A stretch of 64,000 nt of DNA from Hyalangium minutum (GTDB lineage: Bacteria > Myxococcota > Myxococcia > Myxococcales > Myxococcaceae): the NCBI RefSeq assembly GCF_000737315.1, contig NZ_JMCB01000026.1, forward strand, positions 1-64,000, given 5' to 3'. The notes beneath the pieces were generated by a model. That model searched no databases. It was given only the letters and a program-made list of their open reading frames with translations, and had not been told where the DNA came from. Made by a program: the position numbers and the translations under genes. This document shows, one piece after another, positions 1 to 64,000 of this stretch. Numbering within the stretch: position 1 is the first letter of the stretch; each line of letters opens with the position of its first letter.

Positions 1-150
1 ATGATGCAGCGGCTGGAGCGTCAGCTCATCGAGAGCACCCTGCGCCGCTACCACTACCGCAAGGACCACACCGCCAAGGCCCTGGGCCTGGCCCGCTCCT
101 CCCTCTTCAAGAAGCTCAAGCAGTGGGGCCTGGGCTCTGAGGAGGACTGA
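1..150 (+). CDS. 3' end of a sigma54-activator/Fis-family regulator (Fis-type HTH), partial
   Basis: Frame 1 reads ...LERQLIESTLRRYHYRKDHTAKALGLARSSLFKKLKQWGL...TGA(148-150), matching the Fis HTH pattern 'A..LG..R..L..K'. The 5' part is outside the window. Confidence 0.85.
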   Translation: MMQRLERQLIESTLRRYHYRKDHTAKALGLARSSLFKKLKQWGLGSEED

Positions 151-151
151 A

Positions 152-206
152 CTCCCGAGAGCGGAAACAGCCGTTCCTTTTCGAGGCTGGCGGAAATTCT
201 CGGGAG
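152..206 (+). terminator. Stem-loop after the Fis-HTH gene (possible terminator)
   Basis: CTCCCGAGA (152-160) and TCTCGGGAG (198-206) form an inverted repeat with an inner CAGCC/GGCTG pair; no clear U-tract. Confidence 0.4.
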
Positions 207-237
207 GGAGGCGGCGGGAATCGAACCCGCCGCCTCC
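207..237 (-). repeat. tmRNA/tRNA 3'-end-like att core, copy 1 (perfect hairpin)
   Basis: GGAGGCGGCGGG-AATCGAA-CCCGCCGCCTCC: 12-bp perfect stem. The minus strand reads ...GCGGGTTCGATTCCCGCCGCCTCC, i.e. a T-arm plus acceptor 3' strand. Confidence 0.7.
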
Positions 238-362
238 AGCGCGGGTCTGCTGTAGCTTGCTCTCATAGGCCCCGATCCCACAAGCAGGCAGGGGCTCCAC
301 GGGGGCCCGTGGGAGGCGGACGGTAGCGTGTGCCCTGGCGAGGTGTGGCTGGGGAGGGGCAG

Positions 363-590
363 GTGGGAACGCACGGGTGGGCGTACCGGCGAAGGCAGCC
401 GGAGGGGACGGTGCTGTACGAGGCGGTGCGGGAGAACCTGGCCACATTGCTGGCGGAAGCCAGCGAGGTAGGGCGCGGCCTGCCCCGGTATGTGGAGCGG
501 GACTTCGCCCGGTACCTGGAATGCGGAGTGCTGGCGCACGGCTTCGCGCGGGTGCGCTGCGAGAGTTGCAAGGACGAGCTGCTCGTCGCC
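363..590 (+). pseudogene. IS91-family (zinc-binding, rolling-circle) transposase N-terminal fragment
   Basis: [21 protein letters not shown]...[37 protein letters not shown] matches the transposase zinc-binding domain; homology stops before the second CxxC. Confidence 0.85.
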
Positions 591-653
591 CCCTGCCTGT
601 CCACCCTCGCCCGTCCCATCCCTGCCCTCCTTCTCGCCCTTGCTGGCGGGAGG

Positions 654-1538
654 TCACCTAGCATCGGGCTCCGACACAGCCTCCGCTGGAGCTTGGCGCG
701 GAGCGAGCGGCCGCCACTGTCCCCGGCGCCTGGCCGCCACCACCAGCGCCACGCCCGCGAGCGTGGAGAGCACGATCGACACGGCACCGGCCTCCGGTCC
801 GAAAGCTCCGCCCGTCCAGACCTCGGGCCCCACCGCGCGGCCCTCGAAGACGCCGTGCACGGCGCCCCCGGAGACCGCCAGCCCGAACACCACGCCTTGC
901 GTGCAGTTCCACGCGATGTGCACCCCAATGGGGAACCACAGCGAGCGGGTGAGCATGTAGCAGGCGCCCAACAGCAGCCCCGCCTCCACCGCGATGGCCA
1001 TGGCACTCACAACGGAGCCGTGCTCGTTGTTCATGTGAACGAACCCAAACAGCGCACCGCTCACGAGGAGAGCCACGCCCGAGCCCAGCCACTCCTCGAG
1101 CAGCCGGAAGAAAATGCCCCGGAAGATCACCTCCTCGAAGATGCCCGCGAAGAGGAAGATCGCCAGCCACAGGAGCATCTCGCGCCCATGCTGGAGCACC
1201 GTGCCCGGAGGGCCCGCGCTCCAGTGGATCCACCCGGGAACCGTGAGCACCGCGGCCACCGCGCCCATCAACCCGGTCCCCAGTCCCAGGCCCCAGGCCG
1301 CGTGACGCCCCGCACCCTGGAGCCCAAGCCCCAGCCGCGCAGGCCCCTGGCGCTCCAGGTAGCGGCCCACGCCCAGCATCGCCGCGAGGGCCGCCACGCA
1401 GGTCAGCAGCGAGTTGAGGAGCTGACGGCCCAGGCCCCCCATCGGCATCGTCACCCCCGCAGTGGCGATGGACAGCAGCAGCACCAGCGCGAGCGCGGCC
1501 AGGAGTGAGATCCCGAGCCGCACCAGCGGGTGCAGCAA
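654..1538 (-). CDS. CPBP (CAAX/Abi) family intramembrane glutamic protease
   Basis: EEVIFRG, FGFVH and HIAWN motifs; multiple TM segments. Start codon uncertain (TTG 1538 or CTG ~1571). Confidence 0.85.
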
Positions 1539-1570
1539 GAAGCGCCGCAGCCGATTGCCGGACGAGAGCG

Positions 1571-4123
1571 TCAGAGGCCGTTGGGGACGATGGTCAGGGT
1601 CGAGGAACCCTTGTTGGTCAAGATGAGATCGACGTAGCCGTCAGCATTCATGTCGGCAATGGCAATCGCGTTGAGACCGGGGGAACTGCCCGTCGTGACG
1701 AGCGTCCCGGAGGTGAACGTTCCCGTGCCGCTGCCCGTCATGGGACGAACGCCACCCGTCGTCGCGGTGACCAGGATGTACGCATCCAGCTTCCCATCGC
1801 CATTGAAGTCACTGGCGACGACGCCCAAGGCCGAGTTGGCGACGGCCGAGGCTCCTGTAGCCGAGTCCACACCGGATGCCACGGTCCCGTTGCCAGCGCC
1901 TTTGAAGACGTACAGGTACGCTCCAGCCGCACCATTCGAGAGGATGTCGAGATTCCCGTCTCCGTCAGCGTCGCCAAAGGCAATGCCAGCCGTCTGGCCA
2001 TTTCGGCTATTGGTATAGGAAACAGGGGCCGCGAACGAAGCATTGCCTTGATTGATGAGGAGGTTGAGACGCGCCGAGGAGGGACTCGTCACGACAATGT
2101 CGGGATCGCCGTCACCATTCAGGTCTCGGCAAGCGATGGTTGACTGCACGCCGCCCGTGGAGGGGATGGCGATGAGCGGCGAGGACACGCTGAAATGACC
2201 ATCGCCGTCATTCAACAGGATGCTCACGTTGCTTGTCGTCACGCTGGTCGTCGCGATGTCGACAGCCCCATCCCCGTTGAAATCTCCCGCGCACAGGTGA
2301 ACGGATCCTGGAGCGCCGGTGGTGAAGCTCGTGAGCGTCCCGAACAGTCCAGGGGCACTCGCGCCGCGATTGAGATAAACGCTGATGCTCCCGTTCGTCG
2401 ACGACAGGTTGGTCTGGCCGTCGACCGTGACGGCATCGAGCCACCCGTCGCCGTCCACATCGGCCGCCACGACGGCATTACTCGAGAGCGGAGCGCCGGT
2501 GTAGTAATGCTCGGCCTGGACGGTGGCGTCGCGATTGCCGAAAAACACGGAGAGCGATCCGGAGGGGGTCGCGGCCGAGCCGGATTCGGCATTGGCGACC
2601 AGGATGTCGAGCTTCCCGTCGTTGTTCACGTCCGCGACTGCTGGAGCGAGCGGATTGTGCGGTGCGGGGAAGTTGATGGGCGTTCCGGGCACCTGGCCTG
2701 AGGGCGGAGTCTGACACGCTGCATTCGAGCAGATCTGACCCATATCACAAGCGTTGCTGCAAACATTGCAGTGCGCGGCGTCGCTCTGCAGGTTGACTTC
2801 GCAGCCGTCGGAGACAAGTCCGTTGCAGTCCGCGAGCGTCCCGCTGCAGCTCTGACACGTGGCCCCTTCGTAGGTAGGGGCGCATGCGCACGTGAAGCTG
2901 TTCACGCCGTCCGTGCACGTTCCGCCATTGAGGCAAGGATTGGGCGAGCACTCGTCGATGTTGGTGGCGCAGGTGGCACCCGAGTAACCGGGAGCGCATG
3001 CGCACGTGTAGCTGTTCACACCATCCGTGCACGTTCCACCGTTGAGGCAAGGATTGGGCGAGCACTCGTCGATGTTGGTGGCGCAGGTGGCGCCGGAGTA
3101 ACCGGGAGCGCATGCGCACGTGTAGCTGTTCACGCCGTCCGTGCACGTTCCGCCGTTGAGGCAAGGATTGGGTGAGCACTCGTTGATGTTGGTGGCACAG
3201 GTGGCGCCGGAGTAACCGGGAGCGCATGCGCACGTGTAGCTGTTCACGCCGTCCGTGCACGTCCCGCCGTTGAGGCACGGATTGGGCGAGCACTCGTTGA
3301 TGTTGGTGGCGCAGGTGGTGCCCGAGTAACCGGGGGCGCACTGGCACGTGTAGCTGTTCACGCCGTCCGTGCACGTTCCGCCATTGAGGCAAGGATTGGG
3401 TGAGCACTCATTGATGTTGGTAGCGCAGCCAGGGCCTGAATAACCGGGGGCGCATTGGCACGTGTAGCTGTTCACGCCGTCCGTGCACGTTCCGCCATTG
3501 AGGCAAGGGTTGGGCTGGCACTCATTGACGTCCGTGGCACAGGTCGCGCCCGAATAGCCGGGGGTGCATGCGCACGTGTAGCCATTCACGCCGTCCGTGC
3601 ACGTCCCGCCGTTGAGGCACGGATTGGACTCGCACTCGTTGACGTTGGTTTCGCAGGTAGCGCCGGAGTAACCGGGGGCGCACTGGCACGTGTAGCTGTT
3701 CACGCCGTCCGCGCAGGTTCCGCCGTTGAGGCACGGCTGGGCGGCGCAGTCATCGATGTTGGATTCGCAATTCGTTCCCGAATAACCCGTTGCACATTGA
3801 CAGGTGTAGCCATTGACGCCGTCCGTACAGGATCCGCCATTGAGGCAAGGCTGGGCGGCACAGTCGTCGACGTTCGTGCAGACGCTGGGCTCTTGAGAGC
3901 ACTTCCAGCCACTCTCGGTCAGGCACTTATTCGAGCAACCATCTCCGCCGGCCGTGTTCCCATCGTCACAAGACTCCGGGGAATCGGTAGACCCGTCGCC
4001 ACAGACCGCTTTCCCGTTGCCATCGAACGGAGGGGGGTCCTCGTGGCATCCGGTGGAGCCGAGTATCGCGGTGAAGACAAATGTCAAGCTGAAGAGGCGG
4101 AAAACTGAGCGAGCAGGCGACAT
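1571..4123 (-). CDS. Secreted/lipoprotein with Myxococcus Cys-rich repeat, 9 Ca-binding EGF-like repeats and FG-GAP/VCBS beta-propeller
   Basis: Hydrophobic N-terminus ending GSTG-C; CGDG...CDDGN...DGCS motif; 9 x 38-aa N[IV][ND]EC.PNPCLNGGTCTDGVNSYTC.C.PGYSG..C; C-terminal D[VF][ND]GDG..D[IL] repeats. Confidence 0.9.
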   Translation of the reverse strand: MSPARSVFRLFSLTFVFTAILGSTGCHEDPPPFDGNGKAVCGDGSTDSPESCDDGNTAGGDGCSNKCLTESGWKCSQEPSVCTNVDDCAAQPCLNGGSCTDGVNGYTCQCATGYSGTNCESNIDDCAAQPCLNGGTCADGVNSYTCQCAPGYSGATCETNVNECESNPCLNGGTCTDGVNGYTCACTPGYSGATCATDVNECQPNPCLNGGTCTDGVNSYTCQCAPGYSGPGCATNINECSPNPCLNGGTCTDGVNSYTCQCAPGYSGTTCATNINECSPNPCLNGGTCTDGVNSYTCACAPGYSGATCATNINECSPNPCLNGGTCTDGVNSYTCACAPGYSGATCATNIDECSPNPCLNGGTCTDGVNSYTCACAPGYSGATCATNIDECSPNPCLNGGTCTDGVNSFTCACAPTYEGATCQSCSGTLADCNGLVSDGCEVNLQSDAAHCNVCSNACDMGQICSNAACQTPPSGQVPGTPINFPAPHNPLAPAVADVNNDGKLDILVANAESGSAATPSGSLSVFFGNRDATVQAEHYYTGAPLSSNAVVAADVDGDGWLDAVTVDGQTNLSSTNGSISVYLNRGASAPGLFGTLTSFTTGAPGSVHLCAGDFNGDGAVDIATTSVTTSNVSILLNDGDGHFSVSSPLIAIPSTGGVQSTIACRDLNGDGDPDIVVTSPSSARLNLLINQGNASFAAPVSYTNSRNGQTAGIAFGDADGDGNLDILSNGAAGAYLYVFKGAGNGTVASGVDSATGASAVANSALGVVASDFNGDGKLDAYILVTATTGGVRPMTGSGTGTFTSGTLVTTGSSPGLNAIAIADMNADGYVDLILTNKGSSTLTIVPNGL
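2852..3877 (-). repeat. Nine tandem 114-bp EGF-coding repeats
   Basis: Near-identical 114-nt units are visible in the DNA (e.g. gttgaggcaaggattgggcgagcactcg); repeats 5-9 are nearly identical in protein. Confidence 0.9.
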
Positions 4124-4356
4124 TGTTAAATTTTACGCACAGTACGGGAGCGCTTGCAACGGAACCCCTCACGGTGGGCTGGGTGCGGCCGGCGGGGCCA
4201 GCATACGCTTCCACTTGCCGATCCACGTCTTGCTCATGTCGTTTCCGTCTCCGGTTTGGTCCTTTTTGGGTCCCAAAAACCGGATTTGGTCCCGAAAATG
4301 CGGGCGCAGTCCCGTTCTCAGAGGGTGGCGCCTTGAAAGCGGCGGGTTGCTCTGCT

Positions 4357-4381
4357 TGGAAGCGGCGGCAATCGAACCCGC
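4357..4381 (-). repeat. tmRNA/tRNA 3'-end-like att core, copy 2 (degenerate)
   Basis: TGGAAGCGGCGGCAATCGAACCCGC, versus copy 1 GGAGGCGGCGGGAATCGAACCCGC (two substitutions). Confidence 0.6.
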
Positions 4382-4507
4382 GCCGGGCAGTGCGAAACCT
4401 CTAGCAGAATCGCGCCCTTACCTCGCAACCGCTCGGAATGCTTGGGAATGGGTATCCCGTCGCGTCCCGTTTCGTCCCGTCCTGTTCCAGCCCGTTCCGC
4501 AGGCTCC

Positions 4508-4528
4508 TGCGACATACGTGCGACATGG
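4508..4528 (+). repeat. Direct-repeat motif TGCGACATACGTGCGACATGG (copy A)
   Basis: Matches 5759-5779 at 20/21; contains an internal TGCGACAT direct repeat. Confidence 0.75.
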
Positions 4529-4727
4529 CGGACGTGGTGAGCGCTGGCGCTCGTGGCAAGCGCTGGGCCTCGCGGCGGCTTGCTGGATGCGGTAGGCCAG
4601 AGCGCTCTCCTGGCGGGACTACCACTGAGCGCGCCCCAATCCACGGGACAGGCTGATGAGCCGCCCGCGGATCGAAGTCATGGCCGCGGGCGTTATCTAC
4701 CGGCACATCCTGACCGACCCGGCTCAC

Positions 4728-4759
4728 GCTGCGGCGCGAGTGTGTGAACGCGCCGCAGC
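4728..4759 (-). terminator. Hairpin just downstream of the 4771-5193 gene
   Basis: GCTGCGGCGCG-10 nt-CGCGCCGCAGC: 11-bp perfect stem, 11 nt past the stop codon. Confidence 0.55.
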
Positions 4760-4770
4760 GGCCAGTAGCG

Positions 4771-5193
4771 TTATTGCAGATAGACCCAGACGACGTTGGT
4801 CCAGCAGATCAAGTTTCCGTTCACATTGTTGATGACTTTGGCATATCGCTGGTAGTTCCCGCTGTAGCCGCCTGGATTCCCATACCCGGTCAGCACCGTA
4901 GTCCCAAATCCGGAGAGAGGCGCGGGGTAGGTCTCACCGCCCGGGATATCTTCGACTCCATTCTTGGTGCCGTAGAACACGATCGAGAAAAAACTATGAT
5001 AATACGGCACCATCGGCCCCGCATAGGGGCCGGGGGGGTAGGGGACGTTCACCTCGTAGGTGAAGGACTGCCCGACATAGATGTAAGCCGAACTGGACTG
5101 ATTGACGGTGAGCGTGCACGGGTCCGCCCAGGCCTCGCTCGCCGCGAGCACGGTCATCAACATGGCAGCAGCCAGAGTCGTTTTGATCTTCAT
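4771..5193 (-). CDS. Hypothetical secreted protein (~140 aa)
   Basis: MKIKTTLAAAMLMTVLAASEAWA|DPC signal peptide; GAGAG upstream of ATG 5193; beta-rich Tyr/Gly/Val mature part. Confidence 0.7.
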   Translation of the reverse strand: MKIKTTLAAAMLMTVLAASEAWADPCTLTVNQSSSAYIYVGQSFTYEVNVPYPPGPYAGPMVPYYHSFFSIVFYGTKNGVEDIPGGETYPAPLSGFGTTVLTGYGNPGGYSGNYQRYAKVINNVNGNLICWTNVVWVYLQ

Positions 5194-5280
5194 TTCATCT
5201 CTCATGAGTGAGACTTCACAAATGTCTTCCGCACGCTTGCGGCAGTTCTTTGGTGTGAGTGCCAAGGATCATGACTGCCT

Positions 5281-5645
5281 TCACTGAAGGTGAACCGGAC
5301 CATAGCCACGAGAGAGGTCCAAGTCATTCTCAAAATCGCTCGCAGATAGGCTCCGCCGGTCCATGGACAGTGACTTCCGCGCTACGTTGGCTCGAGCAAG
5401 CTCAGCAATATTCAGGTCGTCGGCGTAGCGCGCCTGTTCCTCTGCCGTCATGGCAGCCTTGTCTTCAAGCAGGCTAATCATCACCGTGTTGGTAAGGCAC
5501 CCGGCCAGACTCACCGCCGATCCCAGTTTGTCCGAGACTCTCGCGCGGCCCTCACCCGTGAACACGTGGGAAGAATGGGCCAGGAGCCGCGCGCGGAGTT
5601 CGCCAGCGTGTTGCACCAGTTCCCCCTGCTTGTCGGCAGGGCCAT
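5281..5645 (-). pseudogene. 5'-truncated fragment of an unknown gene
   Basis: Open, protein-like reading frame (...GELRARLLAHSSH...ISLLEDKAAM...VHLQ*) with atypical codon use, abutting the integrase remnant. No family recognised. Confidence 0.35.
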
Positions 5646-5743
5646 TCAGGAGTTGATGGGACACGTCACCATCGAAATGGCCGAGCGCTACGCTCACCTC
5701 AGGCCCGGACACGTGCAGAGATGCGGTCAGGGTGCTCGACCGG
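5644..5743 (+). pseudogene. Tyrosine recombinase/integrase C-terminal remnant (frameshifted)
   Basis: IQELMGHVTIEMAERYAHL carries the LGH and catalytic-Tyr motif (TAC 5689-5691) and continues in the +1 frame as RDAVRVLD. Confidence 0.8.
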
Positions 5744-5758
5744 CCCGCTGCGTCCGCG

Positions 5759-5779
5759 TGCGACATACGTGCAACATGG
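5759..5779 (+). repeat. Direct-repeat motif TGCGACATACGTGCAACATGG (copy B)
   Basis: Near-identical to 4508-4528; lies between the integrase end and core copy 3. Confidence 0.75.
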
Positions 5780-5823
5780 ATGGAGGATGCCGCTAGCCAT
5801 CCGTAACACCGAGGTAAAAAAGG

Positions 5824-5847
5824 GGTGGAGGCGGGAATCGAACCCGC
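5824..5847 (-). repeat. tmRNA/tRNA 3'-end-like att core, copy 3 (3-nt deletion)
   Basis: GGTGGAGGCGGGAATCGAACCCGC; the minus strand ends ...CCTCCACC, like a CCA end. Confidence 0.6.
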
Positions 5848-5864
5848 CGCTCCCCATGGCGGAG

Positions 5865-5990
5865 GCGAGCCGAAAGAACAAGAGGCGAGCGCACCGCCCG
5901 AGGCAGCAGCGAAGGCGGAAACGAAGAAGGAGCGCATGGCGCGACTGGATTGGGCCGAGCTGCTGCGCAGCAGCTTGGCGCTCGAGTTCT
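5865..5990 (+). pseudogene. IS91-like transposase C-terminal fragment
   Basis: ...AAAKAETKKERMARLDWAELLR resembles the R[LV]DWA.LLRR.F C-terminal motif of myxobacterial IS91-like transposases (recalled). Confidence 0.6.
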
Positions 5991-6177
5991 TACAGAGCTG
6001 CGTGCACTCTACGGTCTCCGAACTGCCTAGCACCCGGCTGAGCCCTTGCGCTTCATATGTGGAAGGATCAGCGGAGACGTGTCCGAGAGAAGGGGCGGCC
6101 GTCTATACCGAGCGCTGAATGACACCCTGCCCCAAGGGGCATCGCAGGTTCCTCGCACGGTCCGGTAGCCTGAGGGG

Positions 6178-6642
6178 ATGGCGCAGCCACCGAACACGGG
6201 AAAGAAGAGCAGCGGGTCTTTCGCTCAATGGTTCGTCCCGCTTGCTCTCATCGGAAGCTGCTGTGCTTACAGCGTCTTCACTCCTTCCTCATCCTCATCG
6301 CGCGCACAGCAGGCTCCTCCGCCCACACCTGCGGTGACCGCGCCAGCTCCGGTGCCGCAAACAGCGCCGCAGCCTGCCGTGAAGAAAAAGGCGGCAGCCG
6401 CCAAGCCCACCGCAAAGAAGGCAGCGCCCACCTCTGGGTCGGCATCATCCTCCGCGACCCGCCCAGCGGCGCTGCCGCCTCCAGCGGCCACTCCTGCGCG
6501 CGAGGAGTACTCCCCTCCTCCAACGCCCAGCTACGCCCCGGCCCGCAGTTGCTGCAAGGTGTGCAGGACGGGGTGTCCGTGCGGGGACTCCTGCATCTCC
6601 TGCAGCAAGACGTGTCGCAAGGGTCCAGGTTGCGCGTGTTGA
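6178..6642 (+). CDS. Membrane-anchored Pro/Ala-rich protein with C-terminal 10-Cys domain
   Basis: GAGGGG RBS; hydrophobic segment WFVPLALIGSCCAYSVF; PA-rich linker; CCKVCRTGCPCGDSCISCSKTCRKGPGCAC*. Confidence 0.75.
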   Translation: MAQPPNTGKKSSGSFAQWFVPLALIGSCCAYSVFTPSSSSSRAQQAPPPTPAVTAPAPVPQTAPQPAVKKKAAAAKPTAKKAAPTSGSASSSATRPAALPPPAATPAREEYSPPPTPSYAPARSCCKVCRTGCPCGDSCISCSKTCRKGPGCAC

Positions 6643-6663
6643 TTTGATGGACTGGCAGGCTCG

Positions 6664-7797
6664 TCACCCGCGGGCCTGTTCGGCGCGACGGGCGGGCACG
6701 CCAACATCCGTGAGCGATTCGAGCACCTCCTCCAGGGCCTCCTGCGCTCCATAGGGAACGCCCAGCCCTTCGAGGCCCGCCCGAAGATCCGCCTCCACGG
6801 CTGCCGCCGACGGATAGCGCTCCTCCGGCTGCCGCTGGAGCAACCGGCGGAGAATGGAGCGCAGCGGCTCGGCCAGCCGCTGGGTGATTTCCTCCACATC
6901 CCGCCGCGTCAACGCGGCCGCCCGCAGGATGCAGTCCTCCGCATGCTCCGGCAGCTCTGCCCGCGTGGCCATGAAGGAGGCCTCCAGCACCCGCCTCTTC
7001 ACCTGGGGCGGCAACGCCGCCTCCAGCTCCGAGGGCCGCAGGTGGCCCAGGTTGTACACATGATGCCAGGTGGCCAGCTCCAGCAGCACCAGCCCCAGCG
7101 AAAACAAATCCGAGCGCGCATCCTGCTCCTCGCCGAGCAGCGCCTCGGGTGAGCAATAGAACACGTCCCCCTGCGGACGCGGGAGCGTGGTGGCCACCCG
7201 CCCCGGCAGCAAGGAACGCGCACGAGCGAAGTCCGTCAGCAGCACCCCGCCCTCGGGGCCCAGGAAGATTCGCGCCGGGTTCACGTCCCGATGAACGATG
7301 CCCAGCGGCGCACCTGTCTCATCCGTGCACGTATGCGCATGGTGGAGAGCGCTGGCCGCCTCGGCCCCCACGTACAGACAGAATGCCGGGGACAAGACGA
7401 CCTCGCGCATCATCGACTGGTTGATCAGCGTGTTGAGCGAGGCCCCCGCCACCCGCTCGGTCACGACGTAGAGGACACCCTGGATCTCATAGGGCCCGAA
7501 GGTGCGGGCGATCTTCGGATGACGCAGGAAGGTGGCCAGCCGCGCTTCCTCGCGGAGCCGCGCGCGCATCCGGAACTGCACTTCGTCCAGGCCGGAAGCC
7601 GCGGGCAAGGTGCGGACGAGGACCTCGCGCAGGCGCTTCTTCTCCGTGCGCTCCCAGGCGGGGATGCACCGCTCTCCAACCCTCGACTGCGCCAGGTCCT
7701 GGGCCAGCGGCCGAGACAGATCCACCTCATACGACAGCTCCCCCTGGGAGAAGAGGATGACGCCCGGGATGCTCCAGCTTTGAAGAGACCTGGCCAT
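6664..7797 (-). CDS. Ser/Thr kinase-like protein (probable pseudokinase)
   Basis: HPKIART, IVHRDVNP, LLTDFAR, YCSPE, SDLFSLG; no Gly-rich loop and the beta3 Lys is replaced by Arg (VLVR). Start set at ATG 7797. Confidence 0.85.
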   Translation of the reverse strand: MARSLQSWSIPGVILFSQGELSYEVDLSRPLAQDLAQSRVGERCIPAWERTEKKRLREVLVRTLPAASGLDEVQFRMRARLREEARLATFLRHPKIARTFGPYEIQGVLYVVTERVAGASLNTLINQSMMREVVLSPAFCLYVGAEAASALHHAHTCTDETGAPLGIVHRDVNPARIFLGPEGGVLLTDFARARSLLPGRVATTLPRPQGDVFYCSPEALLGEEQDARSDLFSLGLVLLELATWHHVYNLGHLRPSELEAALPPQVKRRVLEASFMATRAELPEHAEDCILRAAALTRRDVEEITQRLAEPLRSILRRLLQRQPEERYPSAAAVEADLRAGLEGLGVPYGAQEALEEVLESLTDVGVPARRAEQARG

Positions 7798-7912
7798 GCG
7801 CAACTGCCTCCGCGCGGCGCCCAAGCGGCACCGCCCCGCGGACACGAACACGACCCAGCATGTGCTGTCAAAAGAGAACGACGCAGCAGGTAGGACGCGG
7901 CGTCCACCAGGC

Positions 7913-9691
7913 TCAGCGCCACCTCGTCACGGCCCGGGCATCGACCACTTTATCGATGATGGCATGGCCGGGCTTCGAGCCCGGATTCTTCTCCAAGCCC
8001 ACCTCGAAGCCACTACGCAACTCGATGCAGACGGGAACGGTGCTCCCATCAGGAAGGTGGGCACGGACATAGTGACCGTAGACGCGGTCCCCTGTCGTCC
8101 ACAGGTGCCCGTCCAACCGCATGTCCTCCGGCGCTTTTCCGAAGGGAAACACCAGAGACCCTGTCACGGGGCCATCCTTGACCTCCATGACGGCGTTCTC
8201 CTCGGTCTGCGCGATGCCCACCTTTTTAGGGTGCGGCCGGGTCACGTCGATCATGACGGTGGGGGTTTTGTAGTCGATATCGAGTACCCACCCGAGCGCC
8301 TTCATCGCCCGGATGGCTTCCTCAGGGCAGTCCCCAGGCTCTGGGCGTGTCTGGACACCGGAGCAGCCCGCTTGAAGCCATGCGGCAGAGGCCACGAGGA
8401 GCGCGCACCGCTCCAGCTTCGAGAGCCTGGACCGGGGTTGAGGCTTCTGGGTCTGTGGCGGAGGGGGAGCGCCGCGGGTGAGCGTGGGGGAATTGTCGGG
8501 TTGCTTCACGGAAGGGTGAGCCTCCTGCTGGGTAGGGAGCAACAAGGGTAACGGCGCGGGGCGGCTTGTCGGCTTTTCGGCCCCTGCAGGGGCTGCAGGC
8601 GGAGGGGGCGTGGCGGGCGTGTGCAGCAGGACGGTGACAGCGGCTGCCAGGATCCCCAGGGCCAGCCCCCCGGCGATGACAGGCCGCCGCCATGGCCGGC
8701 GCAAGGGGAGCGGAGCCTCCTCGACGGGCGCGGCCGCCGCTTCGGAAGGTTCGGGCGGCAGTTGCGAGGCGATGGGGTGAACGGGCGTGCCCCGCCAGTC
8801 CTCTCCCGTGAAACGCGCGAATTCCTCCAGCGGGCGCCGCGCGTCCTTCGCCGTCTGGGGCCGCTCCTCGGGATCGCGGTGGATGAGCGTCATCGCATAG
8901 CGGCTCAGCTCCTGCGGAACTCTTCCCTGAGTGGCCTGATGAGGGGTGGGAGGCTCCATCACCGCGTGCCCCAGCGGCGGCCTCCGCTCGCCGCGCGTGG
9001 GCAACGGGTCGGTGAGCACGTCATAGAGATCAGCCCCCAGCGCGAAGATGTCGTCCGTGGCCTTGAAGGTGTAACGGGCCTGCGGGTCGAGCTGGTGGGC
9101 CCTCCAGAAGCGTTGAGCCTCCGGGCTGCGGATGCGGGGTGTCCCCGGGGGCAGCGGTCCGTCCGTCAGCTCGTCGGCGGTGGCGTAGTCGGCCGCGCCA
9201 AAGTCGATGATGACCGGCTCGCCTTCCCGGGTGACCAGGATGTTCCGCAGACTCAAGTCGCGATGAAACATGTTGCGCGAGTGGATGTGCTCCAGCGCGT
9301 CGAACAGCTTGAGGAACAACACCACCACTTCATGCGGCGTCGGATGGGTCCGTTCCACCCACTGCGCCAGCGTGCAACCGTCCACGAAGTCCAGGACGAT
9401 GTAGAGAACGCCCGAGCGCGAGTCGGGCCAGCGCCCATGTGCCCACATGCGGATGATGTGGCGGTGTTGGAGCTGCTGCAGGCAGGCCACCTCCCGGCGG
9501 GCGCGTGCGTCCGTCTGCCGAGGGTCCTGGCTCCGCTCGGTCTGACAGGCCACCTTCAGCGCATACCGCTGTCCGTCCTTCTCCACCTCGTAGACAACCG
9601 CGTAGCCACCTCTGCCGATGCACCGGACGATGCGCCAGACATCCACCATCTGGCCCGGCTGGAGGTTCAAAGGATCCACTGACGCCACCAT
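7913..9691 (-). CDS. Transmembrane Ser/Thr protein kinase with C-terminal Cys-containing domain
   Basis: IGRGGYAVV, YALK, HRDLSLRN, IIDFG, RSPE, DIFALG; TM segment, Pro-rich linker, C-terminal domain. Confidence 0.9.
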   Translation of the reverse strand: MVASVDPLNLQPGQMVDVWRIVRCIGRGGYAVVYEVEKDGQRYALKVACQTERSQDPRQTDARARREVACLQQLQHRHIIRMWAHGRWPDSRSGVLYIVLDFVDGCTLAQWVERTHPTPHEVVVLFLKLFDALEHIHSRNMFHRDLSLRNILVTREGEPVIIDFGAADYATADELTDGPLPPGTPRIRSPEAQRFWRAHQLDPQARYTFKATDDIFALGADLYDVLTDPLPTRGERRPPLGHAVMEPPTPHQATQGRVPQELSRYAMTLIHRDPEERPQTAKDARRPLEEFARFTGEDWRGTPVHPIASQLPPEPSEAAAAPVEEAPLPLRRPWRRPVIAGGLALGILAAAVTVLLHTPATPPPPAAPAGAEKPTSRPAPLPLLLPTQQEAHPSVKQPDNSPTLTRGAPPPPQTQKPQPRSRLSKLERCALLVASAAWLQAGCSGVQTRPEPGDCPEEAIRAMKALGWVLDIDYKTPTVMIDVTRPHPKKVGIAQTEENAVMEVKDGPVTGSLVFPFGKAPEDMRLDGHLWTTGDRVYGHYVRAHLPDGSTVPVCIELRSGFEVGLEKNPGSKPGHAIIDKVVDARAVTRWR

Positions 9692-9713
9692 GCCGCGTAC
9701 CTCCCGCCTGTTG

Positions 9714-10628
9714 TTACAGCTTCACATTGGGAATGGACAGACAGCGGCTCCCGTCACCGTTGCACACCCGCAGGGTGTGCGGCTCCGTCAGCCGTGCTGG
9801 AGGCTGCCTCTCGGGCATCTCCACCTCGATGGCCACTGGGGAGGAGGCCCCTGGGGGAATCACGGCCTGGCCTGAGAGCACCGCGCGAGCGCGTCGCGGA
9901 GCCCCGCCTGCTGAAGGCGTCACCTCCGCCCACGCAGGCGCCCACGGCTCTCCGGCAAGGTTGCTCACATAGATGGCAGCCACGGTCCAGGTGGCCGCCC
10001 CAAACGCGTTGCACCCTGAGGCACGAAACGAACCGCTGGCTTTGAAGCACGCAGCACTCAAGTCCAGTCCTCGAATGCCGCCCTCGTCGACGACCCCTGC
10101 GAGCATAAAGGCGGCCGGGCTGAGCGTGGCGGGCCGTGCCTTCAACGCCTCCAGTTCCTGGCGCTGCGCCTCGCACCGCTCGTGCAGAGCGGACAGCTCC
10201 ACGCGGCACGCCTCGCCGGGCTGCTGCGGACGAAGAACGTTGACCACCTCATCTGCCCCTCCCGGCTGCCCGGTGAGCAGAAGCACGGCGCTGGCAGGAA
10301 ACCCCTCGCGGTAGGTGAGGCGCAGCGCCAGCCGCTCCGAGGGCCCCAGCGCCACGGCGGGAGAGAGCGTGACCGTGCGATCCCCCACATCCACCACCGC
10401 GAAGCGGGCCCGGCCTTCTACCTCGACCGCCTCCCGCACCAGGGGCGCGTCGAGGAGGAGCACCGTCACGGTGCCGGGCGCCAGGAAGATCAACGGTGAC
10501 TCGCTCGCCTGCCCCGTGAGCACGACGGAGCGCGGAGCGGAGCGCCCCACAAGCGCCGTCTGGGCAGATGCGGCAAGGGCAGCCAGCCACGTGGCGAGCG
10601 CAACAGCCAAGGTATTGGGTCGGAACAC
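9714..10628 (-). CDS. DUF2381-family protein (myxobacterial paralogous family)
   Basis: Signal peptide (ASA|Q); 'LAPGTVTVLLLDAPL...VEVEGRARF.VVDVG.RTVTL.P' and coiled-coil pattern; typical position upstream of a kinase. Confidence 0.75.
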   Translation of the reverse strand: MFRPNTLAVALATWLAALAASAQTALVGRSAPRSVVLTGQASESPLIFLAPGTVTVLLLDAPLVREAVEVEGRARFAVVDVGDRTVTLSPAVALGPSERLALRLTYREGFPASAVLLLTGQPGGADEVVNVLRPQQPGEACRVELSALHERCEAQRQELEALKARPATLSPAAFMLAGVVDEGGIRGLDLSAACFKASGSFRASGCNAFGAATWTVAAIYVSNLAGEPWAPAWAEVTPSAGGAPRRARAVLSGQAVIPPGASSPVAIEVEMPERQPPARLTEPHTLRVCNGDGSRCLSIPNVKL

Positions 10629-10735
10629 GCAGGGGTAACCTCATGGGTAGGCCCCCACAGTAGCAGACGTGAGCGAGGACTCACGGTCCATGGTTCAGGA
10701 AGAGCCCATGGCATCCGCGTCTATACTCCGCGGCC

Positions 10736-11302
10736 ATGTCCGACTTCCGCTCACGGTTTCGAGTGTTGGCGTTCCTCCTCGGAGTACTCACGGGCTGCGC
10801 CGCGAGCAGCGCGCCTGGACCTGAATCCACTGCGGTCACGACGGTCATCATCGTGCGCCACGCAGAGAAGGACCTCACGCCCGGCCTGGCCGATCCCGGC
10901 CTCACCCCGGAGGGCCAGCAGCGCGCCCAGGCGTTGCGCGACACGCTGCGGAAGTCTCCCATCTCCGCCCTGTACACCACGGACACGGCCCGCACCCGGG
11001 CCACCCTCGCTCCGCTGGCGGCCAGCCGGAAGCTCGAGCCGCAAGTCTATGACGCCAAGCAGCCCGCCCTGTGGGTCCAGCGTCTGCGCAAGCAGCACCG
11101 TGGCCAAACGGTCGTGGTCGTGGGGCACGCCAACACCCTGCTCTCCTTGATCGACGCGCTGGGCGCCCCTCGGCCCGTGCCCGAGCTGTCCGACGCGGAT
11201 TACGACTACCTGTTCGAGGTGAAGCTCCCTCCAGAAGGCCGAGCCTCCGCCCGAGCCAGCCACTACGGCGCTCCGGCCCATACCGGATCCGGGATGCGTT
11301 GA
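10736..11302 (+). CDS. Histidine phosphatase (phosphoglycerate mutase/SixA-like) lipoprotein
   Basis: LTG-C lipobox; IIVRHAEK, LTPEGQQRA, RTRAT and VVVVGH motifs. Confidence 0.85.
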   Translation: MSDFRSRFRVLAFLLGVLTGCAASSAPGPESTAVTTVIIVRHAEKDLTPGLADPGLTPEGQQRAQALRDTLRKSPISALYTTDTARTRATLAPLAASRKLEPQVYDAKQPALWVQRLRKQHRGQTVVVVGHANTLLSLIDALGAPRPVPELSDADYDYLFEVKLPPEGRASARASHYGAPAHTGSGMR

Positions 11303-11369
11303 CCGCGTCGAAGCCTCCTCCCTACGCTCGCGCCCTCACGGCGCAGAGCCTTGTGAAGAAAGAGGAGTC

Positions 11370-13760
11370 ATGACGAACGCCAATTCCCGCAGTGGTGGGT
11401 CCAGTGTGAAGCGCGCCTTCCAGTTCGGTGAGAGGCCCTTCCTCAAGGGGGCCGGCACCCACTCACCCGAGGCTTGGTTCCTGGGCACCAAGGCCGAGAA
11501 CGTCGAGGAGCTCGAGCGGCTGGTGGTCGAGGCCATCCGCGATCACGCCTTCTGGCGGCGGAACTTCCACCCGCAGGATCCCACGCACATCACCGAGCAA
11601 TCCAAGCGGCACCCGGCGTACCTCCACGCGATGGACTCGCTGAAGGACAACTTCCGCTCGCTCCTGTCGTTCCTCAAGAAGTCCGTCCCCTTCTTCAGCG
11701 GCCGGTACCAAGGCCACATGAACTGGGACACCACGCTCCCCAGCGTGCTCGGTTACTTCGCGGCCATGCTCTACAACCCCAACAACGTCGCGTTCGAGGG
11801 GTCTACCGCCACCACGATGCTCGAGATGATCGTGGGAGACGATCTGTGCCGGATGCTCGGCTACAGCATCCCCGACGAGGACGCCATCTCCAAGGGAGCC
11901 ATCCGGCCCTGGGGGCACATCACCTGCGGTGGCACCATCGCGAACATCGAGGCCATCTGGTCCGCCCGGAACCTCAAGCTCTATCCCCTCGCGCTGCGCG
12001 AGGCCCTCAAGGCCGAGCCCTCCCTCGCGGCGGCGCGCGCGTTCACCGTCACCACGTGCGAGGGGAAGACCGAGCCGCTGTCATCGCTCGACACGTGGTC
12101 ACTCCTCAACCTCAAGGTCGATGACATCCTCGCCCTACCCGGGCGCTTGACGGCCGAGCACGGAATCTCGGGCGACACCATCACCGCGGCCCTGTCGAAG
12201 CACTCGGTCCAGCACCTCGGCGTCCTCGAGTTCTCGAGGCGCTACCTGGGGGATGTGAAGACCTCTCCGGTGGTGCTGGTCCCCGCGACGAAGCACTACT
12301 CGTTCCCCAAGGCGGCGGCGGTCCTCGGCCTCGGCTCGGCGAACGTGATTGACGTGCCCGTGGATCGCGACGCGCGGATGAGCCTCCCGGAGCTCGAGCG
12401 CATCTTGAGAGAGTGCCTCGTGGCGCGGAGGCCGGTCTACACGGTGGTCGGTGTGATTGGGAGCACGGAAGAGAGCGCGGTGGATCCGCTGAAGGGGATC
12501 CTCGAGCTGCGCCACGCCCTGCAGAAGAGCGGGCTGTCGTTCACGGTCCACGCGGACGGCGCCTGGGGCGGGTATTTCGCCTCCGTGCTGCGCCCCGATG
12601 AGGGTCCGCGCAAGAAGGAGACACCGCATGACCCGCCGCCCGAGGTGGGGATGAGCGGGTACGTGACGGCCCAGCTCTCGGCGCTCTCCAGGGCCGACTC
12701 CATCACGGTGGATCCGCATAAGTCGGGCTACATCCCGTACCCGGCAGGGGCGCTCTGCTACCGGAACGGGGCCATGCGCGACATGGTGACGTTCAAGGCG
12801 CCCTATATCGTCCACGGCGACGAGGAGCCCGCGGTGGGCATCTACGGACTGGAGGGCTCGAAGCCGGGGGCCGCGGTGGCGGCGGTGTACCTGAGCCACA
12901 AAGTGATTCGGCCCACGCGGAGCGGCTACGGGCAGATCCACAGGAGGGCGCTGTTCAACTGCAAGCGCTTCTACGCGCGGCTCCTGTGCATGGCTGGGCC
13001 AGAGGACCGGTTCGTGATTGTCCCGGTCCCTCGGCTCCAGGCGGAGATCGCTGGCGGCGACGTCGAGGCCGATGTGCAGTTCATCCGCGAGCGCATCCAC
13101 CGGAGGAGCGAAGAGGAGCTCCTGTCGGATCCCGAGGCCATGGCGCTCCTGCCCGAGCTCGGGCCCGATCAGAACATCCTGACCTACGCCGTGAACTTCA
13201 GGAACCCGGACGGCTCGCTCAACACGGATCTGGAGCTGGCCAACCGGCTGAACCGGGCCATCTATGATCTGCTGAGCATCGATCCCGGGGACGAGATCTA
13301 CGGCTACGGGATGATCGTGAGCACGACCGACTTCAGCGAGGAGCACTACGGGAAGACGTTCATCGAGGACTACAAGAAGCGCCTCGGTGTCGCGGCGTCG
13401 CCGGGCTCCACGGTGACAGTGCTCCGGTCCACGACGATGGCCCCGTGGCTCCTGTCGACCCCCGAAGGAAACTTCCTGGACGTGCTGGAGTTCGAGCTCC
13501 GCGACGCGATCCTGAAGTCGATGATGCGGGACTCGATGCTCCAGATCTTCAATGAGATCGACACGAACAAGGACGGCGTCCTGGACGTGCCGGAGGTGAT
13601 GGGCAAGTTCCGCGAGAAGGGCTACCACGACGAGGAGATCGACGCGTTCTTGCAGATGTGCGACCTCGACAAGAGCGGAACGGTGTCCATGGAGGAGTTC
13701 CTGGGCGCGTTCTCGCACTTCGTGGCCAAGTCGAAGCTCGCGGGCGGCGCCAGCGCTTGA
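11370..13760 (+). CDS. Group II PLP-dependent amino-acid decarboxylase fused to two EF-hands
   Basis: YQGHM, HITCGGTIAN, KHYSFPKAA, HADGAWGGY, DSITVDPHK (PLP Lys), LEGSKPG; C-terminal DTNKDGVLDVPE and DLDKSGTVSMEE. Confidence 0.92.
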   Translation: MTNANSRSGGSSVKRAFQFGERPFLKGAGTHSPEAWFLGTKAENVEELERLVVEAIRDHAFWRRNFHPQDPTHITEQSKRHPAYLHAMDSLKDNFRSLLSFLKKSVPFFSGRYQGHMNWDTTLPSVLGYFAAMLYNPNNVAFEGSTATTMLEMIVGDDLCRMLGYSIPDEDAISKGAIRPWGHITCGGTIANIEAIWSARNLKLYPLALREALKAEPSLAAARAFTVTTCEGKTEPLSSLDTWSLLNLKVDDILALPGRLTAEHGISGDTITAALSKHSVQHLGVLEFSRRYLGDVKTSPVVLVPATKHYSFPKAAAVLGLGSANVIDVPVDRDARMSLPELERILRECLVARRPVYTVVGVIGSTEESAVDPLKGILELRHALQKSGLSFTVHADGAWGGYFASVLRPDEGPRKKETPHDPPPEVGMSGYVTAQLSALSRADSITVDPHKSGYIPYPAGALCYRNGAMRDMVTFKAPYIVHGDEEPAVGIYGLEGSKPGAAVAAVYLSHKVIRPTRSGYGQIHRRALFNCKRFYARLLCMAGPEDRFVIVPVPRLQAEIAGGDVEADVQFIRERIHRRSEEELLSDPEAMALLPELGPDQNILTYAVNFRNPDGSLNTDLELANRLNRAIYDLLSIDPGDEIYGYGMIVSTTDFSEEHYGKTFIEDYKKRLGVAASPGSTVTVLRSTTMAPWLLSTPEGNFLDVLEFELRDAILKSMMRDSMLQIFNEIDTNKDGVLDVPEVMGKFREKGYHDEEIDAFLQMCDLDKSGTVSMEEFLGAFSHFVAKSKLAGGASA

Positions 13761-13784
13761 CCGGCGGTCTGAGCGGCAGCAGGG

Positions 13785-13818
13785 GGCTCTCGGTGGCGAA
13801 TCGGTGCCACCGAGAGCC
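13785..13818. terminator. Hairpin between convergent genes (bidirectional terminator candidate)
   Basis: GGCTCTCGGTGGC-8 nt-GCCACCGAGAGCC: 13-bp perfect stem. Confidence 0.7.
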
Positions 13819-13836
13819 TTCAGACCGGCCGCCGGA

Positions 13837-16833
13837 CTACCAGGGGCAGTTGGCGACTTGCACGGTGCGCGTCACGGGCGTGGCGCTGTTGCCGCCGCTG
13901 TCCGTCAGCGAGTACGTCACCGTGTACGTGCCCGGCGCCCAGCCGTTCACCTCACCCGAGTGCCAGACCTGGGGCGACACGTCCCCGTAGCACGCGTCCG
14001 TGGCCTGCACGCCCGGGTCCACCCACGGGCTGCCACAGGTGTGCGTCATGAACGCGGGCCCGATGAGCTGCAGCGCAGGAGCCGTGCGATCGTCCACGTT
14101 CACCGTGCGGAGCGCGGACACCGTGCGCCCCGAGGCGTCCCACGCGGAGTACGAGACCGTGTAGGAGCCCTCGAAGGCCGTGTTGGGGCCGGGCCCGGAC
14201 GAGTCTGTCCCCGTGTTGTACGCGTGGACATCCAGCGCGTTGCCGCATGCGTCGAACGCCTGGGCGCCCGGATCCCCGTAGCGGCCCGCACCGCACTCCA
14301 CCGTGGTCACCGGTGAAGAGTTGAGCACGAGCTGGGGCTGCCCCTCGCAGCTCTCCGGGGGCCGGACATCGCTCACGAGCCGCAAGTAGATACGGGGCCC
14401 GCTGTTCGGGGAGGCAGTGAGCTGCTCATAGGAGGCCAGGAAGTGCCCACGGCCCCAGGCGGCGATTCCGGGCCGGTTGTAGGGGTGGGTCCGAAGCACG
14501 GAGAGCACCCGCTCCGCATCCGCCTCGAGCACGCCCTGCTTGGACACCCGCGTGCCGAGCAAGACCTTCGCACCGCCACGAGTGGCCGCCCATGCCACCC
14601 GGTAGTCCTGCCCGTCGAAGGTGGCCTCGGGGGCACTCAAGGCGGAGGCGCCGATGGCGATGTCCGCGGTCCCCAGCTTCACACCGTCCGAGGCGCTGAT
14701 CCGCCGCGCCCAGAGGGAGGTGTCGGGGGCCATCCAGGTCACCAGGAACTCGCCGCTGCGAGCCGCCACGGCCGGGTAGCCCTCCGCGCCCGAAGTGGCC
14801 GCCAGGGAGATGGGCGAGGTGTCGAGCACCTGTCCCGAAGCGCCGCTGATGCGGGCCGCCTCGACATCCTGATTTCTCTGCCAGCTCACCAGGAAGGTGC
14901 CGTTGGAACCGGCCACCCGGGCCTGGAAGCCGTCCCGAGCGATGATGCGGCTGTTGGGATCCACGAGGGTCCCATCCGGACGGACACGCATCATCTGGAT
15001 GCCGGTGAAGTACCCGTTCTCGTAATACCAACCATCCCACGTCACCAGGTAGTTCGTCCCATCGAAGGCCACCGCGGGATTCCACTGAGGCAGACCCTGG
15101 CCATTGGAGTTCGTGTTGCTGATGAGGAAGGGCGTGGAGTCGAGCACCGCCCCGTCCGAGGCCCTCACGCGGGCACCGTAGATGAGTGGGTAGCCGCCGA
15201 TCTGTGACCACACCACCAGGAAGTTCGTGCCGTCAAAAGCCACCGCGGGATAGACATCCGCGCTCGACTCCACCGTGCCGATCCGCAAGGGGGTGGCATC
15301 CAGCCTCGCGCCATCCGAGTTCCTCACGCGAACTCCCAAGATGTCAGGGCGGCTCCCGACGACCTCCGACCAGACCACCAGGGAGATGTCGGGGCCGGCC
15401 GCAGCCGCGGACCCAACGGGCGCATCATAGGGGAGCACCGATGTGGGCGGCTTGACCGCGAGTTCCTTCGAGACGAACGTCCCCTCCTCCGTCACCTGCC
15501 GCAGCTGGCCACGCGACTTGGACGCTGCCGTGTCGTGTGCCGTGTAGGTCATCAGGAGGCGGCCTGTGCCCACCGAGGCGAGGCTTCCAGGAAGGTTCTG
15601 GATGGCGGAGGAGACCGTCACCGGACCGAGCACGAGCTCCGCGTCATCGGGGACTGAGGCCCCTGAGGACAACCGCTGGACGATGGCCTGGCGTACCCCA
15701 TTGCGCTGGCCCTGCCAGCCCAGCCAGTAGTTGCTTCCGTCATGGGCCACCGCGGGGGCACTCAGGGCGGTCGTCCCTCCAAGGCCGGTCCAGGAGCGAA
15801 CCACGCTGCCGCTCACGGCATTCCATTCCTGGGCCGAGAGCGTGTTATCCGAGGCCTTCCAGCTCACCAGGAGGGTGGTTCCACTGCCACCGGCCACCGC
15901 GGGGCGCCCAGCGCCGGAGGCCGCCACGGAGAGAGGAACAACGGGGTCCATCACCTGCCCGGTCGGGGCATGGACGCGGGCGGCCTGGATTCCCTGCCGG
16001 TTCCAGGCCACAAAATAGACTCCGTCCGCATCCGCATAGGCGACCTGTGGAGAGGACGCCTCGCCTCGGGAGATGACGAAGCTATTGCCCTCGATGCACG
16101 TCCCGTCCGAGGGACGCACGCGGATCCCCAGGATGCCCTGGGAGACGGAGTTGCCCTCCCAGAAGTAGCCCGCCCAGGTCACCAGGTAGTTCGTCCCATC
16201 GAAGGCCACCGCCGGGGTGAACTGAGGAAGCGGCAAGCCCCCGGAGTTGGTGCGGCTGATGAGGAAGGGCGTGGAGTCGAGCACCGCGCCATCCGAGGCC
16301 CTCACCCGAGCGCCGTAGACGAGCGGGTAGCTGCTGATCTGCTCCCACACCACCAGGAAGTTGTCGCCGTCGAAAGCCACGGCGGGCCGGTACTGCGTGG
16401 TGCTCCCCGAGCCAATGAAGATGGGCGTGGCATCCAGCCGCACTCCATCCGAGGCCCTCACACGCACGCCCAGGACGTCCAGGCTGTTGGCCGCGGAGGA
16501 GCCCTCCACCCACACGGCGAGGTAGATGCCATTGCCTGCCGCCACCACCGTGGTGTCGTGTTCCGCAATGGCCACCGCCGCGGGGTTCAGCGGGGACTCG
16601 GGCGATATCTGGAACCCCAGCGCCGAAGCCTGTGTCTTCAGGCTCCCCTGCACGCCTTCGGGCTCCGCCGGGCCGGTGGGGCCGCAGGCTGCCAGCGTTC
16701 CCAAGAGGGCGCTGCATACCACCCACGCAGGCAATCCCTGGCGTTTGCTTTTGGGATTCGGGGGTTGAGGGTTCGGATGCCTTGTGACGATCCTGCGATG
16801 ATCTGGCTCGAAGAGGAAGTCCATGATCGTCAT
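13837..16833 (-). CDS. Large lipoprotein with repeated PAVAFDG.N[FY]LV.W blades and two C-terminal DUF5011/HYR-like Ig domains
   Basis: LAA-C lipobox; internally duplicated propeller-like block; two 'L.L.G......CG..[WY].DPG..A.DAC' domains. Start at 16833 or 16824. Confidence 0.8.
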   Translation of the reverse strand: MTIMDFLFEPDHRRIVTRHPNPQPPNPKSKRQGLPAWVVCSALLGTLAACGPTGPAEPEGVQGSLKTQASALGFQISPESPLNPAAVAIAEHDTTVVAAGNGIYLAVWVEGSSAANSLDVLGVRVRASDGVRLDATPIFIGSGSTTQYRPAVAFDGDNFLVVWEQISSYPLVYGARVRASDGAVLDSTPFLISRTNSGGLPLPQFTPAVAFDGTNYLVTWAGYFWEGNSVSQGILGIRVRPSDGTCIEGNSFVISRGEASSPQVAYADADGVYFVAWNRQGIQAARVHAPTGQVMDPVVPLSVAASGAGRPAVAGGSGTTLLVSWKASDNTLSAQEWNAVSGSVVRSWTGLGGTTALSAPAVAHDGSNYWLGWQGQRNGVRQAIVQRLSSGASVPDDAELVLGPVTVSSAIQNLPGSLASVGTGRLLMTYTAHDTAASKSRGQLRQVTEEGTFVSKELAVKPPTSVLPYDAPVGSAAAAGPDISLVVWSEVVGSRPDILGVRVRNSDGARLDATPLRIGTVESSADVYPAVAFDGTNFLVVWSQIGGYPLIYGARVRASDGAVLDSTPFLISNTNSNGQGLPQWNPAVAFDGTNYLVTWDGWYYENGYFTGIQMMRVRPDGTLVDPNSRIIARDGFQARVAGSNGTFLVSWQRNQDVEAARISGASGQVLDTSPISLAATSGAEGYPAVAARSGEFLVTWMAPDTSLWARRISASDGVKLGTADIAIGASALSAPEATFDGQDYRVAWAATRGGAKVLLGTRVSKQGVLEADAERVLSVLRTHPYNRPGIAAWGRGHFLASYEQLTASPNSGPRIYLRLVSDVRPPESCEGQPQLVLNSSPVTTVECGAGRYGDPGAQAFDACGNALDVHAYNTGTDSSGPGPNTAFEGSYTVSYSAWDASGRTVSALRTVNVDDRTAPALQLIGPAFMTHTCGSPWVDPGVQATDACYGDVSPQVWHSGEVNGWAPGTYTVTYSLTDSGGNSATPVTRTVQVANCPW

Positions 16834-17115
16834 GCCTTTCCACAGGGGAATCCCTGCCCAGGAATGAGCAGAGAGGGCCTCGCGGCCCGGCGGCATTAGA
16901 GCAAGCCTTCACTTTTTATGTATAGCTTTAAACCCGTAGTGCAGCACGTCATGGCAGGGATTCAGACAGAGGTAAGTGTGTGATTGAGGCGTGGCTGGCA
17001 TGTCTGCTCCTACCTTTGGCGACGAGGCAGACCGTCCTCACGCCTCGGACGCCCTGCCAATTCTTTTGGACGGGGTGACATGGCGCGTCCACGGAAGCCC
17101 GCGTATTTTCGGGCC

Positions 17116-17982
17116 ATGACTCAACAACGAGACAGTGTGGAACGCCGTCTGGGACGGGTCATCGACCTTCCCGCTCCCATGCCGGGGCAGTTCGGGCCCG
17201 CGCACACAGTGGTGCCGATCATCTCCCCGGAGAACTACGCCTTGTCCGATCCGTTCATCTTGTTGATGGATGACCGGATCGACGGCAAGCCCGTGGCCGG
17301 GCCTCACCCTCACGCTGGCTTCGAGACGGTCACGCTGATGGTGAAGGGCGGGCTGGTCCACGACAGCGGCAAGTTGGCCGAGCGCGACGTGCAGTGGATG
17401 ACGGCGGGAAGCGGGGTCATCCACGGCGAAGGACTGGATGGCGGGATTGCCCAGGCCCGGGTCCTCCAACTGTGGCTGACGCTGCCCAAGGCGCAGCGCT
17501 GGGCTCCCCCGAGCTACCAGGACATCCCCTACGCGGAGCTTCCAGTCCGGCGCGAGCCGGGGGTGGAGGTGCGGCTCTACAGCGGCAGCTCGGGGCCGGT
17601 GCGGTCACCGACGAAGAACTATGTGCCGGTCACCTTCGCCGAGTTCCTGCTCGAGCCGGGTGCAAGCATTCAGCAGGACCTGCCCCGCTCGTACAACGGC
17701 TTCTTCTACGTGCTGGACGGCGAGATCACCGTGGGCCCGGACGCCCGGGCGCTGCGGCCGGGCCAGGTGGGTTGGCTGGATCGTCCGGAGGGCCCTGGGG
17801 ACAGCTCGCTCCGCATCGCCGGAGCCGGCACCACCCGGGCGCGGGTGCTGCTGTACGCCGGGCAGCCCCAGAGGGAGCCGCTCGTGAGCTGGGGACCGTT
17901 CATCGGGGACACCCAAGCGGACATCATGAGGGTCATGAACGAGTACCGCTCCGGCCGCTACGGTCCCCCACCCCCGCGGTAG
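17116..17982 (+). CDS. Pirin family protein
   Basis: HPHAGFETVT, QWMTAGSGVIHGE, LQLWL, C-terminal GPFI. Start at 17080 or 17116. Confidence 0.92.
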   Translation: MTQQRDSVERRLGRVIDLPAPMPGQFGPAHTVVPIISPENYALSDPFILLMDDRIDGKPVAGPHPHAGFETVTLMVKGGLVHDSGKLAERDVQWMTAGSGVIHGEGLDGGIAQARVLQLWLTLPKAQRWAPPSYQDIPYAELPVRREPGVEVRLYSGSSGPVRSPTKNYVPVTFAEFLLEPGASIQQDLPRSYNGFFYVLDGEITVGPDARALRPGQVGWLDRPEGPGDSSLRIAGAGTTRARVLLYAGQPQREPLVSWGPFIGDTQADIMRVMNEYRSGRYGPPPPR

Positions 17983-18006
17983 AGGACTTGCCGCGCGCTT
18001 CAGTGC

Positions 18007-18672
18007 TCAGCGCTTGCGGCCCTTGGGGCTCTTGGCGCGCGCCGGAGCCTTCCCATAGAGCTGCTGGTAGTCCTTCATGCTGCGGCGGATGACCTCGAGC
18101 GCCTCGGGCCGATCGTACACCTCGGCGATCTCCACCTGGCGCTTCCCCTCGCCGGGGATCTGCTTGTACGTGAGGAAGTAGTGCTTGAGCCGGTCCACCA
18201 TGGCGCGAGGGCTCTGCGCCAGGTGCTGCACCTCGCCATACGCGAGGTCCGACTCCAGCACGGCGATGATCTTGTCGTCGGCCTCCTTGCCGTCGATCAT
18301 CCGCAGCCCGCCGATGGGCACCGCGCGCACCAGCAGGTTGCCGCTGGTGATGACCTTCTCCGTCAGCACGCAGATGTCCATCGGGTCGCCATCGCCCTGG
18401 ATGTCCTTGTGGCCAGTGCGCTCGGCAGCGCGCTTGGCCACCTGCGGGCCGCAGAACGTCCGCGGGATGAAGCCGTAGGGCGTGGGGCACTGGCTGGAGA
18501 ACTGCTGGGGCCGGTCCAGCCGGAGGATGCCCGTCTCCTTGTCCAGCTCGTACTTCACCGCGTCCGTGGGGACGAGCTCGATGAACGCGGTGACGGTCTG
18601 CGGCGCGTCCTCGCCGGGGCTCACGCCGTGCCACGGGTGCGCCTGGAATGCATGCCACTGGGGCTTCTTCAT
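18007..18672 (-). CDS. ppa: Inorganic pyrophosphatase (family I)
   Basis: HPWHG, VKYELDK, YGFIPRT, DGDPMDI, DDKII and YK motifs. Confidence 0.95.
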   Translation of the reverse strand: MKKPQWHAFQAHPWHGVSPGEDAPQTVTAFIELVPTDAVKYELDKETGILRLDRPQQFSSQCPTPYGFIPRTFCGPQVAKRAAERTGHKDIQGDGDPMDICVLTEKVITSGNLLVRAVPIGGLRMIDGKEADDKIIAVLESDLAYGEVQHLAQSPRAMVDRLKHYFLTYKQIPGEGKRQVEIAEVYDRPEALEVIRRSMKDYQQLYGKAPARAKSPKGRKR

Positions 18673-18703
18673 GGTGTGTCTCCGAGGGCTTTCAAACAGG
18701 GGC

Positions 18704-19708
18704 TCACACGAACTCGTGAGCGGGGAAGAGCAGGACGTCCGCGATGGAGGGGACGCCCATCAACAGCATCAGAATGCGATCGAGCCCCACGGCGATGCCC
18801 GCGGAGGGCGGCATGCGCCCCACGGCCTCCAGGAAGCGCTCGTCCAACGGATAGACGGGGCGGCCCAGGGACTTGCGCAGCGCCTGCTCCTCCGTGAGCC
18901 GCGCGCGCTGCTCCACCGCGTCCGTCAGCTCGGAGAAGCCGTTGGCCAGCTCCAGGCCCTTCACGTAGAGCTCCACGCGCTCGGCCACCGACGGGTCCCC
19001 GGGCTTCAGCCGGGACAGGGAGGCCATGGAGGCGGGGTACTCGATGAGGAAGGTGGGCCGCTCGTGCCCCAGCCCGCGCTCCACCTTCTGCAGGAAGAGG
19101 TGGAAGAAGACGTCATCGAACTGGGTGGAATCCCCGGTGCGCACGCCCGCAGCCTCGGCGGCGCGCTTGAGCGAGGGCCCATCCGGGCAGGCGCGCAAGT
19201 CCACGCCGGTGGCACGCAGCACGGCGTCCCGCACGGTGATGCGCTCGTAGGGCAGCCGGGTGAAGAAGGCCGGGTCCGCCCCGGGCTCGCCGCCCGTCAC
19301 CGAGCGTCCTGCCTCCGCCAGCGCCTGCTCCAGCTCCTCCATGATGGCGTGATAGTCCGCATGGGGCCGGTAGAACTCCAGCAGGGTGAACTCGGGGTTG
19401 TGCGTGGCCGACACCTCGCCGTTCCGGAACACCTTGCACAGCTGGAAGAGGGGCCCGGCTCCGTCCGCCAGCAGACGCTTCATCGCGTACTCGGGGCTGG
19501 AGTGCAGGTAGAGCACGCGCGGGCGGCCCACGTCCGTCTCCGGGACGAACGGCGTCTCGAAGACGTTGATGTGCGGCTCCATGCCCGGCGCGGGGACCAT
19601 CAACGGAGTCTCCACCTCCAGGTAACCACGACCGGTGAAGAAGCGGCGGAGAGCGGCTTGGAGGGACTGGCGGCCCGCGGCCGCTCGCCATCGAACAGAA
19701 TCAGGCAT
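18704..19708 (-). CDS. epmA: EF-P lysine aminoacylase (GenX/PoxA)
   Basis: LysRS catalytic domain without anticodon domain: SPEYAMKRLLA, FRNGE...HNPEFTLLEFY, ERVELY..GLELANGFSEL, GIAVGLDR. Confidence 0.92.
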   Translation of the reverse strand: MPDSVRWRAAAGRQSLQAALRRFFTGRGYLEVETPLMVPAPGMEPHINVFETPFVPETDVGRPRVLYLHSSPEYAMKRLLADGAGPLFQLCKVFRNGEVSATHNPEFTLLEFYRPHADYHAIMEELEQALAEAGRSVTGGEPGADPAFFTRLPYERITVRDAVLRATGVDLRACPDGPSLKRAAEAAGVRTGDSTQFDDVFFHLFLQKVERGLGHERPTFLIEYPASMASLSRLKPGDPSVAERVELYVKGLELANGFSELTDAVEQRARLTEEQALRKSLGRPVYPLDERFLEAVGRMPPSAGIAVGLDRILMLLMGVPSIADVLLFPAHEFV

Positions 19709-19767
19709 GGGCGCGCGGAAGTTACATGGGCGACCCAGGCTCCCCAAGCGGATACATTGCGCCCCTC

Positions 19768-21447
19768 ATGTCTCCACGGGCCCTGCTCCTCGCCACCGCC
19801 GTCCTCAGCCTCACCGCCTGTCCCAAGGCGCTGCCCCCGCAGCCTCCGGCCGTGAACCCGGAGGCGCAGCGGCTCACCGCCGAGGTGAAGGAGCTGTCCG
19901 CCCAGTCCCAGGCGCTGCTGGAGACCCAGAACCGGCTCATCTGGGACTTGTGGACGGAGGGCAAGCCGGTGGACATCGCCGCCACCTACCGGGGCAAGGA
20001 AGCGCTCTTCTCCGTCGAGAATGTCCGGAAGATCGATCGGCTGCGGCAGCTCACCTCGGATGCGCGCGAGGTGCGGGCGCTCACGGCGCTCCAGTCGCAC
20101 GTGGCGGGCGAGTACCTGGCGCGCGAGCTGGCCGAGGCCAATGACGCCATCGCCAACCTGGAGGCCTCGCTCACCTTCACGGTGGACGGCCGCGAGGTGC
20201 GCTACCGGGAGCTGGAGCGCCTGCTGGCCAACGAGAAGAGCGCGGTGAGGCGCAAGGCCCTGTACACCGCCGCAGTGCCAGCCATCGAGCGGCTGAGCCA
20301 GTCCCTGCGCCGCCGCGAGGAGCGCACCGTCGAGCTGGTGAAGGAGCTGGGCTATGCCTCGTACGAGGCCTTCGGCGCGGAGCTGCGGCAGGCGGACCTG
20401 TCGCGGCTGAGCGTGCTGGCGGAGGAGATCCTGCAGGCCACCCAGGAGCCATACCGCACGGTGATGGAGCGGCTGTCCCAGCGAGAGCTGAACATGCCCT
20501 TCGCCAACATCACCCGGGCGGACATTCCCCGGCTGTTCCGCGCGCGCGAGGTGGAGGATGCGTTTCCCAAGCAGGAGTCCATGCTCCGGGTGCACGCCTC
20601 GCTGCAGGGCCTGGGCATCGATCTGACGGAGATGCCCAACATCCTGATCGACGCGAGAGACGTGCCGCGCAAGAACCCGCGCCCGCTGACGCTGCCCATC
20701 GAGGTGCCGGGGGACGTGCGGCTGTCGGAGAAGCCCGCGTCCGGGGTGCTGCACCAGGGGCGGCTGATGCACGAGGTGGGGCACGCGCTGCACTACGGCT
20801 TCACGCGCGAGCAGCGCTTCGAGCTGGCGCGGCTGGGCAACCCCACGGTGGGCGAAGTGTACGCGGCGCTGATGGAGGATCTACTGGAGGATCCGGTGTG
20901 GCTGGAGGAGCACGCGGGGGTGAGCGGAGACCAGCGCGCGCAGTACCTGGCGGCCTCGAGCGCGCACAAGCTGTTCCTCATCCGCCGCGCGGCCGGGCGG
21001 CTGCTGTACCAGCTGGAGCTGCACCGCCGCGAGGGCGCGGACGCGAAGGAGCTCTACAAGGCCATCATGGAGCGCACGGACGCCATCCCGATGAAGCCGG
21101 AGGACGAGGCGCGCTACCAGGTGGACCAGGAGGACTTCTTCCAGTCGGCGGACAACTTCCGGGCGTGGTTCCTGGCCGGGCAGCTCCAGGGGCAGCTCAA
21201 GGCGCGCTTCGGCCCGGCGTGGTGGCGGAGCCCGGAGGCGGGCGCGTTCCTCAAGCAGCTGTGGAGCCATGGCAACGCGCTGTCCGCCCGGGAGGTGGCA
21301 CAGGCCATCGGCGAGCACGGCATCGAGCCGGACGTGCTCCTGCTCCGCCTGGGCACCACGCTCCAGGTTCCCATCAAGCTGGACGCGAAGCCGTCCGAGG
21401 AGCCCACGCCCCCCACTCAGGAAGACTCGAAGAGTGAACCCCATTGA
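19768..21447 (+). CDS. Lipoprotein zinc metallopeptidase (M3/M2-like gluzincin)
   Basis: LTA-C lipobox; LMHEVGHALH zinc motif with downstream EVYA; helical protein. Confidence 0.75.
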   Translation: MSPRALLLATAVLSLTACPKALPPQPPAVNPEAQRLTAEVKELSAQSQALLETQNRLIWDLWTEGKPVDIAATYRGKEALFSVENVRKIDRLRQLTSDAREVRALTALQSHVAGEYLARELAEANDAIANLEASLTFTVDGREVRYRELERLLANEKSAVRRKALYTAAVPAIERLSQSLRRREERTVELVKELGYASYEAFGAELRQADLSRLSVLAEEILQATQEPYRTVMERLSQRELNMPFANITRADIPRLFRAREVEDAFPKQESMLRVHASLQGLGIDLTEMPNILIDARDVPRKNPRPLTLPIEVPGDVRLSEKPASGVLHQGRLMHEVGHALHYGFTREQRFELARLGNPTVGEVYAALMEDLLEDPVWLEEHAGVSGDQRAQYLAASSAHKLFLIRRAAGRLLYQLELHRREGADAKELYKAIMERTDAIPMKPEDEARYQVDQEDFFQSADNFRAWFLAGQLQGQLKARFGPAWWRSPEAGAFLKQLWSHGNALSAREVAQAIGEHGIEPDVLLLRLGTTLQVPIKLDAKPSEEPTPPTQEDSKSEPH

Positions 21448-22135
21448 TCAACTGAAGCAGGGGCTGCTGGTGGTCATCTTCGCTGGCATGGGGTGCTTCC
21501 CGTCCAAACCCATCGAAGGTGTTTGGCAACCTGCCGCCGGGAGCAAGGCGGATCACATCTCAGGCCCCTTCTCGGCACCCGCAGGGGACGACACCTCCAT
21601 CGTTTTTCCTCCATTCTTCGCGCAGAAGGCTGTCGCTGTAGGCTCTAGCACCGCGCCTGTTGAGCTCGATGGCGAGCTGCTCCGCGCACTGATGATCGCG
21701 GCCAACGACTTCTCTCCCCCAGGCGCCCCGGATCCATCTTGTTGGAATCGCCAGGAGTCCAACTCCTACCGAGTCCTCCGCCAAGGCCCCATCATCTTTG
21801 TCCACGTGCGCAAGAATCCACAGCACTGTGGTCTCTCCTGGAGGTTGTTTGACTCGGGCGCGAAGTACGCCATCAGCGCTCAGGGCCAGATCCTCCGGCG
21901 CATCGTCGACGGTCAACCCACCCAACCCCTGGGCCCTTTCCAGGAGGACGGAGGCTCCATCGGAGAGTGGGCAGAGCCCGGCACCCTGCCAGAGCCTGAT
22001 GCGTCCACGCCCTCCACCCCTCTGCCAGCCCCCCACCCCTTGTGGGATGGGGGTACCCGCGCCGACCCATCCGAACCTCCGCCGCCGGTCCTGCCCAGCC
22101 AGCCCCAACCAGCGGCCTCGCCTATCCCGCCTTAG
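21434..22135 (+). CDS. Hypothetical lipoprotein of a myxobacterial family, with Pro-rich tail
   Basis: GTG 21434 overlaps the upstream gene; LLVVIFAGMG-C; core ELDG..LRALMIAANDF...SGAKYAIS..G.ILRR..DGQP resembles a recurrent myxobacterial family (recalled). Confidence 0.65.
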   Translation: MNPIDQLKQGLLVVIFAGMGCFPSKPIEGVWQPAAGSKADHISGPFSAPAGDDTSIVFPPFFAQKAVAVGSSTAPVELDGELLRALMIAANDFSPPGAPDPSCWNRQESNSYRVLRQGPIIFVHVRKNPQHCGLSWRLFDSGAKYAISAQGQILRRIVDGQPTQPLGPFQEDGGSIGEWAEPGTLPEPDASTPSTPLPAPHPLWDGGTRADPSEPPPPVLPSQPQPAASPIPP

Positions 22136-22252
22136 CTGCCTCCGCCTCCCGCGCCGGGCCCCTGATCGTCCTGCTTCAAGCAGTTGCCAGCCCTGGACGC
22201 CTTTCTGCTTCTCCCCTCCTCGCTTCCGCCGCATCCTCGTTGCCCGATACAG

Positions 22253-23752
22253 ATGATCGAGAACAAACCTCTACAAACCGAGCGCCTCCCCACGGGCGTT
22301 CCCGGCCTCGACACCCTCTTGCACGGAGGCTTCGTGCAGGGCGGCGTCTACATGTTGCTGGGCATGCCGGGCGCGGGGAAGACCATCCTGGCCAACCAGG
22401 TGTGCTTCCACCACGTGCGCCAGGGCGGCCGGGCGCTCTACGTCACCCTGCTCGCCGAGTCCCACACGCGGATGATCGGCAACATGCGCGTCCTGGGATT
22501 CTTCGATCCCTCGCAGATCGCCGACTCCCTGGCGTACCTGAGCGCCTACTCCGTGCTCGAGGAGGGAGGCCTGGACGCGTTGCTGGACTTGCTCCGCCGC
22601 GAGATGAAGTCGCACCGGGCCTCGCTGCTCATCCTCGACGGGCTGGTGGCGGCCGAGGAGCTGGCGCCCACCGAGCGCGCCTTCAAGAAGTTCATCCACG
22701 GCCTCCAGGTCATCATCGGGCTGATGGGCTGCACCACCCTGCTGCTCACCACGGGCGGAGGCCTAGGCCTCAAGGCCGAGCACACCATGGTGGACGGCCT
22801 GATCGTCTTGCGTGAGCGCACCTACGGCGTCAGGTCCGCGCGCCAGCTGACCATCCGCAAGTTCCGCGGCAGCGGCCACTACCGTGGCGTGCACAGCTTC
22901 GACATCACCCCCCGGGGCATCGTCGTTTACCCCCGGCTCGAGGCGATGGTGCAGGAAGGAGGCCTTCCGGATCCGCCCTCGGGGGGCCGCATGGGCTTTG
23001 GCATCGCCGGCCTGGACGCCATGCTCCACGGCGGCATCTTCCAGGGCTCCACCACCATGCTCCTGGGCTCGTCCGGCAGCGGGAAGTCCCTGATGGGCAT
23101 CCACTTCCTCGCGGAAGGCGCCCGCCGGGGCGAGCTCAGCCACTACTTCGCCTTCTACGACTCGCCGCAGCGGGTGCTGGCGCAGACCGACGGCGTGGGG
23201 CTCGACCTGCGGCCCCTCCTCGCGAAGGGGCACCTCGAGCTGAGCTTCCGGCCCCCCGCGGAGCAGCGCATCGATGCCATCGGGAGCGAGCTGCTCGCGC
23301 TGATCCGTGAGCACAAGGTCCGCCGTATCTTCCTGGACGGCTTCGATGCCTTGAGCAAGGCCGTCGTCCACCGCGATCGCGCCGCCCGCTTCATGGCCGC
23401 ACTCGTCAACGAGTGCCGCGCCCGGGGCGTCACCCTGGTGTTCACGGCCGAGACGGAGTCGGTGTTCGGCATCGACCTGACCCTCCCGGTACGGGGCGTC
23501 TCCATGCTCTGCGAGAACCTCTTCTTCCTCCGAAGCGTGGAGGTCCGCGCGGAGCTGCGGCGCTTCATCTCCATCCTGAAGCTGCGCACCAGTGGCTATG
23601 ATCCCGCCCTGCGCGAGATCGTCATCAACGACAGCGGCGTTCAGATTGGTGAACCCATCGACAACGCCCAGCTGTTGATGTCGGGCCTGTCCCTGGAGTC
23701 CTCCCTCCAGCGCGCGCCTCGCAAGCGCCGGCCGAAGCTCCGAGGCAAGTAG
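22253..23752 (+). CDS. KaiC/RAD55-like double-domain ATPase
   Basis: TGVPGLD...GMPGAGKT and GIAGLD...GSSGSGKS; ILDG/FLDG Walker B; RQLTIRKFRGS and RRFISILKLRTS. Confidence 0.9.
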   Translation: MIENKPLQTERLPTGVPGLDTLLHGGFVQGGVYMLLGMPGAGKTILANQVCFHHVRQGGRALYVTLLAESHTRMIGNMRVLGFFDPSQIADSLAYLSAYSVLEEGGLDALLDLLRREMKSHRASLLILDGLVAAEELAPTERAFKKFIHGLQVIIGLMGCTTLLLTTGGGLGLKAEHTMVDGLIVLRERTYGVRSARQLTIRKFRGSGHYRGVHSFDITPRGIVVYPRLEAMVQEGGLPDPPSGGRMGFGIAGLDAMLHGGIFQGSTTMLLGSSGSGKSLMGIHFLAEGARRGELSHYFAFYDSPQRVLAQTDGVGLDLRPLLAKGHLELSFRPPAEQRIDAIGSELLALIREHKVRRIFLDGFDALSKAVVHRDRAARFMAALVNECRARGVTLVFTAETESVFGIDLTLPVRGVSMLCENLFFLRSVEVRAELRRFISILKLRTSGYDPALREIVINDSGVQIGEPIDNAQLLMSGLSLESSLQRAPRKRRPKLRGK

Positions 23753-23754
23753 GT

Positions 23755-24120
23755 ATGGGGCCCATCCTCATCGTCGATGACGAGTTCGGCATCGTCGAAG
23801 CCCTCGAGGGCTTCCTCCAGGACGAGGGCTATCGCACCGCCACGGCCCTCAACGGCCAGCAGGCCCTGGAGAAGATGAGAGCGGAGCGCCCGGCGCTGGT
23901 GCTGCTCGACTACATGCTGCCGGTGCTCAACGGCCCTGCCGTGCTGGAGGCCATGAAGGCCGATCCGCAGCTGCGCGACGTTCCCGTGGTGCTCATGAGC
24001 GCCAGCCCGCCGAAGCTGTGGCGGCACCTGCCCGCCCAGGAGTTCCTCCCCAAGCCCTTCGGGCTGGCCCCGCTCGTTTCGATCGTGCGACGCTACGTAG
24101 GTGAGCCTCCTGCGCACTGA
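23755..24120 (+). CDS. Single-domain response regulator (receiver)
   Basis: ILIVDDE, VLLDYMLP, LMSA, LPKP; starts 2 nt after the ATPase stop. Confidence 0.92.
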   Translation: MGPILIVDDEFGIVEALEGFLQDEGYRTATALNGQQALEKMRAERPALVLLDYMLPVLNGPAVLEAMKADPQLRDVPVVLMSASPPKLWRHLPAQEFLPKPFGLAPLVSIVRRYVGEPPAH

Positions 24121-24152
24121 GCACAGGAGGTTCAATCCCCCGAGGAGCCATC

Positions 24153-25421
24153 ATGTTGAAAAAGTGGATGAAGAACCTGCTGGTGCTGGTGGGCCTGTCG
24201 GCACTGGTGCTCACGGCGCCGCAGGCGGGCGCGGGAACGCTGGACGGCAACAGCCAGGACGTGCTGCTGCAGGGCTTCCACTGGTACTCGTACCAGACGT
24301 ACCCGTGGTGGGGCGTCATCCAGAACAACGCGGCGAACATCAAGAACGCCGGGTTCACCATGGTGTGGCTGCCGCCGCCGAGCGACGCCGCCTCCAACGA
24401 GGGCTACCTGCCGCGCCGGCTGGAGCTGCTGGACAGCAAGTACGGCACGCAGGCGAACCTGGTGAGCGCGCTGTCCGCGCTGAACAACAACGGGGTGAAG
24501 CCCATCGCGGACATCGTCATCAACCACCGCGTGGGTACCGCCAACTGGGCGGACTTCACCCTGCCCACGTGGGGCGCGGACTCGGTGTGCCGCGGGGACG
24601 AGTGGACGGGCGCCACGGGCAACACGGACACGGGCGATGGCTACAGCGCCGCGCGCGACATCGACCACACGAAGGTCTACGTGCAGGACAGCATCGTCAA
24701 CTGGATGAACACGAAGCTGAAGAGCATCGGGTTCGCCGGGTGGCGGTATGACTACGTGAAGGGCTACAACGGCTCGTACGTGGGCTCGTACAACAGCCGC
24801 ACCGCGCCGTACTTCTCGGTGGGCGAGCTGTGGACGGACCTGGACCTGAACAACCCCAACCCGCACCGTCAGCTCCTCATGAACTGGCTGGACGCGACGG
24901 GCGGCAGGTCGGGCGCGTTCGACTTCACGACGAAGGGCCTGCTGCAGCAGGCGGTGCAGTACAACGAGTTCTGGCGGCTGAAGGACTCGGCGGGGGCTCC
25001 GGCGGGCGCCATCGGCTGGTGGGCGGCCAAGTCCGTCACCTTCATCGACAACCACGACACGGGCCCGAGCACCCCGAGCGGCGGGCAGAACCACTGGCCG
25101 TTCCCGGGGGACAAGATCCTCCAGGGCTACGCGTACATCCTGACGCACCCGGGCATCCCGACGGTGTACTGGGTGCACTACTTCGACTGGGGCACGGCGA
25201 ACCAGGCGGCCATCAAGACGATGATCTCCATCCGCAAGTCGAAGGGCATCCACAGCACCTCGGCGGTGAGCATCCAGGCGGCGGACAGCTCCAAGTACGC
25301 GGCGATCATCACCGGCACCGCGGGCAAGGTGGCGATGAAGCTCGGCAACGGCCCGTGGTCTCCGGGCACGGGCTGGACGCTGGCCACCTCGGGCACCAAC
25401 TACGCCATCTGGACGCAGTAA
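24153..25421 (+). CDS. Secreted alpha-amylase (GH13, plant-type/GH13_6-like)
   Basis: Signal peptide; LLQGFHW, DIVINH, GWRYDYVKG, VGELW, FIDNHDT; C-terminal beta domain (YAAII...KVAMKLG). Confidence 0.92.
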   Translation: MLKKWMKNLLVLVGLSALVLTAPQAGAGTLDGNSQDVLLQGFHWYSYQTYPWWGVIQNNAANIKNAGFTMVWLPPPSDAASNEGYLPRRLELLDSKYGTQANLVSALSALNNNGVKPIADIVINHRVGTANWADFTLPTWGADSVCRGDEWTGATGNTDTGDGYSAARDIDHTKVYVQDSIVNWMNTKLKSIGFAGWRYDYVKGYNGSYVGSYNSRTAPYFSVGELWTDLDLNNPNPHRQLLMNWLDATGGRSGAFDFTTKGLLQQAVQYNEFWRLKDSAGAPAGAIGWWAAKSVTFIDNHDTGPSTPSGGQNHWPFPGDKILQGYAYILTHPGIPTVYWVHYFDWGTANQAAIKTMISIRKSKGIHSTSAVSIQAADSSKYAAIITGTAGKVAMKLGNGPWSPGTGWTLATSGTNYAIWTQ

Positions 25422-25446
25422 CCGGGAGCGGCTCGGGCGCCGGCGA

Positions 25447-26289
25447 TCAGGAGTCCTCCTCCTCGCTGGCGTCCGAAGACTCAGGCTTGCCGCTGAGGAT
25501 GCGGTCGATCTCCGCTTGAGCGGCGGAGGCCTGCTCCGGCGGGAGGCGCTTGGCGGCCTGCATCTGATCGATGATCCAATGGGCGCGCTTCTTGAGCGCC
25601 CTGGAGCCGGACTTGGGTGAGCGCTTCCTCGGGGCAGGCAGCATGGCGGCGAGAATGGCGCCCTGAGCCACGGAGAGGCTCACGGTGGAGACGCCGAAGT
25701 GCTCGCGGGCGCCGGCCTCGAGGCCGTAGACGCCGTCCCCCCACTCCACCACGTTGAGGTACAGGGCGAGGATGCGGCTCTTGGGCAGAGCCTCCTCGAG
25801 GCGGTGGGCGAGGATGAGCTCCTTGGCCTTGCGGAACAGGCTGCGATCCGTGGAGAGCCAGAGGTTCTTGGCGAGCTGCTGGGTGATGGTGGAGGCGCCG
25901 CGGCCGAGCTTGCCCTGCTTCCACGCCTCCTGCATGGCCTTCTCGAGCTCGACGGTGTCGACGCCCTCGTGGAGGTAGAAGCTGGCGTCCTCCGAGGTGA
26001 GCACGGCGTAGACGACGTGCTTGGGGACATTCGACAGGGAGACCCAGTTCTGGCGCCGCCGAGGCTTGCGGCCCGCATCACGGGCCTCGGCCGCGCGCTG
26101 ATCGATGAGGGCCGTGGTCTCCGGGTTCTGCTTCAGCAGGGGCTCCGCGCTGGGGAGCGTGACGTACTCGTAGACGGCGAAGCCCAGCAGCCCCAGCAGC
26201 AGCACCCCCAACACCCGGCGCCGCCAGGGCGAGCGCCGCCTGGCCACCGGGGGATTCACGGCTCCTGGGTCCAACGTGTCACTGCTCAT
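25447..26289 (-). CDS. mtgA: Monofunctional peptidoglycan transglycosylase (GT51)
   Basis: TM anchor; SEDASFYLHEGVD, GASTITQQLAKNL, RKAKE, YLNVVEWG. Confidence 0.92.
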   Translation of the reverse strand: MSSDTLDPGAVNPPVARRRSPWRRRVLGVLLLGLLGFAVYEYVTLPSAEPLLKQNPETTALIDQRAAEARDAGRKPRRRQNWVSLSNVPKHVVYAVLTSEDASFYLHEGVDTVELEKAMQEAWKQGKLGRGASTITQQLAKNLWLSTDRSLFRKAKELILAHRLEEALPKSRILALYLNVVEWGDGVYGLEAGAREHFGVSTVSLSVAQGAILAAMLPAPRKRSPKSGSRALKKRAHWIIDQMQAAKRLPPEQASAAQAEIDRILSGKPESSDASEEEDS

Positions 26290-26405
26290 GCGGGCCCATC
26301 TACCTCGAAACGGACGGCGTGAGCTTCCAAACGCCAGAGGCCCCACCGCTCTTCCAGCGGGGAGGCCTCCGGGCACTCGAAGAGGGGCCTACCGGCCCGC
26401 TCGGG

Positions 26406-27452
26406 TTACAGGAGCTTCATCAGCTCCGCGCGCTTGGCCTTGTACTCCTCCTCGGAGAGGACGCCCGCGTCGAGCAGCTCCTTGATCTCCTTCAGGCGCT
26501 GCGCCGGGCTGCGCGTGTCCGCCGGAGGAGCCGCCTCGGCCGCAGGAGGCGGTGCCTGGCGCTGCTGGTTCTGGTTGTTCATGAACATCTGCGCCATGCC
26601 CATGCCCATGCCCATGCCCATGCCGGACAGGGCGCCGTCGGAGCCGCCACCACCGCCCTTGGCCATGCCCTCGGAGGCACCCAGCATCGCCTGGCCCTGC
26701 GCGTACTGCTGGAAGCCGCCCGCCATGCGCGAGTACGCCGCATCCTTGGAGAACTTCTTCAGCGTCGCCTCGTCCTCCTCCTTGATGCTGACGTGGAAGT
26801 TGCCCAGGCGCACCACGGTGAGCCCGTAGGTGTCCACGTGCGGCTTCACGCCGGCGATCACCTCGGTCTCGATCTCCTCGGTGTACGCGCCGCTCGTCAC
26901 GTCGAGCAGCGGCCAGCGCTTCTTCACCAGCAGCTCGGCGATGCGATCCTTGATGACCTTGAGGACCTGGCTCTTGAACCAGCCCAGGAAGTCATCGTTG
27001 CTGGCGCGGCCCATGCCGACCAGGCCCACCACCAGCTTCTCCGGCTCGGTGACGCGGATGGAGAAGTCGCCGTACACCATGGTGCCGATGCCCAGGCCCG
27101 TCTCCGGGTCGCGCACGTCACCGATGGGGCCGCCGAACTTCACGCCCGGGTGCTCGCGCGTGGAGACGAAGAAGACCTCCGTCATGAACATGTTGCCGCC
27201 GGTGAAGCTCTCCAGCAGCCGGGACAGGAAGGGGATGTTCTTGCTGTCCAGCGTGTGGCGTCCGGGCCCCAGCTTGCCCTCAACCTTGCCGTCCTTGACG
27301 AAGAGCGCAATCTCGTCAGCGTCCACGGTGAGCTGGGTCAGCATCCGGATGTTCTTCTCCGGATACTTGTAGATGATCTCGCCCTTGGCTTCGTCCGCGC
27401 GGGCAATGAAGTTGCGCTTCGCCTCGCCCTTGATCGAATCGAAAATGCCCAT
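26406..27452 (-). CDS. SPFH/band-7-like (YdjI-type) protein with C-terminal SHOCT domain
   Basis: SQLTV-like MLTQLTV...LFVKDGK...GPGRHTL...NIP.L; (GM)5 tract; RLKEIKELLDAGVLSEEEYKAKRAELM. Confidence 0.85.
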   Translation of the reverse strand: MGIFDSIKGEAKRNFIARADEAKGEIIYKYPEKNIRMLTQLTVDADEIALFVKDGKVEGKLGPGRHTLDSKNIPFLSRLLESFTGGNMFMTEVFFVSTREHPGVKFGGPIGDVRDPETGLGIGTMVYGDFSIRVTEPEKLVVGLVGMGRASNDDFLGWFKSQVLKVIKDRIAELLVKKRWPLLDVTSGAYTEEIETEVIAGVKPHVDTYGLTVVRLGNFHVSIKEEDEATLKKFSKDAAYSRMAGGFQQYAQGQAMLGASEGMAKGGGGGSDGALSGMGMGMGMGMAQMFMNNQNQQRQAPPPAAEAAPPADTRSPAQRLKEIKELLDAGVLSEEEYKAKRAELMKLL

Positions 27453-27637
27453 CGTGCTCGCTCAGCCTCCGTTCGGACTGCGTCACCTGCCAGAACCCAC
27501 GCCGCCCCGTATTCCATACGGATAGCGGCCAGAGCGATTCCATGCTCGCCCTTCGGCAGGCGGTTAGCTCCCGCAACATGCCAGTTTTACTAGGGCTTGG
27601 CCAGCCAACCAGAGGAGGGCTTGCCCGATTTCGAGGC

Positions 27638-28438
27638 TCAGCCCCAGCGGCTGATGAGGCGCTCGCGATCCAGCAGCCGGATGCTGGCCACCAGCAGCAC
27701 GGCGTCCAGCAGGAGCACCACAGCGCCTTGCACGGCGTAGTAGCCCATCCCTGCGGTCAGGAGGCCGGCCACCTGGCCTCCCACGAGCCCCACCAGCGGG
27801 AGCACCACGAGCGCGGAGAGCTGCTGGGCGGTGCGGGCCTCGGACACGCGGGCGGAGATCAGCACCGCCACCCCGTTGCCGAAGAAGGCGAACAGGGGCG
27901 CGAGCACGAAGATGCCGAAGGTCCACAGTGTGTTGGGCATCAGCGGCCCCTTCACCATGGGCCACGCCACCACATCCACGCCGATGCAGAAGAGAACGAA
28001 GGCCACCCAGGAGATCCCCACAGCGGGCACCAGCGAGGCCAGGCTCTTGCCGGCCACCAGTTCGGCGGCCGTCACGGGCGAGGCCAACAGCGGCTCCAGG
28101 GTCCGCCGCTCCTTCTCCCCCGCCACGCTCTGCGAAGAGATGAGGATGGGGACGAAGACGGGCATGACCAGGAACATGCCGAACCAGTCGGTGAGCGTCC
28201 GGTCGATCAGGAAGCGCGCCGCATTGGCGCCCAGCGGCAGGGCCTTGTCGTAGTACTGAGCGATGACGCGCAGGTTCGGATCATCCGGCCGCTGCACGTA
28301 CGTCCACACCACGCCGATGGGCACGCAGATGAAGACCAGGGGCAGCACCGTCATGGACAGCAGCAGCCCCAGGTTTTTTCGCAGGTCCAGGAAGTCTTTC
28401 CAGAAGACCGCCAGCGCGCGCTTGGGCCGGAACGCCAT
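27638..28438 (-). CDS. ABC-2 type transporter permease
   Basis: Six TM segments; SVAGEKERRTLEPLLASP...ELVAGK. Confidence 0.9.
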   Translation of the reverse strand: MAFRPKRALAVFWKDFLDLRKNLGLLLSMTVLPLVFICVPIGVVWTYVQRPDDPNLRVIAQYYDKALPLGANAARFLIDRTLTDWFGMFLVMPVFVPILISSQSVAGEKERRTLEPLLASPVTAAELVAGKSLASLVPAVGISWVAFVLFCIGVDVVAWPMVKGPLMPNTLWTFGIFVLAPLFAFFGNGVAVLISARVSEARTAQQLSALVVLPLVGLVGGQVAGLLTAGMGYYAVQGAVVLLLDAVLLVASIRLLDRERLISRWG

Positions 28439-28440
28439 GG

Positions 28441-29358
28441 TCAGCCCCTCCCCTGTCGGATGAGCTCCAGGTAGACCTCTTCGAGCGGCCGGTTGGCGGG
28501 CACGGCGCTGTGCACCCGCGCGCCCGCGTTCACCAGGGCCGCCAGCACGTCCGGCGCCTGGGCATCGTCGGAGAGCATGACCTTGAGACGACCGCCCTCG
28601 CTCAGCACGTTGGGGGCGAAGGGCAGCGCGGCCAGGGCGGGACGGAAGCGCTCGGCGTCGCCCTCCACGCGGATGTCCAGCGCCTGCCCCGCGCGCCGCA
28701 GCTCGCTCAGCGGGGCCATGGCCAGCAGCCGGCCCTGGATGATGGCGGCGCGCGTGCACAGCCGCTCCACCTCGGACAGGTTGTGCGAGCACAGGACGAT
28801 AGTGCGCCCCTCGGTGGCCAGCTCCGCCACGGCATCGCGCACGGTGCGGGCGGACTCGGGATCCAGGCCCGAGGTGGGCTCGTCCAGGAAGATGACCTTC
28901 GGGTCGTGCACCAGCGTGCGGACGATGGCCAGCTTCTGGCGCATGCCCTTGGAGAAGCCGCCGCATGGGTCATCCACGCGCGCGGCCAGCCCGAAGCGCT
29001 CCAGGTACGCGAGCGCGCGAGGCCATGCGGCGGCCTCGTCCAGCTCGTGCAGCTTCATGAAGAAGCGGAGGTTCTCGCGGGCAGTCAGCCGGTCATAGAG
29101 CCCGGGCTGCTCGGTGAGGAGGCCCACGGTGCGCCGCAGCTGCTCGCCGTGAGTGCGCACCGAGTGGCCCCAGACGAAGGCCTCGCCCTCGGAGGGCAGG
29201 AGCAACCCGGTGAGCATGCGCACCGTGGTCGTCTTCCCGGCGCCGTTGGGCCCGAGCAAGCCGAACACCTCGCCCGGGCGCACGTCGAACGTGAGCCCCT
29301 GCACCGCCGTCCGATCGCCAAAGCGCTTGGCGAGTCCCTGAACCTGGATGCCGCTCAA
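28441..29358 (-). CDS. ABC transporter ATP-binding protein
   Basis: GPNGAGKTT, FSKGMRQK, FLDEPTSGLD, SHN; TTG start overlaps the upstream stop. Confidence 0.93.
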   Translation of the reverse strand: MSGIQVQGLAKRFGDRTAVQGLTFDVRPGEVFGLLGPNGAGKTTTVRMLTGLLLPSEGEAFVWGHSVRTHGEQLRRTVGLLTEQPGLYDRLTARENLRFFMKLHELDEAAAWPRALAYLERFGLAARVDDPCGGFSKGMRQKLAIVRTLVHDPKVIFLDEPTSGLDPESARTVRDAVAELATEGRTIVLCSHNLSEVERLCTRAAIIQGRLLAMAPLSELRRAGQALDIRVEGDAERFRPALAALPFAPNVLSEGGRLKVMLSDDAQAPDVLAALVNAGARVHSAVPANRPLEEVYLELIRQGRG

Positions 29359-31985
29359 TCGACGGCCACCAGGACGAACTTGTTGTTGATGTCGCGGTCG
29401 ATGATGGTGACCTTCTTGTCGGCGCCCACAGCGCTGGTGAGCGCCGTCAGACGGCCGTGCTCCACGAGCACCCACTCGCGGCCCGGCTGGGCCACGAAGT
29501 TGCGCAGGCGCACGTTGGCATCGCCCAGGCGGAACTGCTCCACCGTGTTGCGCGAGTAGAACGTCTCTCCGCGCCAGTTCATCTGGAACGCGGCGATGGG
29601 CTCGCCCGGGCGGTGCTGGCGGTAGTAGCGCCAGAAGAGGTCCCGCTGCGTCCAGTGGTGGGACAGCTTCACCCAGTGGTTCCAGTTGAACCAGCACGCG
29701 AAGCAGATGGCGAAGGCCCAGAAGACACCGAAGAGCATCACCCGGGCCTGCTTGAGCGCGGCCACCACCGCGAGCACGCCCGCCACGGCGAAGACGAAGC
29801 CCATGCCCTTCCTCACGTTGATGGGCTCCTGGAGGGCTCGGAGCAGCGCGTCCGTGCCGATGGGCCTGCCGAAGCCTGCGGCGGCGAGTCCGCCTCCGGC
29901 GACCGCCCATGCGGCCGCGTAGAGCAGGCGCGAGGTGCGCAGCGCCTTCGGGCCACGCAGGGCCTCGAAGACACAGAAGGCGGCCGTCACGAGGCCCGCC
30001 ACGCCCAGCGGCCCCATGGCCGTCACCTTCCCCTCGGTGTACATGGGAACCAGCATGGCGCCGCCGCACAGCAGCGTCGCGATCGCGGTGGAGCGAGAGC
30101 CGGTGACATCCTCGGCGGCTTTGCCCGCTGTGCTCGCGACGGCCGTGGCCGGAGCCTCTGGGGCCTTGGCCTCCGTCGTCACGGCCGTGGCGGGAGTCTC
30201 CGAAGCCTGGGCCTCGGTCCCTGCCGCAGGGGCCGGAGCCTCCGCGGCCTGGGGCTCCGCCGCGTCCTTGGCGACAGCCGTGACCGGAGCGGCCAGCGCG
30301 GGCTCGGGCTTGGCCTCGGCTGGAGCAGTCTCCACGGTGGCGGTGGCCGGAGTGGCAGTGGCCTCCGAGCCTGCGGCGGCCTTGGCCTTCTTGTCGCCGC
30401 TCTTGGGAACGAAGACCTCGATCACGAGGTACGCCCCCAGCGCCAGCAAGGCGGCCGTCACGAAGTCGCCGATCCACAGCGACCGAGAATCCCAGAACGG
30501 AATGGGCTTGGTGACGAGCTCGGTGGGGTACGGGCGGTCGTAGTTGTAGACGAAGAGGTCCGTGAAGTTCTTGGGCGTCTCCGCCAGATCCTTGCCCACG
30601 AGGATGAAGAGCACGAGCCCGAAGAGCAGACTGACGGCATGCTCGGCGGGTCCGTCCTTCCACAGCCGGTCGATGAAGAGCGCGATGAGGATCGCCAGCC
30701 CGGGGAGGATGGGGAACACGTAGTGGTGGAACTTCGTGGCGCTCGAGGCCAGCAGCCAGAAGCTGAAGGCCACCCACAGCACGGCGAGCAGCGCCAGGTG
30801 GTCCGCCTTCGAGGCCGAGCGCAGCTTCAGCCGGGACACCACCGCGAAGGCGCCGGGCAGCAGCGCCACCCAGGGGAAGATGGCGTAGCCGCCCTGCTCG
30901 ATGAAGTAGATGAAAGTGCCGCCCGGGGTGGTGGTGTGCACGCCCGCCGTGAGCCGGTTCAGGTGGTCGTGGATGAAGAAGCGGTAGAAGAAGCCCTTGC
31001 CCTCGTCATCCACCTCGGGGAACAGGCTGAGGGTGAGATACCAGGGCACCGCCACCCCGCAGAACACCAGGAAGCCGGTGCCCAGGCGCATGCGGAACAT
31101 CTGCCCCCAGAGCACGGGCATGGCGCGCTTGCCCTCGCGCACCTCCTTGCGGAAGGTGCGGCTCCACAGCCAGCGCACGTGCTCCTGGCCCGCGGCCCAG
31201 CTCCAGGGGATGACGGCCAGCAGCGCGTAGATCAGCAGGAAGGCCGCGGGCAACACGCCCAACAGGCCCTTGGCCAGCACGGCCAGGCCCAGGAAGACGT
31301 AGAAGGCGTACCACCAGGCACTGCGGTGCTTCGTCGTGTCATCGAGCTGGCCGATGAACGCGCACGCCATGGCGCAGATCATCGTGGTGACGAACGGGGT
31401 GTCCGTCACGGTCTGCCGGGTGAGCAGGAAGTAGAGCGGCATGGTGACGAGCACGAAGCCCGTGGCCAAGCCCGCACGCACGCTCACCACGCGCGACACC
31501 GCCAACGACAGCAGCGTCACCGCGGCGGCGCTCAGCAGGGCAAACGGCGTGCGCATGCCCCACTCGGTGTAGCGGCCCAGCTCGCCGGTGCCGCGCAAGG
31601 CATCCACCACCTGAATGCCCAGCGCCTGCATCCACATCGTCATGGGCGGCTTGGAGAAGAACCACGCGTTCTCCCACCAGGGGAACACGTAGTCGCGGCG
31701 GACCACCATCATCCGCGCCACCTCGCCGTAGTGCGTCTCCCAGGGGTCCCACAGTCCCACCGCGCCCAGGTAGGGCAGGAACACCCCGAGCGACAGCCCC
31801 CCCATCAGCAGCACCACCCGGAGCGACAGTGGCAGCGCCACCCAGCGCTGGAACCACTTCTCCGTGGAGATGTCCTTGCCGAGCAGCCCCTCGACGAAGC
31901 TCTCCGGGACCGGCTCGGGCGCGGGCTTCTGCTCGGGCGCGGGCTTCTGCTCCTGCTGTTGTTGCTGCTCGCCGTCACTCGCCAC
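29355..31985 (-). CDS. ArnT/PMT-family (GT-C) polyprenyl-linked glycosyltransferase
   Basis: GLWDPWETHYGEVARMM, FSKPP, TDTP, LAKGL, HYVFP; many TM segments; long Ala/Glu/Pro/Thr-rich insert. Confidence 0.85.
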   Translation of the reverse strand: MASDGEQQQQQEQKPAPEQKPAPEPVPESFVEGLLGKDISTEKWFQRWVALPLSLRVVLLMGGLSLGVFLPYLGAVGLWDPWETHYGEVARMMVVRRDYVFPWWENAWFFSKPPMTMWMQALGIQVVDALRGTGELGRYTEWGMRTPFALLSAAAVTLLSLAVSRVVSVRAGLATGFVLVTMPLYFLLTRQTVTDTPFVTTMICAMACAFIGQLDDTTKHRSAWWYAFYVFLGLAVLAKGLLGVLPAAFLLIYALLAVIPWSWAAGQEHVRWLWSRTFRKEVREGKRAMPVLWGQMFRMRLGTGFLVFCGVAVPWYLTLSLFPEVDDEGKGFFYRFFIHDHLNRLTAGVHTTTPGGTFIYFIEQGGYAIFPWVALLPGAFAVVSRLKLRSASKADHLALLAVLWVAFSFWLLASSATKFHHYVFPILPGLAILIALFIDRLWKDGPAEHAVSLLFGLVLFILVGKDLAETPKNFTDLFVYNYDRPYPTELVTKPIPFWDSRSLWIGDFVTAALLALGAYLVIEVFVPKSGDKKAKAAAGSEATATPATATVETAPAEAKPEPALAAPVTAVAKDAAEPQAAEAPAPAAGTEAQASETPATAVTTEAKAPEAPATAVASTAGKAAEDVTGSRSTAIATLLCGGAMLVPMYTEGKVTAMGPLGVAGLVTAAFCVFEALRGPKALRTSRLLYAAAWAVAGGGLAAAGFGRPIGTDALLRALQEPINVRKGMGFVFAVAGVLAVVAALKQARVMLFGVFWAFAICFACWFNWNHWVKLSHHWTQRDLFWRYYRQHRPGEPIAAFQMNWRGETFYSRNTVEQFRLGDANVRLRNFVAQPGREWVLVEHGRLTALTSAVGADKKVTIIDRDINNKFVLVAVD

Positions 31986-32238
31986 GGAAAAGGACGCCTC
32001 CGTCTGGATCCGGCCCGCCTACATCCTGGGCCGCGGCCTTATATCCCCCGTGACGCTCCGGGTCGACCTCCGCCGGGTGTACCGCTACCGCGTCACGGGT
32101 GCCGTGCATTGTGCCGGAAGCTGCACACCGATGCGCAGCAAACCCGCGAAAGCCCGCTCTACAGGCAGGGGGGCACGGCGTTTGAAGAGACCTGGGGAGC
32201 AGCCCCCGTCCGAAGCGGGGGCCGATGTGGGAGGCGTG

Positions 32239-33540
32239 ATGATCATCCAGGCAGCAGCGCTGGGGTGGGCCCTCTTGCTCTCGCAGGTCGAGGGTCAGGA
32301 GAAGGCTCCCCAGCCAGAGACGCAGCAAGCAGGGGAAGATTCAGCGAAGGGTGCGACGCAGGAGCCGGCCCGGCAGGGAAGCGACCTGACGGGGCTCCTG
32401 ACGCCCGAGGAGCCGATGCCTGCGCTCCGCTACGACCAGCCCATCCTCTGCACGAAGCTGCCGCCCACCAAGCAGGTGCCCTCGGGGGAGTACCGGATGC
32501 AGTGCGATCCGGTGACGCGGCGGTGCCTGATTGCCCCAGGCAGCGAGCTGGACGCGGAGGGGGTAGAGCTGGACCGGCCATTGCTGCGCACCTCGTACTG
32601 TGACCGCTCCGAGGCGAGCGCGAACGTGCGGGTGCAGGAGGGCTACCGCTTCGTGCCGGCCATCGCCGAGTCGCCGCCGGGCTGGTACCGCGACGAGCAG
32701 GGCCGGGTGATGCAGTTCAACTTCGACTTGCACCGGCGGTTCTACCTGGGCGGCGCGTGGGCTCCGCTGTTCCGCAGCGGGCAGCCGGCGGAGACGGAGC
32801 GCGTCCGGGTGGACTTCGGCATCCAGACCGAGTTCCCGGGGGGCTCGGAGGACAACCGGCTGCACCGCGTCACGCTCCTGGAGACGGAGGTGTACCTGGG
32901 CGAGCCGAGCCTGGATGTGACGCTGGTGCGGTACGACTTCAACGTGGAGCGGACGGTGCCGCTGTTCCGCATCACCACGTTCTTCGGCAAGCCGCGGCGC
33001 TTTGACTTGGGGCTCAACCTGGGCGCGTGGATGGAGGCGCTGCACCAGGAGACCATCGAGCGCGAGGACTCGGAGCTGAGCCTGCTCACATGGGGCGCGG
33101 TGCACGGGACGCTGGACGTGTGGCACTCGAAGGATCTGGTGTCCTACGTGCGATTCCGGGTGGGCCCGTCCTTCGAGCGCGACCGGACGCACGGATTGAA
33201 CACGTTCGTGCCGACGGCGGTGTTCGAGGGCAACCTCACGCTGGACACGGACGGCTTCCACCACCTGCTGTTCTCGGCCGAGGCGGAGAAGGTGCTGCTG
33301 GACGACCCGGTGGAGAACCGCCCGCTGCACCCCGAGCGGCTGAAGGTGAAGGCGGGCTACGAGCTCATCCTGCTGGCCATCAACGATCAGCCGGTGAGCC
33401 TGGTGGCGGATGGGCGTGGCATGTGGCGCAACGACATTCCGAACGTGAGGGGCAAGTGGGAGTGGTCCGCCAACGTGGGGCTGAGGGCTTCGCTGTGGGC
33501 TCCGGCGCGGCGGAGTGCTCCGCTGGCGAGCGCTCGCTAG
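32239..33540 (+). CDS. Hypothetical exported, probably outer-membrane beta-barrel protein
   Basis: Signal-like N-terminus, small Cys-containing domain, then alternating amphipathic beta-strands; ATG 32239 after GGAGG. Confidence 0.65.
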   Translation: MIIQAAALGWALLLSQVEGQEKAPQPETQQAGEDSAKGATQEPARQGSDLTGLLTPEEPMPALRYDQPILCTKLPPTKQVPSGEYRMQCDPVTRRCLIAPGSELDAEGVELDRPLLRTSYCDRSEASANVRVQEGYRFVPAIAESPPGWYRDEQGRVMQFNFDLHRRFYLGGAWAPLFRSGQPAETERVRVDFGIQTEFPGGSEDNRLHRVTLLETEVYLGEPSLDVTLVRYDFNVERTVPLFRITTFFGKPRRFDLGLNLGAWMEALHQETIEREDSELSLLTWGAVHGTLDVWHSKDLVSYVRFRVGPSFERDRTHGLNTFVPTAVFEGNLTLDTDGFHHLLFSAEAEKVLLDDPVENRPLHPERLKVKAGYELILLAINDQPVSLVADGRGMWRNDIPNVRGKWEWSANVGLRASLWAPARRSAPLASAR

Positions 33541-33552
33541 GGAACGGACGGC

Positions 33553-34452
33553 ATGCTCTCGCTCGGACTGGCCACCCTGCTGTTCGCCCTGCCCCCAGGC
33601 TCGCCTGGGGAGGTGGCCTCTTTGCCGCCGCAGACGGATACGTGCGTCATGGAGACCGAGGCGGGGGATCGCTTCCCCACGTGCTTCGATCCGGGCAATG
33701 CGCTGTTGCTCGGGACGGGGCTGCAGGTGCGAGACGGGGTGGCGCTGCCCACGCTGCAGGCGGGAATCCTGCTGCGAACCGAGCGCAACAGCCGGAGCAA
33801 GGGGACGCTCTGGTTCAACACGCACCGCATCCTCGTGACGGAGGCGACGCCGGGTAACGTGCGGCGCGGACTGAGCACGACGCTCTACGAGGGGCTCTAC
33901 CGCCGCCACTTGGAGGAGGGCTTCATCCTGATTCCAACCTCGCGGCCCATCCGCGTGCCGTTTCCGTTCGACGTGACGGTGGCGGTGCGCGCGGGCGCCC
34001 TGGAGCGGCGGGTGTGGGAAGGCCGGGGGCTGACGGTGGAGACGGGACGGGCGGCGCTGCTGCTGGATCCGGTGCGCTCGGTGAGCGGGCGTCTGTGGCT
34101 GGGGTTCGGACCCTCGGTGAGCCACTCGCTGCGGCGCCTGGCGGATGGGACGCTGGAGCAGGAGGTATCGCCCTTCACATCCGGGGTGCTCGAGACGGGG
34201 TACGAGACAGCGGATGGCTGGTGGACGGTGCGGGCCTCGGCGCTGGCGGGGTGGATCAACCGCTTCGATGGAGGGCGGCGCTTCCGGGCGCGCGCGGACG
34301 CGAGCGTCGAGCGGATCCTGTTCGCCCTGAATGACCAGCCCCTGTGGCTCCAGCTCTACGGAACCTACGCATATAAGGATGCGGGCCTGGGGCTGGAGAC
34401 GGAGTGGACTGCGGGCGCACGGCTGCTGGTTCGAACCTTCAGCGCGCTTTAG
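33553..34452 (+). CDS. Hypothetical exported beta-rich protein
   Basis: Signal-like N-terminus; amphipathic strands ending ...WTAGARLLVRTFSAL; 12 nt after the previous gene. Confidence 0.65.
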   Translation: MLSLGLATLLFALPPGSPGEVASLPPQTDTCVMETEAGDRFPTCFDPGNALLLGTGLQVRDGVALPTLQAGILLRTERNSRSKGTLWFNTHRILVTEATPGNVRRGLSTTLYEGLYRRHLEEGFILIPTSRPIRVPFPFDVTVAVRAGALERRVWEGRGLTVETGRAALLLDPVRSVSGRLWLGFGPSVSHSLRRLADGTLEQEVSPFTSGVLETGYETADGWWTVRASALAGWINRFDGGRRFRARADASVERILFALNDQPLWLQLYGTYAYKDAGLGLETEWTAGARLLVRTFSAL

Positions 34453-34457
34453 AAAAG

Positions 34458-35186
34458 TCAGCGCGGCCCTGTCGGCCAGGGCTGCAACTTCCTCAACAGC
34501 CCTGCCCGATCCAGCAGTTCGTGGACGCGCGCGGCGAGGGCAACGTGCTCTGGGTTGGAGACAGTGAAGCGCTCAGGGGTGAGGATGACGAGGGTCCCCT
34601 TGTCCTCCACAGGCTCGATACGCACGGGAGCAGGCAGTGGGGGCACCGTGCCGCGCAGCCGCGAGAAGTACATGACCCACCCGACGAACGTGCCCGCATG
34701 GGGAAACCCCTCGACCGCTGCATCCCGATGCGCATCAGAGGTTGCAACTCCCCACTCTGGGTCCCAAGCCAGTGCCATGACCCGCAAGACGTCCGTCATC
34801 ACGGGTGCAGTCAGCACTCGCTCTCCGAGAGAACCCTCTCCGTAGGTCTTGAGTACGCAGGTGGACGAAAGGTGCAGGGAGGAATGACCGCAGTTGCCAT
34901 CAACACCGGACATCTCTTCCAGATCGTCGCCCGTCCACAAGTGGAATAAAAAGCCATCCCCAATCTGGCTCTCCCTCTGTGCGAACAGCTTCTGGAAGTT
35001 CACCGCATCTGTCGTGAACTCGAGCTTGCGTGCTTCCTCGAGAGAATCCGCGGACTCATACCAGCGGGTCCATGCCGAGTCGCAGCGCCCCAGGAGGTGG
35101 AAAAAACGTTCCGCGCGTTGTGCGCATGCCTGGGCGGACTCAGGCCGGGCGAGCCAATACGAACCCGCGTAATAGGTCTCAATCAT
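34458..35186 (-). CDS. sitI: Immunity protein Imm52 (SitI-like)
   Basis: ETYYAGSYWLARPESA..CA.RAE.FF..L..CD....RW; WDPEWG; FVGW..Y; GTLVILTPERF. Alternative GTG start at 35204 overlaps the toxin stop. Confidence 0.88.
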   Translation of the reverse strand: MIETYYAGSYWLARPESAQACAQRAERFFHLLGRCDSAWTRWYESADSLEEARKLEFTTDAVNFQKLFAQRESQIGDGFLFHLWTGDDLEEMSGVDGNCGHSSLHLSSTCVLKTYGEGSLGERVLTAPVMTDVLRVMALAWDPEWGVATSDAHRDAAVEGFPHAGTFVGWVMYFSRLRGTVPPLPAPVRIEPVEDKGTLVILTPERFTVSNPEHVALAARVHELLDRAGLLRKLQPWPTGPR

Positions 35187-35200
35187 CGAACGTTTCTCCG

Positions 35201-36616
35201 TCACGGAACCGGGGGAACATGAACGACCTGTATAGGGAGGTTAGCCCCCTTAAACATCTTCGTTAGTGCCCCTGCGAGCTTCTGCTCAGCGACGATCCAC
35301 CGGATGGGCATCCCCTGCGCCACGTTGATCTGGCGCTGCGCCTGCGCCAATAGCTTGTCGCTTCCTTTGAAGATCGGCAGAAAATCCAACTGCTGGCTGA
35401 TCCACTGCGCGTAACCGGGGCCCTTGACCTCGATCAGAACACCTTGGTCGAAGCCATCAAAGTCCGCCTCCTCGCTCCCGGACTTGACGCAGTAGGCGTA
35501 GCCCTTCGGCGCCCCTGTCACCTGGGATTGATAGGTCCGGGCGCTCTCGGACATGAACTCGTTCGCCTGAACCCACTCTCCCGGTCCACCTGGGCTGGGC
35601 GGCGCAGTTCGACCGCCAGTGCTATCTCCCGCCGCCATGGCCACGGCGTTAGGGGCCAACACGACCGCAGCCCCCTCAGCGCTCAACGCCACTGACTCCA
35701 CTTGGGCCAGCGCGGGCGCAGTGAAGCGAATACGGAGTTGAGTCTCGGCCACCACCGCAGCCTGACTGGCCCCTGGCAGCGATGGCAGTTTGGCCGCCAT
35801 GCCCGGCGCCGTATTTCCCAGCGCCACCGTCGCCAGCATCACGAAGGTCCGGGCCGCCTTCTCCCCCATCGTGTTCCCGAACTTCTCTCCCGAGGCGGCG
35901 ATGGCGTCAAAGGTGGTGGCTTGATCCACTTCCTTCATCAGCACCCACCACCCGTCGATCAGCCGCCACACTGTGTCCCACCCCAGGTACGCCATGGCCC
36001 CCACGGTCAGCAACGCAGCGACTCCCTTGCTCACGGGCTCGGGCAGCGTCAGCAAGATGGCGTACATGGTCAGCCCCCCGACGACCGTGGCAACCAACGC
36101 CTGGGGGTTCACCGTTCGCGCCAGTTCCTCCTTCATGGCTCCCAGCACCTTGCTGTGGGCGATCGCCATGGCCAGCGCGTACCGAGCATCCCCATCCAGA
36201 AAGGGCCTATCCACCAGAAGGCGCAGGCAATCCCCGCCTCCCCACTTCTCCTCGCACCACAGCAGATAGCGGCGCTTCAGTTCCTCGTCTTCGGGCAACA
36301 GTCTCAGGTTTCGCGGGCTGTCCGGCTCCGCAGCGATGAGCCGCTGGCTCCGGCTCTCGTACCGAAACCAACCGCTTCGCTCGGGCACTCCGAAGACCTG
36401 CCGAGCGTGTTCCAGGGGGCGATCCACCGCCCGCAGCCGCTGGGCATGCTCCGCCATGGCCTTTTTGAACTGCTCCTCGCGCAGTTGCACAGGCTCCACG
36501 TCGCGGCGCGGAACATGGGCGCGGGGTTCGCCTTGGCCTGTGTCCAAACGGAGGACCTTGGGTGAGGCGCTGCACCCCGAGAGAAAAGCGACCAGCAGCA
36601 GCGCTGCGCGCGGCAT
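35201..36616 (-). CDS. sitA: Lipoprotein toxin with Tox-REase-5 domain (SitA5-like)
   Basis: LSG-C lipobox; C-terminal PGEW...MS..A..YQ..VTG.P...AY...DFDGF..GVLIEVKGPGY...QA.RQ...PIRWIVAE. Confidence 0.88.
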   Translation of the reverse strand: MPRAALLLVAFLSGCSASPKVLRLDTGQGEPRAHVPRRDVEPVQLREEQFKKAMAEHAQRLRAVDRPLEHARQVFGVPERSGWFRYESRSQRLIAAEPDSPRNLRLLPEDEELKRRYLLWCEEKWGGGDCLRLLVDRPFLDGDARYALAMAIAHSKVLGAMKEELARTVNPQALVATVVGGLTMYAILLTLPEPVSKGVAALLTVGAMAYLGWDTVWRLIDGWWVLMKEVDQATTFDAIAASGEKFGNTMGEKAARTFVMLATVALGNTAPGMAAKLPSLPGASQAAVVAETQLRIRFTAPALAQVESVALSAEGAAVVLAPNAVAMAAGDSTGGRTAPPSPGGPGEWVQANEFMSESARTYQSQVTGAPKGYAYCVKSGSEEADFDGFDQGVLIEVKGPGYAQWISQQLDFLPIFKGSDKLLAQAQRQINVAQGMPIRWIVAEQKLAGALTKMFKGANLPIQVVHVPPVP

Positions 36617-36649
36617 ACGAAGCCTCCTGAGCATTCCTAAATGGTAGAG

Positions 36650-38239
36650 CTACAGCGTCAACCGGAGCGAGCCGACGATCTGATCGTTCCGCCCGAAGTA
36701 ACCCAAGGGGCTGTAGGGCTTGCCGGCGTAGACCTCTGCCGCGAGCCCCACGCTCAGGTGCTCCGTGAAGCGCCAACCCACCCGCGGCGCGAGCACGAAG
36801 GAGCGCTGGATGGGCTCGAAGGCGCCTCGAAATCCAATCTCCCAGTCGCTTCCGCGCGGGGCATAGCGCGCCTCAGCCACCACCAGGTGAAGGAAGGCGG
36901 TCCGCGCCTCTCCCCGCGCCGTGCCGGGCTCCAGCACCACGAGCAGTTCCTCCGCTCCCATGCGGCGCACGGCGACCCCCTGCCAGGTCACCGAGTAGAG
37001 GAAGTCGGAGTCCTCCGCCTGGGAAACACCGACCACCCACGTCACCACCGGCTTGCGCAGCGGATGCAGCCGCTCGTCGAAGAACGTCTGCGCCGGGCTG
37101 AAGCCCACGTCCACATCGAACTGCGCCGGCCCCAGCAGCGCGGTCGCCTCCAGCCCGAAGACGTGCTGCCGATCGTATCGGCCCGTCACCAGCGTCTCTC
37201 CCGCGCGCAGCCGATCCTGCACGGACAGCAGGAGCGCCGCATCCGGAGTTTCCCCTCGCTGCTGAGCGCGCAGCAGGGCCTCCAACTCCGGATCCAGGCG
37301 CACCTGTGGCAGCTTTTCGTTGGCCCAGACCCACGAGCCGCCCACCCGGATGCCTCGAATCTCGGACGTCACCCGCAGGCCCACATCCCCGAGCCACGGA
37401 AACGCCTCGGGCCGCTCTGTCTCCAGAAGACGAGGCTGCAGTGCATCCTCAATGGAGGGATCCACCGTGAAGGGCAGGCTCACCCCGAGCCCCGGCTGGA
37501 AGAGCGCCTCGTCCTGCCCGAAGACGGTGTAGCGGTGCGGCGTGAAGAAGGGCACCCACGCCGCGGTGAGCGTGAGCGGCCCGACGTCCCCCAAAGCCCG
37601 AGCGGCGAAGACCGGCAGCTTCGCGTCCTCCGGCTCGGTGAGGACGAAGCTCCCACGCAGGTCTCTCGGGTTGAGGATGTCCGTAGGCGCGAAGGCCGCG
37701 TTTGCCCCAAAGGCCAGCGTCTGCTGCCCCACCCGCACGTCCACGCGGGGCGTGTAGAAGTCCAGGAACGCCTCACCGAGCGTGGGCTCGAAGAACGCCT
37801 TGCCCCGCTCCAACCCTTGCTCGGCTCCCGCGCGCCAGAGCGCCCGCCCTTCCACGAGCAGCCGCAGCGAGGGAGAGAGCTTCACATCCGTGGAGAGCGA
37901 GGCCCGCCCTTGTACGTCCACGACATGCTCGGAGAGTCCGTCACTCCGCTGGGGCTCGAAGCCAGTATCCACCCCTGCGAGCAAGCGCAGCGATCCACTC
38001 ACCTGCACGGTCGGCCCCGCAGCAGGAGCGGGCGCAGCTTCCTCCAGAGCCGGAGGAGCTGGCTCGAAGGCTTCCACCCCCTGCCCTCCTTCCACCTCCC
38101 GAGGCTTCGCCTCCGGCACGAACTCCTCGAGCGCCGCCCCACCCTCCGGAGCCTCCGGCGCGGGGGGGACCTCCTCCTGCCCAAAAGCCCGCGAACTCCC
38201 ACACAGGAGCGCCAGGCCGAGTGCGAGTCCTCGGATCAA
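36650..38239 (-). CDS. Hypothetical outer-membrane protein (DUF1302-like barrel)
   Basis: Signal peptide (AFG|Q); LGEAFLD...DVRVGQQ...G....F.PTD.LNPRD motif; ends LRLTL; TTG start overlaps the upstream stop. Confidence 0.75.
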   Translation of the reverse strand: MIRGLALGLALLCGSSRAFGQEEVPPAPEAPEGGAALEEFVPEAKPREVEGGQGVEAFEPAPPALEEAAPAPAAGPTVQVSGSLRLLAGVDTGFEPQRSDGLSEHVVDVQGRASLSTDVKLSPSLRLLVEGRALWRAGAEQGLERGKAFFEPTLGEAFLDFYTPRVDVRVGQQTLAFGANAAFAPTDILNPRDLRGSFVLTEPEDAKLPVFAARALGDVGPLTLTAAWVPFFTPHRYTVFGQDEALFQPGLGVSLPFTVDPSIEDALQPRLLETERPEAFPWLGDVGLRVTSEIRGIRVGGSWVWANEKLPQVRLDPELEALLRAQQRGETPDAALLLSVQDRLRAGETLVTGRYDRQHVFGLEATALLGPAQFDVDVGFSPAQTFFDERLHPLRKPVVTWVVGVSQAEDSDFLYSVTWQGVAVRRMGAEELLVVLEPGTARGEARTAFLHLVVAEARYAPRGSDWEIGFRGAFEPIQRSFVLAPRVGWRFTEHLSVGLAAEVYAGKPYSPLGYFGRNDQIVGSLRLTL

Positions 38240-39018
38240 CCGCGCTCGAGCGCCCGCTCGGTGAAGGCTTCGTCACCGGGCTGCGCCTCCTCGAGCTGAA
38301 GGACCTCGAGCGTCGTCACGGAGCCCGTCTGCAGGTTCTCCATGGACGCCTTGGCCGCGATGACCCGGTCCTTGAACTTCTTGAGCGACGCCGCCCGGTA
38401 CACTTTGAAGGGCTTGCCCTCCTTGTCGGTGTACTCGACCTGCGTGGGCACGTAGGTCTCCTGATCCACGAAGACCTTCACCTCACCATAAGGAGAGTCC
38501 GCTCCCGCCTTGCCCACCAGTACCCAGGCGAGCCGATCCAGCACCTTGGACTCGCCCACCTTCTTCATCACGTCGTCGCTCTCGCCGCCCGTGCCGCCCA
38601 GGTCCGCGTAGGAGAAGTCCGTGTCCATGAAGGACTGCCCTCGCTGCGTGCGCGCCACCTTCCGCACCCGCTTGAGCTTCGGCAGATACAAGGAGATCTC
38701 CGCCCCCTCGCCCTTGGCTCCTTCCACCGTGAGCAGCGCCACCCCCGCCACTCCCGCAGGCTGGAGGAAGCGCACGAGCGAGTGCGTCTTATCCCCGATC
38801 TTCTTCGCCGAGCTGGTGACAACCTGCTCCTTGCTCTTGCCGTCCTTGCTCGCGGTCGTGAGCTTGAGCTGGGCGCTCAAGCCCAGCAGGTTGAGCGCGC
38901 CACGCTCACGGCTCTTCCGGGCGATATCCGCCGCGGACTCCTCGGCGAGCGCCGGGAGAACGGCCAGCAGGGCCAAGGCCAGAACGACACGCAACAGCGA
39001 GGGCTGGATCTTCCACAT
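38236..39018 (-). CDS. Outer-membrane lipoprotein-sorting (LolA-like) protein
   Basis: Signal peptide (ALA|E); LVRFLQPAGVAG.ALL, LYLP.LKRVRK, SFMDTDFSYADL. Confidence 0.88.
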   Translation of the reverse strand: MWKIQPSLLRVVLALALLAVLPALAEESAADIARKSRERGALNLLGLSAQLKLTTASKDGKSKEQVVTSSAKKIGDKTHSLVRFLQPAGVAGVALLTVEGAKGEGAEISLYLPKLKRVRKVARTQRGQSFMDTDFSYADLGGTGGESDDVMKKVGESKVLDRLAWVLVGKAGADSPYGEVKVFVDQETYVPTQVEYTDKEGKPFKVYRAASLKKFKDRVIAAKASMENLQTGSVTTLEVLQLEEAQPGDEAFTERALERG

Positions 39019-39028
39019 GGCCGGGACT

Positions 39029-40627
39029 CTACCGGCCTCCCGCCTTCACCGTCGCGCGCAACGCGGCCTCCGCTGCTCGCAGCCTCGGATCCTGCGGAGC
39101 CACGCGCCGGGCCTCCTCCAGCCGCGCCAGCGCCCGCTCGGTGTCCCCCCGGGCCAGCTCGCACCGCACGCCCGCCTCCAGCGCTCCCGTCTCCGAGGGC
39201 CCATACACCCGCGCCTCCTCCGCCGCGTGGCAGCCCTCCTCCACGTGGCCCGACTCGAGGAACGCCCGCGCCAGCTCCACCCGCGTCGCCACCTGCGAGG
39301 GCGCCAGCCGCACGGCCTCGCGCAGCGGCTCCACCGCCTCCGCCGGCCGCCCCCACCGCCTCAGCGCCGAGCCCAGCTGCGCCAGCGGCTCGCTCGCCCC
39401 CGGCACGAGCAGCGCCCGCGCCCGCGCCTCGCGCAACATCGACGGCTCCTCCAGCCGCAGCTCCGCCACCATCCGCTCCACCACCCGCCTATACCGGGGA
39501 AAGCGCCCAGGCCACGTGAACACGAGCTGGTACACGAACTCCCCGCGCGGCACGAACAGCGCTCGCAGGTGCGTCACCCCGTCCGCGCCCTGCAGCTCCG
39601 CCTGCACCTCCTGCGCGGGACCACCGCTCACCCACGCGGGCCTCGGCCCCCGCACCTTCACAGGCCGACCCTCGGGGAGCACCGCCTCGGCGGCCAGCGC
39701 CGACTCCTGAAAGTGCACCGCCTGCAGCCCGCCGTCCCCGGGCTCGCCGGTCTGGATGGCCTCCGCCACGAAGGTGGCGCGCCCCAGCCCCGGCAACCCA
39801 TTGGAGAAGGCCAGCCGCCCGAGCCGATCCGCCCCCTGGCGCCAGCTCGACGGCATCGCCACCGACACACCGAACACGTCATCCCGCTCCACGCGCCACG
39901 TCGAGCGCCCGAGCACCCCCAACCCCGCCACCACCACCGCCACCGCCACCACGCTCCCGGCGCGCAGCCACTCCGCGCTCCTCGGCTCGCCCGCCGTCAG
40001 CCTCCTGGGCACCACGAAGAGCCCCACCAGCAGCCCCGAGCAGAACCCACCCAGGTGCCCTGCGTTGTCCACGCCCACCGACGTCCACCCCATCCACAGG
40101 AACACGAGCACCGTGGGCAGCACGCCCTCCCCTGCCATCCGCCGCGCCATCGGCGACAACACCGCGCGGTACCGGCGCCCCAGCACAATGAGCGCCCCCA
40201 CGCAGCCGTACGCCATGCCCGAGGCGCCCACGCTCACCTCCTCGGCCCACAAGAGAGAGCTCGTCATCGTCGCCAGCCCCGCCGCCACCAGCAGCGCCGC
40301 GTACTCGAGCCGTCGCCACGCTCCCTCCAGCACCGAGCCAGCCGCCACCAGCACCAGCAGGTTGAGCCCCAGGTGCGCCGCGTCCCGATGCAGGAAGTTC
40401 GCGGTCAGCAGCCGCCAGGACTCTCCCGCCTCCGTCATCAGCGGCCCCACCTTCGCTCCAAAGCGGACCATCGCATCCACATCGAGCGGACCCGCCGCGG
40501 CCGTCCTCACGTAGACGGCCAGCTGCACCCCCACCAGCCCCAGCGTCACCCACGGCAACCGCCCGAGCGGCCCTCGGGACTCGGGCGCTGATCGCGCGTC
40601 TTCGGAGCCGGGCGGAGGCACACTCAT
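39029..40627 (-). CDS. Rhomboid intramembrane serine protease with C-terminal TPR region
   Basis: WRLLTANFLH, HLGLN, VGASG (catalytic Ser), NAGHLGG (catalytic His); TPR-like helices at the C-terminus. Confidence 0.92.
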   Translation of the reverse strand: MSVPPPGSEDARSAPESRGPLGRLPWVTLGLVGVQLAVYVRTAAAGPLDVDAMVRFGAKVGPLMTEAGESWRLLTANFLHRDAAHLGLNLLVLVAAGSVLEGAWRRLEYAALLVAAGLATMTSSLLWAEEVSVGASGMAYGCVGALIVLGRRYRAVLSPMARRMAGEGVLPTVLVFLWMGWTSVGVDNAGHLGGFCSGLLVGLFVVPRRLTAGEPRSAEWLRAGSVVAVAVVVAGLGVLGRSTWRVERDDVFGVSVAMPSSWRQGADRLGRLAFSNGLPGLGRATFVAEAIQTGEPGDGGLQAVHFQESALAAEAVLPEGRPVKVRGPRPAWVSGGPAQEVQAELQGADGVTHLRALFVPRGEFVYQLVFTWPGRFPRYRRVVERMVAELRLEEPSMLREARARALLVPGASEPLAQLGSALRRWGRPAEAVEPLREAVRLAPSQVATRVELARAFLESGHVEEGCHAAEEARVYGPSETGALEAGVRCELARGDTERALARLEEARRVAPQDPRLRAAEAALRATVKAGGR

Positions 40628-40800
40628 ACGGGTAGGTGATCCTCCTGCCGCCCTCTGAAGATTGCCTGATCGGCCACCTGTCCGATGGACAACGGTGCCG
40701 ACTTCCCCTCACTCGGTCTGAAAACCGCTGTCATTTTCGGGGGATGCATGCCTTGTAACGGTTCCGCCCCTTCTGCTATAGCTGTAAGCGGATCTGACCC

Positions 40801-42546
40801 GTGCTGAAGCTCATCATCGAAGACGACGAGGGGCGCAAGACCGTTGTTCCCTTCGTGCGCGAAGAGATCACGATCGGCCGTCAGGAAGGCAACACCATCC
40901 GCCTGACGGAACGAAACGTGTCCCGCCGCCACGCTCGCCTCATGCGCCAGAACGGGCATGTTGTGGTGGAGGATCTGGGCAGTTCCAACGGCACTCGCAT
41001 CAACGGCGAGCGCATCAGCGGCCAGTCGACCGTCAAGGACGGCGATCTGATCCAGATCGGTGACTACGATCTGGCGCTGCAGAGCGACGTGGCTGCCGCC
41101 GCGCGTCCTCAGCGCACCGTGACAGCCGAGCTCGCGCCGGAGGAGATGGAGTCCTCCGCCGCCGAGGCCGAGACGGAGGCCGAGTCGCCCATCGCGGAGC
41201 AGGGCGAGGGAGATGAGGAAGAGTCTCCCGCCCCGCCCACCGCCGAGCAGCGCCGACACTCCACCGCCATCATCAAGATGGACCAGGTGGAGGGCAACCG
41301 CGCCCGCAAGGTGCAGGATCTCGATGCCGAGGACGCGCCCCGCCTGGTGGTGCTCAGCTCCGAGTTCAAGGGCCAGGAGTACTCCTGCATCCGGACCGAG
41401 ATGAAGATCGGCCGGACGGAAGACAACGACATCGTCATCGACCACCGCTCGCTGTCGCGCACACACGCCAAGCTGGTGCGCGAGGAGAGCGGCGAGTGGC
41501 GCATCCTGGACATGCAGTCGGCCAACGGGATGACGGTCAACGGCGAGCCGTACGCCCAGTCCTCGCTGAACAACGGCGACACCATCGAGCTGGGCCACGT
41601 GAAGCTGCGCTTCATTGGCGCGGGCGAATCGGCCAGCGCGGTCAGCGCGGGTGGCCGGTCCAAGCTGCCCCTGGTTGCGGCGTTCGTGGCGCTCCTCCTC
41701 ATTGTGGGCGGCGCCGCCTTCTTCTTGCTCAAGCCGAGCAACCCGGGTCCCGTGCAGCCAACGCCGGGCCCCGTGGCGCAGCCTCCGAATCCCGACCCGG
41801 AGCCCACCGACACCGCCGCCGCGGATCCGGCGAAGCGGCTGGCCGAGCGCATCCAGGAGGCGCAGAAGTACTTCGACGACAACAACCTGGAGCGGGCCGA
41901 GGACGCTCTGAACAACACCCGGAACCCGGACGGCACCTGGCCCCCCGAGGCGCAGAAGCTGGCCGGGCAGATCGCCGACGAGCGCAAGGCCGGTGACATG
42001 GTCGCCGAGGCCAAGCGCGCCTTCGAGGATCAGCGCTACGACGAGGCGGAGAAGCTGCTGAAGGAGGCCAAGGACTCCACCATCTTCGGCGTGGAGCGGG
42101 ATCAGCTGCTCAACCGCATCGAGGAGGCGCGCAAGGCGGCTGCCGCCAAGCCGGAGACGGGCACCCCGCCCGCGCCGGTGGCCACGCCCACCCCCACGCC
42201 CCCGCCCGCGGCGACGCCTACGCCTACGCCCAAGCCTCCTCCGACTCAGCAGGCGGCCGTCAACCGCGAGGAAGAGGCGGCCACCGCGCGGGAAGACGCT
42301 AGGAAGCTGATCATCAAAAAGCAGTTCCCAGAAGCGCGCAACCGGGCTTCCCGGTGCCTCGAGCTGACGCCGGCCGACGCCGACTGCCAGCTGCTCAAGG
42401 GCCTGAGCTACGCCCACGAGAACCAGTGGACCGTCGCCACTCCCTTCCTCAAGCGCTTCCTGGAGCTGGCACCGGACCACAAGCTCGCACCGAAGATCCG
42501 GGACAGTCTCAAGCGCCTGGAAGAGACAGACAACTCAGGCAAGTAA
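40801..42546 (+). CDS. Double-FHA-domain transmembrane protein with TPR-like C-terminus
   Basis: IGRQEGN...VSRRHA...DLGSSNGT and IGRTEDN...LSRTHA...DMQSANG; TM segment; Pro/Thr linkers; helical repeats. Confidence 0.9.
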   Translation: MLKLIIEDDEGRKTVVPFVREEITIGRQEGNTIRLTERNVSRRHARLMRQNGHVVVEDLGSSNGTRINGERISGQSTVKDGDLIQIGDYDLALQSDVAAAARPQRTVTAELAPEEMESSAAEAETEAESPIAEQGEGDEEESPAPPTAEQRRHSTAIIKMDQVEGNRARKVQDLDAEDAPRLVVLSSEFKGQEYSCIRTEMKIGRTEDNDIVIDHRSLSRTHAKLVREESGEWRILDMQSANGMTVNGEPYAQSSLNNGDTIELGHVKLRFIGAGESASAVSAGGRSKLPLVAAFVALLLIVGGAAFFLLKPSNPGPVQPTPGPVAQPPNPDPEPTDTAAADPAKRLAERIQEAQKYFDDNNLERAEDALNNTRNPDGTWPPEAQKLAGQIADERKAGDMVAEAKRAFEDQRYDEAEKLLKEAKDSTIFGVERDQLLNRIEEARKAAAAKPETGTPPAPVATPTPTPPPAATPTPTPKPPPTQQAAVNREEEAATAREDARKLIIKKQFPEARNRASRCLELTPADADCQLLKGLSYAHENQWTVATPFLKRFLELAPDHKLAPKIRDSLKRLEETDNSGK

Positions 42547-42580
42547 CCGAGGTCCCCACCCGCAGCAGCGAGGAGAGGCT

Positions 42581-43174
42581 GTGCAGATTCGCATCTTGGT
42601 GGTCGATGATGAGCAGGACAACTGCGACTACCTGAAGCTGGTGCTGACCCGCGAGGGCTATGAGGTCGTCACCACGACGGATCCCACCCAGACGGTGGAC
42701 ATCCTGCGAGGGTCCGACTTCCACCTCGTCATCCTGGACATGATGATGCCGCAGATGTCCGGGACCGAGGTGCTGGAGCTGATTCGCAAGTACGACACGG
42801 ACATCGCCGTGATTGTCGCCACGGCGTACCCCACGGTGGACACGGCGGTGGCCTCGCTCAAGGCGCAGGCTTCCGACTACGTGAAGAAGCCGATGGAGCC
42901 GGATCAGTTCATCAGCGCCGTGCGCAACGCCCTGCAGAAGAAGGGCCTGTCGCAGGATCCCGAGGCGGACCTGCACCGCGCCATCGGCCGCGTCATCCGC
43001 GACGCGCGCAAGACGCAGGAGCTCACGCTCAAGCAGCTCGCGCGCCGCACCGGCCTGTCCGTGTCGCTGCTGTCCCAGATCGAGCGCGCCGAGTCCTCGG
43101 CGTCCATCTCGTCGCTCTACAAGATCGCCTCCGCGCTGCAGCTGCGCATGGGCGAGCTGTTCGGCGACACCTGA
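42581..43174 (+). CDS. digR: Response regulator with XRE-family HTH (DigR-like)
   Basis: Receiver domain (VVDDE, ILDMMMP, ATA, KKP) plus IRDARKTQELTLKQLARRTGLSVSLLSQIER. Architecture and position near ftsZ match M. xanthus DigR (recalled). Confidence 0.8.
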   Translation: MQIRILVVDDEQDNCDYLKLVLTREGYEVVTTTDPTQTVDILRGSDFHLVILDMMMPQMSGTEVLELIRKYDTDIAVIVATAYPTVDTAVASLKAQASDYVKKPMEPDQFISAVRNALQKKGLSQDPEADLHRAIGRVIRDARKTQELTLKQLARRTGLSVSLLSQIERAESSASISSLYKIASALQLRMGELFGDT

Positions 43175-43180
43175 GCCGCG

Positions 43181-43954
43181 CTAGCGGCCCTTGAAGGCGG
43201 GCGGGCGTTTCTCCAGGAACGCCGCCCTGCCCTCCTTGGCGTCCTCGCTGGCGAAGGCGGCGGCCCGCAGGGACCGAGCCCGCGCGCGCTCCTCTTCCCC
43301 GAGCGCCGGCCGCCCCAGCAGCCCGAACACCTCCTTCATCCCCGCCACCGCCAGCGGCGCGTGCGAGGCCAGCGTCTGGCACAGCTGAAGCGCGTGCGCC
43401 TCGGCCTCCTGCGCGGGAAGGCATGCGTCCAGCAAGCCCCAGTCGAGCGCCGTCTCTCCGTCCAGCTTGCGCGCGGTGAGGAAGAGCGAGCGGGCCCGGG
43501 CCAGCCCCACCAGCCGCGTGGCGCGCGCCATGCCGTCCAGCGAGTACACCAGGCCCAGGCGCGCCGGCGGCATGCAGAAGACGGTCTCTGGAGTGCCCAC
43601 GCGGAAGTCGCAGGAGCTGGCGAGATCGAACCCCGCGCCGAAGGCTGCGCCCTGCACCAGCGCCACGCTGGGCACCGGGTGGCGCTCCAGGCGCGAGAGG
43701 AACGCCATCAGCGGCTCGTCCGGCAAGCGCCCGTCCGAGGCCGGAGGCCCCAGGTGCGTCAAGTCATAGCCGGAGCAGAAGGTGCCCCCCGCCCCGCGCA
43801 CCAGGAAGGCGCGAATGGCAGGAGGCGGAGAGAGCGCCGCATCCAGCAACCCCAGGAGGCGATCATCCAGCGCGTTCTTCCGCGCCGGGTTGGACAGGGT
43901 AAGCACGCGGACGCCGTCCGCGCGGTCCTCCACCTCCACCGTGGGCTGCTGCAT
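43181..43954 (-). CDS. Crotonase-fold protein (enoyl-CoA hydratase family; resembles methylmalonyl-CoA decarboxylase)
   Basis: RKNAL, FCSGYDL, GAAFGAG, MPPARLGL, EDAKEGRAAFLEKR. Confidence 0.9.
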   Translation of the reverse strand: MQQPTVEVEDRADGVRVLTLSNPARKNALDDRLLGLLDAALSPPPAIRAFLVRGAGGTFCSGYDLTHLGPPASDGRLPDEPLMAFLSRLERHPVPSVALVQGAAFGAGFDLASSCDFRVGTPETVFCMPPARLGLVYSLDGMARATRLVGLARARSLFLTARKLDGETALDWGLLDACLPAQEAEAHALQLCQTLASHAPLAVAGMKEVFGLLGRPALGEEERARARSLRAAAFASEDAKEGRAAFLEKRPPAFKGR

Positions 43955-43970
43955 GGCCGTGGTTCCTTGG

Positions 43971-44183
43971 CTAGCCGAGCACCACGAGGACGTCGCCCTC
44001 GGTGACCGGCTGGGCCTCCTTGCAGCGAACCTCCTTCACCGTGCCGCCTTCGGTGGCCTCCACCGGCATCTCCATCTTCATGGACTCGAGGATGACGAGG
44101 GTTTGGCCCGGCTCCACCTTATCGCCCACCTTCACCTCGATCTTCCACACGGTCCCGGTGATGTGCGCCGCCACGTCCGCCAT
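43971..44183 (-). CDS. Stand-alone biotin carboxyl carrier protein (70 aa)
   Basis: ILESMKMEMPV biotinylation motif. Confidence 0.92.
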   Translation of the reverse strand: MADVAAHITGTVWKIEVKVGDKVEPGQTLVILESMKMEMPVEATEGGTVKEVRCKEAQPVTEGDVLVVLG

Positions 44184-44246
44184 ACGGTGTTGCCTCCTCG
44201 CGCGCGTCGAGCGCCGAAGTTGGAAGGGTTGCCTGCCGCGCGCAGC

Positions 44247-45596
44247 CTACGGCTTCGCGTGGTTCTCCAGGAAGCGCGTATCGAGCTGCCCCGCCTGGAA
44301 CGCCGCGTCCCGGAGGATGCGCAGGTGCAGGGGGATGTTCGTCTTGATGCCCTCGATGCGGAAGCTCTCCAGCGCCGCGATGGAGCGCTGGATGGCCTCC
44401 GCCCGCGTGGCGCCCGACACGATGAGCTTGGCGATCATCGGGTCGTAGTTCGGAGTGACGGTGTTGCCCTCGGCGTAGCCCGAGTCCAGGCGCACGCCCT
44501 CGCCCGTGGGTGGCACGAACACCTTGAGCGGCCCAGGCGACGGGAAGAACTTCACCGGATCCTCCGCGTAGATGCGGAACTCGAGCGCCGCCCCGCGCCG
44601 CTTCACGTCCTCTTGGCGCACGGTGAGCTTCTCGCCGGCCGCGATGCGCAGCTGCCAGCCGATGAGATCCAGCCCCGTGGTCAGCTCCGTCACCGGGTGC
44701 TCCACCTGGAGCCGGGCGTTCATCTCGATGAAGTAGACGTTGCCGTCCGAGTACAGGAACTCCACCGTGCCCGCGTTCGCGTAGCCGAAGGCCTTGGCCG
44801 CCGTCACCGCTGCAGTGAACAGCTGCTGCGCCAGCTCCGCGTTCTTCCCATCCGCGAACAGCGGCGAGGGCGCCTCCTCCACCACCTTCTGGTGGCGCCG
44901 CTGGATGGAGCACTCGCGCTCCAGGCAGTGGATGAGGTGGCCGTGGTTATCGCCGAGGATCTGCACCTCGATGTGGCGCGGCGCCGGGAAGTAGCGCTCC
45001 AGGTACACGCCCTCGCGCCCGAAGGCCGCCTTCGCGCGGTCCGTGCATTGGCGGAACACCTTCTCCAGCTCGGCCGGGTCCTTCGCCGCGGCCATGCCGA
45101 TGCCGCCGCCACCGCCCGCGGCCTTGCAGAGCACCGGGTAGCCGATGCGCTCGGCCGCCGACACAGCGCTGCCCACGTCCGGCAGCACGTCCTCGGTGCC
45201 CGGCACCACCGGCACGCCCGCGGCCGCCACCAGCTTGCGCGCCTGGCTCTTGTCCTTCATCCGCATCATCGCCTCGGGCGGAGGGCCCACGAAGGTGATG
45301 CCGGCCTCGGTGCAGGCGCGCGCGAACTCCGCGTTCTCCGACACGAAGCCGTAGCCCGGGTGCACGGCCTGCGCTCCCGTCTTCTTGGCCGCCTCGAGGA
45401 TGGCGGGGATGTGGAGGTAGCTGTCCTTGGCGGGCGCGGGGCCAATGCGCACCGCCTCGTCCGCCTCCTTCACGAAGGGCAGATCCGCGTCCGCATCCGA
45501 GTAGACGGCAACCGTGGAGATTCCCATGCTGCGGGCCACCGCCCCGATGCGGCGGGAAATCTCACCCCGGTTGGCAATGAGCAGTTTCTTGAACAT
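44247..45596 (-). CDS. accC: Biotin carboxylase
   Basis: MFKKLLIANRGEI, HPGYGFVSEN, KAAGGGGGIGM, ERECSIQRRHQK, EMNARLQVEHPVTE, YDPMIAKL. Confidence 0.95.
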   Translation of the reverse strand: MFKKLLIANRGEISRRIGAVARSMGISTVAVYSDADADLPFVKEADEAVRIGPAPAKDSYLHIPAILEAAKKTGAQAVHPGYGFVSENAEFARACTEAGITFVGPPPEAMMRMKDKSQARKLVAAAGVPVVPGTEDVLPDVGSAVSAAERIGYPVLCKAAGGGGGIGMAAAKDPAELEKVFRQCTDRAKAAFGREGVYLERYFPAPRHIEVQILGDNHGHLIHCLERECSIQRRHQKVVEEAPSPLFADGKNAELAQQLFTAAVTAAKAFGYANAGTVEFLYSDGNVYFIEMNARLQVEHPVTELTTGLDLIGWQLRIAAGEKLTVRQEDVKRRGAALEFRIYAEDPVKFFPSPGPLKVFVPPTGEGVRLDSGYAEGNTVTPNYDPMIAKLIVSGATRAEAIQRSIAALESFRIEGIKTNIPLHLRILRDAAFQAGQLDTRFLENHAKP

Positions 45597-45753
45597 GTCG
45601 ATACACCCCGGGTCGCGAAGGGCGGCCAACCTAACCGCCGCCCCCTGCCCTGACAAGCCACCAGCCCAGCAGCCAACACAGGCATGTACAAGGGCGTACA
45701 ACCACGTCACACCGTTGCGGTGATCCGGGCCGCTGGCGTACCTTGCCGACACC

Positions 45754-46134
45754 TTGAAGCGCAACGAGACAGGCGGCACCGGGACGGTGGTGGATCTCCA
45801 GGGAGCTCGGCGTGAGCGGAGGCTGGACCTCTATCGCGCGCGGCTCGCGGATCGCATGGCGGACAACCGCGCGATGCTGGAGACGCTGTACAAGGGTGGC
45901 ACCCTCTTCTCTCCCGAGGGCACCCGCCAGGGCCGTGCCCTGCTCAAGGCCCGCCAGCTGCTGCAGCGCGTCAACACCCTTGTGGAGCTGCTGTCCGGTG
46001 AGGGAGTGACGCCTCCGCCGCGCCTGCCCGCCCGGGTTGAGGAAGTCTACGAGGAGCTGGACACGCTGCTCGCCCGGAGCGACGCGCTGTCCGGCCGGGA
46101 TGGGGCCAGCGTGGCCCGCCTTCCCCGCAGCTAG
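45754..46134 (+). CDS. Hypothetical helical protein
   Basis: 126-aa ORF with strong GC3 bias and TTG start; no family recognised. Confidence 0.65.
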   Translation: MKRNETGGTGTVVDLQGARRERRLDLYRARLADRMADNRAMLETLYKGGTLFSPEGTRQGRALLKARQLLQRVNTLVELLSGEGVTPPPRLPARVEEVYEELDTLLARSDALSGRDGASVARLPRS

Positions 46135-46273
46135 CGAAGCGCTTCACGTGGGCGAACCGCCCCCTATACCCCTGGCTCCGGGGGAAGGGGGCCCACTCGA
46201 AGCGGTTGGCGTAAGCTACCGGCTCGCCGGTGCCCCAGCGGACTCCCCCCACTGGCGTGGCCTCGAGAATTTC

Positions 46274-47584
46274 ATGCAGACGCCTGCCCCTCCTGGGGGG
46301 CTGTTCAAGAGCCCTGCAGGACCGCACGTGGTGCTCTCGGTGGTCTTCGTCGCGGTCTACCCCATGGACATCGTCATCCTGGGCCGCGCAGATCGGCACA
46401 CGCTGGTGCTCCGGTGCGTCTGGGCCGTCATCCACGCGGCCTATGCCTTCTGGGCCCACTGCGCCCCCGCGCGCTGGTATCGCCCGTGGAGCCTGCTCAA
46501 CAGCCTGGCCGACACCCTCTTCTTCCTGGGGCTCATTCACCTCACGGGCGGCGCCGCGAGCCCCTACTTCCCCCTGCTGGTCAGCACCCCCATCCTCCTG
46601 GCGCAGGTCTACCCCGTCCATCTGGTGGCCAACCTCCTGGTCGGAGCCGTGACAGGAGGGGGTGCCCTGCTCATGATGCAGGGCGCGGGCCGCTCTTGGA
46701 TCGACGCGCTCTTCTGGTGCTTCCTGTGCGTGGGCGCCGCGGTGCTTGGACTGTACGTGGCGCACCAGACCCGGCGAGTCATCGCGGCGGAGGAGCGCGC
46801 CAGCGTCGAGCAGGCCCGGCGCGAGGCCATCGAGCGGGTGGCGAGGCAGGAGTTCACCCGCGCCCGATCCGAGAAGCTGGCCACACTCGGGAGGCTGGCG
46901 GCCAACGTGCTGCACGAGCTCAACAACCCGCTGGCGTTCGTGCGCGTCAACCTCGACTTCCTCCGGCAGGAGCTGCGCGCCCTGCCTCCGGAAGACACCC
47001 AACCCCTGATGGAGGCGCTCGAGGACACTCACACCGGCGTCGAGCGCATCCGGCAGATCGCCGCGGACCTGAAGGGCTTCTCCCGCATGGACGAGGAGGG
47101 CCCTGACCGCTGCGCTCTGGCGGACGTCGTGCCGAGCACCCTGCGCATCGCCTCGCTGCGGCTCAAGCACGTGGAGCAGGTGCGGGTGGTTCTCCCCGAG
47201 AACCTGCCCGAGGTGTACGCCAGCCCTCAGCGCCTGGCCCAGGTGCTGCTCAACCTCCTGGTGAACGCGGGGGATGCGCTCGCGGAGCGGAAGGAGGGCG
47301 CCGAGGTGCTGCTCACCGCGAGGCACGAGCACGGCCACATCACCCTGCTGGTGGAGGACAACGGCCCGGGCATTCCCCCGCACGTCCTGCCCCGTCTCTT
47401 CGAGCCCTTCTTCACGACGAAGGGGCCGGAGCTGGGAACCGGCCTGGGCCTGGCCCTGTCTCGCGAGTTGATCGAGAAGTTCCACGGCTCGCTGACCGCG
47501 GAGAACCGGCCCGAGGGCGGCGCGTGCATGCGCCTGGTGCTCCAGGTCTGGTCCCCCGCCCCAGAACGCGCCCTCCCCGTCTGA
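46274..47584 (+). CDS. Membrane sensor histidine kinase (orphan)
   Basis: TM segments; LHELNNPL, QVLLNLLVNA, EDNGPGI, FEPFFTTK, GTGLGL. Confidence 0.92.
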   Translation: MQTPAPPGGLFKSPAGPHVVLSVVFVAVYPMDIVILGRADRHTLVLRCVWAVIHAAYAFWAHCAPARWYRPWSLLNSLADTLFFLGLIHLTGGAASPYFPLLVSTPILLAQVYPVHLVANLLVGAVTGGGALLMMQGAGRSWIDALFWCFLCVGAAVLGLYVAHQTRRVIAAEERASVEQARREAIERVARQEFTRARSEKLATLGRLAANVLHELNNPLAFVRVNLDFLRQELRALPPEDTQPLMEALEDTHTGVERIRQIAADLKGFSRMDEEGPDRCALADVVPSTLRIASLRLKHVEQVRVVLPENLPEVYASPQRLAQVLLNLLVNAGDALAERKEGAEVLLTARHEHGHITLLVEDNGPGIPPHVLPRLFEPFFTTKGPELGTGLGLALSRELIEKFHGSLTAENRPEGGACMRLVLQVWSPAPERALPV

Positions 47585-47853
47585 GTCACTTCGCACCTCC
47601 CGCGGAGTCCGACACGCCGGAAGTCAGGACGACACGTCAGCGGCGTGTCCCCGGCACGCCGGCTGCTCGCTCAGTCAGCCGACAGGCATGGGCTTTGCTG
47701 AACCGTCGCGGCCTAGCCCATGGGTTCTCGTTGTTGGCGGTCGTCATCTGGAGCTGCAGCGGGGCCGAGGGAGAGTCAGGCAGCTTCGTGAGATGGGTCC
47801 CATGCCCGCCGGGCCCACCACAGGCTCTTCGATGGCGACGGTACGGAAACGGC

Positions 47854-49086
47854 TCAGGGCATCTCGGTCTGGCCCTGGCGCCGCAGGAACGTGGGGATGT
47901 CGAACTGATCCTCGTCCATCGGCAGCGCGGCATCCTTCACCACCGTGGTGCGCGGAGGCTGCGTGATGGCCTTGTTCTCCGTGGAGGACATGGCGCGGGC
48001 GCCGGCCTTGGCGGGCACCAGGCTGGCCACCTCCTCGCGCGCCGCGGTGAGCACCGAGGGCGACGGGGTGCGGACCAGCGGCACCGGCGTGACAGGCACC
48101 GCCGCCACCACGCGCTGCGGCTGCCGGGCATCCCGGTGCACGAAGCCCGTGGCGATGATGGTGATCTTCACCTCGTCCTGGATCTCCTCGTCGATCAGCG
48201 AGCCGAAGATGATCTCCGCCTCGCTGTCTGCGGCGTCATGCACCAGCGTGAGGGCCTCGTTGACCTCCTGCAGGGTCATGTCGCGGCCGCCGGTGATGTT
48301 GATGAGCAGGCCCGTGGCGCCATCGATGGAGACATCCTCCAGCAGCGGGCTGGAGATGGCCTGCTGCATGGCGCTGAGCGCGCGGGTGGCGCCCGAGGCC
48401 CGGCCGGTGCCCATGAGCGCCAGGCCCTTGTCGCTCATGATGGTCTTCACATCCGCGAAGTCCACGTTGATGTAGCCGTGGTACTGGATGAGGTCCGAGA
48501 TGCCTTGCACGGCGTTGAGCAGCACCTCGTCGGCGCGCTTGAACGTCTCCAGCAGCGGCATGGGCTCGTTGCTCAGGGTGAGCAGGCGCTGGTTGGGGAT
48601 GGTGATGAGCGTGTCCACCGCGGCCTTCAGCTCCACCAGGCCCTGCTCGGCCTGCTTGCGGCGCTTGTTGCCCTCGAAGAGGAACGGCTTGGTCACCACA
48701 CCCACAGTGAGGCAGCCCAGGCTCTTGGCGATGTCCGCGATGATGGGCGCGGCGCCCGTGCCGGTGCCGCCACCCATACCGGCAGTGACAAACACCATGT
48801 CCGCGCCCTCGAGCACGGCGGCGATCTGATCCTTGGACTCCAGGGCGGCCTCGCGGCCCATCTCCGGGTTGGCACCGGCCCCCAGGCCCTTGGTCAACGT
48901 CTGTCCGAGCTGCAGCCGCGTCGGGGACTTGTTGGCCGCCAGGGCCTGGACGTCGGTGTTCGCGGCGATGAAGTCGACCCGTTCCAGCTTGGCCAGGATC
49001 ATCGTGTTGACCGCGTTGCACCCCGCCCCGCCCACGCCGACCACACGGATCTTCGCGGCCTGCTTGTTCTGCTCGAACTGGTCCAT
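47854..49086 (-). CDS. ftsZ: Cell division protein FtsZ
   Basis: [36 protein letters not shown]; C-terminal DIPTFLRR. Confidence 0.98.
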
Positions 49087-49197
49087 GGTGATCCTTTCAG
49101 CGGAAGTCGCGCACCTTTTGATCGCGAGCCTCCCAGGTCACCCATCATCAGCAAGTCCGGATCTTTGGCAAGTATTCAGCTACCGGCCTGTAGCGCG

Positions 49198-49222
49198 CTG
49201 TCACATCACCGAGTGGTGACAG
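49198..49222. promoter_or_regulatory. Palindrome upstream of ftsZ (possible operator)
   Basis: CTGTCAC-N11-GTGACAG, about 110 nt upstream of the ftsZ ATG. Confidence 0.3.
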
Positions 49223-49428
49223 GCACTTACGCGGCGCACTGAACATCCGCACCGTATGCAATTCCGATCGCGGGTGGATCTTGACTCGCGATCAGGTCCG
49301 CGTCCCACGCGGCGGCCTGGCATGACCGCCCAGACGGTCGCGCTCCGGAGATCTACCCCGAAGCGCGGACCGTCGGACGGTCACAGGCGGGAGTCTGCAT
49401 CGGGGGTCTGACATGCCCCCCGGCAGGC

Positions 49429-52400
49429 TCAAGGCTGCTCGATCTCGATCACCTTGGGCTTCACCTTGACGATGGTGAAGTCGACGCGGCGGTTCTGCTC
49501 GCGGCCCTTGTTGGTCTTGTTGGAGGCAATGGGCTTGGCCTCGCCGTAGCCCACGGCCTCGAGCCGGCTGGCCTCGACGCCCTCCAGCACGAGCCGGTCC
49601 CGGACGGCTTCGGCGCGGTTGCGGGAGAGGACCAGGTTGGCGCCGTCCTCGCCCTTGTCATCGGTGTGGCCCTCCACGCGGACCAGCTCGATCTGCGGGT
49701 TGGCCTTGAGCACCTGAGACACCTGGCGCAGCAGGGGGAAGGACTTGGGGAGGATGGTGTTCTTGTTGTTGAGGAAGAAGATCTTATCGAGGATGACGAC
49801 CTTCTCGCCCGCCACGAGCACCTTCACCTTGCCCTTGTCCGGGCAGCCGTCCTCGTCCTTCACGCCGTTGATGGTCTCCGGCTCCGTGGGGCACTTGTCG
49901 TCCGCGTCCGCGACGCCGTCGTGGTCATTGTCCGGGTCCGGGCAGCCGTCCTCGTCCTGGAACCCGTCCTTGTCCTCGGCGGCCTGAGGGCAGCGATCCT
50001 TGTCGTCCGTGATTCCATCGCCATCCGTGTCGGCGGGAGGCAGCACGTCCGGGCAGCCATCCTCGTCCTGGAAGCCGTTGAGCGTCTCCGGCTCGTTGGG
50101 GCACTTGTCGGCCGTGTCCAGGATGCCGTCGTTGTCGTTGTCCGGGTCCGCGCAGCCGTCCTCGTCCTGGAAGCCATCCATGTCCTCGGGGCCGAGGGCG
50201 CAGACGGGCTTGGACGGGGGGATGACCTCTACCTTGGTCTTGATGTTGGGGTCAGCCACCACCTCGGGCGGGGGCACGGGCTTGGCCTCCACCTTCGGCG
50301 CGGGCTGCTCAGAGCGGGAGGTGGGAGCCACGTAGGCCAGGCCCGCGAACACGCGGATGCCCGGCGTGCCGTAGCCCTGCGAGAGGCCGGGGCCACCGCC
50401 CAGGTGCGCGGCGAGCGAGTCCGTGACGCGGTACTTCACCGTGGCCAACAGCTCCAGCGGCTTCTCCTCGCTGCCCTTCTGCCCCAGGCCCATCGCGCCC
50501 ACCAGGGTGGCGCCCACGGAGAGCCCGCGGCCGCTCACCTGGAAGGGAACCTCGCCGCCCAGGCCGTAGGTCAGCTCGTTGCCGACGACCAGCCCGCGCA
50601 GTTCCTGCTCGGAGCGGAGGTTCATGCCCACGTTGGCCAGCACGCGAATGCCCGTGCTGCTGTTCCACTCGCCGAGCAGCTTCGGGCGGACGGAGAAGCC
50701 GCCGCCGAGGAAGTTCTCGCCCCCCGTGGGCAGGTGCAGAGGCAGTGCCGCACCCAGGGAGAGCCCGCCTGCGGAGAACAGGTTCGCCTTCGGCACCAGG
50801 CGCAGGTCGCCCAGGCCCGTCTTGCCCGCGCCCTCGCTGAAGTCCGGCACGCCTTCAGGGGCGGACTCGGAGCTCTGCGAGGTGATGGGGATGGCCAGGC
50901 CCAGCTCGAAGCGATCGAGGAAGGCGATGGCTGCCATCACGTCCACCGTGAGCTGGCTCGACACCAGCTTGTAGACGACGGCGTCCTTGCGCGGATCCAG
51001 AACGGACAGCGGATCCGTGGCGTAGTTCACTGACAGGCCCGCGTTCCAGCCCAGGTGCTTGTTCACCTTCGGGCTGTGCAGGCCCAGCACGTCGTAGGCG
51101 CCCGGCCCCGGCTTGAACTGCTGCACGTCGATCTTCGTGGACGCGGTGCTGGAGGTTGTCTGCGCGTGCGCAGGAGCCGTCAGGAAGACGGCCAGCACGC
51201 CCAGCAGCCCCCAGGCCCCCGCGGCCGAGGCCTTCACCGCCGCCCGGCGACGCCGCAGCAGCGGCAGGCCGAGCAGCAGCAGCAGCGGCACGAAGCTGGT
51301 GCCCGTCGAGGCGCAACCGCCGCCCACGAACAGGAAGTCGTCGGTGTCATCGAGCGGGTTGGTTTTGCCCTCAACCTCCTCACCATCGGTCGCACCACCG
51401 CCGTCGGTGTCGGGGTTGCAAGGATCGGTCTCGTCCGCATCCCTGTGGCCGTCGTGGTTCTTATCCTCGTCGCCGTCCTTGAGGCCGTCGTCGTCGGAAT
51501 CCTCGTCGAGCGGAGAAGTACAGGTCCCATTCTCGATCTCGTCGGGGATGCCGTCGCCGTCGGTGTCGTTACCCTGGACGACCCGGACGGTCACCGTGGC
51601 GGTATCCGTGCCGCCATTGCCATCCGAGATCGTGTACTCGAAGGTCACGTCGCCCGTGAAACCCTCGGCCGGAGTGAACTGCACCGCCGAGCCATCCGTG
51701 GCCACCTTCACTGTGCCGCTCGGGGCCGACGAGGTCACCGCCGTCACCGTCAGCGTCTCGCCCGTATCCGGAGCGATCGAGTCGTTGGCCAGCACGTCCA
51801 GCCGGTTGCCCGTCGAGTTGAAGGGCACCGTGAACATGTCATCCAGGGCGACGGGATCATCGTTGACCGGGGTCACCGTGACAGTGACCGTGGCCGTGTC
51901 CGTGCCGCCGTTGCCATCATCGATCGTGTACGTGAACGTCACGTCGCCGTTGAAGTTAGGCGTCGGCGTGAAGGTCACCACGCCGTTGTCCAGCTTCACC
52001 GTGCCGCCCGAGGTCGGCTGCGTCACCGACGTCACCGTCAGCGTCTCGCCCGTGTCCGGCGCGAACGTGTCGTTGTCGAGCACGGCCAGCACGTTGTCCA
52101 CGCTGTCCTCGGCCACCGAGAACGTGTCGTCCGCCGCGTCCGGCGGGTTGTTGGGCGGCAGGCCCACGCGCACCCTCACCGAGGCCGTGTCCGTCCCGCC
52201 GTTGCCATCCGAGATGGTGTAGTCGAACGTCGTGATCCCGCTGAAGCCTGCGGCCGGCGTGAAGCTCACCACGCCGCCCGTCAGCGTCACCGTGCCGTTG
52301 GCCGGCTGGGTCACCGCCGTCACCGTCAGCGTCTCGCCCGTGTCCGGCGCGAACGTGTCGTTGGCCAGCACGTCCAGCACCGTGGCGCCACTGTCCGCGG

Positions 52401-55400
52401 CCACGTTGAAGACGTCATCCACCGCATCCGGGTTGTCGTTGACTGGCGTGACCGTGACCGCGACGGCGGCCGTGTCGTTGCCACCGTTGCCGTCCGAGAT
52501 GGAGTAGTCGAACGTCACCGTGCCGTTGAAGTTGGCCGTCGGCGTGAAGGTCACCACGCCGCCCGTCAGCGTCACCGTGCCGCCCGTGGCCGGCTGGGTC
52601 ACCGCCGTCACCGTCAGCGTCTCCCCCGCATCCGGGAACGCCGTGTCGTTGGCCAGCACGTCCAGCACGTTGTCCGTGCTGTCCTCGGCCACCGAGAACG
52701 TGTCGTTCACCGCATCCGGCGGGTTGTTGGGTGCCATGCCCACGCGCACCGCGACGGTGGCGGTGTCAGTGCCGCCATTGCCGTCCGAGAGGGTGTACGT
52801 GAACGTCGTGGTCCCCACGAAGCCCGCGGCCGGCGTGAAGCTCACCACTCCACCGGAGAGCGTCACCGTGCCGCTTGGGGCCGGCTGAGTCACCGCCGTC
52901 ACCGTCAGCGTCTCGCCCACGTCCGGCGCGAACGTGTCGTTGGCCAGCACATCCAGCACCGTGGCACCACTGTCTTGCGCCACGGAGAAGGAGTCGTTCA
53001 CCGCGTCGGGCGGATCATTGACCGGGGTCACCGTGACAGTGACCGTGGCCGTGTCCGTGCCGTTGTTGCCGTCATTCACCGTGTACGTGAACGTCGTGGT
53101 GCCGTTGAAGTTGGCCGTCGGCGTGAAGAGCACCGTGCCGGTGTTGGTCAGCGTCACCGAGCCACCGGTGGCCGGCTGAGTCACCGCCGTCACCGCGAGC
53201 GTCTCCCCCACATCCGGCGTGGTCGTGTCGTTGGCCAACACGTCCAGCGGGTTGTCCGTGCTGTCCTCGGCCACCGAGAACGTGTCGTTGCGAGCATCCG
53301 GCGGGTTGTTCGTCTCCGTGACGACGACCGTGACGGTGGCCGTGGCCGTACCGCCGTTGCCGTCCTCGATCGTGTACGAGAAGGACACCGTCCCGGCGAA
53401 GCCCGTCGTCGGCTGGAAGCGGACCAAGCCACCGCTCAGCGACACCGAGCCACCCGTGGCCGGCTGCGTCACCGCCGTCACCGTCAGCGTCTCGCCCACG
53501 TCCGGCTCCGTGCTGTCGTTGGCCAGCACATTGAGCACCGTGGCCGGGCTGTTGCGGCTCACCGTGAAGCTGTCGTCCCGGGCCGTGGGCGGGTTGTTCG
53601 AACCGGCCACCCTCACCGTGACGGTCGCCGTGTCCGTGCCGCCGTTGCCGTCCGAGATGGTGTACGTGAACGTCGTGGTCCCGTTGAAGCCCGCGGCCGG
53701 CGTGAAGCTCACCACGCCGCCCGTCAGCGTCACCGTACCGTTGGCCGGCTGAGTCACCGCCGTCACCGTCAGCGTCTCGCCCACGTCCGGCGCAATCCGG
53801 TCGTTGGCGAGCACATCCAGCACGCGGGGCGGGCTGTTCACCACCACCTCGAAGCTGTCATCCACCGCATCCGGGTTGTCGTTGACCGGCGTGACGGTGA
53901 CCGTGACCCGCGCGGAGTCCGTACCGTTGTTGCCATCCGAGAGGGTGTACGTGAACGTCGTGGTGCCGTTGAAGTTGGGCGCCGGCGTGAAGCTCACCAC
54001 GCCGCCCGTCAGCGTCACCGTGCCGTGGGCCGGCTGGGACACCGCCGTCACCGTCAGCGTCTCGCCCGTGTCCGGCGCGAACGTGTCGTTGGCCAGCACG
54101 TCGAACGTCGTGGCGCCGCTGTCCTCGTCCACCGTGAAGCTGTCCTCCACGGCATCCGGCGGGTTGTTCGTGCCGAACACCGACACGGTCACCGTGGCCG
54201 TGTCCGTGCCGCCGTTGCCATCCGAGAGGGTGTACGTGAACGTCGTGACGCCGCTGTAGCCAGGCGTCGGCGTGAAGCGCACCACCCCGTCGATCAGCGT
54301 CACCGAGCCGTTGGCCGACTGGGTGATCTGCGTGATGGTCAGCGTCTCGGGCGCATCCGGCAGGTACGTGTCGTTGAGCAGCACGTCCAGCGGCGTGTTC
54401 GAGCTGTCCACCGCCACCATGAAGCTGTCGTTGACGGCATCCGGCGGATCGTTCGCCGGGTCTACGGTCATCGTCACCGTCGCCGAGTCCGTGCCACCGT
54501 GGCCATCGGAGATCGTATACGTGAACGTCGTGGTGCCGAAGAAGTTGGGCGCCGGAGCGAAGCGCACGAGCCCCCCGCTGAGCGTCACCGTGCCGTTGGC
54601 CGGCTGAGTCACCGCCGTCACCGTCAGCGTCTCACCCGTGTCGGGCAACGCCGTGTCGTTGCCCAGCACGTTCACCACCGTGAGCGGATAGTCCTCGGTC
54701 GTCGAGAAGCTGTCGTCGTTCGCGGTGGGCGGATCGTTGACCGGCGTCACCGTCACCGTGACGACCGCCGTGTCGCTGGCAGTGCCGCCGTCGGAGAGCG
54801 TGTACGTGAACGTCACCGTGCCGTCGAAGTTGGACAGCGGCGTGAACCGCACCACTCCGCCCGACAGCGTCACCGTGCCGCTGGACGGCTGTGTCACCGC
54901 GGTGATGACCGGCGTGTCGCACTGGTCGTTGGCCGTCACGTTCAGCGCTGTGGAGCCGCTGTCCTCGGCCACCGTGAAGGTGTCATCCACGGCGTCGCAG
55001 TCGGGCACCGCCGTCACGGTCACGGTCACGATGGCCGTGTCCGTGCCGCCGTTGCCATCCGAGATGGCGTAGCTGAACGTCACCGTGCCGTTGTAGTTGG
55101 GCGCGGGCGTGAAGCTGACGTTGCTCGACGTGAACGTCACCGAGCCACCCGTGGCCGGCTGAGTCACCGCCGTGATGGTCAGCGTCTCGCCCGTGTCCGG
55201 AGCCGTCGTATCGTTGGCCAGCACGTCCAGCACCGTGGCGCCGCTGTCCTCGGCCACTGTGTAGTTGTCGTCGTTGGCCACCGGCGGGCGGTTCGCCCCG
55301 GAGACCGTCACCGTCACCGTGGCCGTGTCCGTGCCGCCGTTGCCGTCGGAGATCGTGTACGTGAACGTCGTGGTGCCCGAGAAGCCTGCGGCCGGAGTGA

Positions 55401-58400
55401 AGCTCACGCCCGTGGCCGTGAAGGTCACCGTGCCATTGGCCGGCTGAGTCACCGCGGTGATGGTCAGCGTCTCATTCGTGTCCGGCGCGATCGTGTCGTT
55501 GAACAGCACGTCCAGCACGCGGGCGGAGCTGTTCACCGCCACCGTGAAGTTGTCGTCGCGGGCATCCGGGTTGTCGTTCACCGGCGTCACCGTGACGGTC
55601 ACCGTGGCCGTGTCCGTGCCGCCGTTGCCGTCCGAGATCGTATACGTGAACGTCGTGGTGCCGTTGAAGTTGGGTGCCGGCGTGAAGCTGACGCTGGTGG
55701 TCGTGTTGGCCACCGCCGTGCCGCCCACCGCCGGCTGGGTCACCGCCGTCACCGTCAGCGTCTCGCCCGTGTCCGGCGCGAACGTGTCGTTGGCCAGCAC
55801 GTTGACCGTCGTGGCCAGGCTGTCCTCGGCCACCGTGAGCACGTCATCCACGGCATCCGGAGGATCGTTGACCGGCGTCACCGTCACCGTGACGGTGGCC
55901 GTATCCGTGCCGCCGTTGCCGTCGGACACCGTGTACGTGAACATCACCGTGCCATTGAAGTTGGGCGCCGGTGTGAAGCGAACCACGCCGCCCGACAACG
56001 TCACCGCGCCGCCCGTGGCCGGCTGGGTCACCGCCGTCACCGTCAGCGTCTCACCCGTGTCCGGGCCAAGCGTGTCGTTGGCCAGCACGCTCAGCACCGC
56101 GGGTAGGCTGTCCTCGGCCACCGAGAAGGTGTCGTCGTTGGCCTCGGGCGGATCGTTCACCGGCGTCACCGTCACCGTGACGGTCGCCGTGGCCGTACCG
56201 CCGTTGCCATCCGAGACGGTGTACGTGAACGAGACGGTGCCGTTGAAGTTGGCCGCAGGCGTGAACGTCACCCCGGTGGCCGTGAAGGTCACCGAGCCAC
56301 TGGCCGGCGGAGTCACCGCCGTCACCGACAGGGTCTCTCCGATGTCCGGCGCCGTGGTGTCGTTGGCCAGCACGTTGAAGGTCGAGGGACCGCTGTCCTC
56401 GGCCACCGTGTAGCTGTCGTCGTTGGCCACCGGCGGGCGGTTGTTGCTGCCCACCAGGACCGTCACCGTGGCCGTTGCCGTGCCGCCGTTGCCATCCGAG
56501 ATCCGGTACGTGAACGTCGTCACACCCACGAAGCCCGCAGACGGAGTGAAGGTGACGTTGGCTCCCGTAAAGCTCACCGTGCCGTTGGCCGGCTGAGTCA
56601 CCGCGATGATGGTCAGCGTCTCGCCCACGTCCGGCACGATCGTGTCGTTGGCCAGCACGTTGATCACCGTGGGGCCGCTGTCCGCGGGCACCTGGGAGGT
56701 GTCGTTGTTGGCCGTGGGGTTGTCGTTCACCGGCGTCACGTTCACCGTCACCGTGGCCGTGTCGTTGCCCCCGTTGCCGTCGTTGATGCTGTAGGTGAAC
56801 GAGGTGGTCCCGAAGAAGTTGGCCGCGGGCGTGAACGTCACCCCGGTGGCCGTGAAGGTCACCGAGCCGTTGGCCGGCTGCGTCACCGCCGTGATGGTCA
56901 GCGTCTCGTTGTCGTCCGGCAGCGACGAGTCGTTGAAGAGCACGTCCATCGCCGTGGCGCCGCTGTCCTCGGTCACCGTGAAGGTGTCGTCGCTGGCCGT
57001 CGGGTCGTCGTTCGACGGCGTCACCGTGACGGTGACCGTCGCAGAGTCCGTGCCGCCGTTGCCGTCCGAGATCCGGTACGTGAACGAGGTGGTGCCGTTG
57101 AAGTTCGCGTCCGGGGTGAAGTTCAGGGTCGCGCCCGAGAAGCTCACCGAGCCACCGGCCGGCTGCGTCGCCGAGCTGATGGTCAGCGTCTCACCCGTGT
57201 CTGGCGCGATCGTGTCGTTGGCCAGCACATTGAGCACCGTGGAGCCGCTGTCCTCGGCCACCGTGAAGCTGTCGTCGTTGGCGTCCGGCGGGTCGTTCAC
57301 CGGCGTCACCGTCACCAGCACTTGGGCCGTGTCCGTGGAGGTGCCGTCGGACACCGTGTACGAGAACGTCGTGGTGCCGTTGAAGTTGGCCGTCGGTGTG
57401 AACTCGACCACGTTGCCCGTGAGGGTCACCGTGCCGTTGGCCGGCTGCGTCACCGCCGTGATGGTCAGCGTCTCGCCCACATCCGGGGCCGTGGTGTCGT
57501 TGGCCAGCACGTCCAGGGTCGTGGCCACGATGTCCTCGGGCACCGTGAAGGTGTCGTCGCTGGCCGTGGGAGGATCGTTGACCGGCGTCACCGTCACCGT
57601 GACGGTCGCCGTATCCGTGGTGGTGCCGTCGGACACCGTGTACGAGAACGTCGAGGTCCCGTTGAAGCCCGGCGTCGGCGTGAAGCTCACCACGCCGCCC
57701 GCCAGCGTCACCGTGCCACCCACCACCGGCTGGGTCACCGCCGTCACCGAGAGCGTCTCGCCCGTGTCCGGCGCCGTGGTGTCGTTGGCCAGCACGTCGA
57801 GCGGAGTGGCCGGGCTGCTCTCAGCCACCACGAAGGTGTCGTCCACCGCGTCCGGAGGATCGTTGACCGGCGTCACCGTCACCGTGACGGTCGCCGTATC
57901 CGTGCCGCCGTTGCCGTCGGACACCGTGTACGTGAACGTCGTGGTGCCATTGAAGTTGGGCGCGGGCGTGAAGCTGACGTTGAACTGCGTCATCGTCACC
58001 GTGCCGCCCGTGGGCTGGGTGACGGCGGTGATGGTCAGCGTCTCGGTGGTCTCCGGCCCCGTCGAGTCGTTGGCCAGCACGTTGAACACCGTGGAGGCGC
58101 TGTCCTCGCCCACCGTGAAGCTGTCATCCACGGCATCCGGCGGATCGTTCACCGGCGTCACGTTCACCGTCACCGAGGCCGTGTCCGTGCCGCCCCGGCC
58201 GTCCGAGATGGTGTACGAGAACGTCACCACGCCGTTGAAGTTCGGGCCCGGCGTAAACGTCACGCCCGTGGCCGTGAAGGTCACCGTGCCGTTGGCCGGC
58301 TGGGTCACCGCTGTCACCGACAGGGTCTCGCCCACGTCCGGCGCGAACGTGTCGTTGGCCAGCACGTCCAACACCGTGGGACCGCTGTCCTCGTCCACCG

Positions 58401-61400
58401 TGAAGCTGTCGTCCACCGCATCCGGCGGATCGTTCTCGTCGTTGACGATGACAGTCACCGTGGCCGTGGCCGTCCCGCCGTTGCCATCCGAGATGGTGTA
58501 CGTGAACGTCGTGGTCCCCACGAAAGCGTTGTTCGGGGTGAAGGTCACGCTGGAGCCGGTAAAGGACACCGAGCCGCCCGTGGCGGGCTGAGTCACCGTG
58601 GTGATGGTGAGCGTCTCGCCCGTGTCGGGCACTGCCGTGTCGTTGGCCAGCACGTTCAGCGCCGTGGGGCCGCTGTTCTGGCCCACCGTGAAGCTGTCGT
58701 TGTTGGCCGTGGGCGGATCGTTCACCGGCGTCACCGTCACCGTCACCGTGGCCGTGTCGCTGCCACCGTTGCCGTCCGAGAGGGTGTACGTGAACGTCGT
58801 GGTGCCGTTGAAGTTGGCCGTCGGCGTGAAGCTGACGTTGGAGGCCGTGTGGGTCACCGTGCCGCCCGCGGGCTGGGTGACGGAGGTGATGGTCAGCGTC
58901 TCGCCCACGTCCGGGGCGAACGTGTCGTTGGCCAGCACGTTGAACGTCGTGGCCGCGCTGTCCTCGGCCACCGTGTAGCTGTCGTTCACCGCGTCCGGCG
59001 GGTCATTGACCGGCGTCACCGTCACCGTGACGGTCGCCGTGGCCGTGCCGCCGTTGCCGTCCGAGATCCGATACGTGAACGAGGTGGTGCCGTTGAAGTT
59101 GGCCGCCGGCGTGAAGCTGACGTTGGAGGCCGTGAAGGTCACCGTGCCGTTGGCCGGCTGAGTCACCGAGGTGATGGTCAGCGTCTCGCCCGTGTCCGGC
59201 GCGATCGAGTCGTTGGCCAGCACGTTGAAGGCCGTGGCCGTGCTGTCCTCGGCCACCGTGAAGGTGTCGTCGGTGGCCGTCGGCGGGTCATTGACCGGCG
59301 TCACCGTCACCGTCACCGTGGCCGTGTCGTAGCTCCCGTTGCCATCCGTGATGGTGTACGTGAACGTCGTGGTACCGTTGAAGTTCGCGGCCGGCGTGAA
59401 ACGAACGCCGGTGGCCGAGAAGGTCGTCGAGCCGTTGGCCGGCTGGGTCACCGCCGTCACCGTGAGCGTCTCGCCCACGTCCGGAGCAAACGTGTCGTTG
59501 GCGAGCACGTCGAACGTCGTGGCGCCGCTGTCCTCGAGCACGGTGTAGCTGTCGTTCACCGCGTCCGGCGGCTCGTTGACCGGCGTCACCGTCACCGTGA
59601 CGGTCGCCGTGGCCGTGCCGCCATTGCCATCCGAAATGGTGTACGTGAACGTCGTGGTGCCGAAGTAATCGGGCGCTGGCGTGAAGGTGACGTTGCCGGC
59701 CGTGAAGGTCACCGTGCCGTTGGCCGGCTGAGTCACCGCCGTGATGGTCAGCGTCTCACCCAGGTCCCCGTTGGTCGTGTCGTTGGCGAGCACGTCGAAC
59801 GTCGTGGCGCCGCTGTCCTCGGCCACCGTGAAGCTGTCGTTGGTGGCAAGCGGCGGGTCATTGACCGGCGTCACCGTCACCGTGACGGTCGCCGTCGCCG
59901 TGCCGCCGCTGCTGTCCCTCACCGTATAGGTGAACGTCGTGGTGCCGTTGAAGTTGGGCGCGGGCATGAAGCGCACCACCCCACCGATGAGCGTCACCGT
60001 GCCATTGGCCGGCTGGGTCACCGCCGTGACCGACAGGGTCTCGCCCGTGTCCGGCGCAATCGAGTCGTTGGCCAGTACATCCACCATCGTGGCGCCGCTG
60101 TCCTCGGCCACCGTCAGCGTGTCGTTGTTGGCCGTGGGCGGATCGTTCACCGGATCCACCGTCACCGTGACGGTCGCCGTGTCCGTGCCACCGTTGCCGT
60201 CGGACGCCGTGTACGTGAACGTCGTGATGCCAAAGAAGTTGGCCGCCGGGGTGAAGAAGACGGTGTTGGCGTTGAAGGTCACCGTGCCGTTGGCCGGCTG
60301 GGTCACCGCCGTGATGGTCAGCGTCTCGCCGACGTCCGGCGCCGTGCTGTCGTTGACGAGCACGCTGAACGCATTGGCGGAGCTGTCCTCGAGCACCGCG
60401 TAGCTGTCGTCGTTGGCCGTGGGCGGATCGTTGACGGGCGTCACCGTCACCGTCACCACCGCCGTGTCGCTGCCGCCGTTGCCGTCGGACACCGTGTACG
60501 TGAACGTCATGGTGCCGTTGAAGCCCGTGGCCGGCGTGAAGCTCACCACCCCACCCGTCAGCGTCACCGTGCCGTTGGCCGGCTGGGTGACGGAGGTCAC
60601 GGTGAGCGTCTCTCCGATGTCCGGCGCCGTGGTGTCGTTGGCCAGCACGTCGAACGTCGTGGGCCCGCTGCTCTCGGCCACGGTGAAGCTGTCGTTCACC
60701 GCGTCCGGCGGATCGTTGACCGACGTGACGTTGACCGTCACGGTGGCCGTGTCGAAGAGGCCGTTGCCGTCCGTCACCGTGTACGTGAACGTCACCGTGC
60801 CGTTGAAGTTGGCCGTAGGCGTGAACCGGACATTCGAGGCGTTGAACGTCACCGAGCCGCCCGTGGCCGGCTGGGTCACTGCCGTCACCGACAGAGTCTC
60901 TCCGATGTCCGGCGCCGTGGTGTCGTTGGCCAGCACATCGAGCGTCGTGACCGGGCTGTCCTCGGGCACGGAGAAGACATCATCCACCGCATCCGGCGGC
61001 GCGTTGCCCGGCGTCACCGTGACCGTCACCGCGGCCGTGTCCTGGCCACCATTGCCGTCCGAGATGGTGTACGTGAACGAGGTGGTGCCCACGAAGTTGG
61101 CCGCGGGCGTGAAGCTGACGTTGGCGGCGGTGAACATCACCGTGCCGTTGGCCGGCTGGGTCACCGTCGTGATGGTGAGCGACTCGCCAAGGTCCGGCGC
61201 GAACGTATCGTTGGCCAGCACGTCAAACACCGTGGGCGGGCTGTTGCGAGCCACCGAGTAGCTGTCGTTGACGGCATCCGGCGGATCGTTCACCGGCGTC
61301 ACCGTCACCGTCACGGTGGCCGTCGCCGTGCCACCGTTGCCATCCGAGATGGTGTACGTGAACGTCGTGGTGCCGAAGAAGTTGGCCGCAGGCCGGAACG

Positions 61401-64000
61401 ACAGGCTGGTGCCCGTGTTGGTCACCGAGCCGTTGGCCGGCGTGGTCGTGGCGGTGATGGTCAGCGTCTCGCCCGTGTCCGGGGCCGTGGTGTCATTGGC
61501 CAGCACGTTGAAGGTCGTGGGGCCGCTGTCCTCAAGCACCGTATAGGTGTCCGCGTTGGCGACGGGCGGGTTGTTGCCCACCGTCACCGTCACCGTGGCG
61601 GAGTCCGTGCCGCCGTGGCCGTCCGAGATCGTGTACGTGAACGTCGAGGTGCCCCGGAAGTTGGTCGTAGGCGTGAAGGTGACGCCGCTCGGCGTGAAGG
61701 TCACCGTACCGCCCGTGGACGGCTGAGTGACCGCCGTGATGGTCAGCGTCTCGGGCGCGTCGGGCAGGTAGGTGTCGTTCGCGAGCACATCCAGCGCATT
61801 GGGGCCGGTGTTGGCGCCCACGCTGAAGGCATCGTTGACGGCATCCGGGTTGTCATTCACCGGCGTGACCGTGACCGTGACCGTGGCCGTCGCCGTGCCG
61901 CCGTTGCCGTCGGAGATGGTGTACGTGAACGTCGTGGTGCCGAAGAAGTTGGCCGTCGGCGTGAAGCGCACCACTCCGCCGATGAGCGTCACCGCGCCGC
62001 CCGTGGTGGGCTGAGTCACCGCCGTCACCGTCAGCGTCTCGCCCGTCTCGGGGCCCGAGTTGTCGTTGGCCAGCACGGGCACCACCGTGGGGCCGCTGTC
62101 CTCAGCCACCGTGATGCTGTCCGCGTTGGCGACCGGCGGGTCATTCACCGCCGTCACGTTCACCGTCACCGTGGCCGTCGCCGTACCGCCGTTGCCGTCG
62201 GAGATCGTGTACGTGAACGTCGTGGTGCCGCTGTACTCGGCCGGCGGCGTGTACAGGACGTTCGTCCCCGTGACGGTCACCGTGCCGTTGGCCGGCTGAG
62301 TCACCGCCGTGATGGTCAGCGTCTCCGGACCATCCGGAGCGCTGGAGTCGTTGGCCAGCACATCCAGCGTGGTGGGCGTGTCCTCGAGCACCGCGAAGGT
62401 GTCGTTGGTGGCCGTGGGGTTGTCGTTCACCCCCGTCACCGTCACCGTCACCGTGGCCGTCGCCGTGCCGCCGTGTCCATCGGAGATGGTGTACGTGAAC
62501 GTCGTGGTGCCGAAGAAGTTGGCCGTCGGCGTGAAGGTCACCACGCCCGAGGTAAAGGTCACCGTGCCGCCCGTGGGCTGCGTCACCGCGGTGATCGTCA
62601 GGCTCTCCCCGGTGTCCGGGGCCGTGCTGTCATTGGCCAGCACGAAGAAGGTCGTGGCCGCGCTGTCCTCCGCCACGGTGTACGAGTCGTTGTTCGCCGT
62701 CGGCGGGTTGTTCGGCTGACCCACCACGCAGGTGACGGTGGCCGTGTCCGTGGCACCATCCGGATCCGAGATCGTGTACGTGAACGTCGTGGTGCCGCGG
62801 AAGCCAGGCGTCGGGGTGAAGCTCACGCCCGTAGCCGTGAAGGTCACCGTGCCGTTGGCCGGCTGAGTCACCGCCGTGACGGTCAGCGTCTCCACCGGGT
62901 CCGGCAGGTACGTGTCATTGGCCAGCACGTTGAGCGCGTAGTTCACCGAGTCGCCCGGCACCTGGAAGGTGTCATCCACCGCATCCGGCGGATCGTTCAC
63001 CTGGGGCAGGACGCTGATCCGGATAATCTTGCTTGCTCCCTGAACACCATTCAGGCCGCTGTTGCCCAGGTCGACGACCGAGACGACCAAGCCCGCGGGC
63101 CCGTAATAGTTGGCCGAGGGGGTGAAGATCATCCCACTCAAGGCCGCATTGATGTTGGCCAGGGTCCCCTCGAACTGCATGGAGACATCCGCCGTACCGT
63201 CGCCCTGGATGAAGGTGAGGCCCGTCGTCTGGCTCAGGGTATAGTTACCACGCGGCGTCCCCTGGTGCGTCAGCGTCACCTGCAGCTTGCGGTTGAAGAC
63301 GTCCGGATCCGCGATCGACACCCGGTTGCCATTGGCCGCCGAGAAAACGATGGGCGTATCCTCGGGTGCCGTCTGGACCGCCGTCGGCGAGGTGATGACC
63401 GGCGGGTCATTCACGCCGACGACTGTCTCCTCCGAGTCCGCGTTGTTACCCGGCGTGGGATCCGTCGTGGGAGAGGTGATGGTGGCGCTCGCCAGCAGCA
63501 GGAGGTTCTCCGCGCCCAGCGCGGGAATCGACACGGTGAAGCTCATCGGCGAGTTCACCGCCATCGGCGTGTAGTAGGTGCATGTCCAGACCTTGCTCGC
63601 CGAGCTGGGGGCGCAGCCCCACCCCGGCGGCTGAGAGATAATGTTGGCCTGGAAGTCGGCGATCTGCGACGGCAGGGTGATCACGACCTGGACGTTGGGT
63701 GCTGCCGGGTTGGGCCCCAGGTTCAGCACATCGACGATGTACTGGTAGCCCGACGTCGTGGCGATGGGATCCGCCGAGTCGCGGATGTCCACCTGCAGGT
63801 TCGCCATGTCGGCCAGCATCCACGACACGTTGCTGTCGGGCTCCAGCAGCCAGGCCTGCTCCAGCGCGTCGGCATGCGGGCCGACTCGCGGCTCGGCCGG
63901 TACGGAGGCCGTGGCCTCGACGGAGGCTGCAACTGAAGCCTCGGCGCTCACTGGATCGGGGCCACCGCACGCGGACAGCGCTCCCAGCAGGAGCAGCGGC
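49429..64000 (-). CDS. Giant (>4850 aa) surface adhesin/OmpA fusion: lipobox, DUF11-like domain, ~41 cadherin-like Ig repeats, internal MYXO-CTERM, second signal peptide, beta-barrel, TSP3 repeats, OmpA domain; 5' end outside the window
   Basis: The frame stays open to the window edge (PLLLLGALSA-CGG at 63999-63961). Repeats read V/NNDPP.A.DD.F.V.EDS...DVLAND; GGGCASTG...LLLLLGLPLLRRRR; AHA|Q; DxDxDGxxDxxDxCP repeats; RVEGHTD...LSRNRAEAV...GYGE..PIA.N....GR.QNRRVDF. Confidence 0.93.
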   Translation of the reverse strand, partial: PLLLLGALSACGGPDPVSAEASVAASVEATASVPAEPRVGPHADALEQAWLLEPDSNVSWMLADMANLQVDIRDSADPIATTSGYQYIVDVLNLGPNPAAPNVQVVITLPSQIADFQANIISQPPGWGCAPSSASKVWTCTYYTPMAVNSPMSFTVSIPALGAENLLLLASATITSPTTDPTPGNNADSEETVVGVNDPPVITSPTAVQTAPEDTPIVFSAANGNRVSIADPDVFNRKLQVTLTHQGTPRGNYTLSQTTGLTFIQGDGTADVSMQFEGTLANINAALSGMIFTPSANYYGPAGLVVSVVDLGNSGLNGVQGASKIIRISVLPQVNDPPDAVDDTFQVPGDSVNYALNVLANDTYLPDPVETLTVTAVTQPANGTVTFTATGVSFTPTPGFRGTTTFTYTISDPDGATDTATVTCVVGQPNNPPTANNDSYTVAEDSAATTFFVLANDSTAPDTGESLTITAVTQPTGGTVTFTSGVVTFTPTANFFGTTTFTYTISDGHGGTATATVTVTVTGVNDNPTATNDTFAVLEDTPTTLDVLANDSSAPDGPETLTITAVTQPANGTVTVTGTNVLYTPPAEYSGTTTFTYTISDGNGGTATATVTVNVTAVNDPPVANADSITVAEDSGPTVVPVLANDNSGPETGETLTVTAVTQPTTGGAVTLIGGVVRFTPTANFFGTTTFTYTISDGNGGTATATVTVTVTPVNDNPDAVNDAFSVGANTGPNALDVLANDTYLPDAPETLTITAVTQPSTGGTVTFTPSGVTFTPTTNFRGTSTFTYTISDGHGGTDSATVTVTVGNNPPVANADTYTVLEDSGPTTFNVLANDTTAPDTGETLTITATTTPANGSVTNTGTSLSFRPAANFFGTTTFTYTISDGNGGTATATVTVTVTPVNDPPDAVNDSYSVARNSPPTVFDVLANDTFAPDLGESLTITTVTQPANGTVMFTAANVSFTPAANFVGTTSFTYTISDGNGGQDTAAVTVTVTPGNAPPDAVDDVFSVPEDSPVTTLDVLANDTTAPDIGETLSVTAVTQPATGGSVTFNASNVRFTPTANFNGTVTFTYTVTDGNGLFDTATVTVNVTSVNDPPDAVNDSFTVAESSGPTTFDVLANDTTAPDIGETLTVTSVTQPANGTVTLTGGVVSFTPATGFNGTMTFTYTVSDGNGGSDTAVVTVTVTPVNDPPTANDDSYAVLEDSSANAFSVLVNDSTAPDVGETLTITAVTQPANGTVTFNANTVFFTPAANFFGITTFTYTASDGNGGTDTATVTVTVDPVNDPPTANNDTLTVAEDSGATMVDVLANDSIAPDTGETLSVTAVTQPANGTVTLIGGVVRFMPAPNFNGTTTFTYTVRDSSGGTATATVTVTVTPVNDPPLATNDSFTVAEDSGATTFDVLANDTTNGDLGETLTITAVTQPANGTVTFTAGNVTFTPAPDYFGTTTFTYTISDGNGGTATATVTVTVTPVNEPPDAVNDSYTVLEDSGATTFDVLANDTFAPDVGETLTVTAVTQPANGSTTFSATGVRFTPAANFNGTTTFTYTITDGNGSYDTATVTVTVTPVNDPPTATDDTFTVAEDSTATAFNVLANDSIAPDTGETLTITSVTQPANGTVTFTASNVSFTPAANFNGTTSFTYRISDGNGGTATATVTVTVTPVNDPPDAVNDSYTVAEDSAATTFNVLANDTFAPDVGETLTITSVTQPAGGTVTHTASNVSFTPTANFNGTTTFTYTLSDGNGGSDTATVTVTVTPVNDPPTANNDSFTVGQNSGPTALNVLANDTAVPDTGETLTITTVTQPATGGSVSFTGSSVTFTPNNAFVGTTTFTYTISDGNGGTATATVTVIVNDENDPPDAVDDSFTVDEDSGPTVLDVLANDTFAPDVGETLSVTAVTQPANGTVTFTATGVTFTPGPNFNGVVTFSYTISDGRGGTDTASVTVNVTPVNDPPDAVDDSFTVGEDSASTVFNVLANDSTGPETTETLTITAVTQPTGGTVTMTQFNVSFTPAPNFNGTTTFTYTVSDGNGGTDTATVTVTVTPVNDPPDAVDDTFVVAESSPATPLDVLANDTTAPDTGETLSVTAVTQPVVGGTVTLAGGVVSFTPTPGFNGTSTFSYTVSDGTTTDTATVTVTVTPVNDPPTASDDTFTVPEDIVATTLDVLANDTTAPDVGETLTITAVTQPANGTVTLTGNVVEFTPTANFNGTTTFSYTVSDGTSTDTAQVLVTVTPVNDPPDANDDSFTVAEDSGSTVLNVLANDTIAPDTGETLTISSATQPAGGSVSFSGATLNFTPDANFNGTTSFTYRISDGNGGTDSATVTVTVTPSNDDPTASDDTFTVTEDSGATAMDVLFNDSSLPDDNETLTITAVTQPANGSVTFTATGVTFTPAANFFGTTSFTYSINDGNGGNDTATVTVNVTPVNDNPTANNDTSQVPADSGPTVINVLANDTIVPDVGETLTIIAVTQPANGTVSFTGANVTFTPSAGFVGVTTFTYRISDGNGGTATATVTVLVGSNNRPPVANDDSYTVAEDSGPSTFNVLANDTTAPDIGETLSVTAVTPPASGSVTFTATGVTFTPAANFNGTVSFTYTVSDGNGGTATATVTVTVTPVNDPPEANDDTFSVAEDSLPAVLSVLANDTLGPDTGETLTVTAVTQPATGGAVTLSGGVVRFTPAPNFNGTVMFTYTVSDGNGGTDTATVTVTVTPVNDPPDAVDDVLTVAEDSLATTVNVLANDTFAPDTGETLTVTAVTQPAVGGTAVANTTTSVSFTPAPNFNGTTTFTYTISDGNGGTDTATVTVTVTPVNDNPDARDDNFTVAVNSSARVLDVLFNDTIAPDTNETLTITAVTQPANGTVTFTATGVSFTPAAGFSGTTTFTYTISDGNGGTDTATVTVTVSGANRPPVANDDNYTVAEDSGATVLDVLANDTTAPDTGETLTITAVTQPATGGSVTFTSSNVSFTPAPNYNGTVTFSYAISDGNGGTDTAIVTVTVTAVPDCDAVDDTFTVAEDSGSTALNVTANDQCDTPVITAVTQPSSGTVTLSGGVVRFTPLSNFDGTVTFTYTLSDGGTASDTAVVTVTVTPVNDPPTANDDSFSTTEDYPLTVVNVLGNDTALPDTGETLTVTAVTQPANGTVTLSGGLVRFAPAPNFFGTTTFTYTISDGHGGTDSATVTMTVDPANDPPDAVNDSFMVAVDSSNTPLDVLLNDTYLPDAPETLTITQITQSANGSVTLIDGVVRFTPTPGYSGVTTFTYTLSDGNGGTDTATVTVSVFGTNNPPDAVEDSFTVDEDSGATTFDVLANDTFAPDTGETLTVTAVSQPAHGTVTLTGGVVSFTPAPNFNGTTTFTYTLSDGNNGTDSARVTVTVTPVNDNPDAVDDSFEVVVNSPPRVLDVLANDRIAPDVGETLTVTAVTQPANGTVTLTGGVVSFTPAAGFNGTTTFTYTISDGNGGTDTATVTVRVAGSNNPPTARDDSFTVSRNSPATVLNVLANDSTEPDVGETLTVTAVTQPATGGSVSLSGGLVRFQPTTGFAGTVSFSYTIEDGNGGTATATVTVVVTETNNPPDARNDTFSVAEDSTDNPLDVLANDTTTPDVGETLAVTAVTQPATGGSVTLTNTGTVLFTPTANFNGTTTFTYTVNDGNNGTDTATVTVTVTPVNDPPDAVNDSFSVAQDSGATVLDVLANDTFAPDVGETLTVTAVTQPAPSGTVTLSGGVVSFTPAAGFVGTTTFTYTLSDGNGGTDTATVAVRVGMAPNNPPDAVNDTFSVAEDSTDNVLDVLANDTAFPDAGETLTVTAVTQPATGGTVTLTGGVVTFTPTANFNGTVTFDYSISDGNGGNDTAAVAVTVTPVNDNPDAVDDVFNVAADSGATVLDVLANDTFAPDTGETLTVTAVTQPANGTVTLTGGVVSFTPAAGFSGITTFDYTISDGNGGTDTASVRVRVGLPPNNPPDAADDTFSVAEDSVDNVLAVLDNDTFAPDTGETLTVTSVTQPTSGGTVKLDNGVVTFTPTPNFNGDVTFTYTIDDGNGGTDTATVTVTVTPVNDDPVALDDMFTVPFNSTGNRLDVLANDSIAPDTGETLTVTAVTSSAPSGTVKVATDGSAVQFTPAEGFTGDVTFEYTISDGNGGTDTATVTVRVVQGNDTDGDGIPDEIENGTCTSPLDEDSDDDGLKDGDEDKNHDGHRDADETDPCNPDTDGGGATDGEEVEGKTNPLDDTDDFLFVGGGCASTGTSFVPLLLLLGLPLLRRRRAAVKASAAGAWGLLGVLAVFLTAPAHAQTTSSTASTKIDVQQFKPGPGAYDVLGLHSPKVNKHLGWNAGLSVNYATDPLSVLDPRKDAVVYKLVSSQLTVDVMAAIAFLDRFELGLAIPITSQSSESAPEGVPDFSEGAGKTGLGDLRLVPKANLFSAGGLSLGAALPLHLPTGGENFLGGGFSVRPKLLGEWNSSTGIRVLANVGMNLRSEQELRGLVVGNELTYGLGGEVPFQVSGRGLSVGATLVGAMGLGQKGSEEKPLELLATVKYRVTDSLAAHLGGGPGLSQGYGTPGIRVFAGLAYVAPTSRSEQPAPKVEAKPVPPPEVVADPNIKTKVEVIPPSKPVCALGPEDMDGFQDEDGCADPDNDNDGILDTADKCPNEPETLNGFQDEDGCPDVLPPADTDGDGITDDKDRCPQAAEDKDGFQDEDGCPDPDNDHDGVADADDKCPTEPETINGVKDEDGCPDKGKVKVLVAGEKVVILDKIFFLNNKNTILPKSFPLLRQVSQVLKANPQIELVRVEGHTDDKGEDGANLVLSRNRAEAVRDRLVLEGVEASRLEAVGYGEAKPIASNKTNKGREQNRRVDFTIVKVKPKVIEIEQP
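51575..63005 (-). repeat. Array of 40 tandem ~95-aa cadherin-like (Big_9/tandem-95) repeats
   Basis: Counted 40 units by their 'PP.A.[DN]D...VL.ND' starts in the translation; one further, longer cadherin-like unit precedes them (~63005-63420). Confidence 0.88.

Follow-up and report, generated by a model that had tools for sequence, protein, structure and literature searches.

A decarboxylase of Hyalangium minutum with a C-terminal EF-hand pair: a candidate for Ca2+ control of a bacterial PLP enzyme

Introduction

Can a bacterial amino-acid decarboxylase be controlled by Ca2+ that binds to an EF-hand pair of the enzyme itself? This question is raised by a gene of Hyalangium minutum, located in a 64-kb stretch of DNA that was analysed as a whole (herein termed the window), which encodes a pyridoxal phosphate (PLP)-dependent decarboxylase that continues directly into two EF-hands. 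Ca2+ signalling in bacteria is widely suspected, and to our knowledge very few cytoplasmic effector enzymes have been identified. Discussion of Ca2+ transients and of multicellular behaviour in bacteria includes the filamentous cyanobacteria and the polyangial myxobacteria. In plants, a group II PLP enzyme, glutamate decarboxylase, has its amine output tied to Ca2+ by an EF-hand protein that acts at its C-terminus. The plant sensor is a separate protein that acts in trans on an autoinhibitory peptide, whereas the sensor of the Hyalangium protein is fused to the enzyme, and the two decarboxylases are distant in sequence (TIGR01788, 30.6 bits).

An earlier note on this DNA had not recognised the architecture as characterised. 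Full-text literature searching indeed brought up no publication in which a bacterial EF-hand decarboxylase is treated. The architecture as such, however, is already catalogued in public databases, where more than 100 clusters, from Polyangia and cyanobacteria, carry it with generic names, so that the gene model, although unstudied, is not a new one. In the following, we describe the two parts of the protein, their conservation and their relation to a Ca2+-activated fungal homologue, and we weigh what the EF-hand pair may be doing on this enzyme.

Results

The gene and its surroundings

The coordinates of all features are compiled in Table 1. The homologues are full-length proteins with 58-98% identity, and their starts and ends coincide with those of the open reading frame. 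The sequence of 796 amino acids shows no signal peptide, and the EF-hand sensor would thus face cytoplasmic Ca2+. Between the stop codon of the decarboxylase gene and that of the convergent downstream gene there is a G+C-rich hairpin, which is probably a bidirectional terminator that lacks a T tract; the fold of the intergenic region (13761-13836) has a free energy of -53.9 kcal/mol (z = -5.8). A scan for consensus promoters and terminators gave no match, and the terminator scan also missed this hairpin.

Table 1. Features of the decarboxylase gene and its flanks. Positions are those of the window, amino acid (aa) numbers those of the encoded protein.
Feature	Position	Strand	Evidence
GAGGAG, Shine-Dalgarno-like, 2 nt 5' of the ATG	11362..11367	+	Sequence reading
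Complete CDS, ATG start, 796 aa and stop: PLP decarboxylase with C-terminal EF-hand pair	11370..13760	+	ORF list; full-length homologues
N-terminal extension, aa 1-33, predicted disordered, poorly conserved	11370..11468	+	pLDDT about 28-31; low conservation in the alignment
Catalytic body, aa 34-718, homologous to the PcncAAAD N-terminal domain and to Enterococcus/Lactobacillus tyrosine decarboxylase	11469..13523	+	PDB sequence search, Foldseek, TIGR03811
Rim helix VAFEG, aa 140-144, equivalent to PcncAAAD Val131-Ala135	11787..11801	+	HMMER alignment
His309, aligned with conserved His241 of L. brevis tyrosine decarboxylase	12294..12296	+	Alignment; 121/121 sequences
Asp396, conserved Asp of the H-A-D-x-A-W-G-G motif	12555..12557	+	121/121 sequences; aligned with the motif of 6EBN and 5HSI
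D-P-H-K motif, aa 448-451, with Lys451 as PLP Schiff-base lysine	12711..12722	+	Aligned with DPHK of 6EBN and 5HSI; K451 invariant
Tyr479, equivalent to catalytic-loop Tyr471 of PcncAAAD	12804..12806	+	Alignment
tyr_de_CO2_C, tyrosine-decarboxylase-type C-terminal domain, aa 593-696	13146..13457	+	Pfam PF21391, E 1.9e-11, 44.5 bits vs cut-off 27.2
Lid loop LSIDPGDEIYGYGMIV, aa 635-650, equivalent to PcncAAAD Phe631-Leu647	13272..13319	+	Alignment; conserved in EF-bearing and EF-less relatives
Unbroken helix, aa 702-730, which joins the final catalytic-body helix to the entering helix of EF-hand 1	13473..13559	+	AlphaFold2, full-length and tail-only models
EF-hand pair, aa 719-786	13524..13727	+	Pfam EF-hand_7 over aa 722-781; PDB and Foldseek matches
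EF loop 1 DTNKDGVLDVPE, aa 731-742	13560..13595	+	Sequence and conservation
EF loop 2 DLDKSGTVSMEE, aa 765-776	13662..13697	+	Sequence and conservation
Hairpin, 17 bp, G+C-rich, between convergent stop codons (13760 / 13837)	13782..13821		Sequence and fold

The neighbourhood points to no pathway. When six neighbours from the window were compared by tblastn with 80 related loci, no conserved operon or biosynthetic cluster was found, just the promiscuous similarity of Ser/Thr kinases, and an all-against-all clustering of the open reading frames within 6 kb of 27 EF-bearing loci gave within-genus synteny only. The upstream His_Phos_1 gene, which encodes a predicted lipoprotein, is not conserved beside decarboxylase homologues.

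The catalytic body

Judged by its sequence, the protein is a group II PLP-dependent decarboxylase of the family of non-canonical AAADs and long tyrosine decarboxylases. The closest solved homologue is the non-canonical aromatic amino acid decarboxylase of Psilocybe cubensis, PcncAAAD (PDB 6EBN; E 1.3e-164, residues 34-720 of the query against 24-719 of the chain), followed at a distance by the tyrosine decarboxylases 5HSI and 7CWX (E about 1e-87). Foldseek searches with the AlphaFold2 model gave the same picture, with 6EBN as top match at 42% identity and 5HSJ and 7CWY next. In case of Pfam, matches were judged against the curated cut-offs of each family, and Pyridoxal_deC (PF00282) scored 52.5 bits against a cut-off of 27. 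The equivalog model for the Enterococcus-type tyrosine decarboxylase, TIGR03811, was rejected at 350.2 bits with a cut-off of 905.3; the protein is related to this equivalog but is not a member. The tyrosine decarboxylases of Lactobacillus brevis and Enterococcus faecalis share the long group II fold including the tyr_de_CO2_C domain and act on aromatic amino acids, but they are only about 30% identical to the Hyalangium protein, lack an EF-hand and, in the alignment, the acidic pair of the lid loop, and Ca2+ control is not known for them. The exact substrate of the Hyalangium enzyme cannot be read from the sequence; an aromatic L-amino acid is the candidate.

The catalytic apparatus is intact, which bears out the description as a group II decarboxylase with a DPHK motif. 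K451, H309, D396 and Y457 are all invariant in 121 sequences. His309 presumably stacks on the PLP ring, and Asp396 presumably pairs with the pyridine nitrogen, as in other group II enzymes. Tyr479 aligns with the catalytic tyrosine of PcncAAAD, Tyr471 (PMC13062060). This position is a Tyr in 84% of the EF-bearing homologues, being absent from some of them, and a Val in 19/19 sequences of the EF-less sister clade. As the nearest EF-less clade has Val or Phe at the catalytic-loop Tyr position and Val at the position of Thr688, these proteins probably differ in chemistry or substrate.

Two further elements are of importance for the following considerations. In PcncAAAD, the rim helix lines the aromatic substrate pocket, with Val131 and Ala132 providing a hydrophobic environment for aromatic substrates (PMC13062060). 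The corresponding V140 and A141 of the Hyalangium protein are identical to these residues, and V140, A141, F142 and E143 are each conserved in 119-120 of the 121 sequences. The other element is the lid loop, in which Ser636 and the acidic pair Asp641/Glu642 align with Ser632 and Glu637/Glu638 of the fungal enzyme, which are the core-side ligands of its Ca2+ site A.

The EF-hand pair

The C-terminal tail is a canonical EF-hand pair, which is predicted from its sequence to bind two Ca2+. Pfam EF-hand_7 (PF13499) scores 45.7 bits against a cut-off of 30 (E 8.3e-12), and EF-hand_1 37.8 against 25.4. Both loops are 12 residues long, with oxygen ligands at positions 1, 3, 5 and 12, Gly at position 6 and a hydrophobic residue at position 8, and their positions agree exactly with those that had been given for two canonical loops. 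A relaxed EF-loop pattern has four matches in the six-frame translation of the window, where shuffled sequences gave a mean of 0.17, and two of the four are loops 1 and 2, which lie in one frame and are 22 residues apart.

The helix-loop-helix spacing that had been noticed in the sequence is also recovered in the AlphaFold2 models, which were made of the full-length monomer and of the tail alone, and in which N-terminal, dimer-interface and rim regions are poorly predicted. The tail is modelled as two helix-loop-helix units with a short beta bridge (aa 737-739 and 771-773), at a pLDDT of about 75-85 that is below that of the core. The pair is lined by the conserved hydrophobic residues F727, F747, F760, L/W761, F777, F781 and F784. 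In Foldseek, the tail-only model superposes at about 2-3 Å on Ca2+-bound lobes of troponin C, centrin, calmodulin, CDPK and SCaMC, and the sequence matches in the PDB are the C-lobe of troponin C, which is the best one, and the regulatory domain of CDPK. The earlier term “calmodulin-like” therefore says too much: the pair is canonical, but it corresponds to one lobe of calmodulin and not to all of its four sites, and its closest matches are the troponin C C-lobe and the CDPK regulatory domain. Several more specialised assignments of the tail were rejected: the lanthanide-binding lanmodulin (LanM, 12.6 bits vs 135) and the type III effector XopAW (19.6 bits vs 120) remained below the family cut-offs, and the match to SPARC_Ca_bdg (22.8 vs 22) merely overlaps with the generic EF-hand signal.

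A comparable design is found in the CDPKs of plants and apicomplexans and in the mitochondrial ATP-Mg/Pi carrier SCaMC, in which a helix joins the functional unit to intramolecular EF-hand lobes, and the tail has some of its best matches, in sequence as well as in structure, to their regulatory domains. These proteins have four EF-hands and not two, and they are eukaryotic kinases or carriers and not PLP enzymes.

Conservation and distribution of the fusion

The EF-hand fusion is retained in more than 100 homologues with 58-98% identity, which come from Polyangium, Sorangium, Nannocystis, filamentous cyanobacteria and a few MAGs, and the same single open reading frame is present in complete genomes of Sorangium, Nannocystis and Scytonema. 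Loop conservation was counted in 102 homologues from two phyla and MAGs. In loop 1, D1, N3, L8 and E12 are found in 102/102 sequences, and D5 and G6 in 101/102. In loop 2, E12 is invariant as well (102/102), position 5 is always D, S or N (102/102), position 3 is D, N or S in 101/102 with one Thr, D1 is found in 99/102 and S9 in 98/102, and just Gly6 is more variable (61/102). The dN/dS ratios are 0.20-0.46 for the tail and 0.14-0.20 for the core and, by this measure, the EF-hand pair is under purifying selection.

In a tree calculated from the core only, the EF-bearing sequences form one clade with one exception. Their EF-less bacterial siblings have about 700-740 residues and include a second copy in Scytonema NIES-4073 as well as proteins of Myxococcus xanthus, Chitinophaga and genomes of the Roseobacter group. 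The cores are 45-68% identical, and the nearer siblings have the same lid and rim motifs. EF-less relatives terminate at about aa 720-730, which is inside or just past the helix 702-730. As tail-less relatives with the same acidic lid-loop residues are common, the decarboxylase scaffold, to judge from these comparisons, in general needs no appended domain. Positions 634 and 647 of the lid loop differ between EF-bearing and EF-less proteins and were considered as a signature of an interface, but one sequence (L028) combines an EF pair with residues of the EF-less type, and the difference thus looks phylogenetic. When a donor of the EF pair was searched for with phmmer, using the tail against 1.84 billion representatives, the close matches were C-terminal fragments of the same fusion family only; the remaining matches were multi-EF-hand proteins with about 30% identity. 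In one cyanobacterial MAG, a LysM domain is found as a third type of appendage on this decarboxylase scaffold.

Comparison with PcncAAAD

The Psilocybe enzyme had initially been mentioned as an analogous case with a different appended domain. It is correct that this enzyme is Ca2+-activated and that its domain is unrelated, but the relation goes beyond analogy, as the homology covers the catalytic body from end to end. Ca2+ activation of PcncAAAD occurs via site A, which is situated at the junction of the catalytic body and the appended domain, and deletion of the appended domain abolishes activity (PMC13062060). The EF pair of the Hyalangium protein begins at about aa 718-720, and the fungal Ca2+-binding domain begins at Met718, which is the same junction. 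Both proteins share the scaffold of about 690 residues, the DPHK motif, the catalytic-loop Tyr, the rim helix in the context NPNNVAFE, the lid loop with its Ser and acidic pair, and a domain of Ca2+-binding type appended at about residue 718.

The appended domains themselves are entirely different. PcncAAAD has a double beta-barrel of 296 residues with two non-EF metal sites, one of which is shared with the core, whereas the Hyalangium protein has a canonical EF-hand pair of about 70 residues with self-contained sites. The alignment with 6EBN stops at chain residue 719, and site B as well as the Asp971-Asp973 half of site A, which are contributed by the fungal double beta-barrel, are consequently absent, while the core-side half of site A is present: S636 and E642 (with D641) correspond to S632 and E638 (with E637), and the rim helix is identical. 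PcncAAAD is a eukaryotic enzyme with demonstrated Ca2+ dependence; the Hyalangium protein is bacterial and known here by its sequence and by models. The homology together with the common junction makes Ca2+ control more plausible than analogy alone would have allowed.

Discussion

We propose that the protein decarboxylates aromatic L-amino acids in the cytoplasm and that Ca2+, by binding to the EF-hand pair of the protein itself, controls its activity or stability, and we give this interpretation a probability of about 0.6. It is based on the intact catalytic residues, the homology to PcncAAAD, the conserved EF pair and the common fusion point; what speaks against it is that tail-less relatives are common, that Tyr479 is missing from some EF-bearing members, that the tail is modelled with less confidence than the core and that its best sequence match is the troponin C C-lobe. 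The homodimeric PLP enzyme would produce an arylalkylamine, for example tyramine, phenethylamine or tryptamine. The EF pair, by binding two Ca2+, would do the job of the unrelated double-beta-barrel domain of the fungal enzyme. In the Ca2+-bound state, it may pack onto the catalytic body and thereby stabilise the lid loop and the rim helix, which lie over the substrate pocket. Bound Ca2+ would then render the enzyme active, or raise its activity or stability, and without Ca2+ the enzyme would be weak.

What else could an EF-hand pair do at this position? One might suspect that there is no real functional fusion at all, be it that assembly or annotation produced the tail as an artefact, or that the tail has decayed and lost its Ca2+ binding. 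We found nothing that speaks for this and considered it only since EF-hands on bacterial metabolic enzymes are rare; the single open reading frame in complete genomes and in more than 100 protein clusters, the retained ligand residues of the loops, dN/dS ratios below 0.5 and Pfam scores above the cut-offs effectively refute it. A role as a module for a partner or for localisation is conceivable but improbable. Ca2+ would in this case open the EF pair, which then would clamp a helix of another protein or of a membrane-associated partner and thereby recruit the decarboxylase to a complex, while catalysis as such would hardly be affected directly. The lobes of calmodulin, centrin and troponin C, which are the best structural matches, classically act in this way, and conserved hydrophobic residues are aligned along the pair, but the same residues are needed for the core of an EF lobe too, no conserved neighbour gene offers itself as a partner, and the rigid continuous helix as well as the fungal precedent favour an intramolecular target.

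More weight has to be given to the idea that the EF pair is a structural site, always occupied by high-affinity Ca2+ (or Mg2+), which serves folding, stability or the dimer interface and not switching, although we consider this rather unlikely as well. The tail is closest in sequence to the C-lobe of troponin C, which is the “structural” lobe of that protein, constitutively occupied by Ca2+ or Mg2+, and this best match would fit a structural role better than a switch. On the other hand, Glu is present at position 12 of both loops, which is typical of Ca2+-selective sites. Ca2+ sites of bacterial enzymes are often structural (PMC10574481), but a structural role leaves unexplained why it is an EF pair with two canonical loops, and not any stable cap, that persists in two phyla, and close relatives function without the tail.

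If the enzyme is controlled by Ca2+ as we propose, its role in the cell may be one of signalling. Cytoplasmic Ca2+ transients would switch the enzyme on in multicellular or social bacteria, such as Polyangia and filamentous cyanobacteria, and the amine would serve as a diffusible intercellular or developmental signal. This extension is speculative, and we regard it as doubtful. If true, the protein would be a one-component transducer, with Ca2+ as input and a biogenic amine as output, built on a scaffold that in fungi became Ca2+-dependent independently, by way of an unrelated domain.

Irrespective of the fate of the amine, the sequence features make the enzyme a good candidate for a direct target of Ca2+ signalling in bacteria. 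It is a soluble enzyme with an easy assay and a textbook EF pair on a rigid helix, and this arrangement is conserved in filamentous cyanobacteria and polyangial myxobacteria, so that a single recombinant protein would suffice for a direct test of whether Ca2+ acts on metabolism as a bacterial second messenger. If the proposed control is real, such a small, Ca2+-switchable decarboxylase of aromatic amino acids would also be a useful part for the production of arylalkylamines. For the enzyme family, Ca2+ control of the Hyalangium protein and its relatives would amount to a natural experiment in convergence, in which fungi added a double beta-barrel, and bacteria an unrelated EF-hand pair, to one scaffold at the same junction.

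A decarboxylase carrying one EF-hand lobe

The earlier note had claimed a PLP decarboxylase ending in two EF loops, and the open reading frame, its DPHK motif and both loops lie exactly where it had placed them, with a GAGGAG just 5' of the ATG. Pyridoxal_deC, the tyrosine-decarboxylase C-terminal domain (aa 593-696) and the EF-hand pair (aa 722-781, E 8.3e-12) all exceed the curated Pfam cut-offs. With all six frames of the window translated, a relaxed EF-loop pattern matched at four places (shuffle mean 0.17). Two of these matches are the decarboxylase loops, one lies in an antisense frame and one in a thrombospondin-type repeat of an unrelated giant surface protein.

AlphaFold2 models of the full protein monomer and of the tail alone predict two helix-loop-helix units with the usual short beta bridge, which agrees with the arrangement proposed before, and the final helix of the core, from aa 702 onwards, is predicted to run unbroken into the entering helix of EF-hand 1. 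The tail model superposes within about 2-3 Å on Ca2+-bound lobes of troponin C, centrin, calmodulin, the CDPK regulatory apparatus and the SCaMC carrier sensor. The description "calmodulin-like" goes too far, for the tail is one EF lobe with two predicted sites and not a whole calmodulin.

Features of the decarboxylase gene and of its surroundings in the window
Feature	Position	Strand	Remark
Decarboxylase-EF CDS	11370..13760	+	single 796-aa ORF, mechanical ORF list
DPHK	aa 448-451	+	read in decarboxylase sequence
EF loop 1, DTNKDGVLDVPE	aa 731-742, nt 13560-13595	+	
EF loop 2, DLDKSGTVSMEE	aa 765-776, nt 13662-13697	+	
Two Ser/Thr protein kinases	6664-7851, 7913-9691	-	
DUF2381 protein	9714-10628	-	with the kinases, myxobacterial signature (6664-10628)
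850-aa protein, EGF-like x9 + FG-GAP repeats	1571-4123	-	Pfam E 5e-76 (EGF-like)
His_Phos_1 (histidine-phosphatase superfamily)	10736-11302	+	lipoprotein-type N-terminus LTGC; 67 nt upstream of decarboxylase
17-bp perfect G+C-rich hairpin	13782-13821		between convergent stop codons; intergenic fold -53.9 kcal/mol, z = -5.8
Giant ORF, 4840 aa	49429-63951	-	relaxed EF-loop match at 50107-50142

Catalytic body and the link to Ca2+

In a PDB sequence search, aa 34-720 aligned with residues 24-719 of PcncAAAD, the Psilocybe cubensis non-canonical aromatic amino-acid decarboxylase (6EBN, E 1.3e-164), followed by the Lactobacillus and Enterococcus tyrosine decarboxylases (~1e-87). Foldseek gave the same ranking for the model, with 42% identity to 6EBN. 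The nearest NCBIfam model, the tyrosine decarboxylase equivalog TIGR03811, scored 350 bits, far below its cut-off of 905, and marks a relative only. All 121 aligned sequences share Lys451, His309, Asp396 and Tyr457; as in group II enzymes generally, His309 presumably stacks on the PLP ring and Asp396 pairs with the pyridine nitrogen. Tyr479 aligns with Tyr471, the catalytic-loop tyrosine of PcncAAAD according to its authors, and Val140 and Ala141, almost invariant among the aligned homologues, are identical to the rim-helix residues Val131 and Ala132 that form its hydrophobic pocket for aromatic substrates (PMC13062060). Because the catalytic inventory is complete and these pocket residues are conserved, an aromatic L-amino-acid decarboxylase is the best call. 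The enzyme should be cytoplasmic, as no signal peptide is visible in its sequence.

The Psilocybe enzyme had been mentioned before as one that is Ca2+-activated through a different appended domain. Its appendage is indeed unrelated to the EF pair, but the catalytic bodies are also homologous and belong to one decarboxylase family, and through this homology the link of the Hyalangium decarboxylase to Ca2+ appears stronger than the earlier note could see. PcncAAAD is activated by Ca2+ and loses its activity without the appendage; its principal Ca2+ site, "site A", is located at the core-appendage junction, where core Gln629 (backbone), Ser632 and Glu638 together with appendage Asp971 hold a Ca2+ that keeps a lid loop of 17 residues (Phe631-Leu647) in place above the rim helix capping the substrate pocket (PMC13062060). 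In the HMMER alignment, the corresponding lid loop is aa 635-650 (LSIDPGDEIYGYGMIV), with Ser636 and Asp641/Glu642 at the positions of Ser632 and Glu637/Glu638, and these residues are kept throughout the nearer bacterial relatives. The double-beta-barrel appendage, the defining feature of Ca2+ control in the fungus, is not present; instead, the EF-hand pair begins at about aa 719, which is the junction where the fungal appendage begins, and therefore two unrelated Ca2+-binding domains appear to have been joined to the same scaffold at the same point in fungi and in bacteria.

Spread and conservation of the fusion

The homologue search returned at least 120 proteins, and among the matches listed about 100 carry precomputed EF-hand domains and have lengths of 770-817 aa. 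Those listed come from Polyangium, Sorangium and Nannocystis (64-81% identity), from the cyanobacteria Scytonema, Nostoc, Microcoleus, Okeania, Waterburya and Sphaerospermopsis (62-68%) and from a Methyloceanibacter MAG (61%), the closest being a sequencing-run assembly (98%). In a scan with one genome per GTDB species, the tail is present in 27 of the best 80 loci, including complete Sorangium, Nannocystis and Scytonema chromosomes and MAGs labelled Hyalangium (92%) and Kofleriaceae (87%). Two diverged gene types exist in Sorangium, and in many other phyla relatives of 45-66% identity end at about aa 720-730. In a Prochloraceae MAG (locus ~7500-9850), a LysM domain (Pfam E 1.4e-5) follows the same junction in place of the EF pair and forms a third kind of appendage there. 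In two Nannocystis loci the open frame reaches back ~830 nt beyond the conserved start, probably just because stop codons happen to be missing in such G+C-rich DNA; an N-terminal extension is less likely.

Among 102 EF-bearing sequences, loop 1 has D1, N3, L8 and E12 in all, and D5 and G6 in 101 each. Loop 2 has D1 in 97%, S9 in 96% and E12 in 100%, position 3 is D/N/S in 101 (one Thr) and position 5 is D/S/N in all 102, with Gly6 in 60% only. We take Glu at position 12 to be typical of Ca2+-selective sites. Across six myxobacterial orthologues, dN/dS is 0.20-0.46 for the tail versus 0.14-0.20 for the core; judged on only 68 codons, the tail is under purifying, somewhat relaxed selection.

Origin of the tail

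In a neighbour-joining tree of the core region alone, a quick distance tree that should not be over-read, all EF-bearing sequences group together except that of Oscillatoria sp. SIO1A7, which adjoins an EF-less cyanobacterial clade. Its EF loops are more divergent (DTDKSNSIERNE, DINNDEHISLDE), and it may represent the ancestral state before tail loss. This topology fits a single ancient gain, together with passage of the intact fusion between phyla and loss on one or more occasions. When all 1.84 billion representatives were scanned with phmmer, no close stand-alone relative of the tail emerged: the matches were C-terminal fragments of the same fusion family (38-86% identity), and all others were generic multi-EF-hand proteins (~30%).

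The EF-less sister clade has Val for the catalytic-loop Tyr in 19 of 19 listed members (APVVFHG versus APYIVHG), and it further has Asp in place of Gly187, His in place of Phe403 and Val in place of Thr688. These changes point to another reaction, perhaps an aldehyde-synthase-like one, or to another substrate. Both forms occur in Scytonema NIES-4073.

Gene context

The window has a G+C content of ~68%, and myxobacterial hallmarks (DUF2381, two Ser/Thr kinases, the EGF/FG-GAP repeat protein) adjoin the decarboxylase. The architecture of the last is eukaryote-like and extracellular, and unusual in bacteria outside myxobacteria. Seven other loci also have kinase ORFs <8 kb from the decarboxylase, which is probably fortuitous, since kinases are so numerous in these genomes. 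Downstream, a gene for a 1019-aa secreted repeat protein is convergent with the decarboxylase, and a pirin gene is also near. In the related loci compared, no neighbour is conserved beside the homologues, including the His_Phos_1 lipoprotein, the repeat protein and pirin. The hairpin was missed by a consensus terminator scan because it has no T tract. With unconserved neighbours and this hairpin between the convergent stops, the gene seems to stand alone, and nothing in its context points to a pathway. Elsewhere in the window, the giant ORF combines >40 tandem ~100-aa repeats (VNDPP...TFTYTISDGNGGTDTATVTVTV, cadherin/VCBS-like), a hydrophobic segment, an OmpA-like C-terminus and thrombospondin-type-3-like DxDxDG repeats, one of which fits the relaxed pattern; it is probably a Ca2+-binding surface adhesin.

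How could the tail act?

An artefact or dead remnant is essentially excluded by the spread of homologues, the complete genomes, the conserved ligand positions and the dN/dS values. The parts of the protein are present and conserved, and the best explanation, to which we assign a confidence of about 0.6, is that Ca2+ on the EF pair controls the decarboxylase via tail packing and the lid-rim cap. Binding of Ca2+ would alter or stabilize the packing of the tail on the catalytic body, this packing would keep the cap in place, and the Ca2+-bound enzyme would be active, or more active or more stable. We infer Ca2+ binding, the direction of the effect, the docking site and the substrate. The logic would be that of PcncAAAD, the nearest known system in its proposed working, built from another domain. 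Plant GAD differs in using calmodulin in trans. CDPKs and the SCaMC carrier have fused EF lobes with intramolecular action, as is proposed here.

The main rival is a permanently occupied, structural Ca2+ site. The tail resembles the C-lobe of troponin C, whose sites are constitutively occupied and structural, and Ca2+ action in the fungal enzyme has been described as "structure-related" (PMC13062060); we nevertheless regard such a site as rather unlikely. That the EF pair is a Ca2+-dependent clamp onto another protein is improbable, as no partner gene is conserved nearby.

Significance

Many copies are already deposited in public databases, where they bear generic labels ("pyridoxal-dependent decarboxylase", "EF-hand domain-containing protein", "Osteonectin Ca binding region-containing protein"). 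A full-text literature search found no study of the architecture, so that it apparently is uncharacterised, as had been suspected, and decarboxylases are absent from a 2023 review of bacterial Ca2+-binding proteins (PMC10574481). The fusion is of interest mainly as a simple and assayable candidate for a Ca2+ signalling effector in bacteria and because, together with the fungal enzyme, it would be a clean case of convergent regulation.

Follow-up and report, generated by a model that had tools for sequence, protein, structure and literature searches.

An in-frame fusion of a giant MYXO-CTERM adhesin and a TraB-like barrel protein next to ftsZ in Hyalangium minutum: a candidate polyprotein

Results

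A giant adhesin frame continues into a TraB-like barrel protein

We analyzed a stretch of 64,000 nt of the Hyalangium minutum contig NZ_JMCB01000026.1, hereafter called the window. A single minus-strand frame, 49429..63951, runs on past the end of the window. Position 63951 is not the true start of this ORF, since the frame is open to the window edge (base 63999), reading PLLLLGALSACGGPDPV. The residues encoded at the edge, ...PLLLLGALSAC|GGPDP, form a signal peptide of the lipoprotein type whose lipobox Cys is encoded at 63969..63967, and we conclude that the N-terminus of the adhesin is clipped by the window. The ORF, which is longer than 4840 aa, ends with the TGA stop codon at 49431..49429 (minus strand). 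The features of the locus are as follows.

63967..64000, minus strand: end of the N-terminal lipoprotein-type signal peptide (...PLLLLGALSAC); open frame to 63999, start codon beyond the window edge
51325..63966, minus strand: giant adhesin body with a DUF11-like N-terminal domain, about 40 tandem-95 / Big_9 / cadherin-like repeats and an acidic TSP3-like stretch (domain search and translation)
51244..51324, minus strand: internal MYXO-CTERM-type sorting tag, consisting of GGG-C, ASTGTS, the helix FVPLLLLLGLPLL and RRRR (translation and HMMs)
51315..51313, minus strand: tag Cys (translation)
51294..51256, minus strand: hydrophobic segment of the tag, FVPLLLLLGLPLL (translation)
51255..51244, minus strand: RRRR (translation)
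51163..51255, minus strand: predicted second (internal) signal peptide (inspection and comparison with family members)
51255..51232, minus strand: n-region RRRRAAVK, common to the tag and the second signal peptide (translation)
51231..51163, minus strand: h- and c-regions of the second signal peptide, ASAAGAWGLLGVLAVFLTAPAHA (translation)
between 51163 and 51162, minus strand: predicted signal peptidase I site AHA|Q (A-x-A site picked by eye)
50329..51162, minus strand: TraB-like outer-membrane beta-barrel of about 12 long strands, FapF / COG4313 (Phenol_MetA_deg) type (NF033763, PF13557, AlphaFold2)
49827..50202, minus strand: TSP3-type calcium-binding repeats (DxDxDGxxDxxDxCP) linking barrel and OmpA domain (translation; invariant D and C columns)
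49429..49826, minus strand: OmpA-like peptidoglycan-binding domain and stop codon (PF00691, 76.2 bits)
47854..49086, minus strand: ftsZ (Tubulin and FtsZ_C domains)

A preliminary description of this DNA had placed an adhesin, an internal MYXO-CTERM tag, a second signal peptide and a barrel in one ORF, and translation located all of them as described. The junction reads ...GGGC-ASTGTS-FVPLLLLLGLPLL-RRRR-AAVK-ASAAGAWGLLGVLAVFLTAPAHA|QTTSS..., without a stop codon, and is followed by the sequence for a barrel colinear with that of TraB, then TSP3 repeats and then an OmpA domain. The tag ends at residue 4233, which leaves 607 residues after it. In a codon-position GC scan, the third-position GC content (GC3) was 0.75-1.00 in the same single frame from 51900 to 50400; because it stays high in that frame throughout, the coding frame is identical on either side of the junction. 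A scan of 49000-52000 for promoters and terminators revealed nothing inside the ORF, and no promoter-like site was found in 51000-52000. Cleavage at the predicted sites would generate an adhesin of about 4219 aa, counted from the lipobox Cys to the tag Cys, and a barrel protein of 577 aa that begins at Q4264.

The adhesin part matches Big_9, Cadherin_5 and Cadherin_4, with 40 stretches each, and DUF11 at residues 53-174. Translation showed that an acidic, TSP3-like calcium-binding stretch with DxDxDG motifs lies immediately N-terminal to the tag. Lipobox N-termini are also present in the paralogs L015, L016 and L018.

The internal tag resembles a MYXO-CTERM tag

The tripartite MYXO-CTERM layout is present as GGGC / FVPLLLLLGLPLL / RRRR. 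Model TIGR03382 gave 20.2 bits for the window tag, above its cut-off of 15.85. The tag is not at the extreme C-terminus of the fused ORF, unlike what the standard MYXO-CTERM criterion asks for. An "internal MYXO-CTERM" arrangement has been described for the Myxococcus xanthus protein MXAN_5598 (PMC11980579). We compared 25 orthologous or paralogous junctions, of which 21 match TIGR03901 at E<=0.01 and 15 match TIGR03382. The tag Cys is invariant among the 25, the Gly-x-Cys motif is kept and the flanking Gly is at least 90% conserved. The MYXO-CTERM-like character of the tag put forward in the preliminary description is supported, with one qualification: of the two models, TIGR03382 was passed, but TIGR03901.2 scored 19.0 bits, slightly below its cut-off of 20, which is a point against a polyprotein model. 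No CPBP-family gene was found among the window ORFs scanned, which cover part of the 64 kb.

The second hydrophobic segment has the layout of a Sec signal peptide

We took a basic n-region, a hydrophobic h-region of 10-20 residues and small residues at -3 and -1 as defining a Sec signal peptide; calls were made by inspection and comparison, and A-x-A sites were chosen by eye. The window sequence shows these parts as RRRRAAVK / ASAAGAWGLLGVLAVFLT / APAHA|Q. The Arg cluster and the second hydrophobic segment are directly adjacent in all 25 junctions. A loop of 3-16 residues separates the hydrophobic segments and occurs in 14 different lengths, always in frame; it contains 2-9 Arg/Lys, while Asp and Glu are absent from it. 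In the preliminary description the Arg cluster served twice, stopping transfer at the tag and forming the n-region of the second signal peptide, and the abutting segments and acid-free loops fit this proposal.

The second hydrophobic segment (h- plus c-region) spans 17-29 residues and ends in A-x-A in 24 junctions and in V-x-A in the remaining one. In most of them, distant lineages included, the A-x-A is accompanied by a helix-breaking Pro at about -5 or -6. In standalone family members such as P0024, the counterpart that aligns with this segment is the signal peptide at the true N-terminus. When the 823-aa precursor was modelled with AlphaFold2, pLDDT was below 50 throughout the stretch from the tag to the signal peptide, and we therefore take this stretch to be treated by AlphaFold as unstructured.

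Colinearity of the downstream protein with TraB

The TraB model NF033763 matches the C-terminal protein with 286.9 bits, against a cut-off of 700. The barrel alone matches only this TraB model (101.5 bits, profile positions 13-309), and the part following the barrel matches profile positions 320-498, so that the protein is colinear with positions 13-498 of the 522 in the model. The label "TraB-like" is hence justified as regards colinearity, but judging from these profile matches the protein is not TraB itself. In Pfam, the barrel has a match to PF13557 (Phenol_MetA_deg). It opens with the conserved N-terminal motif IDVQQFKPGPG and was modelled by AlphaFold2 with a mean pLDDT of 87.7, with strands at residues 39-278, in agreement with the barrel region proposed earlier. 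The TSP3 and OmpA parts were also corroborated. PF00691 matches the OmpA domain, as do many OmpA/Pal/MotB models, and OmpA-like domains found by structure search superpose at an rmsd of 1-2 Å. Moreover, PDB 5wtl is 39% identical over 245 columns (E = 2e-16). The parts that make up the TraB architecture, i.e., a signal peptide, a beta-barrel, TSP3 repeats and an OmpA-like domain, are thus all found here, the internal signal peptide being predicted. This protein is encoded straight after its MYXO-CTERM partner, here joined to it in frame.

The fusion is widespread and often lies beside ftsZ

The in-frame fusion layout is present in 26 other loci (27 with the window), and the expectation that orthologs would keep the junction in frame was borne out in these. 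They belong to Hyalangium, Myxococcus, Corallococcus, Archangium and Vitiosangium, and to eight more distant Myxococcota genome bins, one of which is labelled Haliangiales. The closest relatives of the barrel protein are found in Hyalangium (70-71% identity). In the window, ftsZ lies 343 nt downstream of the fused gene on the same strand, and 12 related loci show this gene order as well (L001-L006, L010, L011, L014, L017, L020 and L023). The side on which ftsA would be expected falls beyond the window. In M. xanthus, MXAN_5598 adjoins ftsA and ftsZ (PMC11980579). Because ftsZ is directly downstream, we regard the fused gene as the positional ortholog of MXAN_5598.

Two-gene versions also exist, in which a MYXO-CTERM gene with its own stop codon precedes a barrel gene (L044, L045, L049, L078 and L080). 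In a neighbour-joining tree of 69 barrel proteins, built without support values and without TraB, fused and unfused members are interleaved, which only suggests that several fusion or fission events took place in the family. Myxococcus proteins of about 600 aa annotated as "OmpA family" were considered as split orthologs and rejected; these are standalone paralogs located between response regulator and FecR/CHASE2 genes.

Discussion

A proposed polyprotein cut by two host peptidases

This ortholog of MXAN_5598 joins a TraA-like and a TraB-like protein in one conserved reading frame, and we consider it probable that signal peptidase I and a myxosortase both cut the hairpin between them, yielding the two products at 1:1; we infer all the processing steps. 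The N-terminal lipoprotein signal peptide would begin Sec-dependent export of the adhesin of about 4200 aa, until the MYXO-CTERM helix halts transfer with the Arg cluster remaining in the cytoplasm. The second hydrophobic segment would then re-insert in an N-in/C-out orientation, giving a helical hairpin with a basic loop of 3-16 residues. Cleavage at AHA|Q by signal peptidase I would free the 577-aa barrel protein into the periplasm; the barrel would be inserted into the outer membrane by BAM, and the OmpA domain would bind peptidoglycan. The barrel must be cut loose in this scheme, because a barrel bound for the outer membrane cannot remain joined to a hairpin in the inner membrane. Finally, the tag Cys would be lipidated and the myxosortase (MrtX) would cut after it, so that type II secretion could carry the freed adhesin to the cell surface. 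MrtX is known to cleave MYXO-CTERM, and processing of MXAN_5598 has been proposed (PMC11980579).

One translation event would in this way give two proteins at an obligate 1:1 ratio, which by analogy with TraA/TraB might form a surface complex. The 1:1 output put forward in the preliminary description would agree with the 1:1 ratio of TraA to TraB measured in foci and with the 1:1 TraAB complex predicted by AlphaFold (PMC12045341). The overlap of the traA and traB ORFs (PMC3325183) and the detection of MXAN_5598 in outer-membrane vesicles (PMC4158809) likewise speak for the model. The term "self-splitting" used there had to be dropped: there is no sign of autoproteolysis, and any cutting would fall to the host enzymes, signal peptidase I and myxosortase. 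One point against the polyprotein model is the adhesin itself, which at about 4200 aa, and possibly lipid-anchored at both ends, is only a putative type II secretion substrate.

Alternative explanations

A further point against the polyprotein model is an in-frame GTG at 51237..51235 (the Val in AAVKAS), from which a precursor MKASAAG... could start; a Met or GTG lies within or near the first helix in several other loci. Internal initiation may thus be an additional or alternative source of the barrel. In its full form, this explanation holds that two cistrons happen to share one frame, that the barrel is made mainly from the internal start (MKASAAG...AHA|Q), that read-through is a tolerated remnant from the loss of a stop codon and that the adhesin has a longer tail, cytoplasmic and membrane-embedded, which the myxosortase removes. 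The GTG is ideally placed for this, and an ATG just ahead of the Arg cluster would give textbook signal peptides in L012, L013 (MMRSRR...), L022 (MRRPRRR...) and L033 (MWRRR...). In addition, traA and traB are translationally coupled through a four-base overlap (PMC3325183), and in the window the +1 frame cgg cgg tga overlaps the GTG, resembling a former GTGA stop/start overlap. However, the linker has no start codon or ribosome-binding site whose position is conserved, which weakens the case. L002, L020 and L052 lack any ATG, GTG or TTG on the way from the Arg cluster to the hydrophobic core. In the window the GTG, a Val codon common by chance at such a GC content, has no Shine-Dalgarno-like GGAGG ahead of it. 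Moreover, linker indels that break the frame would be expected if the barrel had its own start, but none was found in 27 loci despite the 14 loop lengths. We therefore judge this full form unlikely.

Another possibility is that processing is partial, with only the myxosortase or only signal peptidase acting, so that one product keeps the hairpin as an anchor. The inner membrane could then retain the adhesin; alternatively, the barrel/OmpA part, tethered there, could serve as a peptidoglycan binder. The marginal TIGR03901.2 score of the window tag speaks for this, as does the observation that without MrtX, MYXO-CTERM proteins still partly arrive at the surface (PMC11980579). Against it, A-x-A with its Pro is kept in most junctions and Gly-x-Cys is invariant, which points to selection on the signal peptidase site and on the sortase/lipidation site, respectively. 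In addition, the confidently modelled 12-strand barrel would need a free periplasmic precursor for insertion by BAM, and MXAN_5598 has been found in outer-membrane vesicles (PMC4158809). We find partial processing unlikely as well.

Finally, the stop codon between two ordinary genes could be missing through an error of sequencing or assembly or through a recent mutation in this strain, as the preliminary description had allowed for. A one-base shift near ccggg would indeed restore ...RRRRGRR-TGA overlapping the GTG, and related systems occur as two genes. The comparative data already dispose of this extremely improbable reading: the same fusion occurs in the 26 other loci, which include independently sequenced genomes of five genera and many MAGs, and it is on record for M. 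xanthus DK1622 (MXAN_5598; PMC11980579). GC3 is also unbroken over the junction.

Comparison with known systems

The proposal of a fused TraA/TraB-like pair stands in that the architecture is real and conserved, but it is not new: a 2025 mBio paper described MXAN_5598, with an internal MYXO-CTERM, an adhesin and a barrel/OmpA part, as a likely TraA/TraB-like gene fusion (PMC11980579). What is added here is the spread of the fusion and the logic of the hairpin and second signal peptide. In both genes a single ORF leads from a large N-terminal adhesin through an internal MYXO-CTERM to an outer-membrane beta-barrel and an OmpA domain, and both lie in the cell-division cluster beside ftsZ; the likeness is one of position and published layout. 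As differences from MXAN_5598 as published, the window gene comes from a different genus, its adhesin is very long (about 4200 aa with some 40 tandem-95 repeats), and it has a lipobox N-terminus. In Myxococcus loci with the MXAN_5598-type layout beside ftsZ (L004, L010 and L011), the barrel protein is 55-56% identical to that of the window.

The likeness to TraA/TraB is that the coding sequence for a MYXO-CTERM surface protein is followed at once by that for a protein with the barrel, TSP3 and OmpA architecture described for TraB (PMC12045341). However, traA and traB are two overlapping ORFs (PMC3325183), whereas the window has one frame, and the tra locus differs in genomic context from the ftsZ neighbourhood. 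TraA has a PA14-like variable domain and a Cys-rich stalk, in contrast to the tandem-95 / cadherin-like repeats of the window adhesin, and the TraB profile score of the downstream protein stays far from the TraB cut-off.

The best structural matches to the window barrel are FapF, the amyloid secretion channel of Pseudomonas (PDB 5o65/5o67/5o68), and the COG4313 channel Pput2725 (PDB 4rl8); these gave E values of about 1e-10 and target-normalised TM-scores of 0.6-0.69 over about 270-300 columns, but only 12-16% identity. In FapF and COG4313 proteins, an N-terminal segment plugs a barrel of 12 strands, and FapF forms trimers. Unlike the window protein, they carry neither a TSP3 or OmpA extension nor a fused adhesin. 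The FapF trimer recalls the trimers suggested for TraB (PMC12045341). A channel role of TraB-like barrels is at most putative. In Capnocytophaga gingivalis OmpA, the periplasmic part (PDB 5wtl/5wtp) has TSP3 repeats followed by an OmpA-like domain, as in the window protein, but only this module is shared; the barrel and everything N-terminal to it are unrelated.

A literature search for bacterial polyproteins with an internal signal peptide gave nothing relevant. In Bradyrhizobium japonicum FbcH, the cytochrome b/c1 precursor, signal peptidase splits a polyprotein at an internal signal that follows a transmembrane segment. There too, one translation product gives two membrane or periplasmic proteins at fixed stoichiometry. 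The proteins are unrelated, however, and the model for the window gene adds a sortase-type cut and products bound for the outer membrane and the cell surface.

Implications

If the model of a hairpin cut twice is true, the window gene would be a clear case of a bacterial polyprotein split by enzymes of envelope biogenesis, and it would show a way of fixing the ratio between a surface adhesin and its outer-membrane partner. TraA/TraB, which act in kin recognition and membrane fusion, would then be one member of a wider family of modules made of a MYXO-CTERM protein and a TraB-like barrel, which occur fused and split. The conserved site beside ftsZ hints at a link between adhesion, cell-cell or cell-surface, and division. 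One may go further and suppose that fusions with an internal tag form a widespread Myxococcota class of Sec-dependent polyproteins, repeatedly formed or split, whose hairpin is cut by two host peptidases to give a 1:1 pair of an adhesin and a FapF-like barrel acting as an outer-membrane dock or even a conduit; TraAB would then be the split version of a general two-partner display system, here tied to the division cluster. We put this forward as a speculation that is rather unlikely to hold as a whole.

As regards annotation, fused ORFs of this kind are prone to being miscalled as truncated or as starting within the tag helix, and gene callers often do shorten them or begin them there (P0006 and P0014).

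The fused reading frame and its junction

The giant ORF runs as one frame through the adhesin, the internal tag and the barrel protein. Its main features are the following:

49429..63951 as listed, minus strand: giant ORF, 4840 aa, single open frame
63967..64000, minus strand: final part of the giant ORF's lipoprotein-type signal peptide (…LLLLGALSAC|GG), by frame translation; the ORF start lies outside the window
51315..51313, minus strand: tag Cys (translation, raw DNA)
51255..51244, minus strand: RRRR (translation, raw DNA)
51163|51162, minus strand: A-H-A|Q junction (translation, raw DNA)
about 51042..51132, minus strand: conserved stretch IDVQQFKPGPGAYDVLG, residues 11-40 of the mature barrel protein (conservation, AlphaFold2)

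The junction reads ...DDTDDFLFVGGG-C-ASTGTS-FVPLLLLLGLPLL-RRRR-AAVK-ASAAGAWGLLGVLAVFLTAPAHA-QTTSSTASTKIDVQQFKPGPG... and is stop-free in both the translation and the raw DNA of the window, exactly matching the text given in the preliminary description. Third-codon-position GC stays at 0.75-1.00 in the junction's frame throughout 51900 to 50400, and therefore the frame is coding on both sides of the junction.

The upstream 4263 residues form the adhesin, which contains a DUF11-like domain and about 40 Big_9/cadherin-like "tandem-95" repeats and whose translation ends in acidic DxDxDG motifs. The giant ORF extends past the window end: its frame continues upstream beyond 63951, giving ...PLLLLGALSAC|GGPDP. 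Since it begins with this lipoprotein-type signal peptide, the mature adhesin may be lipid-anchored at both ends, via the N-terminal lipobox Cys and the C-terminal MYXO-CTERM Cys. Lipobox N-termini are also present in the paralogs L015, L016 and L018, and ordinary signal peptides in L009, L012 and L013. Two models carry the name MYXO-CTERM: the internal tag scored 20.2 bits against TIGR03382, above the cut-off of 15.85, but 19.0 bits against TIGR03901.2, narrowly below the cut-off of 20.

Relationship to MXAN_5598

The gene following the giant ORF is:

47854..49086, minus strand: ftsZ, 343 nt downstream of the giant ORF on the same strand

Because of this position, and because the synteny is repeated in 12 related loci, the giant gene is, judged by its neighbourhood, the positional ortholog of Myxococcus xanthus MXAN_5598. 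In its passages on MXAN_5598, a 2025 mBio paper on myxosortase describes a gene adjoining ftsA and ftsZ that encodes a large N-terminal adhesin and a C-terminal outer-membrane beta-barrel with an OmpA domain, likens it to TraA plus TraB, which are encoded by overlapping ORFs, and suggests processing and surface anchoring of the N-terminal part (PMC11980579). In these passages we found no mention of a second signal peptide or a signal peptidase for MXAN_5598, and no experiments on the protein. MXAN_5598 has been detected in outer-membrane vesicles (PMC4158809). The traA and traB genes overlap by four bases (PMC3325183); TraA and TraB occur at 1:1, and in the predicted complex the C-terminal head of TraA sits on the TraB barrel (PMC12045341). 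The architecture and the TraAB analogy are thus previously published for the M. xanthus ortholog. Added here are the breadth and strictness with which the fusion is retained, the logic of the shared-arginine hairpin and A-x-A site, the occurrence of the pair in fused as well as split form, the barrel fold of FapF/COG4313 type and the lipobox N-terminus of the adhesin.

Retention of the fusion in other genomes

For 80 loci that code for barrel-protein relatives, the matching frame was followed upstream from each hit. A continuous frame from the Gly-x-Cys tag through helix, Arg cluster and second hydrophobic segment into the barrel was present in 26 of them besides the window, so orthologs keep the junction in frame and the fusion is real. 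Fused, ftsZ-adjacent orthologs are found in Hyalangium (L001, L003), Myxococcus (L004, L010, L011), Corallococcus (L014, L017, L023) and MAG loci (L002, L005, L020); Myxococcus L008 is fused likewise, its contig stopping short of the ftsZ position. Fused paralogs lie elsewhere in the genome in Archangium (L009, L013), Vitiosangium (L012, L015), Hyalangium (L016) and in L018 and L022, and fused forms also occur in distant Myxococcota MAGs (L033, L036, L038, L042, L052, L059, L069, L079), one of them labelled Haliangiales. An artefactual origin of the fusion is refuted by the comparative data.

In the alignment of 25 junctions, the Cys and the Ala at -1 are invariant. The basic loop has 3 to 16 residues, in frame every time, with 2-9 Arg/Lys and no acidic residue. 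It is followed by a segment of 17-29 residues that ends in A-x-A (sites picked by eye) in 24 junctions, and for 21 of the 25 tags the match to TIGR03901 reaches E<=0.01. The loop is reduced nearly to the Arg cluster in L069 (...LARRRRRTWALAPVIAALFVLAPAAHA|Q) and L059 (...LFRRRRAAAVVAGLALLLAAAPARA|D), which favours the earlier proposal that this cluster serves both helices.

Public annotation starts the P0006 gene within the tag helix (MVWLAALVLLAMPALRR...) and that of P0014 at an internal Met of the acidic region, and L059 has an open upstream frame of only 148 codons, possibly due to a frameshift or assembly break. Such fused genes are therefore under-counted in protein databases.

Standalone members carry an ordinary N-terminal signal peptide where fused forms have the second hydrophobic segment, as in P0024 (MHLPDF...RRVTRLAAPLLLVASATASA|QPAASQAIDVQQYKP); the standalone M. 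virescens copy has unrelated regulatory surroundings. Five unfused loci (L044, L045, L049, L078, L080) have a two-gene version, in which a separate gene lies upstream, closed by a MYXO-CTERM-like tag followed by a stop. In a rough neighbour-joining tree, drawn without support values, fused and unfused forms interleave, which suggests that fusion or fission happened more than once.

The barrel protein

The single model matched by the barrel region alone is that of TraB, NF033763 (101.5 bits, profile positions 13-309); the remainder matches positions 320-498. The whole protein scores 287 bits, far short of the 700-bit cut-off; on these scores it is a TraB paralog, TraB-like as first described but not TraB itself. 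AlphaFold2 with 80 homologs gave a mean pLDDT of 87.7 and roughly 12 long strands at residues 39-278, after which come a linker and an OmpA-like domain. In fold searches the modelled barrel matches FapF and a COG4313 channel (target-normalised TM-score 0.6-0.69), and the C-terminal part matches, at 39% identity, the periplasmic TSP3 and OmpA region of Capnocytophaga OmpA. The Pfam domains OmpA and Phenol_MetA_deg are consistent with this search. The family's most conserved part, IDVQQFKPGPGAYDVLG, directly follows the predicted cleavage site; this stretch, residues 11-40 of the mature protein, has pLDDT 92-97 and almost no regular secondary structure. N-terminal segments plug the barrel interior in FapF and COG4313 proteins, and by analogy this stretch may lie inside the modelled barrel as a plug.

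Proposed processing

The giant protein most likely works by a hairpin cut twice. The N-terminal signal peptide would start Sec export of the adhesin, the tag helix would halt transfer with the arginines remaining cytoplasmic, and the adjoining second segment would restart translocation, producing the hairpin. Signal peptidase I would cleave AHA|Q, releasing the barrel protein for insertion by BAM, while Cys lipidation and cleavage by the myxosortase MrtX would release the adhesin for type II secretion; either cut could come first. A cut is topologically required, because an outer-membrane barrel cannot stay joined to an inner-membrane hairpin. The preliminary interpretation was thus largely reasonable, except that "self-splitting" is a misnomer, as cutting would fall to host enzymes, and that the downstream protein is not TraB.

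Possibly, the barrel precursor is instead made by internal initiation: a GTG at 51237..51235 (minus strand) could start it, and L012, L013, L022 and L033 have Met codons close to the Arg cluster. However, a conserved start is absent, L002, L020 and L052 have no candidate start at all, and the frame is strictly retained. Partial processing of the giant protein is a less likely possibility.

At 51235..51240 (minus strand), the +1 frame cgg cgg tga overlaps the in-frame GTG (ggcGGTGAag), which resembles what is left of a GTGA stop/start overlap like that reported for traA/traB but may be chance. A one-base shift in the ccggg run before the GTG would restore ...RRRRGRR-stop.

Neighbouring sequence

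A scan of 49000-52000 found no terminator-like site after the giant ORF. The only sigma-70-like promoter match in this region, TTGCCA-16-GATGAT at 49144..49171 (minus strand), falls within the 343 nt that separate ftsZ from the giant ORF. The ORFs at 45971..47596 (minus strand, 541 aa) and 40624..42480 (minus strand, 618 aa) have no Pfam match at E<=0.001, and these gene calls are uncertain because ORFs of similar length overlap them on the opposite strand. Further genes in the window are:

39029..40627, minus strand: 532-aa protein joining a rhomboid intramembrane-protease domain (N-terminal) to TPR repeats
35201..36634, minus strand: 477-aa ORF with a Tox-REase-5 nuclease toxin domain at the C-terminus, as is typical of polymorphic toxins
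1571..4123, minus strand: 850-aa ORF, nine EGF-like domains and FG-GAP repeats, eukaryote-like extracellular architecture
11370..13760, plus strand: PLP-dependent decarboxylase (tyrosine-decarboxylase-like) with a fused C-terminal EF-hand pair
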